Of a stretch of 24,000 nt of DNA, positions 1 to 24,000 are shown piece after piece. The position numbers were made by a program, and so were the translations under genes. Origin of the DNA: Anaerolineales bacterium (GTDB lineage: Bacteria > Chloroflexota > Anaerolineae > Anaerolineales > UBA4823). A model generated the notes under the pieces. That model searched no databases. It was given only the letters and a program-made list of their open reading frames with translations, and was not told the origin of the DNA. Numbering within the stretch: the stretch's first letter is position 1; each line of letters opens with the position of its first letter. Location: assembly GCA_016935755.1 (NCBI GenBank), contig JAFGQI010000076.1:22584-46583 (forward strand), written 5' to 3'.

Positions 1-679
1 CATTCTTGCGCTTTTCCGCGCTGGTGAAGGCGCCTGCCTCGTGGCCGAACAGCTCTGACTCGAGCACGGTGCTCTGGATGGCAGCGCAGTTGATGGCGAC
101 AAAGGGCCGGTTTGCTCGCGGGCCCATCTGGTGGATAGCGTTGGCCAATACTTCTTTGCCGGTGCCTGTCTCGCCGGTGATCAGCACGGATACCGAAGCT
201 TCCGCCGCCCGCTGGGCCTGGTCCACCAGGATCTGCATGGCGGGCGTGGAGCCAACGATGAAATCTAGCTGCTCCTGGCGGGACTGGCGCAGGTGCGCCA
301 GTTCACGGCGCATGGCGACGATTTCTGTCGCTCGCAGGATGGATTTTTCCAGTTGCGCCAGCTTGATCGGCTTTTGCAGGAAGTCATGGGCGCCGTTCTT
401 CATCGCTTCCACCGCCATATCAATGTCGCCGTTGCCAGTGATCAGGATGATCGGTGGGCGCATGGGCAGCGATGCGGTTTCTTCCAGCAGGTGGGGGCCA
501 TGCCCATCGGGGAGCAGCACATCCAGCAGGATAATATCGGCGTTGTTCAATTGGAGACACCGGCGCGCTTCTGCCAATGTGGCTACCCCGATCGTTTCAT
601 AGCCGCGCGGGTTTAGAAAGGTGATGATCTCCTCGCGGGCGTGTTCTTCGTCATCTACAATCAATACGGTTGCGCTCAT
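1..679 (-). CDS. Sigma-54-dependent response regulator (NtrC family bEBP), 5' portion only; the gene continues beyond the left edge
   Basis: Absent from the ORF track because no stop lies in the window. Reverse-strand translation from ATG (679-677) reads MSATVLIVDDEEHAREEIITFLNPRGYE...DIILLDVLLPDGHG (receiver), then ...ASVSVLITGETGTGKEVLANAIHQMGPRANRPFVAINCAAI...ESELFGHEAGAFTSAEKRKN (AAA+ Walker A and a GAFTGA-type sigma-54 contact loop). GAGGGA SD lies 4-5 nt upstream. The start is 8 nt after the upstream kinase stop. Confidence 0.9.
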   Translation of the reverse strand, partial: MSATVLIVDDEEHAREEIITFLNPRGYETIGVATLAEARRCLQLNNADIILLDVLLPDGHGPHLLEETASLPMRPPIILITGNGDIDMAVEAMKNGAHDFLQKPIKLAQLEKSILRATEIVAMRRELAHLRQSRQEQLDFIVGSTPAMQILVDQAQRAAEASVSVLITGETGTGKEVLANAIHQMGPRANRPFVAINCAAIQSTVLESELFGHEAGAFTSAEKRKN

Positions 680-686
680 GGATCCC

Positions 687-2282
687 TCAATCTTCAGGTT
701 CAGATACAGGTAAGTGAATATAGAACACCGTCGCGCCGGGGAAGCTGGTCAGGTGTATGCTGCCCTTATGAGCAGAGATAATTTGTTTGACGATCGGCAG
801 TCCCAGGCCGGTGCCGGTGCGTTTGGTGGTGTAAAACGGCTGAAAGATGCGCTCCTGCTCTTCTTTGGGGATGCCCGGGCCGGTATCCGCCACGCCGACC
901 TCCAGGTAGGGCCGCCCTTCTGGCGATAGGATGGTTTTCAGCTTGATAATCAGTTCGCCGCCGTCATTCATCGCCTCCAGCGAGTTGGTGATCAGGTTGG
1001 TAAACACCTGTTCCAGGGCGCGCAGGTTGCCAGCCACCGGTGGACAGTCCGCCTCGAATTGGAGGTTGAGGCGCACATTCAAACGCGTGATGCGCGGCTG
1101 CAGCCGGTCGAGCAGGCGCTCCAGGATCACGGCAAGATCCACCAGTTCCATCTCATATTCGGTGGGCCGGGAGTACGCCAGCACGGCTTTGACCAGTCCC
1201 TCTATCCGGTCGCAGTCCTGCAGCATCTTGGCGAGTTTCCCCTGGAGAGGGTCTCCATCTGGCAGGCTCAAGGCCATGTTCTGCAGCCCCAGGCTGATGT
1301 TATTCACCGGGTTGCGCACTTCGTGGGCGAAGGCAGCCGTCACTTCTCCCAGGCTGGCTCTCTGTTCAAGCTGCTGGGTTTGCATGCGCATCAATTCTTT
1401 TTCGCTCAAGTCCTGCAGCATGATCAGGATATTTTCCACCTGCTCCTGGTTTGAGAGCGGGAAAATTTTCAGCAGAGCCAAAAAATCTTCTCCGTTGCGG
1501 CGGTATAAATGGGTTGCGCCCAGGTTATAAGTGGCGAAGCCTTTTTGGGCGTCGGTCAGCGCCATGGGCAGCGCCTCGCTGCCGATCAAGATCTGTTCTG
1601 CCGGCTGGTCAATGGCTTCGCGGTTGTTGAAACCGAGCAGCATTTCGGCGGCGTGGTTCAGCCACTTTATCCTCAGGTCCGGCGAGAGCAGCAGCACGCC
1701 CTCGGTTAGGTTTTCGTTCAATGTGTTCAGAAGCGTATCCAGCAGCCGCTGGCTTTCCACGGTTTTTTGCAGTTCCTTATATCTGGCGTGCTGCTGGATC
1801 AGCGAGGTCAGTGTGGCTGCCAGCAGGCTCAACCTGGGCAGGATTTCTTCGCCCGGTGGTTGGCTTTGATCGGCTGCCACCACCAGCCCGATGCAGGCAT
1901 TGGGCTGCCCCAGCGGGGCCATGGCGACATAGGTCAGATCGGCTTTGCGCGCTGCCCGGCGCAGGGTGGAATCCACCCGGTTCCAGGTAATCCATAATTT
2001 GGGTTTGGTCAGCCCAGCCAGTTCATGGGCGGACAGCTGTTCTGGCAGGAGGTGGTACTGCCCACAGCCGCCCAGCAGCTGCAGGGTGGGGAGACGATCT
2101 TGAGCCTGGTAAACCGCCAGAAGGCTGGCGCCCGTCAAGCTGCTGCCGCCATCCAGGGCTGTTTGCAGGGCGGCGGTTAGATCATTCTCCTGGCTGGCGC
2201 TTGCCAGGCTGGTCAGGTTTTCCCAGGGCGGTGGATGCTGCGCGCCGGAACTCTCTTCTGGCGGTTTGTCCTCAGTCTTCAA
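687..2282 (-). CDS. Soluble sensor histidine kinase (GAF-like N-terminus, PAS, NtrB-type HisKA, HATPase_c)
   Basis: 531-aa ORF. H-box is LGEVTAAFAHEVRNPVNNI. N-box is TNLITNSLEAM. G-boxes are DTGPGIP and GTGLGLPIV. PAS-like segment is EGVLLLSPDLRIKWLNHAAEMLLGF. No hydrophobic TM segment. TTG start with a GGAG SD 7 nt upstream; the start overlaps the rpoN stop as TTGA. Confidence 0.9.
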   Translation of the reverse strand: MKTEDKPPEESSGAQHPPPWENLTSLASASQENDLTAALQTALDGGSSLTGASLLAVYQAQDRLPTLQLLGGCGQYHLLPEQLSAHELAGLTKPKLWITWNRVDSTLRRAARKADLTYVAMAPLGQPNACIGLVVAADQSQPPGEEILPRLSLLAATLTSLIQQHARYKELQKTVESQRLLDTLLNTLNENLTEGVLLLSPDLRIKWLNHAAEMLLGFNNREAIDQPAEQILIGSEALPMALTDAQKGFATYNLGATHLYRRNGEDFLALLKIFPLSNQEQVENILIMLQDLSEKELMRMQTQQLEQRASLGEVTAAFAHEVRNPVNNISLGLQNMALSLPDGDPLQGKLAKMLQDCDRIEGLVKAVLAYSRPTEYEMELVDLAVILERLLDRLQPRITRLNVRLNLQFEADCPPVAGNLRALEQVFTNLITNSLEAMNDGGELIIKLKTILSPEGRPYLEVGVADTGPGIPKEEQERIFQPFYTTKRTGTGLGLPIVKQIISAHKGSIHLTSFPGATVFYIHLPVSEPED

Positions 2283-3787
2283 GCAGAACTCCGTTGTGGC
2301 TGCGATTCTGAAAGCGGGATGCGTGAAAAGGCTGGTTTCTTCGATTCTGGGCGCGCTTTGCGTGGGCGCGCCAGCGGCTCCGATTTTGCATGTGGTTTAC
2401 GCAAGCGTGCTGGCAAGATGCCTTCCATGGCGCGGTACTTGGCGACCGTACGGCGGGCAACATCGTAGCCTTGCGCCATCAGCATTTTGGCCAGTTGGGC
2501 GTCGCTGAGCGGTTTTTCTTCTGCCGCGATCAGCTGCATCAGCACTGTGCGGATGTGCAGGCTGCGATCAAACATCCGCGCAAGCGGGACGATGCGCTTA
2601 TTCGGCAGTTCAACCGTCTTCCCGGCCACGGCGCGTGAAACAGTGGATTCATGCACCCCAAGCTCCTGGGCTAACTGCGCCCGGGTGGCTGGATAAAGAT
2701 GCGCATCGCCCTCCAGGATAAAGGATCGCTGCAGCGTCATCAACCGGCGCATGAGGCGCACCAGGGTATGGTTGCGCTGCTGGAGACATTTTACCAGCAG
2801 AGTGGCGCCTTCCAGATCGGACTGCCATTGAGAGGTTTTGTCGACCGGCGCCTGGTGCAGCGCCTCGCGGAAAAGCGGGTTCACGCGTAAAGAACCAGCA
2901 TAGGGGGCGATCACCTCCACCACCAGCGGGCTTTCCTGTTTGTCATTCAGGCGGGTGACAATAATATCTGCATTATAGTAAATATCCGTGCTGCGATAAT
3001 CCTGGTTCGTTTCGCCCCAATGAGCGCGCGCCGGGTAAGGGTTCAGGTTCTCACTGATGAAATTGACAATGCGCCGGGCTTCGCCGGTGGTAACCTGCAG
3101 CAGGTGGGCCAGATCGCTGTAAGCGCGCCGGCTGAGCAGATTCATGCCCTGTCGGATGGCCTGGGCTGCCAGTTCGGGTACGCGGCGAGTTTCTGCCAGA
3201 AGCTCAAGCTGCACCAGCAAGGCCTCCTGGGGCGTGGCGCAGCCTACGCCAATCGGGTCGGCGCGCTGGATCAGGTGGAGCACTTTCTCCAGCCGCGCCA
3301 GGGGTACATGATGGTAGCGGGCAATTTCAATGAGCGGGATGCGCAGCAGCCCATCCTCATCCAGGCTGGTCAGGATATGCGCCGCCAGATGGCGGTCAGC
3401 CTGCTCCAGTTCTGGGGCAATCTGGCGCAAAACATAGGAAGATAAATCCTCCGCCTCTGCGGTCCATTCCTCCGGCGGGGTATCATTTTCGGGCAGGCGG
3501 CTGCCCCCAACGGCGAAATCACGGCGCGGGGATAGGAACACGATCGGTTCATCCGTCTGCGGGTTGGGCGGGGCGCTGCAGATCGGGCAGGGCCCTGAAG
3601 CAGGCAAGAGCCTGTGGCAGTGCGGGCAGCGCGGCTCTTCGATCAGTTCCAGGGCAGGGTTGGAAGACAGCGCTGCTTCGATCTTCTGGAGCAGTTCAAC
3701 CGCGGTCATTTCCAGCAAGGACATGGTTTGCGCCATATGGGCGGTGGCGTTCGTACGAGTCGAAAGATTCTGAGATTGAATGAGCAT
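2279..3787 (-). CDS. rpoN: RNA polymerase sigma-54 factor RpoN
   Basis: 502-aa ORF. Region-I-like N-terminus (LLEMTAVELLQKIEAALSSNPALE). HTH is ELGVHESTVSRAVAGK. RpoN box is ARRTVAKYR, near the C-terminus. GAGGA SD 7 nt upstream of the ATG. Confidence 0.92.
   Translation of the reverse strand: MLIQSQNLSTRTNATAHMAQTMSLLEMTAVELLQKIEAALSSNPALELIEEPRCPHCHRLLPASGPCPICSAPPNPQTDEPIVFLSPRRDFAVGGSRLPENDTPPEEWTAEAEDLSSYVLRQIAPELEQADRHLAAHILTSLDEDGLLRIPLIEIARYHHVPLARLEKVLHLIQRADPIGVGCATPQEALLVQLELLAETRRVPELAAQAIRQGMNLLSRRAYSDLAHLLQVTTGEARRIVNFISENLNPYPARAHWGETNQDYRSTDIYYNADIIVTRLNDKQESPLVVEVIAPYAGSLRVNPLFREALHQAPVDKTSQWQSDLEGATLLVKCLQQRNHTLVRLMRRLMTLQRSFILEGDAHLYPATRAQLAQELGVHESTVSRAVAGKTVELPNKRIVPLARMFDRSLHIRTVLMQLIAAEEKPLSDAQLAKMLMAQGYDVARRTVAKYRAMEGILPARLRKPHAKSEPLARPRKARPESKKPAFSRIPLSESQPQRSSA
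3578..3628 (-). other. Cys4 zinc-ribbon-like insert (CPHC-X9-CPIC) at the region II position of RpoN
   Basis: Residues 54-70 read C-P-H-C-HRLLPASGP-C-P-I-C, directly after the region I helix and before the core-binding domain. Confidence 0.6.
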
Positions 3788-3864
3788 CTAGGCATCCTCG
3801 AGCAATACGGATAGAGATCATCTCGCACCTGAGAATTTTCTGGAGATGAAAACTATCCGCGCTT

Positions 3865-3893
3865 ATTATAGCTTGATGCAATATTTATGCCAA
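3865..3893 (-). promoter_or_regulatory. Sigma-70-type promoter for the rpoN-kinase-bEBP operon
   Basis: The minus strand reads TTGGCA (3893-3888), a 17-nt spacer, then TATAAT (3870-3865). This lies about 78 nt upstream of the rpoN ATG, inside an AT-rich divergent intergenic region. Confidence 0.5.
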
Positions 3894-3970
3894 TCATTTT
3901 CGGGCTGATTTGTGAATATTGGTCTTGATAGAGCCTGTTTTTTGAATTAATATGCTTTTTGTCCGGTCAG

Positions 3971-3986
3971 AGGGGTGACTTTTGCG
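3971..3986 (+). promoter_or_regulatory. Weak candidate sigma-54 -24/-12 element upstream of the proline dehydrogenase gene
   Basis: AGGGGTGACTTTTGCG has GG and GC at the canonical 12-nt register with an exact TTGC at -12. The -24 half matches only GG of TGGCAC. Confidence 0.2.
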
Positions 3987-4008
3987 CGATGAGTTTACCT
4001 GCCCAGGA

Positions 4009-4017
4009 TGCTAAAAT
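4009..4017 (+). promoter_or_regulatory. Candidate extended -10 promoter (TGcTAAAAT) for the proline dehydrogenase gene
   Basis: TG-n-TAAAAT lies 47 nt upstream of ATG 4064. No convincing -35 element. Confidence 0.3.
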
Positions 4018-4063
4018 ATAGAAAATATCCTTCTTATCAGGCTGAGAACAAAGGGAAAAATCT

Positions 4064-5026
4064 ATGTTGCGATCATTTTTGATCTACCTGTCAAAAGCGG
4101 TATGGGCGCGGCAGCTGGTGACCCGTTGGAAATTTGCCTGGCGGGCGGCCTCGCGCTTTATCGCCGGCGAGAAGCTCGAAGATGCTATCCAGGCCATCCG
4201 CGTTCTGAACGAGAAAGGCATCAATGCGACCCTGGATCACCTGGGTGAGAATACTGCTACTATAGAAGATGCTCGCAAAGCCACACAGGATATCATCGAT
4301 GCGATCGATGCGATTGAAAAAGCGGGGGTGCGCGCCAATGTCTCTGTCAAGCTGACACAGATCGGCCTGGCGTTGGGGGAAGAATTATGCGCCGAAAACC
4401 TGGAACGCATCCTGCGGCACGCCGATCAGTACGGCAATTATGTGCGCGTAGATATGGAAGATTCGACCTGCGTGGATGGCACCTTGGGCCTGTTCCAGCG
4501 CATGCGCCATACCTGCTCCCTGGCTAACACAGGCATTGTGATCCAGGCTTACCTCTATCGCAGCGAGCAGGACGTGCGCCTGATCCTGACGGATGGAGGC
4601 CGGATCAGGCTGTGTAAGGGCGCTTACAAAGAGCCGCCCGATGTGGCGTTTCCCAAGAAGAAGGATGTGGATGCCAACTTTGACCGCCTGACTGAAATTA
4701 TGATTGACGGCGCCCTGGCGCATGGCTCGCCCGCGCTGAGCCAGGATGGCAGGATCCCGCCCATCCCGGCGATTGGTTCCCATGACCCGAACCGGCTGGC
4801 GTATGCCAAAGCATACGCTCAAAAAGTGGGCCTGCCCAAGCAAGCGCTCGAATTCCAGATGCTGCATGGCATCCGGCGTGACCTGCAGGAGCAGACGGTG
4901 CAGGAAGGTTATCCGGTCCGGATCTACGTGCCTTATGGCACAGAATGGTATCCGTATTTCATGCGCCGCCTGGCAGAACGACCGGCGAATGTGTGGTTCT
5001 TCATCTCGAATTTCTTCCGCAGGTAA
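4064..5026 (+). CDS. Proline dehydrogenase (monofunctional, Thermus/Bacillus type)
   Basis: 320-aa ORF carrying ProDH family blocks: LDHLGE, VSVKLTQIGL, VRVDMEDS, IQAYLYRS, IRLCKGAYKEP, GSHDP, EFQMLHGIRRDLQ and YVPYGTEWYPYFMRRLAERPANV. Confidence 0.9.
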   Translation: MLRSFLIYLSKAVWARQLVTRWKFAWRAASRFIAGEKLEDAIQAIRVLNEKGINATLDHLGENTATIEDARKATQDIIDAIDAIEKAGVRANVSVKLTQIGLALGEELCAENLERILRHADQYGNYVRVDMEDSTCVDGTLGLFQRMRHTCSLANTGIVIQAYLYRSEQDVRLILTDGGRIRLCKGAYKEPPDVAFPKKKDVDANFDRLTEIMIDGALAHGSPALSQDGRIPPIPAIGSHDPNRLAYAKAYAQKVGLPKQALEFQMLHGIRRDLQEQTVQEGYPVRIYVPYGTEWYPYFMRRLAERPANVWFFISNFFRR

Positions 5027-5068
5027 GCGCAGAAATATCGCGCCTGAATAGAATTCAAGCCGGTTCAA

Positions 5069-5107
5069 GCCGGATGATCCTGATACAGGATGCATCCGGC
5101 TTTTTTT
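5069..5107 (+). terminator. Rho-independent terminator after the proline dehydrogenase gene
   Basis: GCCGGATGATCC (5069-5080) pairs with GGATGCATCCGGC (5088-5100) with one bulged G. The loop is 7 nt and a T7 run follows (5101-5107). Confidence 0.8.
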
Positions 5108-5152
5108 GCCTGAAGCATTAACCGCCTTATTAACAGAAGTATTGTCGGGTTA

Positions 5153-5161
5153 TGGTATCAT
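5153..5161 (+). promoter_or_regulatory. Extended -10 promoter (TGgTATCAT) placed for a leaderless DinB-like transcript
   Basis: The -10 hexamer ends at 5161 and the ATG A is at 5168, 7 nt downstream. There is no SD between them. Confidence 0.4.
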
Positions 5162-5167
5162 GGCGGC

Positions 5168-5698
5168 ATGACCCAAATGGTTGAGGCGACTGATCGGCTG
5201 GCTGAACGTCTGATCAGCGAAGGTCAGAAGACCTGCGCCTTTTTTGAGGCGCTGTCATCAGATCAATTGGAGCAGGCGCTCTATACCGCTGGCGCTGGCT
5301 GGACGATCCGACAGGCGCTGGCGCATTTCGTCGCCGCCGAAGCTGGATTTCGCCAGATCATGGAAGATATCCTGGCTGGCGGGACAGGCGCGCCGGAGCA
5401 GTTTGATCTGGAGACCTACAATGATAAGCACGTGGCAATGTTAGCAGACACTCCAGCTGCAGAATTGATCGTGCAGTTTCGATTCCAGCGCCAGATGAAT
5501 ATCAACCTGGTGCAGAAAATGACCTCAGCCGACCTGCTCAAGACTGGCCGGCATCCTTACCTGGGTATGACCAGCATGCAGGAGATCATCCAACTGCTCT
5601 ACCGCCATAATCAGATACACCAACGAGATATCCGCCGGATGCTGGCTGGATCTCAAGATCAGCAGGCGCAGCCGGGAGATATGCATGGAGTCTCTTAG
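5168..5698 (+). CDS. DinB-family (DinB_2-like four-helix-bundle) protein
   Basis: 176 aa. His-containing motifs are spaced as in DinB/YfiT-type proteins (QALAHFVAAEAGF ... LLYRHNQIHQRDIRRM). Confidence 0.65.
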   Translation: MTQMVEATDRLAERLISEGQKTCAFFEALSSDQLEQALYTAGAGWTIRQALAHFVAAEAGFRQIMEDILAGGTGAPEQFDLETYNDKHVAMLADTPAAELIVQFRFQRQMNINLVQKMTSADLLKTGRHPYLGMTSMQEIIQLLYRHNQIHQRDIRRMLAGSQDQQAQPGDMHGVS

Positions 5699-6590
5699 GC
5701 TGTTTATCCGCCTGACAAGGCCGATATTTTTGCTGGGGGCGGCGATGCTGTATGCCCTGGGCGTGGGGATCGCCCACTACCTGGGCGCCAGGGTGGATCT
5801 GCTGGTCTACCTGCTGGGGCAGGCCTGGGTCAGCCTGCTGCAGCTAAGCGCCCAGTATCTGAACGAATACTTCAACGCCCCAGCCGACCAGAATAATCCC
5901 CAGCGCACCTTCCTGACTGGCGGCAGCGGCGCCATCGGGCCGGGCAAGCTGGATCGGCAGGTCGCCTTGATGGCGGCCTATACCTGCCTGGCTGTATTGG
6001 CTTCATTAACTGTATTGATCATCGCTCGCATAAAACTGGGTGCGCCGGTCTATCTGATCATGGCTCTGGCCTTTCTGGGCGCCCTCTTTTACTCAACCCC
6101 GCCGATAAAACTGGAGGGCACGGGCTACGGCGAACTGGTCACCTCCGTGCTGTTGGCTTTTATGGTGCCTGCCTTTGCCTTCCTGCTGCAAGAAGGCGAG
6201 CTTCATCGGCTGGTGGCGATGAGCGCCTTTCCGCTGACTGCCATGCACCTGGCTATGCTGCTGGCGTTTGAGCTGCCCGATTATGCCACCGACCTCAAGT
6301 ATGGCAAGCGCACCTTGTTGGTGCGGATTGGCTGGCAGAATGGCATGCTCATGCACAACCTGCTGATCTTGAGCGCCTTTTTACTGCTGGGGGCAGCTTC
6401 GCTTTTTGGATACCCTTCCTTTGCCATGTGGTCGGGGCTGCTGGCGCTCCCCATCGGCCTGGTGCAGATCTGGCAGATGCGCCGGGTTGCCGATGGCGCC
6501 AAACCGAATTGGAATGCGCTGACGGTGATCGCCCTGACTTCCTTTAGTTTGATGGTTTACTTAATCACTTTTTCTTTTTGGATCAATTAG
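5685..6590 (+). CDS. UbiA-superfamily prenyltransferase (MenA-like polytopic membrane protein)
   Basis: 301 aa with about 8-9 hydrophobic helices. First motif is LNEYFNAPAD; second motif is ELPDYATDLKYGKRTL. A MenA-like YSTPPIKLEGTGYGEL block is present. GGGAGA SD. The start overlaps the DinB-like gene by 14 nt. Confidence 0.8.
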   Translation: MESLRLFIRLTRPIFLLGAAMLYALGVGIAHYLGARVDLLVYLLGQAWVSLLQLSAQYLNEYFNAPADQNNPQRTFLTGGSGAIGPGKLDRQVALMAAYTCLAVLASLTVLIIARIKLGAPVYLIMALAFLGALFYSTPPIKLEGTGYGELVTSVLLAFMVPAFAFLLQEGELHRLVAMSAFPLTAMHLAMLLAFELPDYATDLKYGKRTLLVRIGWQNGMLMHNLLILSAFLLLGAASLFGYPSFAMWSGLLALPIGLVQIWQMRRVADGAKPNWNALTVIALTSFSLMVYLITFSFWIN

Positions 6591-6597
6591 TGAGCTT

Positions 6598-7830
6598 ATG
6601 CCCGAGTTTCTTCAACTGCTGCCTCCAGGCGAAGCGCTGGAAATATTTCTCAGGGGTTTGACCCACCAGGTGGGAGCTGAGCTGGTGGATACAGCCGAGG
6701 CGCTGGGCCGGGTCACAGCGCAGGCGGTCCAAGCGCCGCACAATCTGCCCACCTTCTCTCGCTCAACCGTGGATGGGTATGCCGTCCGCGCGCAGGATAC
6801 CTATGGCGCCAGCGAGTCGCTCCCGGTTTACCTGCCGGTGGTGGGCGAGGTGTTGATGGGGGCAACTCCCCAGTTCAAACTGGCGGCTGCCCAGTGCGCG
6901 CTGATCCACACCGGAGGCATGCTGCCTGAAGGCGCTAACGCAGTGGTGATGCTGGAACAAACCCAGAGCACTCGTCCCGGTGAAATCGAAGTGCTGCGGG
7001 ATATGGCTGTTGGAGAAAATATCATCAAAGTGGGCGAGGATGTCAGGCAGGGAGAGGAAGTGTTCAAAGCTGGCCTGCGCCTCCGCCCGTCCGAGATTGG
7101 CGGGCTGATGGCGTTAGGTCTGACGCGTCTGCTGGCAGCCAGGCGGCCGCGGGTGGGCATCCTGTCCAGCGGCGATGAGGTTGTGCCACCCGATCAGGAC
7201 ATCTCCCTGGGGCAGGTGCGGGATGTCAACTCTTACAGTCTCAGCGCGCTGGTGGAAGCAAGCGGCGGCATCCCGGTGCGCTATGGCATCCTGCCTGACC
7301 ACGAATCGGCCTTACGAGAGGCGGCGGTCAGGGCGCTGGAGCAATGCGATATGGTGCTGATCACCGCTGGTTCATCTGCCAGCGCGCGCGATCTGACTTC
7401 GCAGGTGATTGAGGCATTGGGCCGCCCGGGGGTGCTGGTGCATGGCGTCAATATCCGACCGGGGAAACCAACGATCCTGGCAGTGTGTGAAGGCAAACCG
7501 GTCATTGGGCTGCCGGGCAATCCGGTCAGCGCCCTGGTGATTGCCCGTTTATTTGTCACCCCGGCCATTGAATGGCTGCTGGGAGTGAGGCAGCCCCGCC
7601 CGCAAGCGGTGGTCACGGCTCGTCTCAGCCTGAATATCCCCTCCCAATCCGGCCGCGAAGATTGGACGCCCGTCCGGCTGCTAGGCAATCCAGGCAGCTA
7701 TACCGCCGAGCCGGTTTTCGGTAAGAGCAATATGATTTTTATCCTGGCGAGGGCGGATGGATTGGTTAAAATTCCTGCTGCGGCGACGGGTTTGACCAGC
7801 GGAGATTTGGTGGAGGTGTATTTATTATGA
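6598..7830 (+). CDS. moeA: Molybdopterin molybdenumtransferase MoeA
   Basis: 410 aa carrying STVDGYAVRA, GGMLPEGANAVV, SSGDEVV, VRDVNSYSL, LITAGSSAS, RPGKP and GLPGNPVSA. Confidence 0.9.
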   Translation: MPEFLQLLPPGEALEIFLRGLTHQVGAELVDTAEALGRVTAQAVQAPHNLPTFSRSTVDGYAVRAQDTYGASESLPVYLPVVGEVLMGATPQFKLAAAQCALIHTGGMLPEGANAVVMLEQTQSTRPGEIEVLRDMAVGENIIKVGEDVRQGEEVFKAGLRLRPSEIGGLMALGLTRLLAARRPRVGILSSGDEVVPPDQDISLGQVRDVNSYSLSALVEASGGIPVRYGILPDHESALREAAVRALEQCDMVLITAGSSASARDLTSQVIEALGRPGVLVHGVNIRPGKPTILAVCEGKPVIGLPGNPVSALVIARLFVTPAIEWLLGVRQPRPQAVVTARLSLNIPSQSGREDWTPVRLLGNPGSYTAEPVFGKSNMIFILARADGLVKIPAAATGLTSGDLVEVYLL

Positions 7831-8237
7831 GCCGGGTGACGGATTTACCCCTGGTGATCTTGCCGGATCGTATGGCGATCTGCCGGCTGCCGGTGGACTC
7901 AGGACAACCGGATTGGGCCAAGCCGGGAGATTTACTGGCCATGGTCTGGACGCGCGATGAACTCAGCCTGGTGTGTCAGGAACGCCTGGTGCCTCCAGAG
8001 GTGCGCGCCGAGCGCGGCTGGCGCCTGCTGCAGGTGCAGGGCAGCCTGGATTTTTCCCTCGTGGGCGTTCTGGCTTCGATTGCGGTGCCCCTCGCCAGAG
8101 CCGGGGTGAGTATATTTGCCATATCAACTTTCGATACCGACTATATCCTGGTCAAAGCCGACTCACTGGAGCGGGCGGTGGATGCGCTTACCCAGGCGGG
8201 TTTCCTGGTGCTGAACTATGTCAATCTATCTACATGA
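7827..8237 (+). CDS. ACT-domain protein (ACT_7-like small-molecule-binding domain)
   Basis: 136 aa. The segment LQVQGSLDFSLVGVLASIAVPLARAGVSIFAISTFDTDYILVKADSLERAV is a typical C-terminal ACT fold signature. ATGA start/stop overlap with moeA. Confidence 0.75.
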   Translation: MSRVTDLPLVILPDRMAICRLPVDSGQPDWAKPGDLLAMVWTRDELSLVCQERLVPPEVRAERGWRLLQVQGSLDFSLVGVLASIAVPLARAGVSIFAISTFDTDYILVKADSLERAVDALTQAGFLVLNYVNLST

Positions 8238-10230
8238 TATCCCTCTGCAAGATGCGCAAACCAGGCTGAAAGCTGCTCTCCAGCAGGTTGGACGCTGGGG
8301 GCTGCTTGGCAGTGAGCAGATTCCTCTGGATGAACAGGCGGTAGGGCGCGTGCTGGCGGAGCCAGTCTGGGCAAAAATCTCCTCGCCGCATTATCACGCC
8401 TCGGCCATGGATGGTTTTGCGCTGCGTTCCCGCCTGACCGATGACGCAATGCCCAACGAACCGGTCACGCTGGTTTGTCAGCCAGATTCAGCCATCTATG
8501 TGGATACTGGTGATCCCTTGCCCGCATGGGCGGATGCGGTCATCCAGATCGAGCAGGTAGAATCATTGGATCAGACCGGCCAGCCGGCCGAAAATCTTCG
8601 CCGCCCGTATGCCATCCGCCTGCGCGCTGCAGTGACCCCCTGGCGCAACGTCCGCCCAATGGGTGAGGATATGGTGGCTACGCAGCTGGTGCTGCCAGCC
8701 GGGCACACATTGCGTCCAGTCGACCTGGGGGCAATCGCTGCCTGTGGGCATCAGATGGCGCAGGTGGCGCTGCGACCGCGTATCGCCATCCTGCCGACCG
8801 GCACAGAACTGGTGGCGGTTGGACAGCCTGTCCAGGCGGGGGATATTATCGAATACAACTCGATCGTGCTGGCGGCGCAGGTGAACCAGTGGGGAGGTCA
8901 GGCCACGCGCTATGCGATTATCCCGGATGACTATGAGATGATTTGCCGGCGCGTGGCGGAAGCAGCCTTGAGCCACGACCTGGTGCTGCTCAATGCTGGC
9001 TCATCGGCGGGTTCGGAAGATTTCTCTGCCAGGGTGGTGGAAAATCTGGGTGAACTGCTGGTGCATGGCGTAGCCGTGCGCCCGGGGCATCCTGTCATCC
9101 TGGGAATGCTGGAGATAGAACGCATTTATCATGCTTTCCCAGAACTGAGGCCGGGATCAGCCACGCCGTGCAGCAGCATTCCAATCATCGGTGTGCCAGG
9201 GTATCCGGTGTCGGCGGCGCTGACAGGCGAAATCTTTGTCGAACCCTTGCTTTCTGTCTGGTTGGGGCGCCCGGCGTATAAACCTGCTCAGGTAAATGCG
9301 ACCCTGACTCGTAAAGTCACCTCCCCAGCAGGAGATGACGATTACTTGCGGGTAGCCGTCGGTCGGGTAGGGGAAAAACTCCTGGCCGCGCCCCTTTCGC
9401 GCGGATCCGGGGTAATCACCTCGCTGGTGCGCGCCGATGGCATCGTCATCATCCCACATGGATCGCAGGGCTTACCAGCCGGGGCGGAGGTGCCGGTGCG
9501 CCTGTACCGCTCACCCGCTGACCTGGAAAATACGATCGTTGCGATCGGATCACATGATATGTGCCTGGATCTGCTGGCGCAATTCCTGGCAGGCCGCGGC
9601 CGCCGTCTGGCTTCTGCCAATGTCGGCAGTCAGGGAGGGCTGGTGGCTTTGCAGCGCGGCGAGGCGCACCTGGCCGGCTCACATCTGCTGGATCCTGAGA
9701 CGGGCGAGTACAACCTGTCCTACATCCGCCAGTATCTGCGCGGGCGCGCGGTGAAGGTAGTCGGGTTCGTTGAACGCCAGCAGGGCTTGTTGGTAAAACG
9801 CGGCAACCCGCGTGGCATCCATTCCTGGCAGGATCTGGCTCGCCCGGAGCTTACATTCGTGAACCGACAGCGCGGGGCAGGCACGCGTGTGCTGTTGGAT
9901 TATCATTTATGTCAGTTAGGGATTGCGCCAGAAGCAATTCGAGGCTACAATCAGGAGGAATTTACACACCTGGCTGTGGCTGCTGCTGTTGCTTCTAACC
10001 GGGCAGATTGCGGCCTTGGGATTGCCGCTGCTGCACAGGCATTGGACCTGGACTTCTTGCCTCTGTTCCAGGAACATTATGAGCTGGTGATTCCTGCAGA
10101 GTTCTACCATGACCGCTTGCTGGAACCGCTGCTGGAAACCCTGGGAGAAGCTGCTTTTCGCCGGGCAGTTGTGGGACTTCCTGGCTACGATGTGGAGCGG
10201 ATGGGTGATTTGATTGCTGAGGTAAGCTAG
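8218..10230 (+). CDS. MoeA paralogue fused to a C-terminal periplasmic-binding-protein-like (PBP_like, ModA/LysR-substrate-type) domain
   Basis: 670 aa. The N-terminal roughly 440 aa carry MoeA blocks (ASAMDGFALRS, LPTGTELV, EYNSIVLA, LLNAGSSAGSED, RPGHP, GVPGYPVSA). The C-terminal roughly 220 aa (IGSHDMCLDLL...GGLVALQRGEAHLAGSHLLDPETGEYN...VNRQRGAGTRVLLD) look like the PBP-like domain seen on some MoeA proteins. The ATG overlaps the ACT gene by 20 nt. Confidence 0.85.
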   Translation: MSIYLHDIPLQDAQTRLKAALQQVGRWGLLGSEQIPLDEQAVGRVLAEPVWAKISSPHYHASAMDGFALRSRLTDDAMPNEPVTLVCQPDSAIYVDTGDPLPAWADAVIQIEQVESLDQTGQPAENLRRPYAIRLRAAVTPWRNVRPMGEDMVATQLVLPAGHTLRPVDLGAIAACGHQMAQVALRPRIAILPTGTELVAVGQPVQAGDIIEYNSIVLAAQVNQWGGQATRYAIIPDDYEMICRRVAEAALSHDLVLLNAGSSAGSEDFSARVVENLGELLVHGVAVRPGHPVILGMLEIERIYHAFPELRPGSATPCSSIPIIGVPGYPVSAALTGEIFVEPLLSVWLGRPAYKPAQVNATLTRKVTSPAGDDDYLRVAVGRVGEKLLAAPLSRGSGVITSLVRADGIVIIPHGSQGLPAGAEVPVRLYRSPADLENTIVAIGSHDMCLDLLAQFLAGRGRRLASANVGSQGGLVALQRGEAHLAGSHLLDPETGEYNLSYIRQYLRGRAVKVVGFVERQQGLLVKRGNPRGIHSWQDLARPELTFVNRQRGAGTRVLLDYHLCQLGIAPEAIRGYNQEEFTHLAVAAAVASNRADCGLGIAAAAQALDLDFLPLFQEHYELVIPAEFYHDRLLEPLLETLGEAAFRRAVVGLPGYDVERMGDLIAEVS

Positions 10231-10233
10231 AAT

Positions 10234-10599
10234 ATGAAAAATGCTCTTGTCATCGACGATAACCGCGACACCGCTGATACGCTGTGTAGAATGTTGGATC
10301 TATTGGATATCAAGGCCGTGGCCGCTTATGGGCCTCGATCTGCCATGGTGATCCTCAAGGAAACACCCCCAGACATCATTTTCCTGGATATCAATATGCC
10401 AGGTGTGGACGGTTTCGAAGTGATGGCTTACCTGCGCCGTATTCCTGATATGAATAATGTCCCGGTTGTTTTTGTCACTTCGGATGATCAGCCGGAGACC
10501 GCCTCCAAGGCTCGCAAAACGGGCGGCTTACTCTTGATTATCAAACCCGTATCGTTTGACGGCTTAGAGTCAGCCTTGCGGAAAGCAGGACTGATTTAG
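10234..10599 (+). CDS. Stand-alone response-regulator receiver (CheY-like)
   Basis: 121 aa carrying ALVIDDNRD, DIIFLDINMPGVDGFEV, VVFVTSDD and LIIKP. The start is 3 nt after the MoeA-PBP stop. Confidence 0.9.
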   Translation: MKNALVIDDNRDTADTLCRMLDLLDIKAVAAYGPRSAMVILKETPPDIIFLDINMPGVDGFEVMAYLRRIPDMNNVPVVFVTSDDQPETASKARKTGGLLLIIKPVSFDGLESALRKAGLI

Positions 10600-10638
10600 C
10601 CATCCCGATTTATCTCTTAGAAGCAAAGAGGAAACCCT

Positions 10639-11097
10639 ATGCCTATCCAAACCGGAATTCAGGCTCCTGATTTTACGTTAAAAGACGAGACAAACATCGC
10701 CCGCAGCTTATCGGATTATCACGGCGCACCTGTGGTGCTGTATTTTTATCCAAAAGACGACACCCCCGGCTGCACCACAGAAGCCTGTAGCTTCCGCGAT
10801 GATTACAGCGCCTACCAACAGGCTGGAGTGGTGATTTTGGGCATCAGCCCGGATTCGCCCAAGAGCCATGCCAGGTTTAAGGCGAAATTTCACCTGCCTT
10901 TTACCTTATTGGCCGATGAAGATCACCAGGTATGCGATCTGTACGATGTTTGGGGTTTGAAGAAGTATATGGGCCGTGAGTATAACGGCGTCTTTCGAAC
11001 GACATTCCTGATCGACTCCCGGGGAAAGATCATCCGCGTGTTTGAAAATGTCAAACCTGCCGATCACAGCGCAGAAGTATTGGCTGCTTTAGCCTGA
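10639..11097 (+). CDS. bcp: Thiol peroxidase / peroxiredoxin Bcp
   Basis: 152 aa. VVLYFYPKDDTPGCTTEACSFRD contains the peroxidatic and resolving Cys in the CxxxxC arrangement typical of Bcp. AGAGGA SD. Confidence 0.9.
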   Translation: MPIQTGIQAPDFTLKDETNIARSLSDYHGAPVVLYFYPKDDTPGCTTEACSFRDDYSAYQQAGVVILGISPDSPKSHARFKAKFHLPFTLLADEDHQVCDLYDVWGLKKYMGREYNGVFRTTFLIDSRGKIIRVFENVKPADHSAEVLAALA

Positions 11098-11168
11098 TTC
11101 AGAACGGCGGCGCGGCGAGAAGGCTGTTTCGGAAATGGGTAGGGAAATACCTTGAGGAGGTCAAAAGG

Positions 11169-11609
11169 ATGAAGAATCGGTTGAGTTTTTTATTGGTCAT
11201 GGTTGTACTGGGCCTCCTGCTGTTGGCGGCCTGCGGTGGAAGCAGCCAAGAAGCCGCGAGCGGCGCTTCCAGCCGCCCTGAGCCTCCAGCTGCTTACGCC
11301 GGGATATCCAACCCCAAAGCGAACGATTCTGCCGCAGTAACGGCAGGAGAAGCCCTATATCGTGCCAACTGTGCTTCCTGCCACGGCGATACAGGCAAGG
11401 GGGATGGCCCTGCCGCCGTCGCGCTGGATCCCAGCCCGCAGCCGCTGGCGACGACAGTGATAAGCGAGAGCGACGCGTACCTATACTGGCGCATCGCCGA
11501 AGGCGGGGCGATGGCTCCCTTCAGCTCAGCCATGCCCGCCTGGAAGGCTATCCTTTCAGAGGATCAAATCTGGCAGATTGTCGCCTTCCTGCGCACCCTG
11601 GGCGGTTAG
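11169..11609 (+). CDS. Class I c-type cytochrome, lipoprotein
   Basis: 146 aa. Signal peptide with lipobox LLLAAC. Single heme motif CASCHG. Distal Met context SSAMPAW. GAGGAGG SD. Confidence 0.85.
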   Translation: MKNRLSFLLVMVVLGLLLLAACGGSSQEAASGASSRPEPPAAYAGISNPKANDSAAVTAGEALYRANCASCHGDTGKGDGPAAVALDPSPQPLATTVISESDAYLYWRIAEGGAMAPFSSAMPAWKAILSEDQIWQIVAFLRTLGG

Positions 11610-11629
11610 AACCCACCTGCAGCTTTCAG

Positions 11630-11677
11630 CCAGGTGTTTTGAGCGGCGCAGCCGCCCAAGACACCTGGTTTAATTTT
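11630..11677 (+). terminator. Candidate intrinsic terminator after the cytochrome c gene
   Basis: CCAGGTGT (11630-11637) pairs with ACACCTGG (11661-11668). An inner GCGGC/GCCGC helix (11643-11655) lies between them. TTTAATTTT follows. Confidence 0.5.
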
Positions 11678-11772
11678 ACGCAAATATACAGGTTGGGAAC
11701 AATTTAGAGTACAATCTAGGTTGTGAAGACAGGCTGCGTGATTGTACAAAAATATCTGTTCATGGGCGATCG

Positions 11773-11797
11773 CGCCTCCGCATGGCTGCGGGAGGCG
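11773..11797 (+). promoter_or_regulatory. Stem-loop pairing an anti-SD (CCUCC) with the GGGAGG SD of the LuxR-type gene
   Basis: CGCCTCCGCA (11773-11782) pairs with TGC-G-GGAGGCG (11787-11797): 10 bp, one bulged G, UGGC tetraloop. ATG 11782 sits at the loop edge. The in-frame GTG at 11803 lies 7 nt after the SD. Confidence 0.4.
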
Positions 11798-12057
11798 GCG
11801 GGGTGAGCCCGGTGCGCCTGACTGTGGCGGATGATCCCGCCCTGTTTCGGGCGGGGTTGAGCCGCCGTGAGATGGAGGTGCTGGTCTGCCTTACGCAAGA
11901 GAAGACGGCCATCCAGATCGCCGACCAGCTGTATATCTCTGAGAATACCGTCAAAAGCCATATCCACCATATTTTCAAGAAGCTGGAGGCTGCCAACCGC
12001 GCCGAGGCAGTCAGCAAAGCCGTGCAGCTGGGTCTGGTCGAATCCAAACCCAGCTGA
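11782..12057 (+). CDS. Small stand-alone LuxR/GerE-family HTH protein
   Basis: LSRREMEVLVCLTQEKTAIQIADQLYISENTVKSHIHHIFKKLEAANRAEAV is a complete GerE HTH, with no receiver or ligand domain. The start is uncertain: ATG 11782 has no SD, while the in-frame GTG 11803 has GGGAGG 7 nt upstream. Confidence 0.8.
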   Translation: MAAGGGGVSPVRLTVADDPALFRAGLSRREMEVLVCLTQEKTAIQIADQLYISENTVKSHIHHIFKKLEAANRAEAVSKAVQLGLVESKPS

Positions 12058-12074
12058 GGATCAATCGCTGTCTA

Positions 12075-13442
12075 TCAGGGATTTACAGCCCCAAACTCTT
12101 GTAGCAGCCGGGTCATGTGCTGGGCGTGTTTGAGATACAGGTCCAGGCGCAAGTTTTCGTTGGGAGCGTGAGCCAGGGTGCCAGGATAACCGGCTCCAGC
12201 CGTGACCACCGGCAGTTTCAGGTTGTGAATGAAGGGATAACTCGGCCCGGAGCCGCCGACCATTGGTACGAGCTGCATTGGCTGCCCGTAGATGGGGGCG
12301 GCAGTGCGAACGGTCAAGGCTACAAACGGGTCATCTGGATCGGTGCGGGCGGGAGCTTCGCCCCCCAGATAGGTGATCTGGATATCCGAGAAGCCCTCCT
12401 GATCGAGATGCTGGCGCAGCTGTTTCAGCACCTGCTCTGGGGTCTGGTCAGGGACAAGGCGAAAATCCACCTTGGCCGATGCGCGTGCGGGCAGGACGGT
12501 TTTTGACCCCGGCCCTTGATATCCAGACGTCAGACCGCAGATCGTACAGGTGGGTTCAAAGACTTCCGCCAGGTTCAATTCCACGCCGCCAGTCAGCCCC
12601 TTAAGAAAATGGGACAGGCCGTAGCGGGTTTTGTATTCATCTGCCACTTCGGGCAGCGCTTTCATTAACTCGATATCACGTGCGCTGGGCGGCCTGACCG
12701 AATCATAAAACCCAGGCAGGCGGATATGCTCGTCAGTCCCTTTCAGGCTGTTCAGAGCCCAAACCAGGCGCCAGGCTGCGTTGGGGAAGATTGAACCGCC
12801 CAGACCAGAATGGGCATCGGTCGAAGCGGTTTCTACGCTCAATTCGACATAACAGATGCCGCGCATGCCAAGATATTGCATCGGCACCTCGCGATGGTCA
12901 ACGCCGCCGAATTCCCATAAGCATGCCTCCGCCGCCAGCAGCTCCTGATTTTGCACGACGAAATCGAACAGGTTCTCACTGCTGGTCTCTTCTTCCCCCT
13001 CAATGATGAACTTGATCCGGCAGGGCAGCTCACCATAGACCTGCAGCAGGGCGTCGATGGCGAACAGCCGGGCGACAAACTGGCCCTTATCGTCGCTTAC
13101 CCCACGTCCGTACAATTTCCCATCTCTGATGGCTGGTTCAAACGGTGGGCTGTCCCATAGTTCCAGCGGCTCGGGGGGCTGTACATCATAATGGTTGTAA
13201 ATCAGCAGCGTATTTTGGCTGCGCCCTGCTCGCTCAGCGAATACTACCGGGGCTCCGGGGGTGGGCATAATCCGCACCTCGAAATTGCGCTGGCGCAGCA
13301 TGTCGGCTACCAGTTCGCCGCATTCCTTCAGCCCCCAGTTTTGCGCCCCAACACTGGGCTGGGCCACCAGCCGGGAGAGTTCGGCGATGCTTTGATCTAA
13401 ATTTTCTTCCAGGTACTGATCGATTTTTGAGAAGTCAGTCAT
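12075..13442 (-). CDS. M20-family metallopeptidase / dipeptidase (ArgE/DapE/CPG2 family)
   Basis: 455 aa carrying LLIYNHYDVQPP, WDSPPFEP and DGKLYGRGVSDDKG (metal and catalytic motifs), plus IIEGEEE. GGAGG SD. Confidence 0.88.
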   Translation of the reverse strand: MTDFSKIDQYLEENLDQSIAELSRLVAQPSVGAQNWGLKECGELVADMLRQRNFEVRIMPTPGAPVVFAERAGRSQNTLLIYNHYDVQPPEPLELWDSPPFEPAIRDGKLYGRGVSDDKGQFVARLFAIDALLQVYGELPCRIKFIIEGEEETSSENLFDFVVQNQELLAAEACLWEFGGVDHREVPMQYLGMRGICYVELSVETASTDAHSGLGGSIFPNAAWRLVWALNSLKGTDEHIRLPGFYDSVRPPSARDIELMKALPEVADEYKTRYGLSHFLKGLTGGVELNLAEVFEPTCTICGLTSGYQGPGSKTVLPARASAKVDFRLVPDQTPEQVLKQLRQHLDQEGFSDIQITYLGGEAPARTDPDDPFVALTVRTAAPIYGQPMQLVPMVGGSGPSYPFIHNLKLPVVTAGAGYPGTLAHAPNENLRLDLYLKHAQHMTRLLQEFGAVNP

Positions 13443-13475
13443 GGCGCCTCCAGGTCATGCATAGATTATTTTGAG

Positions 13476-14027
13476 CTACCACTTGAACAGAGCTGGTAGG
13501 GAAAGACTGCCCAGATAGGCGAAGATGAGCATATTCAGAAATTTACCCGCGGCGGCGAATAGCAGAAAACGCCAGATGGGGATGCGCAGCACCCCCGCGG
13601 CAATCCCGGCCATGTCAAAAACCGGGTTGGGGATGCAGGCCAGGGCGAAGATAGCCAGGTCGCTGAAACGCCGGTTTTTTTCTAACCAGTTGCGCAGCCG
13701 TTCGTAGCGTTCCATGTTCTCTACCACAGCCTGTCCGCTGAATCCAGCCAGATAGCCGGATAGCTCTCCTACCGCCGCTCCCACACCGGCAGCTAACGCC
13801 ACCAAGATAGGGTTCAGCACCCCGCCCATTGCAAAAACGACCAGGTTGCCGGGCAGAGGCAGCAGCACGGTGGCATTGACCAACACGGAAAAGATGAAAA
13901 TGCCGGGATAGCCATAGGCAGCCAGCTCCTGCGCCCGATCGCGATATACCAGGATGAGGATTGTGATCCCCAGCACCAGAATCAGGGCCAGGATTCGCAG
14001 CAGAGTCAGGCGCGTTTTTGGCTGCAT
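13476..14027 (-). CDS. DedA/VTT-domain (YqaA-like) membrane protein
   Basis: 183 aa, polytopic. GYPGIFIFSVLVNATVLLPLPGNLVVFAMGG and ELSGYLAG match VTT/SNARE-associated-domain proteins. Confidence 0.75.
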   Translation of the reverse strand: MQPKTRLTLLRILALILVLGITILILVYRDRAQELAAYGYPGIFIFSVLVNATVLLPLPGNLVVFAMGGVLNPILVALAAGVGAAVGELSGYLAGFSGQAVVENMERYERLRNWLEKNRRFSDLAIFALACIPNPVFDMAGIAAGVLRIPIWRFLLFAAAGKFLNMLIFAYLGSLSLPALFKW

Positions 14028-14068
14028 GAAGGTCAGATTCGATAACGACAGGCGTATTTTAGGGCAGC

Positions 14069-14617
14069 TTATTCTTCCAGGATCGTGATGGATTTGAGCT
14101 GGACAGCCGGAGCCTCCCGGCGCATGGGGTCGCGCGGTGGGATCGAAAGCAGCACATCCAAACCCTTGACCACCTGTCCAAACACACTGTGTTTGTTATC
14201 CAGCCAGGGCGTGGGGACATGGGTGATGAAGAACTGCGAACCGTTCGTGTTCGGGCCTGCATTTGCCATCGAGAGAACGCCCGGTTTGTCGTGCCGCAGT
14301 TGGGGATGGAACTCGTCGGCAAAGGAATAGCCCGGTCCACCGCGGCCAGTGCCAGTCGGATCGCCAGCCTGGGCCATGAAGTCGGCAATCACGCGGTGGA
14401 AGATGGTGCTGTCATAAAAACCCTGGCGGGCGAGAAAGACAAAGTTATTGACCGTGTTTGGCACTTTATTTGAGTAAAGTTGGATCGAAATATCCCCTTT
14501 ATCGGTGTGCAGCACGGCGGTGTAGGTTTTCTGTGGGTCGATCGCCATTTTCGGAGGGGTAGACCATTGTTGAGCAGGCATGATAAGGTATCCTTTCGGT
14601 GATTTCGGATCGATCAT
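14069..14617 (-). CDS. ppiB: Cyclophilin-type peptidyl-prolyl cis-trans isomerase
   Basis: Carries [31 protein letters not shown] and [38 protein letters not shown]. The start is ambiguous: the in-frame ATG at 14581 (MPAQQW...) has an AAGGA SD about 9 nt upstream, whereas 14617 has none. Confidence 0.88.
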
Positions 14618-14649
14618 TCAGGGTGGCTGGAGATCGTCCGTGAGTGAAA

Positions 14650-15303
14650 TTATGCTGATGGAGCCTGGGGGATTTCCCCGCGCAGAAGGGCTTCCAGGCG
14701 AGCGACCACCATCTCCATGGCGACCGCGTTCAGCCCTCCTTCAGGAATAATCACATCTGCGTATCGTTTGGATGGTTCGACGAACTCCAGATGCATGGGG
14801 CGCACGGTCGCCAGGTACTGGTGCACAACGTGTTCGGTGGTGCGGCCGCGCTCGTTGATATCTCGGTCTAAACGGCGGATGAAGCGAATATCGCTGTCGG
14901 TGTCCACAAAAACTTTCACATCCAGCAGCTTTCGCAGCGCCGCATCGGCGAAGATCAAGATGCCTTCCACCATGATGACCGGCTGAGGATCGATCCGGCA
15001 GGTCTGGCTGGTGCGGGTATGCGCCTTGAAATCATAAATCGGCAAATCCACGGGCTGGTTGTTTTTCAGCTGGTTAATATGAGCGATGAGCAAATCTGTG
15101 TCCAATGAATTGGGATGGTCGAAGTTTATCGCCAGGCGTTCATTGGGGGGTAAGTCGCTCAAATCTTTATAGTAGGCGTCGTGGGGCAGGTAGGCGATGC
15201 GATCGGCGCCAATCTTTTCCAGAATCAGGTTCGCCAGGGTGGTTTTCCCCGAGCCTGATCCTCCGGCGATGCCGATGACAACAGGGGTTGCATGAATAGG
15301 CAT
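14650..15303 (-). CDS. udk: Uridine kinase
   Basis: Carries VVIGIAGGSGSGKTTLA (P-loop), NFDHPNSLD, YDFKAHTR, VEGILIF and VFVDTDSDIRFIRRLDRDINERGRT. I trimmed the track ORF (which ends at 15405) to ATG 15303, because the longer version runs into the tRNA gene and adds a non-homologous N-terminus. Confidence 0.9.
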   Translation of the reverse strand: MPIHATPVVIGIAGGSGSGKTTLANLILEKIGADRIAYLPHDAYYKDLSDLPPNERLAINFDHPNSLDTDLLIAHINQLKNNQPVDLPIYDFKAHTRTSQTCRIDPQPVIMVEGILIFADAALRKLLDVKVFVDTDSDIRFIRRLDRDINERGRTTEHVVHQYLATVRPMHLEFVEPSKRYADVIIPEGGLNAVAMEMVVARLEALLRGEIPQAPSA

Positions 15304-15309
15304 AATCGA

Positions 15310-15315
15310 ATTATA
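15310..15315 (-). promoter_or_regulatory. Perfect TATAAT -10 hexamer placed for a leaderless udk transcript
   Basis: The minus strand reads CAGTATAATTCGATTATG. The hexamer ends 6 nt before the A of the ATG, with no SD. The -35 element is poor. Confidence 0.4.
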
Positions 15316-15364
15316 CTGGAAGATAGGTACATCTTGAGGTTGAAATCGAGTGCAAATGAGAAGG

Positions 15365-15396
15365 AAAACGGTTTGCCTCCCCCCAAGATGAAACCG
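15365..15396 (-). terminator. Weak candidate terminator after tRNA-Thr
   Basis: The minus strand has CGGTTT and AAACCG (6-bp stem, 16-nt loop) followed by TTTTCCTTCTC. Confidence 0.25.
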
Positions 15397-15399
15397 AAG

Positions 15400-15472
15400 A
15401 GCCACCGAGGAGAATCGAACTCCTGACCTGGCGTTTACGAAACGTCTGCTCTGCCGGCTGAGCTACGGTGGC
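15400..15472 (-). tRNA. tRNA-Thr (anticodon CGU)
   Basis: The 73-nt minus-strand sequence GCCACCG-TA-GCTC-AGCCGGCA-GAGC-A-GACGT-TTCGTAA-ACGCC-AGGTC-AGGAG-TTCGATT-CTCCT-CGGTGGC-T folds as a cloverleaf. It has a 7-bp acceptor stem, perfect D and T stems, a TTCGATT T-loop and one A-C mismatch in the anticodon stem. CCA is not encoded. Confidence 0.87.
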
Positions 15473-15520
15473 ATAAAGGAAAAAATCTTTGGATATGTGC
15501 CAGAATAAGCACAGGGCGAC

Positions 15521-15549
15521 ATTATACAAGGGAAACCCTGGAAAGGCAA
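15521..15549 (-). promoter_or_regulatory. Sigma-70-type promoter for tRNA-Thr
   Basis: The minus strand reads TTGCCT (15549-15544), a 17-nt spacer, then TATAAT (15526-15521). The predicted start is about 40 nt upstream of the mature tRNA 5' end. Confidence 0.5.
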
Positions 15550-15579
15550 GGCCAAATCCATTGATCAGTGGAGGCTAGA

Positions 15580-16803
15580 ATGCGTGTGGCGATGTTATCG
15601 TATCATACCTGTCCGATAGCTGCCCTGGGGGGCAAGGATACGGGAGGAATGAATGTGTATGTGCGCGAACTGACCCGCCATCTGGGACAGCTAAACGTTC
15701 AGGTGGATGTTTTTACGCGCTCCCAGGACGAGCACGTGCCCCACGTTTTGCATGATTTGGGCTATGGCAACCGGGTGGTGCATGTGCCTGCTGGCCCAGA
15801 GGTGCCCCTGCCCAAGGAAACCCTGGCTGGTTACCTGCCAGATTTTGTCCGAGGGATCGAAGAGTTTGCTGTCAGCAAAGGACTGCACTATGACTTGATT
15901 CACAGCCATTACTGGATGTCGGGGATCGCGGCGGGAGAGTTGAAAAAGAAATGGCAGGCGCCAGTCGTGCACATGTTCCATACGCTTGGGATCATGAAGC
16001 AGCGTGTTGCTCGGGATGCTGCTGAGGTCGAGGGGGAGTATCGGTTATTGGGCGAGCGGCGTGTGCTTGAATTGGCGGATCGCGTCGTCGCGGCGACTCC
16101 AGCGGAGCTGGCTCAACTGCAGTGGTTATACCAGGCGAACACCAGCAAGGTGGTGATCATCCCGCCTGGGGTGGATATCAGCCATTTCTACCCCATCCCG
16201 GCAGATGAAGCAAAGGAGTATATCGGCGTAGCGCCTTGTGAGAGGGTCTTGCTGTATGTCGGTCGCATCGAACCGTTGAAAGGCATTGATACCTTGATCC
16301 AGGCGATTGCCATCATGCGAGAGCAGGGAGTAGTCGTATGCCTGTCGTTGATCGGGGGTGGGGCAGATAGCGGCGGGCCGGAGAACAAGGAGCAAATCCG
16401 CCTGCAGGAAATGCGCCATCAGGCTGGCCTTACAGGGATGGTAGCCTTTCTGGGCAAGCGTGGGCAGGATACTTTACCTTATTATTATTCAGCCGCGGAA
16501 GCAGTTGTTGTGCCTTCTCACTATGAATCATTTGGCATGGTCGCTTTGGAGGCCATGGCTTGCGGCGCACCTGTAGTCGCCTCGCAGGTGGGTGGGCTGG
16601 CGTTTTTGGTGAAGGATGGTGTGACTGGTTTCACCGTGCCAGTGGATGATCCTCAAGCGTTGGCAGATACGCTCATCCGCCTTTTCCAGGATCCGGAGCT
16701 GCGCAGCCGGTTGGGCCGCCAGGCTGCTCTGGCAGCCAGGGAGTATGCCTGGGAGAACATTGCCGCCCGGATGAGAGACTTGTATAACGAAGTTGCCCGC
16801 TAA
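15580..16803 (+). CDS. GT4-family glycosyltransferase, MshA-like (D-inositol-3-phosphate glycosyltransferase-like)
   Basis: The N-terminus VAMLSYHTCPIAALGGKDTGGMNVYVRELTRHLG resembles the MshA signature. The C-terminal GT-B block is VVPSHYESFGMVALEAMACGAPVVAS. I prefer ATG 15580 (GGAGG SD 5 nt upstream) over the track's GTG 15568. Confidence 0.85.
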   Translation: MRVAMLSYHTCPIAALGGKDTGGMNVYVRELTRHLGQLNVQVDVFTRSQDEHVPHVLHDLGYGNRVVHVPAGPEVPLPKETLAGYLPDFVRGIEEFAVSKGLHYDLIHSHYWMSGIAAGELKKKWQAPVVHMFHTLGIMKQRVARDAAEVEGEYRLLGERRVLELADRVVAATPAELAQLQWLYQANTSKVVIIPPGVDISHFYPIPADEAKEYIGVAPCERVLLYVGRIEPLKGIDTLIQAIAIMREQGVVVCLSLIGGGADSGGPENKEQIRLQEMRHQAGLTGMVAFLGKRGQDTLPYYYSAAEAVVVPSHYESFGMVALEAMACGAPVVASQVGGLAFLVKDGVTGFTVPVDDPQALADTLIRLFQDPELRSRLGRQAALAAREYAWENIAARMRDLYNEVAR

Positions 16804-17936
16804 TCGTGCGGCTGCCAGCCATCGGTTGGCAGTCCAGCTGGGCGCAGCCAGCTCAAAAACCCCCCGGTTGAAGTTTTGGAGGGCGGTTTTTTTTCTAATC
16901 CCACCAGCCCCAGGCTGACGACTAATAAGATTGCCCCACCCCACTGCGCCGCAGTGAACCGCTCTCCAAGCCACAGGTAAGCAAAGAACACGGTCACCAG
17001 CAGTTCGCTCAGGCCGAGCAGGGCTGTTTGCATCCCGCCCAGGTGCTTCACGCCTGTGAACAGGGTGAGGCGGGAAAGAAAGGTGACCATTGTCAGGCCA
17101 AGCACAGGCCAGATAGGCAGTTGGGTAGAGGTAGAACCGGCTGTGAGTGTGCCAGGCGTAACCATCTGGCCCAGATTAAATGAACCCGAAAAGATATAGG
17201 TCGGCACGACCACCATACTCATGGCAAACAGCGTATAAAGGGTCACTGTGGGGGGCGGCATGTCCAACAGCACGCGCTGGTTGATCGGCAGGTGGAGCGC
17301 ATAGAGCGCGGCGGAGATAAGCATTTCCACAATGCCGATGATATAGGCAGTCTGATCGGGGCCGGCTGAGTTCTGTTCGGCGCTGATGCGGCCCATGGCA
17401 AGCAGCACGATTGCTGGCAGCGCCAGGCTTAAACGAATCATCGTCAGGCGGGTGGTGGGTTGGTGATCCAGAGCCAACCAGAGCAGCAAGAACAGTGGAT
17501 AGAGCGAATACAGCAGCTGTCCAACTCCCGCGCCTATGTTGCTCAGAGCAGAGTAATAGAATAAGGATCCCAAACCATTGATCCAACCGGCCAGCAGACA
17601 GCCGAGCAAACCAGCGGGATAGATGTACAGGAAAGGGCGATAAAAGAAAAACATCAACGCGAGCAAGAGCAGACTTGCCAGTGCAGTGCGCCAGGCGACC
17701 ACCGCCAGAGGGCTGAGCCCAAGCAGGATGGCCTGGCGACCGAATACAGGCGCTAACCCCAGGAAGAATGCCGAAGCCAGAGCCGCTAAGATGCCCGTTC
17801 GCCTCGCCTTGTCTATTGGCTTCCGTTCTGAGACGGTTTTGCTGTGGCGAGGAGCTTCTTTTGCTCCGGGGGGCGATTCTGTCATGGCAGGCGGATCGCC
17901 CTCGAGGGGTGGATGCTGCTCTGGGAGCGCTGACAT
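16800..17936 (-). CDS. EamA/DMT-superfamily transporter with hydrophilic N- and C-terminal extensions
   Basis: 378 aa, about 10 TM helices in two EamA-like halves (GILAALASAFFLGLAPVFGRQAI...; ...LGERFTAAQWGGAILLVVSLGLV). The ATG is 2 nt after the upstream gene's TAA, with an AGGA SD. Its stop overlaps the convergent GT4 stop. Confidence 0.85.
   Translation of the reverse strand: MSALPEQHPPLEGDPPAMTESPPGAKEAPRHSKTVSERKPIDKARRTGILAALASAFFLGLAPVFGRQAILLGLSPLAVVAWRTALASLLLLALMFFFYRPFLYIYPAGLLGCLLAGWINGLGSLFYYSALSNIGAGVGQLLYSLYPLFLLLWLALDHQPTTRLTMIRLSLALPAIVLLAMGRISAEQNSAGPDQTAYIIGIVEMLISAALYALHLPINQRVLLDMPPPTVTLYTLFAMSMVVVPTYIFSGSFNLGQMVTPGTLTAGSTSTQLPIWPVLGLTMVTFLSRLTLFTGVKHLGGMQTALLGLSELLVTVFFAYLWLGERFTAAQWGGAILLVVSLGLVGLEKKPPSKTSTGGFLSWLRPAGLPTDGWQPHD
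16855..16894. terminator. Weak bidirectional-terminator-like element (A5-C6 ... GGAGGG-CGG-T8) inside the EamA 3' coding tail
   Basis: CCCCCC (16860-16865) can pair with GGAGGG (16878-16883) with one mismatch. An A5 run lies upstream and a T8 run downstream. The element sits 52 nt after the GT4 stop. Confidence 0.3.
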
Positions 17937-17938
17937 GG

Positions 17939-19858
17939 TTAATCCTGCATAGATGGATTGGCTTCCTGCTCACCGGCTCCGCCAGTTAGCTGGCGGACTT
18001 CTTCTAACAAATCATCGCTGAGGAACTGCCCCTTTTGCATCAGGGTATCAATCTGTCCGCTCAAGCGCTCCTTTTCACGCGAGGTTAGTTCCTTGGCGGT
18101 GACAACAATGACAGGTATCGATGCTGTGTGTGGGTTGGCTTTAAGAGCATCCAGAACGGTAAACCCATCCATTTCGGGCATCATCAGATCCAGCAGAATG
18201 ACATCGGGCAGCTGGTCTAAATACTGCTCACGCGTCATCTGTACACCTGGCCTGTGTTCTGACACCATCTCCAGCGCTTCGCTGCCGCTGGCGGCTTCCA
18301 GGATGGTGTAGTTGCCCTGGGATTGCAGGATGCGCCGGATGAGGCGGCGTGCATGTTCGGTGTCATCCACGATCAGTACGCGGGGGGTGTGTTCCTGTCC
18401 GGGCAGCCCTGGGGTGACCCGGCTGAGCGCGGCCAGCAGTCCTTCCTGGTCTGGGCCAGCGGAGACGGCTGGGCGTTCTTCCGGTAAGGTTTCTGTTGGT
18501 CGTCCCGCCGCCGGTACAGGCGGCGCTTTTCTGCGTTCCTCCAGCTCGGAGGGAAGCACCACATTGCGCGCCCACCCCTCGCCCAGGATGCTCGTCTCGA
18601 TCGGCATCGTATGACCGGTGCAGTTCACCGCAATGACCTCGCTTGGTTTGATCACCCCGGCGCGGATCAATTTGATCAAACCGGCGAAAGCTACTGCTGC
18701 AGCCGGCTCGATCGAAATACCCTCCAGCTTGGCTACCAGGTGCATCGCCCGGAAGGCTTCTTCGTCTGTTACGCTTTCAAAAACGCCGCGCCTTGCCCCT
18801 TCCCTTTCTTCCCACGGGATAAGCTCTTCCAGTTGGGATTCATTATCCGCTGTTTGGGGAGCTGATACAACCCCACCGTTCAAGATGCGCTGGCGCAGCA
18901 GGGTATAAGTCCGTCCGGGATCGCCTGTTGCCAGTGTGGCAATGTGTGTGTTGGGTGAAGTAACAGGCTCGGCCACAGCTTTGTTTTCTCGCCAGGCGCG
19001 TACCATGGGCGAGCAGCCCTCCACCTGGATGATCGCCATGGCGGGTGTCTGCTTGCCTATCAGGCCTAACTGCTGCAGTTCGTAGAAACCCTTCTGGACT
19101 CCGAGCGGGCCCATTCCGCCACTGACCGATTGAATATACCAATCGGGGGAAACCCAGTTCAGCTGCTCGCAGATTTCGAAGGCGATGGTCTTCATCGCCT
19201 CAACAGAGGGGATAGAACGAGCGCCGCGTTCCAGATACAGGTTGCGCTGGCGGGCATATTCAGCAGCCAGTTTTTTCGTCTGATCATACGTGGCGGTGAC
19301 TTTGACTACCTGAGTTCCATAGATGGCTACTTCGCGCATTTTTTCGGCCGGCACCAGGCTGGTCAGAAACGCCCACAGCTTGATGCCTGCCCGGGCGGCA
19401 TAGGCGGCATAAGCAATGGCGACATTGCCCGTGGAGGCCAGCACGATCTCGGTGACGCCAGCCTCTTTCAAGGCCGCGATGTTCACGGCTGCCTGGCGGT
19501 CTTTGAACGAGCAGGTTGGTCCCTGGCGTTCATCTTTGATATACAGGTTGGGGCATCCCAACATCATGCCCAGGTTAGTCGCCCGGATGAGAGGGGTTGC
19601 CCCTTCGCCCATGTAAAGGGAAGGGTTGTTATCGTAGACCGGGAGCAGTTCGCCATAACGCCAAAGGTTCATGGGCCGCGCCGTGACCCGCTGGCGGAAA
19701 ATATCTCCTGTCAGGGCTGGTTGGAAGGTATAGCGCGCTTGCAGCCACTGGCCCTGGCAGGCTGGACAGGCGGTCAGCGTAGCTGAATAAACTGCCTGAT
19801 GCCCGCAGTCCAGGCATTCTACCCATATATTGCGGATTAGATCTTTTGCTTCAGGCAC
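17939..19858 (-). CDS. Threonine-synthase-like fold-type-II PLP enzyme with an N-terminal Cys4 ribbon and a C-terminal response-regulator receiver domain
   Basis: 639 aa. Ribbon is CLDCGH-X11-CPAC (aa 15-34). PLP lysine motif is PTCSFKDRQA (K119), with ASTGNVA, SVSGGMGPLG and NCTGHT. A Pro/Glu-rich linker spans about aa 440-490. The receiver spans aa 493-620. GTG start with an AGGAG SD 6 nt upstream. Confidence 0.85.
   Translation of the reverse strand: MPEAKDLIRNIWVECLDCGHQAVYSATLTACPACQGQWLQARYTFQPALTGDIFRQRVTARPMNLWRYGELLPVYDNNPSLYMGEGATPLIRATNLGMMLGCPNLYIKDERQGPTCSFKDRQAAVNIAALKEAGVTEIVLASTGNVAIAYAAYAARAGIKLWAFLTSLVPAEKMREVAIYGTQVVKVTATYDQTKKLAAEYARQRNLYLERGARSIPSVEAMKTIAFEICEQLNWVSPDWYIQSVSGGMGPLGVQKGFYELQQLGLIGKQTPAMAIIQVEGCSPMVRAWRENKAVAEPVTSPNTHIATLATGDPGRTYTLLRQRILNGGVVSAPQTADNESQLEELIPWEEREGARRGVFESVTDEEAFRAMHLVAKLEGISIEPAAAVAFAGLIKLIRAGVIKPSEVIAVNCTGHTMPIETSILGEGWARNVVLPSELEERRKAPPVPAAGRPTETLPEERPAVSAGPDQEGLLAALSRVTPGLPGQEHTPRVLIVDDTEHARRLIRRILQSQGNYTILEAASGSEALEMVSEHRPGVQMTREQYLDQLPDVILLDLMMPEMDGFTVLDALKANPHTASIPVIVVTAKELTSREKERLSGQIDTLMQKGQFLSDDLLEEVRQLTGGAGEQEANPSMQD
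17942..18382 (-). other. Receiver (REC) domain portion of the PLP-enzyme fusion
   Basis: RVLIVDDTEHARRL..., DVILLDLMMPEMDGFTV (phospho-acceptor Asp context), IPVIVVTAKE and DTLMQKGQF. It lies in the same frame as the PLP domain with no intervening stop. Confidence 0.8.
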
Positions 19859-19905
19859 AGATTCTCCTAGGTGGCATTTTATGCTATAGAATGGACGGCA
19901 GGATT

Positions 19906-19940
19906 TGCCTGGGGCATAAATGGCTTTTATACCCCAGGCA
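19906..19940 (-). promoter_or_regulatory. 15-bp stem-loop / palindrome between the hybrid kinase gene and the PLP-REC gene
   Basis: TGCCTGGGGCATAAA (19906-19920) pairs with TTTATACCCCAGGCA (19926-19940). The single C-A mismatch on the plus strand becomes a G-U pair on the minus-strand RNA. The loop is 5 nt. No U-tract follows on either strand. Confidence 0.5.
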
Positions 19941-19996
19941 TGGGTGGTCTATTGGAAGTCTGGTGCAGAACTGGTGGTTTTCACCTGATTGTCCGT

Positions 19997-22900
19997 TTAT
20001 GAGGCCGGTGGACGATGTGCACAGGCCATTACTGCCTGCACAAATTCTTCTTGCAGAATAGGCTTCATCAAGTAAGTTGTCGCTCCCGTGCTCAGAGCTT
20101 TATCTTTTTGATCCATAACTGAGGTGGCAATCACAGGTATCTGATGTGTTTGGGGATCGGAGCGGATGGTTTCAAGCACCTGCCAGCTATTGGGCATAGA
20201 AACATCCAGGGTGATGGCATAAGGCTGCAAGCCCTTGGCAATTTCGATCGCTTTTGGAACAGATTCGCTGGACAGGTCAGTGATGCCAACCACTGAGAAT
20301 TGAGGACTGTCTGGGCCGCGGTCAGAAGAGGAGAGATACCTGCGGTAAAGATCAATCACTTGTGAATCGATATCAATCGAAAGGATGGTAAGAACCCCGG
20401 CTTTCACAGAGGGAGCCGCTGTGGTCTGGTCCTCAACTGGCGCGCGCTTCTTATCTTTCTTGGCAGGCGGCTCCAGAACACTGGCAGGGGCTGTTTCTGG
20501 CAGGTTTTCAATTCCTGCTAGTTGGGTTGCACCTTCTGGGATGGGCAATGTGAAGTAGAAGGTGCTGCCCTGACCAACCTGGCTGTCTACTCCAATCTGT
20601 CCGCCATGCAGATGGATGAGATGAGAGGAGATTGAGAGGCCCAAACCAGATCCCCCGGTCTTGCGAGTGAGTGAACCATCTACCTGGGAGAAGGGTTGGA
20701 ACAGCTTGGATTGGTCTTCTAAGGTGATGCCTGGGCCAGTGTCGATCACTCGCACTACGATCGCCTGCAAGGAGGAAGGTGGGCCTTTCTTGGCTCTTCC
20801 GCTTAGCAGCTCGGGGTACATCTCCGCATCTACTGGTTCAATACTGGCTTTGACAGTGATCGTGCCTCGTTCGGTGAACTTGGCTGCATTTGAGAATAGA
20901 TTGATCAGCACCTGGCGGATCTTCATCGTATCGATCCGCACAAATGGCAGTTGAATGTCAACCTCGTTTTGCAGCGTGATCGGTTTATCTTTCACCAGGC
21001 CGATCATGGTTGACATCACACTCTTGATCAAGTCGCCCAGGCTCACGTTCTCCTCAAAGGCCAGCTCCATCTTACCAGCCTCAATCTTGGACAGGTCGAG
21101 AACATCATTGATCAGACCCAGCAGGTGTTGGCCGGAGTTGTAGATGGCTGATAGGTCTTGCTGCTGCAGGTCGGTTGTTGGGCCGTCGATGCCCTTCAGG
21201 ATCACGCGCGAGAAACCGATAATCGAGTTCAAGGGCGTGCGCAGCTCGTGGCTCATATTCGCCAGGAACTGGCTCTTCAGTCGGTCTGCCTCACGGATTT
21301 CTTCCACAGCGTGCTGGGCGATTTCATAAGCACGCGCGTTTTCTACCGCAACTGCAATCTGGTCAGCCAGAGTTTGCAGCACGGCGATATCATCGGGCGT
21401 GAAAGCATCCACCTGGGAGGCCTGTACATCCAACGCCCCAATCACCTCCAATTGAGTTGCTCCACCTCGTCCGATCTTGAGCGGGATGCCCAACTCTGCT
21501 TTCGTCAACGGCAGGAGTGGGTTGGGGCGGTGCACCAGGCGGGCCTGCTCCTGGCTGATATCGTTCAGCACCAACGACTGGCCATTCAGCGTCACCTGAC
21601 CGATCACGGAGCGGCTGCCCACTTCCAGGCTGTGGCCGCTGTTAATCATTTCTTCTCCCGCCTGTCCGGTGGAGGCGCGTACGATTGCCCGGCGTCCACT
21701 TTCATCAACCAGAAAGATGGATGCATGGTAGTAGCCGAAACGCTCAATCAAAAGGTTGACCAGGCGTGCAAGCAGGTCGTCCAACGCCAGGGTGCCAGAG
21801 CTATCACGGGCAATCTCGGCAGCCGTCTGCAGCTGGCTGGCGCGTCGTTGGGACTCATCCAGCAGGCGCAGGTTTTGGATGGCTACGGCGGCTTGCCCGG
21901 CCAGCGACATCAGCCGGCGAGTCTCTTGTTCAGGGAAGGAGGTCATCTGGCGAAATGCGCCAATTACCTGCCCGATCCACTGCCCAGCCACATTCAACGG
22001 CGCCAGGATCAGGCTCTTAGCGCCGATTTGGTCGATATACACAGCCCGGGCAGCCTCGTCCAGCCGGGCGTCGGTGGTTGTGTCCAGGATGGTGCTGGCC
22101 CGGTCAGGCTGCATGAGCAGTTCGGCATTCGTCCATTGGGATAGAGGATAACGATTGGGGTGATGCCCGGCCTCAGCACCAGTCCAACTCGCTACCGGAA
22201 ACATCCATTCTGGGCGGTCGGAGCGAGTCCAGGGCTGGTCGAATAAGTTAATCGTCACACTGGTGGCATGCACCTGGCCGAGCACCGTATGCTGGCGTAA
22301 GACGTTCAAGATGTCATCGTAGCTGGCTGCGGAGTTCAACCTGGCGCTGGCCTGGTAGAGCGCTTCAGTTTCGGCCAGGTTGATCTGCACCTGGGTGAAC
22401 AGGTCTTCGCGGGCGATGGTGTTCGCCAGAGCTGATGCGGCGGTTTGCAGAGCAGCGATTTCTTCAGCGCTCCAACGGCGTTCATAGTCATACTGTTCCA
22501 GGCCGATGCAGCCTGGCGCTTCCTGGCGACCGGGGATGGCAAACTGCAGCACTGCACGTGGGGCCTGGGCCGTTGAGGCCGGTTCACCAAGTGTGCCTGC
22601 CCTGCCAGGGGTTCTGCGTCCCAGCTGAGTTTTTTGCCAAAGGTTATCTCTACCGGTATCTGCCAGTCCGGTGAGTTCTTCGGGGAGTTCTCCCGCCAGG
22701 GCGGAAATATACCCTTTGCTGCTGAGCTTTTCCAGCCAGGGGCCGATCAGGCTGATGGGCAAGCGGCGCAGAGTGGGGTTGCCCAACTGAGCCGGCACTT
22801 CAGGTGCGCACCATTCGGAAATCAGCCGCCAGTAGGGGCCGCGCGCGTCCACCTGAGTTTCGAAGTAGTAGGTCCGGCTGGCCTGGGATGCCTCGCCCAG

Positions 22901-23638
22901 GGTGCGTAAAACATCCGCCAGGGCTGCTATGCCTCTTTCGGTCAGCGTTGTAACGGCCTGGGCGACGCTTTTCTGATATCGTTCGCTGACAGCCAGAGCC
23001 TGCAGGGCTGACTGGGTCTCCTGAAACAGACGGGCATTTTCCAACGCCAGACTGAGTTGATCAGTGACCTGTTCAACCAGCAGGATTTCATCCTCGCTCC
23101 AGGTGCGCTGGGGCGTATCATCCATGACTTCCAGGAGCAAGGCTGGCTGGGTCAGGGCATCTGCAAGCTGGCCGGAAGCGGACCCATCTGCTGACGCATC
23201 ACCTTTGGATGATGAACTCCATTCCAGCAGCGGTCGCGCATAAGCCAGAATGGCTTGATCTTCAGCGGTGGCGGGCAGGGCAATCGGCGTGCCGCGGCGT
23301 AAACTTTCCCAGCCAGCCGAGGTGAGTCCTGTGACGTTGCTGCCTATGGTGCTAAGCCCCTGTTCTTCTCCGGCTTCCCGGTCAGCAACGCTGATCGCTG
23401 CGCCTGGCTCAAGGATCGGCCGTTGCTTGGAAGTGATCTGCGTCGATGGAGTTGGCCCGGGCTGCCCATCACCAGGGATGGGGGGCTGGGGAGCGATGGG
23501 CGCAGCAGAGGTCGCCGGTTCCATTGGAGCAAGATCCGCTCCCAGGCTTGTGAACAACTGCTCGATGCGAGACTCGTTGGCAGGGCTTTTTACCGCTGGT
23601 GACTCAGTTTTTTCTTTTTTCTTCTTTACCGTTGGCAT
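19997..23638 (-). CDS. Soluble hybrid sensor histidine kinase: disordered N-terminus, four tandem GAF-like modules, HisKA, HATPase_c and a C-terminal receiver
   Basis: 1213 aa with no TM segment. H-box is SQFLANMSHELRTPLNSIIGF (H797). N-box is INLFSNAAKFT. G-boxes are DTGPGIT and GGSGLGLSIS. The receiver carries ILSIDIDSQ, AITLDVSMP (D1145), VIATSV and LMKP. Each GAF module ends in a recurring helix, for example TWSEDEILLVEQVTDQLSLALENARLFQ and FTPDDIAVLQTLADQIAVAVENARAYE. AGGAG SD. Confidence 0.9.
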   Translation of the reverse strand: MPTVKKKKEKTESPAVKSPANESRIEQLFTSLGADLAPMEPATSAAPIAPQPPIPGDGQPGPTPSTQITSKQRPILEPGAAISVADREAGEEQGLSTIGSNVTGLTSAGWESLRRGTPIALPATAEDQAILAYARPLLEWSSSSKGDASADGSASGQLADALTQPALLLEVMDDTPQRTWSEDEILLVEQVTDQLSLALENARLFQETQSALQALAVSERYQKSVAQAVTTLTERGIAALADVLRTLGEASQASRTYYFETQVDARGPYWRLISEWCAPEVPAQLGNPTLRRLPISLIGPWLEKLSSKGYISALAGELPEELTGLADTGRDNLWQKTQLGRRTPGRAGTLGEPASTAQAPRAVLQFAIPGRQEAPGCIGLEQYDYERRWSAEEIAALQTAASALANTIAREDLFTQVQINLAETEALYQASARLNSAASYDDILNVLRQHTVLGQVHATSVTINLFDQPWTRSDRPEWMFPVASWTGAEAGHHPNRYPLSQWTNAELLMQPDRASTILDTTTDARLDEAARAVYIDQIGAKSLILAPLNVAGQWIGQVIGAFRQMTSFPEQETRRLMSLAGQAAVAIQNLRLLDESQRRASQLQTAAEIARDSSGTLALDDLLARLVNLLIERFGYYHASIFLVDESGRRAIVRASTGQAGEEMINSGHSLEVGSRSVIGQVTLNGQSLVLNDISQEQARLVHRPNPLLPLTKAELGIPLKIGRGGATQLEVIGALDVQASQVDAFTPDDIAVLQTLADQIAVAVENARAYEIAQHAVEEIREADRLKSQFLANMSHELRTPLNSIIGFSRVILKGIDGPTTDLQQQDLSAIYNSGQHLLGLINDVLDLSKIEAGKMELAFEENVSLGDLIKSVMSTMIGLVKDKPITLQNEVDIQLPFVRIDTMKIRQVLINLFSNAAKFTERGTITVKASIEPVDAEMYPELLSGRAKKGPPSSLQAIVVRVIDTGPGITLEDQSKLFQPFSQVDGSLTRKTGGSGLGLSISSHLIHLHGGQIGVDSQVGQGSTFYFTLPIPEGATQLAGIENLPETAPASVLEPPAKKDKKRAPVEDQTTAAPSVKAGVLTILSIDIDSQVIDLYRRYLSSSDRGPDSPQFSVVGITDLSSESVPKAIEIAKGLQPYAITLDVSMPNSWQVLETIRSDPQTHQIPVIATSVMDQKDKALSTGATTYLMKPILQEEFVQAVMACAHRPPAS

Positions 23639-23657
23639 AGTAAATCAACTCCTACGC

Positions 23658-24000
23658 TCAGTAGGTGCGGGACTCGGGCAGGTGCATGGCAGTGGAACTC
23701 TGCTCTTGGGCTTCTTTGCCACTGGTGAACTGCATTTCTGGGTGGTGTGTCTTTGTCAGTGCGATCAATTCTTGAGCCAGGGCATCATATTGTAAGGCGC
23801 TGCGGCTGGGCGTTGAGCGTCTGGGGCTGCGGTAATGGGTGATTGGTTTGCCTTCGACGGCGCTCTCCCGCAGCCGGGTGTCGATTTCGATAATCGTTTG
23901 GAAGACGCCCTCGGCAAAAGCATGTCGAATTTGCTCATTGACCTGGCGGTGGATGCGGTTGCGCCTGTCAAACATGGTGACCAGGATACGATAGGTCAGG
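23658..24000 (-). CDS. ParA/MinD-family P-loop ATPase, C-terminal part only; the gene continues beyond the right edge
   Basis: The frame is open to the window edge (LTYRILVTMFDRRNRIHRQVNEQIRHAFAEGVFQTIIEIDTRLRESAVEGKPITHY...YDALAQELI). This matches the ParA/Soj C-terminal half (TMYD-R-N...V...IP.N.RL.EA...G.P). A roughly 30-aa non-conserved tail follows. The stop is 19 nt before the kinase ATG. Confidence 0.8.
   Translation of the reverse strand, partial: LTYRILVTMFDRRNRIHRQVNEQIRHAFAEGVFQTIIEIDTRLRESAVEGKPITHYRSPRRSTPSRSALQYDALAQELIALTKTHHPEMQFTSGKEAQEQSSTAMHLPESRTY

Follow-up and report, generated by a model that had tools for sequence, protein, structure and literature searches.

The window analysed here is a 24,000-nt stretch of contig JAFGQI010000076.1 from an Anaerolineales bacterium. 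An earlier, sequence-only reading had described four genes on its minus strand, and all four were found at the same positions: the 3' fragment of a ParA gene, a hybrid histidine kinase gene, a gene that fuses a PALP enzyme to a receiver (PALP-REC), and an EamA gene (Table 1). The junctions between them were re-read from the sequence and measure 19, 138 and 2 nt, as reported before, and the Shine-Dalgarno sequence noted at the kinase start is present (AGGAG upstream of the ATG, 19 nt after the ParA stop). The GTG start of PALP-REC has AGGAG 5 nt upstream and lies 138 nt from the kinase stop. PALP-REC and EamA are joined as TAA-CC-ATG, a gap of 2 nt, and AGGA precedes the ATG by 6 nt.

The strong hairpin described earlier in the 138-nt gap is present at 19906-19940, with a 15-bp perfect stem and a 5-nt loop, and the gap folded with z = -2.96 against shuffled sequences. 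The hairpin lacks a U-tract and was not called by the terminator scan, and no Rfam family was found in the gap. This was the longest kinase-enzyme gap of 78 loci (median 18.5 nt), a lineage-specific outlier rather than a general feature of the system. A few of the other long kinase-enzyme gaps also hold hairpins, unrelated to the one in the window.

Table 1. Coordinates of the genes, domains and other features of the locus.
Feature	Positions in window	Strand	Basis
ParA/Soj-type ATPase, 3' end (last 113 codons)	23658..24000, runs off window end	-	frame read from sequence
Soluble hybrid histidine kinase, 1213 aa	19997..23638	-	Pfam, NCBIfam
Kinase N-terminal peptide MPTVKKKKEK...ESRIEQLFTSL, candidate ParA contact	23539..23638	-	
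GAF domain, kinase aa 618-766, sole one above Pfam cut-off	21341..21787	-	
Kinase core, HisKA aa 788-855 (H-box SHELRTPL), HATPase_c aa 903-1034	20537..21277	-	
Kinase's own receiver, aa 1085-1203	20030..20386	-	Response_reg
Intergenic gap, 138 nt, with hairpin and AGGAG Shine-Dalgarno before GTG at 19858	19859..19996	-	
ThrC-family PALP with C-terminal receiver fusion, 639 aa, GTG start	17939..19858	-	Pfam
Cys4 zinc ribbon, N-terminal (C15, C18, C31, C34)	19757..19816	-	invariant in one homologue set, at least 90% conserved in the other
PLP catalytic domain of fold type II, aa 83-416	18611..19612	-	confident AF2 model, fold matches
Linker, aa 417-490, predicted disordered	18389..18610	-	AF2, motif conservation
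Receiver domain of enzyme, aa 491-625	17984..18388	-	Response_reg
EamA/DMT transporter, 378 aa	16800..17936	-	Pfam EamA x2, hydropathy

The kinase starts with a basic peptide and a low-complexity stretch, which are followed in order by GAF-like modules, HisKA (76.7 bits, Pfam), HATPase_c (87.5 bits) and a degenerate receiver. Of the four GAF domains claimed for it, one was above the Pfam cut-off (aa 618-766; GAF_2 79 bits, GAF 74.5 bits), a second (~aa 510-600) was below, and two showed the terminal-helix motif only. Segments 1-213, 200-426 and 410-610 gave no matches or sub-threshold ones. The kinase's receiver scored 29.9 bits against Response_reg within the complete protein and 34 bits when run as a separate segment; its acidic pair is degenerate, with SIDID for IDDD, and the acceptor Asp is followed by a shortened loop. 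Two receivers were found in 69 of 78 orthologous kinases, and a single one in the window and at locus L009. One receiver of the orthologous kinases resembles the receiver on the enzyme (34% identity). No Hpt domain was found in the window kinase or in the orthologous kinases examined.

The ParA piece within the window (C-terminal 113 aa) had no significant family match of its own in Pfam or NCBIfam; the P-loop lies beyond the window, and the identity of the protein rests on full-length orthologues. These orthologues (261 aa) matched AAA_31 with 167 bits and carry the deviant Walker A motif KGGVAKTT, and their best solved relatives were the ParA/Soj structures 8ray and 1wcv (~1e-43). In most orthologous loci the ParA gene overlaps the kinase start by ~32 nt. 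The N-terminus of the kinase carries its own version of the conserved motif M[SP]KK-x(3-6)-[KN]RL-x-x-LF-x-[DG] (51 orthologue N-termini, aligned by eye). The gene overlap and the conserved basic peptide lend some support to the earlier suggestion that ParA organises the kinase, and the peptide is a candidate ParA contact. It presumably resembles ParB N-termini; a search for this likeness found nothing.

Gene order was surveyed in 80 species-level Anaerolineae loci, all from this single class and chosen as the most similar to the query. In 70/70 loci the gene immediately before that of the enzyme was the kinase orthologue, and in 71/73 the EamA orthologue came immediately after it, on the same strand. 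ParA was immediately upstream of the kinase in 50/64 loci, and a sensor gene was upstream of ParA in 50/52. The remaining window neighbours were common to just 2-3 of the 80 loci. Because the core is conserved while the surrounding genes vary, the arrangement goes beyond chance. Median spacing in the orthologous loci was about 18 nt between kinase and enzyme and 24 nt between enzyme and EamA. In the orthologous operons, ParA and the kinase are preceded by two to four membrane sensors without an output domain, made up of dCache or multi-TM regions followed by HAMP and GAF.

In a more distant fused subfamily, EamA directly followed ThrC-REC and a kinase adjoined them in 4/4 loci; the kinase is arranged differently there, and extra REC and REC-kinase genes lie around the enzyme. 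The adjacency across related genomes that the sequence-only reading had proposed as a test was thus observed in both sets of loci. Its description of the four genes as one unit agrees with the conserved order and the operon-like gaps. The unfused nearest relatives of the enzyme have the same active-site signature and neither a kinase nor an EamA gene alongside; the receiver and the linkage to kinase and transporter therefore occur together. No conserved hom or thrB cluster was found within 10 kb of the enzyme gene. In 81 loci, no small MetO/ThiS-like gene was conserved beside the enzyme, and no second ThrC was found within 10 kb, which says nothing either way on a canonical thrC.

The enzyme matched PALP with 205 bits (1.6e-60, Pfam). 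Both domains are present in every one of more than 120 homologues of PALP-REC at 58-66% identity, the best 120 included; identity is 55-66% across the class, and relatives are encoded in at least 594 species-level GTDB genomes. The zinc ribbon is common to the whole PRK08197-like group of ThrC homologues. The Schiff-base lysine K119 (codon 19502-19504) lies in SFKDRQ, a motif invariant among homologues. The closest folds to the catalytic domain were threonine synthases (TM 0.81-0.83, Foldseek), as were the closest solved sequences, and the cysteate synthase CapA2 was among the structural matches.

The active site was compared with those of five solved ThrCs (1UIM/1V7C, 2ZSJ, 6CGQ, 2D1F and 1E5X). 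These have in common N-S-x-N-x-x-R-x-EGQKT, GNxGN and STG[ND]T; the enzyme family instead shows ERGARSIPSVEAMKT, SGGxGP and STGNVA. T88, N154, S155, R160 and N188 of T. thermophilus ThrC are what we take to be the contacts to the phosphate of O-phosphohomoserine, and the T. thermophilus ThrC structures of Omi in 2003 and Murakawa in 2011 are reportedly the source of these residue roles. The four bacterial ThrCs among those solved agree at all five positions, and Arabidopsis ThrC deviates only at a neighbouring residue (STGDT). The window enzyme has V146, R211, G212, S218 and G248 at these positions, and four of the five were changed in every family member. The conserved basic residues R111 and K/R214 could rebuild a phosphate site, so that O-phosphohomoserine could still be the substrate.

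On the ThrC model TIGR00260, the window protein scored 171 bits against a cut-off of 167.1, and the family scored about 140-180 bits, with 1 of 20 members above the cut-off and 19 below; a genuine zinc-ribbon ThrC scored 336 bits. None of the 20 reached the PRK08197 cut-off (window protein 246 vs 303), which the unfused nearest relatives pass with 305-307 bits. One of these unfused relatives, at locus L082, sits among housekeeping genes. The window protein scored 161 bits against a cut-off of 421 on PRK05638, and 120 against 324.9 on the cysteate synthase model TIGR03844. The earlier step from a ThrC-like enzyme to a threonine-like product is undercut by the replaced phosphate-site residues and by family scores below the NCBI ThrC cut-offs. 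Judged by these residues and scores, the enzyme is probably a non-canonical relative of threonine synthase, and conversion of O-phosphohomoserine to threonine is probably not its chemistry. A different beta or gamma replacement, or an elimination, with an anionic amino acid as substrate is more likely.

The receiver on the enzyme scored 69.6 bits against Response_reg (cut-off 30.2; 3e-19, Pfam). It is fully canonical: the phospho-acceptor set is complete (D498/D499, D557 at codon 18188-18190, T587 and K609), and these residues are invariant or at least 90% conserved among homologues. It carries a lineage-specific 14-aa insertion. K609 is followed by Gly instead of Pro, in a stretch that AF2 makes a helix (pLDDT 60-70), and AF2 confidence is moderate for the alpha4-beta5 region. 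In the linker, pLDDT was below 50 over aa 416-470. The linker motifs ILGEGWxRxV and QEGLLAALSRVT were conserved in both homologue sets. The unfused relatives have neither motif and end directly after GHTxPVE, and the linker motifs and REC are appended beyond the point where they stop. With a disordered linker and moderate receiver confidence, the AF2 model therefore gives no docking geometry to back allostery.

The EamA protein has two EamA stretches (83.8 bits, 1.7e-23, Pfam) and ~10 hydrophobic segments by hydropathy. It had no NCBIfam equivalog match and no solved relative, and the substrate that the sequence-only reading took from the RhtA family is thus unsupported.

The system is best read as a response regulator whose output is a PLP enzyme and which works as a pair with a transporter. 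From the domain content, the intact catalytic and phospho-acceptor residues, the conserved order and the operon-like spacing, we infer a phosphotransfer route, allosteric control, a transport direction, a product and a role for ParA. The soluble GAF-type hybrid histidine kinase, whose orthologues lie downstream of membrane sensors and a ParA/Soj ATPase, would autophosphorylate, and the phosphoryl group would pass to Asp557 of the receiver at the C-terminus of the ThrC-family PLP enzyme. Phosphorylation would then switch the enzyme allosterically, in a way that resembles control by C-terminal regulatory domains in other PLP enzymes of fold type II. EamA, as the translationally coupled carrier, would move the product of the enzyme, or its substrate, across the membrane, and ParA would probably position the kinase or partition it between cells. 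The kinase had earlier been called the obvious phosphodonor; this is plausible, but the orthologous kinases mostly carry a pair of receivers themselves and lack Hpt, so that direct transfer to the enzyme receiver is not assured. We consider the chances evenly balanced that the locus is the output end of an Anaerolineae two-component operon in this sense, from kinase to enzyme receiver to allostery and coupled EamA transport. It seems rather improbable that the operon goes further and encodes an array-like machine, in which output-less sensors feed a ParA-positioned kinase and the phosphorylated PLP enzyme makes an amino-acid-like compound that EamA exports as a signal or public good. In that case the compound would be non-proteinogenic and passed between cells of filamentous Anaerolineae. 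If real, such a machine would contain the first response regulator to act through a PLP enzyme and would be the first example of phospho-Asp directly gating the synthesis of a signal.

The fusion might be the organism's own threonine synthase, with the receiver tuning threonine supply and EamA acting as an RhtA-like overflow exporter of threonine/homoserine, which is essentially the model of the earlier reading. We judge this somewhat unlikely. The nearest solved sequences and folds are ThrCs, the window protein is narrowly above TIGR00260, the unfused relatives pass PRK08197 (with L082 amid housekeeping genes), and the class-wide identity would suit a core enzyme. A non-canonical cyanobacterial ThrC lineage also retained O-phosphohomoserine-dependent activity in vitro (PMC12172450). 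However, every member differs from ThrC at four of the five phosphate contacts, the family scores far below the genuine zinc-ribbon ThrC, no hom or thrB neighbour is conserved, and ThrC homologues are often misannotated (10.1101/2024.10.14.618325). ThrC homologues include other reactions, such as those of MetM and cysteate synthase (10.1101/2024.10.14.618325), and MetM homologues are commonly labelled ThrC (10.1101/2024.10.14.618325; PMC12172450). That the enzyme is itself MetM-like, using O-phosphohomoserine with a thiocarboxylated carrier to form homocysteine, or is cysteate-synthase-like would agree with its place in the zinc-ribbon ThrC-homologue group, where PRK08197 is the best model, and with the match to CapA2. 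It is nevertheless very improbable, given the lack of a conserved small MetO/ThiS-like neighbour in the 81 loci and a cysteate synthase score far short of the cut-off.

Two further readings concern the receiver and the gene order. The receiver could act as a phosphate sink or branch point, like an extra CheY, and exert no control over the enzyme, the fusion only tying the abundance of the sink to a metabolic enzyme. The second receiver usual in the kinase, the likeness of one kinase receiver to that of the enzyme, the long linker predicted to be disordered, and the further REC and REC-kinase genes near the enzyme in the distant subfamily all fit such a sink. A free single-domain receiver would suffice for that role, yet at least hundreds of species conserve the fusion together with two linker motifs, and the kinase/EamA linkage occurs only with fused forms, and we regard the sink as improbable. 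Inherited gene order without functional coupling is hardly to be expected. The loci all come from one class and are the 80 most query-like, but every other window neighbour is reshuffled while the core stays, a subfamily whose kinase is arranged differently keeps the core, and starts and stops overlap or almost abut.

A kinase, a receiver-bearing ThrC-like enzyme and a transporter form one cluster in hundreds of Anaerolineae species, and a signal may accordingly control both an amino-acid reaction and the movement of that reaction's substrate or product. The outputs of two-component systems are nearly always transcription, second-messenger turnover or motility, and if a PLP enzyme for amino acids is the output, with a transporter firmly tied to it, signalling would bear directly on the chemistry and flux of amino acids. 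Members of this class abound in digesters, sediments and wastewater, and at least several hundred of its species carry the fusion. The database label 'threonine synthase' is unsupported by the active-site residues, which affects metabolic reconstructions and auxotrophy predictions in uncultured Anaerolineae. In addition, the histidine kinase of the operon is a candidate for a new cargo of a ParA-type positioning ATPase. No description of a receiver-PLP-enzyme fusion or of the operon was found in the literature.

ParA-like genes also lie inside signalling operons in Vibrio (ParC, with ParP and CheA) and Rhodobacter (PpfA, with TlpT). Here a Soj-type ParA gene directly precedes and overlaps the kinase gene, and, unlike in the chemosensory operons, there are no MCP/CheW genes; the kinase is of the GAF/HisKA type, whereas that of the Vibrio ParC system is CheA. 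Like ParA partners, it begins with a basic peptide and a disordered stretch, the contact being putative. The transporter shares two EamA repeats and ~10 TM segments with the exporters RhtA and EamA (YdeD) of E. coli, and its gene is paired with that of an amino-acid enzyme; it has no equivalog-level match.

With ThrC (EC 4.2.3.1) the enzyme shares the fold-type II PLP fold, the SFKDR lysine, the STGN carboxylate loop and the TGH motif, but the ThrC motifs NSxNPxR, EGQKT and GNxGN are here ERGARSIPS, EAMKT and SGGxGP, and the enzyme is extended by a zinc ribbon at the N-terminus and by the linker and receiver at the C-terminus. MetM and cysteate synthase belong to the same broad ThrC-homologue family; the enzyme here differs in having no MetO-like neighbour and in scoring far below the cysteate synthase cut-off. 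Allosteric domains are appended to other fold-type II PLP enzymes, as in the C-terminal ACT-like domain of IlvA and the Bateman module of cystathionine beta-synthase, and plant ThrC has a SAM-responsive N-terminal regulatory domain. These enzymes combine a core with a regulatory module as here, where the unfused relatives stop at the start of the module, but the regulator here would be kinase-derived covalent phosphorylation in place of a metabolite effector. A canonical receiver is likewise fused to an enzyme in the CheB methylesterase, the PleD/WspR diguanylate cyclases and RpfG; in those the receiver is N-terminal, whereas here it is C-terminal and the output is a PLP amino-acid enzyme. As for such enzyme-output response regulators, the fusion gene adjoins a histidine kinase gene, and the expected logic would be control of catalysis by phospho-Asp.

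The four core genes, encoding ParA, a GAF hybrid kinase, a ThrC-like PALP enzyme fused to a receiver (REC), and EamA, were found in the ORF list where the sequence-only reading had placed them, all on the minus strand, and the Pfam and NCBIfam domain models agreed for kinase, enzyme and EamA. The junctions it described were also recovered: 19 nt with an AGGAG between ParA and kinase, as read from the sequence; 138 nt between kinase and enzyme, with an AGGAG 5 nt ahead of the GTG; and TAA-CC-ATG between enzyme and EamA, where an AGGA lies 6 nt before the ATG. The ParA label was generous, since it fits the orthologues, which are Soj-type ATPases, but the window piece comprises 113 C-terminal residues with no significant match alone. 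Of the four GAF domains proposed, one (aa 618-766) scored above the Pfam cut-off and one below it, and two are recognisable by the GAF-type terminal helix only. The 3' ends of the EamA gene and a convergent GT4 glycosyltransferase gene overlap by 4 nt (16800-16803), so a terminator could not fit between the two.

Positions of the core genes, their elements and other features. Coordinates are window positions unless a locus is named.
Feature	Position	Strand	Basis or remark
Tandem sensor genes	L013 1-5127; L064 2-6429; other loci		Precede ParA; not in the window
ParA ORF	Stop at 23658; runs out of the window at 24000	-	ORF list
Kinase, 1213 aa	19997-23638	-	GAF, HisKA, HATPase_c and weak receiver (Pfam/NCBIfam)
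Kinase basic N-terminal peptide	23539-23638	-	
Kinase receiver	20030-20386	-	
Hairpin	19906-19940		Kinase-enzyme gap
PALP+REC enzyme, 639 aa, GTG start	17939-19858	-	PALP 205 bits, Response_reg 69.6 bits
EamA	16800-17936	-	ORF list; two EamA repeats (Pfam/NCBIfam)
GT4 glycosyltransferase	15568-16803	+	
tRNA-Thr(CGU)	15399-15472	-	
Uridine kinase, longest ORF	14650-15405		
Single-domain receiver	10234-10599	+	
MoeA-PBP_like fusion	8218-10230	+	
ACT_7 protein	7827-8237	+	
MoeA	6598-7830	+	
Sigma-54	2279-3787	-	
PAS histidine kinase	687-2282	-	
REC + sigma-54-activator response regulator	1-679	-	Cut by window end
Unfused relatives, flanked	L081 10001-13940; L088 5951-10206		

One genome per GTDB species was scanned, giving at least 594 relatives, and the best 80 loci were retained. 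Loci were compared by tblastn and clustering of all ORFs, with counts limited to loci whose contigs reached far enough; genes 5' of ParA were studied in orthologous loci only. The PALP+REC architecture was present in all of the 120 best homologues of the window enzyme (58-66% identity), whose own NCBI entry reads 'threonine synthase [Anaerolineales bacterium]'. The adjacency check proposed in the sequence-only reading was run: the kinase gene lies directly upstream of the enzyme gene on the same strand in 70/70 loci, and EamA directly downstream in 71/73. A ParA/Soj ATPase gene (261 aa) is directly upstream of the kinase in 50 of 64 loci and overlaps its start by ~32 nt, and two to four tandem paralogous sensor genes precede ParA in 50 of 52. 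Median gaps in the orthologous loci were 18.5 nt (kinase-enzyme) and 24.5 nt (enzyme-EamA). Only 2-3 loci share the genes that otherwise surround the core in the window (GT4 glycosyltransferase, uridine kinase, cyclophilin, DedA/VTT-family protein, M20 peptidase), and therefore it is selection, not recent common descent, that keeps the core together. The operon is also present in complete Anaerolineae genomes, OY776212.2 among them. The best 80 loci belong to Anaerolineae-type MAGs, with one exception: the L080 contig is labelled Lewinellaceae (Bacteroidota), yet carries a complete Anaerolineae-type operon at 57% identity, which probably reflects misbinning in the source MAG.

The hairpin noticed earlier in the kinase-enzyme gap was present as a perfect 15-bp stem (fold z = -2.96). 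This gap is the longest among the orthologous kinase-enzyme gaps, and both gap and hairpin were found in the window only. An intrinsic terminator or riboswitch was rejected: the hairpin lacks a U-tract, was not called by the terminator scan, has no Rfam match and is unconserved. Two orthologous loci (L028 and L042) have long gaps with strong hairpins (-37.5 and -31.7 kcal/mol), non-homologous to that of the window; it seems that structured inserts turn up repeatedly at this junction. Downstream of the ThrC-like gene, at a distance of 1.3 kb, is a tRNA-Thr(CGU) gene; it was rejected as a functional partner of a 'threonine' enzyme, since only the two closest relatives (L009 and L010) also have it close by, a coincidental synteny. 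The longest uridine-kinase ORF overlaps this tRNA, and the gene therefore probably begins further downstream.

Elsewhere in the window, the sigma-54, PAS histidine kinase and response regulator genes are co-directional (1-3787). In the run from MoeA to the single-domain receiver (6598-10599) the ends of the genes overlap or abut. GC is lower (0.51) at 10001-11000, where peroxiredoxin and cytochrome c genes are located.

In the enzyme receiver, D498/D499, D557, T587 and K609 are invariant or nearly so. Between it and the catalytic domain, in a stretch disordered in the AF2 model, are the conserved motifs ILGEGWxRxV and QEGLLAALSRVT. The C-termini of unfused relatives fall just ahead of these, which makes motifs and receiver look like a single appended regulatory module. 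The H-box and ATPase domain of the window kinase are normal. Two receivers end the kinase in 69/78 orthologues; the window kinase has one only, as does its closest relative (L009), the loss of the second being shared, and this receiver has a degenerate acidic pair (SIDID for IDDD), while the loop following its acceptor Asp is shortened. No Hpt domain was found in the window kinase or its orthologues. Because the genes are co-inherited and predicted to be co-transcribed, the kinase is the likely phosphodonor for the enzyme receiver; transfer could be direct or in competition with the kinase's own receivers, either route being possible.

A fused subfamily at greater distance (Aggregatilineales and others, ~548 aa) kept enzyme, EamA and an adjacent kinase in 4/4 loci examined; some of these kinases are giant GAF kinases encoded upstream, others small REC-kinases encoded between enzyme and EamA. 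Loci L083, L085 and L086 have the latter form, with a 415-422-aa REC-HisKA-HATPase kinase, and in L086 a gene for a single-domain receiver also lies immediately upstream. The nearest unfused relatives (395-426 aa) share the active-site signature of the fusion enzyme. Their contigs carry a photosynthetic reaction-centre gene in one case and LptC in another, so they belong to other phyla; L081 is probably cyanobacterial because its contig carries the Photo_RC gene. Their neighbourhoods are unrelated and no kinase or EamA was found beside the enzyme; linkage to kinase and transporter thus follows the receiver fusion. On one side of the 395-396-aa enzymes of L081 and L088 is a DUF2301 gene; on the other is a pair of convergent genes, for a sodium:dicarboxylate-symporter-family transporter and an amino-acid-binding protein of the SBP_bac_3 family, which makes a second enzyme-transporter pairing.

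In the orthologous kinases (L002-L080) the N-terminus is a conserved basic peptide, M[SP]KK-x(3-6)-[KN]RL-x-x-LF-x-[DG], after which come ~100-150 low-complexity residues. ParA partners usually contact their ATPase via basic N-terminal peptides on disordered tethers, and we take the kinase peptide to resemble the ParA-activating N-terminus of ParB/Spo0J. The earlier idea that ParA organises the kinase is modestly supported by this peptide and the gene overlap, but querying solved structures with the peptide gave no match. The sensors upstream of ParA combine dCache or multi-TM regions, HAMP, coiled coil and GAF modules, without a kinase or output domain. All 126 share a conserved tail (ENARL.EETQ.RAERER.VSEIT.KIRS..DP...LQTA..EL..AL) resembling the first helices of a GAF domain, and past its disordered stretch the kinase starts with a segment resembling the last strands and helix of one (W..DE..L..QVTDQLSLALENARLFQE). 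The two halves may serve docking, or they may be left over from gene fission.

Threonine synthases were the best solved matches of the fusion enzyme by sequence and by fold; cysteate synthase CapA2 was also among the fold matches. The catalytic domain is confident in the AF2 model, and the Schiff-base lysine K119, STGN loop, TGH motif and Cys4 zinc ribbon are kept. All five solved ThrCs (Aquifex, Bacillus, Mycobacterium, Thermus and Arabidopsis) have N-S-x-N-x-x-R-x-E-G-Q-K-T and G-N-x-G-N, with STGNT in the four bacterial proteins and STGDT in Arabidopsis, whereas the fusion-enzyme family has E-R-G-A-R-S-I-P-S-V-E-A-M-K-T, S-G-G-x-G-P and STGNV. These motifs include N154, S155, R160, N188 and T88 of T. 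thermophilus ThrC, which presumably bind the substrate phosphate, itself a participant in catalysis. The TIGR00260 cut-off was reached by 1/20 fusion-family members, the window protein alone, and that of PRK08197 by 0/20; a zinc-ribbon homologue with canonical ThrC motifs scored 336 bits with TIGR00260, a curated NCBI model like PRK08197. ThrC homologues with other reactions exist and are often misannotated, MetM being one (preprint 10.1101/2024.10.14.618325), and a non-canonical cyanobacterial ThrC lineage has been reported, with up to three ThrC paralogues per genome (PMC12172450). Given the replaced motifs, the missed NCBI cut-offs and such homologues, we would not class the fusion enzyme as a threonine synthase.

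We infer from sequence and gene order, at about even chances, a two-component pathway with a ThrC-family PLP enzyme as its terminal response regulator. Phosphorylation at D557 would switch the enzyme, whose product or substrate would be transported by the translationally coupled EamA carrier. That the enzyme is instead the cell's threonine synthase under a regulatory receiver, with EamA as an RhtA-like overflow exporter, is a weaker possibility: the conserved basic R111 and K/R214 could bind an anionic group, O-phosphohomoserine included; the replaced phosphate-site motifs stand on the other side. No second ThrC was found in the locus flanks, the regions covered, a result that favours neither view. 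A MetM-like or cysteate-synthase-like activity is very improbable despite the CapA2 fold match, as no MetO neighbour was found and the score with the cysteate synthase model falls far under its cut-off.

The receiver might also serve as a phosphate sink with no control over the enzyme, a reading that we consider unlikely. Adjacency without functional meaning, set against the selection seen on the core, we give hardly any credence. A literature search gave no account relevant to the fusion or to Anaerolineae threonine synthase, and in the searchable literature we found no description of a fusion between receiver and ThrC-family enzyme that spans hundreds of species, or of these parts combined in one operon. 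Each component is already known by itself: enzymatic outputs on response regulators, appended regulators on PLP enzymes, exporters of the DMT family, and ParA genes within signalling operons. The fusion is unusual, and the conservation is real.

Follow-up and report, generated by a model that had tools for sequence, protein, structure and literature searches.

The window, a 24 000 nt stretch of an Anaerolineales contig (JAFGQI010000076.1), contains an open reading frame for a threonine synthase (ThrC)-like PLP enzyme joined to a response-regulator receiver (REC) domain, here called ThrC-REC. The gene lies between one encoding a hybrid histidine kinase upstream and one encoding an EamA/DMT-family transporter downstream, and a truncated ParA/MinD-like ATPase gene is found at the end of the window (Table 1). 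ThrC-REC starts with GTG, and its product is identical to GenBank entry MBN2548960.1, which is named 'threonine synthase [Anaerolineales bacterium]'. GenBank and JGI both give the family the name threonine synthase. The stop codon of ThrC-REC and the ATG of the transporter gene are separated by 2 nt, and no terminator lies between the two genes. The ParA/MinD-like ATPase is 66% identical to the ParA-like protein of a related locus (L001).

Table 1. Features of the ThrC-REC locus, in window coordinates
Feature	Position	Strand	Basis or remark
ParA/MinD-like ATPase, C-terminal 113 codons, cut by the window end	23658..23999	-	part of a larger conserved signalling cluster
Hybrid histidine kinase, 1213 aa, upstream	19997..23638	-	GAF domains, HisKA, HATPase_c, weak C-terminal REC
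Shine-Dalgarno-like AGGAG	19864..19868	-	5 nt before the GTG start, read directly
ThrC-REC, whole ORF (Zn ribbon, ThrC-like PLP domain, linker, receiver)	17939..19858	-	639 aa
Cys4 zinc ribbon (C15, C18, C31, C34)	19748..19822	-	conservation, AlphaFold2
Fold-type-II PLP catalytic domain, ThrC family	18599..19678	-	PALP PF00291, E 1.6e-60
K119 codon, PLP Schiff-base lysine	19502..19504	-	aligned with K61 in T. thermophilus ThrC
Lineage-specific insert, residues 327-357, 31 aa	18788..18880	-	low-confidence loop
Pro/Glu-rich variable linker, predicted disordered	18446..18586	-	alignment, AlphaFold2
Conserved helix EGLLAALSRV, immediately before the receiver	18416..18445	-	alignment, AlphaFold2
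Receiver (REC) domain	17984..18385	-	PF00072
D557 codon, predicted phospho-acceptor aspartate	18188..18190	-	conserved in 235/235
EamA/DMT-family transporter	16800..17936	-	PF00892, two stretches, 83.8 bits

The original prediction divided this ORF into a Cys4 ribbon, a fold-type-II PLP domain, a linker and a complete receiver, and this arrangement was borne out by profile searches, by conservation among fused homologues and by AlphaFold2 modelling. Both PALP (PF00291) and Response_reg (PF00072) were expected and both were found above the Pfam thresholds, the former at 205 bits against a cut-off of 35 and the latter at 69.6 bits against a cut-off of 30.2 (E 3e-19, residues 494-610). The four cysteines of the ribbon were retained in 223-232 of 235 homologues, with N-terminal gaps accounting for the remainder, and the ribbon was modelled with a pLDDT of ~95. 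It matched Pfam DUF7129 weakly, below the cut-off. The active site of the receiver is complete, consisting of the acidic pair D498/D499, D557, T587 and K609. Loss of the PLP lysine or of the phospho-acceptor Asp in fused homologues was seen in no instance, with K119 and D557 each kept in 235 of 235 fused proteins, and D499, T587 and K609 were present in at least 229. Variants with two receivers exist in the family, and the receiver has an additional lineage-specific insert of ~15 aa (RPGVQMTREQYLDQL).

The regions between the conserved parts were more variable. The Pro/Glu-rich linker that had been described is present (residues ~424-470, pLDDT below 50), but it is mostly a lineage-specific feature, as its variable part is 40 aa in the window protein and ranges from 5 to 46 aa across the family with a median of 15. 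Similarly, an insert that had been put at roughly 35 aa and taken as a hint to the substrate does exist, with a length of 31 aa, but it is missing in most homologues and was modelled with a pLDDT of only ~54. Because it is lineage-specific, it says nothing about the substrate and was rejected as a clue. The EGLL(A/S)AL helix preceding the receiver, which was absent from the earlier description, is nearly invariant; E472, G473, L474, L475, A477 and L478 were near-invariant in the 235 proteins, and residues 474-481 were modelled as helix. The window protein and a homologue with a short linker were both modelled with AlphaFold2 (pTM 0.72 and 0.74, respectively, with linkers below 50); neither model gave a confident receiver-enzyme interface, and a docked receiver is not supported.

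Approximately 230 independent protein clusters containing both PALP and REC were found in many assemblies. All are from Chloroflexota (Anaerolineales, Aggregatilineales and Thermoflexales). Both domains were carried by all 120 of the best matches to the window protein and by 108 of the 120 best matches to its nearest unfused relative, P0123. The architecture had been thought unfamiliar, and a full-text literature search found no publication describing a fusion of ThrC to a receiver, but within the Anaerolineae it is common and not rare.

The solved structures closest to the PLP domain by sequence are the threonine synthases 2zsj, 6cgq, 2d1f and 1uim, and comparison with ThrC folds using Foldseek gave a TM-score of 0.83 (normalised to the target). 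These class I enzymes (1UIM from T. thermophilus, 2ZSJ from A. aeolicus, 6CGQ from B. subtilis and 2D1F from M. tuberculosis) have the same fold as the window protein and are 28-30% identical to it. The features shared with them include the lysine of the SFKDR motif (K119, in SFKDRQ), the S-T-G-N carboxylate loop (S142-T143-G144-N145), a Thr/Ser facing PLP N1 and an E-P-A motif (E384-P385-A386), and in the 235 fused proteins K119, the two loops (S-T-G-N and Gly-rich), T/S414 and E384-P385-A386 vary little or not at all.

Other motifs differed when the window protein was compared with five solved threonine synthases, four bacterial and one from a plant. The SVSGGMGPLG segment, which had been noted as unlike a GNAGN-type loop, aligns to GNAGN in the four bacterial structures and, in the plant enzyme, to GNLGN. 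The GN(A/L)GN of the solved enzymes is replaced in this Gly-rich phosphate loop (S246-G253) by S-G-G-M-G-P (S-G-G-x-G-P), which is one residue longer, and the residue following S-T-G-N is Val (V146) in the window protein where ThrC has Thr (T88). The sequence N-S-x-N-P-x-R-x-E-G-Q-K-T, found in all five solved enzymes, reads R-G-A-R-S-I-P-S-V-E-A-M-K-T in the window protein, and this replacement motif (R211-G212-A-R214-S-I-P-S218-V-E-A-M-K-T) is conserved across the fused family. N154, S155 and R160 of T. thermophilus ThrC are residues that we take to bind the substrate phosphate. In the alignment of the fused family, basic residues are newly conserved at positions 211, 214 and 316, and these may still allow a phosphate ester, for example O-phosphohomoserine, to bind. 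The N-terminal ribbon and the C-terminal receiver are further additions that set the window protein apart from ThrC.

The genes surrounding ThrC-REC are also conserved. All 20 related loci, like the window, have a HisKA/HATPase_c kinase next to ThrC-REC, and its upstream position is conserved in 17 of 18 loci. An EamA gene is found downstream in 19 of the 20 loci that reach far enough in that direction, though with no specific NCBIfam equivalog for the EamA partner. Kinase, ThrC-REC and EamA are found together in the window, L001-L007, L009-L016 and L089. Two loci (L017 and L092) consist of a minimal module made up of ThrC-REC, a REC-HisKA-HATPase kinase and EamA, while dCache/GAF sensors are encoded upstream in most loci. 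Neither hom nor thrB was found beside ThrC-REC in any of 21 loci, unlike the context of ThrC. One homologous locus (L021), from Ca. Villigracilis vicinus sequenced with long reads, includes frameshift-like breaks.

The interpretation that we favour, with moderate confidence, is that ThrC-REC is a response regulator with a zinc-ribbon PLP enzyme of the ThrC family as its output, catalysing a reaction that is probably not that of ThrC and is coupled to transport. Because a kinase and a transporter are found beside ThrC-REC, signalling probably switches an amino-acid reaction directly. The upstream hybrid kinase is the presumed phosphodonor, and D557 of the C-terminal receiver would be phosphorylated by this neighbouring HisKA-type protein. 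No Hpt domain was seen in the profile search, the kinase in the window being a hybrid, and the phosphotransfer route is uncertain. From the anatomy of the protein and the synteny, we infer that phosphorylation of D557 alters the activity of the PLP domain. Since the linker that joins the receiver to the enzyme is disordered and varies in length, the most likely means would be either receiver dimerisation acting on a dimeric enzyme or the letting go of an inhibitory receiver contact, as in CheB, and the conserved EGLLAAL helix may participate in the switch. The substrate may be a small amino acid whose distal group is anionic and which undergoes beta/gamma elimination or replacement, and the standard conversion of O-phosphohomoserine to threonine is probably not catalysed. 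The EamA permease, if co-transcribed as the gene spacing suggests, would bring the substrate in or take the product out.

In the CheB methylesterase, a receiver, a flexible linker and a catalytic domain form one polypeptide, and activity is set by phosphorylation of an Asp by a neighbouring kinase. ThrC-REC has the same three elements but in the reverse order, with the enzyme N-terminal and the receiver C-terminal. It also differs in that its output is a small-molecule PLP enzyme rather than a protein-modifying hydrolase, and no inhibitory interface was seen in the AlphaFold2 models.

Alternatively, the protein could be a genuine threonine synthase, either the housekeeping enzyme or a second copy, that has come under two-component control, with EamA as a RhtA-type threonine/homoserine exporter. 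RhtA of E. coli, which exports threonine and homoserine, belongs to the EamA/DMT family. We consider this unlikely, even though the best solved relatives by both sequence and fold are all threonine synthases, which is also the family name used by GenBank and JGI. With TIGR00260 the window protein scores barely above the cut-off (171 against 167.1, where canonical ThrCs score 336), but the family members P0121 and P0124 fall below it (143 and 142) and the window protein itself fails NF006050 (245.8 against a cut-off of 303). P0123, the closest relative that lacks the fusion, scores above both NCBI ThrC cut-offs and has housekeeping genes as neighbours, and given this protein, true ThrC activity is conceivable for the clade. 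Another unfused relative, with a loop of the same class as that of the fused proteins, is found in a radical-SAM/TauE/Fe-ADH cluster and not in a threonine operon. In a rough neighbour-joining tree the fused clade was apart from canonical ThrC. The replacement of motifs invariant in the five solved enzymes and the consistent absence of an adjacent hom or thrB also argue against a genuine threonine synthase. In addition, a separate unfused 'threonine synthase' of ~415 aa, scoring 204-230 bits with TIGR00260, is widely encoded in Anaerolineae MAGs; when matching was attempted by proximity of GenBank accession numbers, no separate canonical ThrC could be assigned to a fusion-bearing genome. The initial doubt that O-phosphohomoserine is the substrate is strengthened by the motif replacements and by the low TIGR00260 scores of the other members.

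Cysteate synthase (TIGR03844; CapA2, 9K3C) is likewise a zinc-ribbon ThrC-like PLP enzyme and is a structural neighbour. It uses a phospho-amino acid as substrate with a nucleophile other than that of ThrC. By sequence as well as by fold it matches less well than ThrC, and membership of this family was rejected (120.1 bits against a cut-off of 324.9).

A further alternative, which we regard as improbable, is that the PLP domain is a ligand sensor of the GabR/MocR kind, which holds an amino acid in the form of an external aldimine and modulates receiver phosphorylation or partner binding, making the protein a node in a phosphorelay. The C-terminal position of the receiver resembles that in hybrid relay proteins, the cluster contains several receivers as well as a hybrid kinase, and the family members with two receivers would also fit. 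Like ThrC-REC, the MocR/GabR proteins and the ThrC-like proteins fused to a PadR DNA-binding domain combine a PLP-fold domain with a signalling or regulatory domain, but there the PLP domain is the sensor, apparently so in the PadR fusions, and the DNA-binding domain is the output. However, the PadR fusions have lost the catalytic lysine (SFIDRG), whereas forms fused to LeuA_dimer retain it and the REC fusions keep both the lysine and the full PLP/carboxylate-binding set (235 of 235). This difference suggests an enzyme rather than a sensor. The tightly coupled downstream transporter gene also suits a metabolic enzyme, and the minimal three-gene modules include neither a conserved Hpt domain nor a downstream output regulator. 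That an error of assembly or annotation (a lost stop codon or a frameshift) created the fusion, or that the gene is a decaying pseudogene, can be dismissed almost entirely, as the same in-frame architecture recurs in the ~230 independent clusters from NCBI, JGI, ENA and Logan assemblies, including contigs of 2-3.7 Mb, both domains are strongly conserved and the start codon is preceded by a proper ribosome-binding site.

The usual routes by which two-component systems act are transcription, second messengers and chemotaxis proteins. Direct gating of a PLP enzyme by a receiver would amount to post-translational, signal-dependent control of amino-acid chemistry, and no studied case of this was found in a full-text literature search. 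The family is large and limited to Anaerolineae and relatives; the Anaerolineae are filamentous and abound in wastewater sludge, anammox reactors, sediments and hot springs. Its linkage to a kinase and a transporter makes for a compact and testable three-gene system. As a more speculative extension, to which we attach a low probability, kinase, ThrC-REC and EamA could form a signal-gated factory in which a phosphorylation-activated PLP replacement reaction makes a non-proteinogenic amino-acid-type molecule that is secreted through the permease, with the upstream dCache/GAF proteins possibly sensing this product or a relative of it. This would constitute an autoinducer-like loop of cell-to-cell signalling in filamentous Anaerolineae, with ThrC-REC as the first response regulator to have a PLP enzyme as its output and as a new class of signal synthase in bacteria. 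The database label 'threonine synthase' may mislead reconstructions of threonine biosynthesis in the Anaerolineae and relatives.

PALP enzymes with an appended domain that tunes activity are found elsewhere, as in IlvA, which has ACT-like domains, and in ThrC of A. thaliana, which has a SAM-activated extension at its N-terminus. The regulatory domains in these enzymes bind metabolites, whereas ThrC-REC has a phosphorylation receiver that is presumably linked to a sensor kinase. Among the relatives of the window protein, some carry a LeuA allosteric domain at the same C-terminal position.

The in-frame fusion of a threonine synthase (ThrC)-like enzyme to a response-regulator receiver is genuine. 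The predicted ORF, here called ThrC-REC, was confirmed, with an AGGAG sequence 5 nt upstream of its start codon, and a profile search recovered the anticipated Pfam pair, PALP (E 1.6e-60) and Response_reg (E 3e-19). A zinc-ribbon match at residues 14–37 was weak and under the Pfam threshold. The same protein is found in GenBank on a 188.6-kb contig (MBN2548960.1, 'threonine synthase [Anaerolineales bacterium]'); the receiver is absent from the database names of these fused proteins. An AlphaFold2 model made from 120 homologues (mean pLDDT 81, pTM 0.72) gave confident ribbon, PLP and receiver domains, and included a short helix (residues 474–481) just N-terminal to the receiver.

Both Pfam domains were present in all of the best 120 database matches (58–66 % identity, 534–626 aa), which came from NCBI, JGI, ENA and Logan assemblies and included contigs of 3.05 and 3.65 Mb. 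A second fused clade (approximately 548 aa) in Aggregatilineales and other Anaerolineae contributed at least 108 further clusters. The named sources were all Chloroflexota (Anaerolineales, Bellilinea, Anaerolinea, Candidatus Villigracilis, Aggregatilineales and Thermoflexales). Three of the seven fused representatives at 50 % clustering had two receivers. In P0124, P0126 and P0147 (approximately 710 aa), two receivers lie C-terminal to the PLP domain.

The original prediction had raised possible loss of the PLP lysine or the phospho-acceptor Asp in orthologues. Neither was lost, as the Schiff-base lysine K119 and the predicted phospho-acceptor D557 were each kept in 235 of 235 fused proteins, and D499, T587 and K609 each in at least 229. 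The four ribbon cysteines were found in all those of the 235 whose N-terminus is covered, and the EGLL(A/S)AL helix preceding the receiver was near-invariant across the 235. The predicted insert of about 35 aa is present but comprises 31 aa (residues 327–357) and is lineage-specific in the homologue alignment, so it gives no clue to the substrate. The expected linker of about 50 aa is likewise present and disordered (residues 424–470 in the AlphaFold2 model), but its 40-aa variable part is lineage-specific (family range 5–46 aa, median 15, n=235), as is a 15-aa insert within the receiver.

An EamA/DMT transporter ATG begins 2 nt past the ThrC-REC stop codon, with no terminator-like site between the two genes in the window. 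The upstream gene encodes a hybrid kinase of 1213 aa that combines GAF domains with HisKA, HATPase_c and a weakly matching receiver, and the window edge holds the C-terminal part of a ParA/MinD-like ATPase. Of 18 homologous loci in the same clade, 17 had an identical gene order: one to three (dCache/HAMP/MASE11)-GAF proteins, ParA-like ATPase, GAF kinase, a double-receiver segment (about 270 aa; standalone or, as in the window, joined to the kinase), ThrC-REC and EamA. At L089, a 2441-aa dCache/GAF kinase precedes ThrC-REC and EamA, while a hot-spring Anaerolineae locus (L092) and a Thermoflexales locus (L017) contain a minimal three-gene module (ThrC-REC, REC-HisKA-HATPase kinase, EamA). Kinase, enzyme-receiver and transporter occurred together in 19 of the 20 loci reaching far enough downstream, and they are thus the conserved core; lineages outside the window clade retain just these.

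Coordinates of features in the window and in the compared loci
Feature	Location	Coordinates	Strand
ThrC-REC ORF, 639 aa, GTG start	window	17939–19858	-
Signalling cluster before the core (also L001–L016): 1–3 paralogous (dCache/HAMP/MASE11)-GAF proteins, ParA/MinD-like ATPase, GAF kinase	window	19997–24000	-
C-terminal receiver of the kinase	window	19997–20440	-
GT4 glycosyltransferase, PRK-family kinase, cyclophilin, VTT-domain protein, M20 peptidase (beyond the cluster, synteny shared with L002–L004)	window	12075–16803	
MoeA-type molybdopterin molybdenumtransferase	window	6598–7830	+
Second MoeA-type gene, with C-terminal PBP_like (PF12727) domain	window	8218–10230	+
Standalone double-receiver protein	L001	7131–7949	
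Minimal module	L017	2008–6036	
Minimal module	L092	9001–13197	
Split ThrC-REC copy	L021	10441–12092	
Operon-like row with P0134	L091	218–6140	

No kinase ATPase domain was recognised in the (dCache/HAMP/MASE11)-GAF proteins of the signalling cluster, one of which gave a weak DHp-like match to MadS kinases, and none of the cluster's proteins showed an Hpt domain. The C-terminal receiver of the window kinase (29.9 bits, slightly below the Pfam cut-off) is the counterpart of the protein that most other loci encode as a standalone gene; the segment is thus fused in some lineages and split off in others. The minimal-module kinase is soluble and, as it bears a REC domain, the presumed kinase for ThrC-REC would itself be receiver-controlled.

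The nearest solved proteins, by both sequence (2zsj, E 2.5e-41) and fold (Foldseek TM-score normalised to target 0.83, 28–30 % identity), were threonine synthases; plant ThrC, CapA2 cysteate synthase and serine/threonine dehydratases came next. K61, S84-T85-G86-N87, T317 and E287-P288-A289 of Thermus thermophilus ThrC align with K119, S142-T143-G144-N145, T414 and E384-P385-A386, and because these are retained the cofactor and alpha-carboxylate sites are intact. In contrast, the N-S-x-N-(P/S)-x-R-x-E-G-Q-K-T motif that the five solved ThrCs, bacterial and plant alike, have in common reads R-G-A-R-S-I-P-S-V-E-A-M-K-T, GN(A/L)GN is replaced by S-G-G-M-G-P, which is longer by one residue, and T88 by V146. 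In the T. thermophilus complexes, the substrate phosphate is bound by T88, N154, S155, R160 and N188. These motif failures back the doubt originally expressed over O-phosphohomoserine as the substrate. A substrate with an anionic distal group is still plausible from the sequence, because the family keeps specific basic residues (R/K211, R/K214 and R316; n=235). Against the NCBI ThrC model TIGR00260 (cut-off 167.1), the window protein scored 171, its relatives P0121 and P0124 143 and 142, and canonical ThrCs 336; the window protein failed both NF006050 and the cysteate synthase models. Overall, two defining motifs fail and its membership of the threonine synthases is not established, but the PLP domain may still catalyse a ThrC-type reaction.

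A rough neighbour-joining tree without support values, read alongside a motif table, placed every REC fusion in one clade, with the unfused P0123, P0398 and P0419 nested inside. This clade is part of a wider 'SGGxGP-loop' group, distinct both from canonical ThrC and from another, unfused Anaerolineae class (approximately 415 aa; motifs RNTGFNPY..EGKKT and VSVGDGC), which is named threonine synthase by GenBank and JGI, is widespread in Anaerolineae MAGs and has ordinary housekeeping neighbours. P0123, the nearest unfused relative, comes from a Gram-negative organism, has housekeeping genes as neighbours and scores above both ThrC cut-offs, consistent with ThrC-REC being a true threonine synthase under signal control, paired with an RhtA-like exporter; with both ThrC motifs absent from the window protein, we consider this unlikely. 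One unfused SGGxGP member adjoins amino-acid transport genes. Another, P0134 (42 % identical), is in a row with genes for a 619-aa unknown protein, a radical-SAM/SPASM enzyme, a TauE/SafE-type anion exporter and an iron alcohol dehydrogenase, which may be a small biosynthetic cluster.

In other lineages, zinc-ribbon ThrC-like domains bear other C-terminal regulatory domains, LeuA or PadR. The LeuA allosteric/dimerisation domain forms (P0169, P0188 and similar, approximately 615 aa) retain the catalytic lysine and may be ThrC-like enzymes under amino-acid feedback. In the PadR-type class (P0179, P0219 and seven similar representatives, approximately 470–500 aa), all nine have another residue in place of the lysine (SF-I/L/T/N-DRG), and PadR, a winged-helix DNA-binding domain, was confirmed in the two checked; these look like transcription factors sensing through a dead PLP-fold domain. 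That the PLP domain of the REC fusions is a sensor or relay element, like the PLP-bound sensor of GabR, is quite improbable, since every REC fusion keeps the lysine that the PadR class has replaced. Its retention agrees with the regulated output being an active enzyme.

ThrC-REC is most likely a response regulator whose output is an enzyme: the adjacent kinase would phosphorylate D557, phosphorylation would change how active the PLP domain is, and the transporter would carry the enzyme's substrate or product. No confident receiver-enzyme interface was found in the models of the window protein or of a short-linker homologue (pTM 0.74). From this and the disordered, variable linker we infer that control would most likely be through receiver dimerisation or a CheB-like releasable inhibitory contact, perhaps involving the conserved pre-receiver helix. 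The chance that the fusion is an assembly artefact is negligible, as the comparative data on fused homologues exclude it. Response regulators with enzymatic outputs, such as CheB and PleD, are already known. A full-text literature search turned up no report of a ThrC- or PLP-receiver fusion, in keeping with the earlier view of an uncharacterised architecture; the novelty would lie in a PLP amino-acid enzyme as response-regulator output that, throughout a bacterial class, is tied to genes for a kinase and a DMT transporter.

In Candidatus Villigracilis vicinus, the copy of ThrC-REC is split over several frames and was not found to be followed by an EamA match; the breaks are probably long-read assembly errors rather than signs of a pseudogene.
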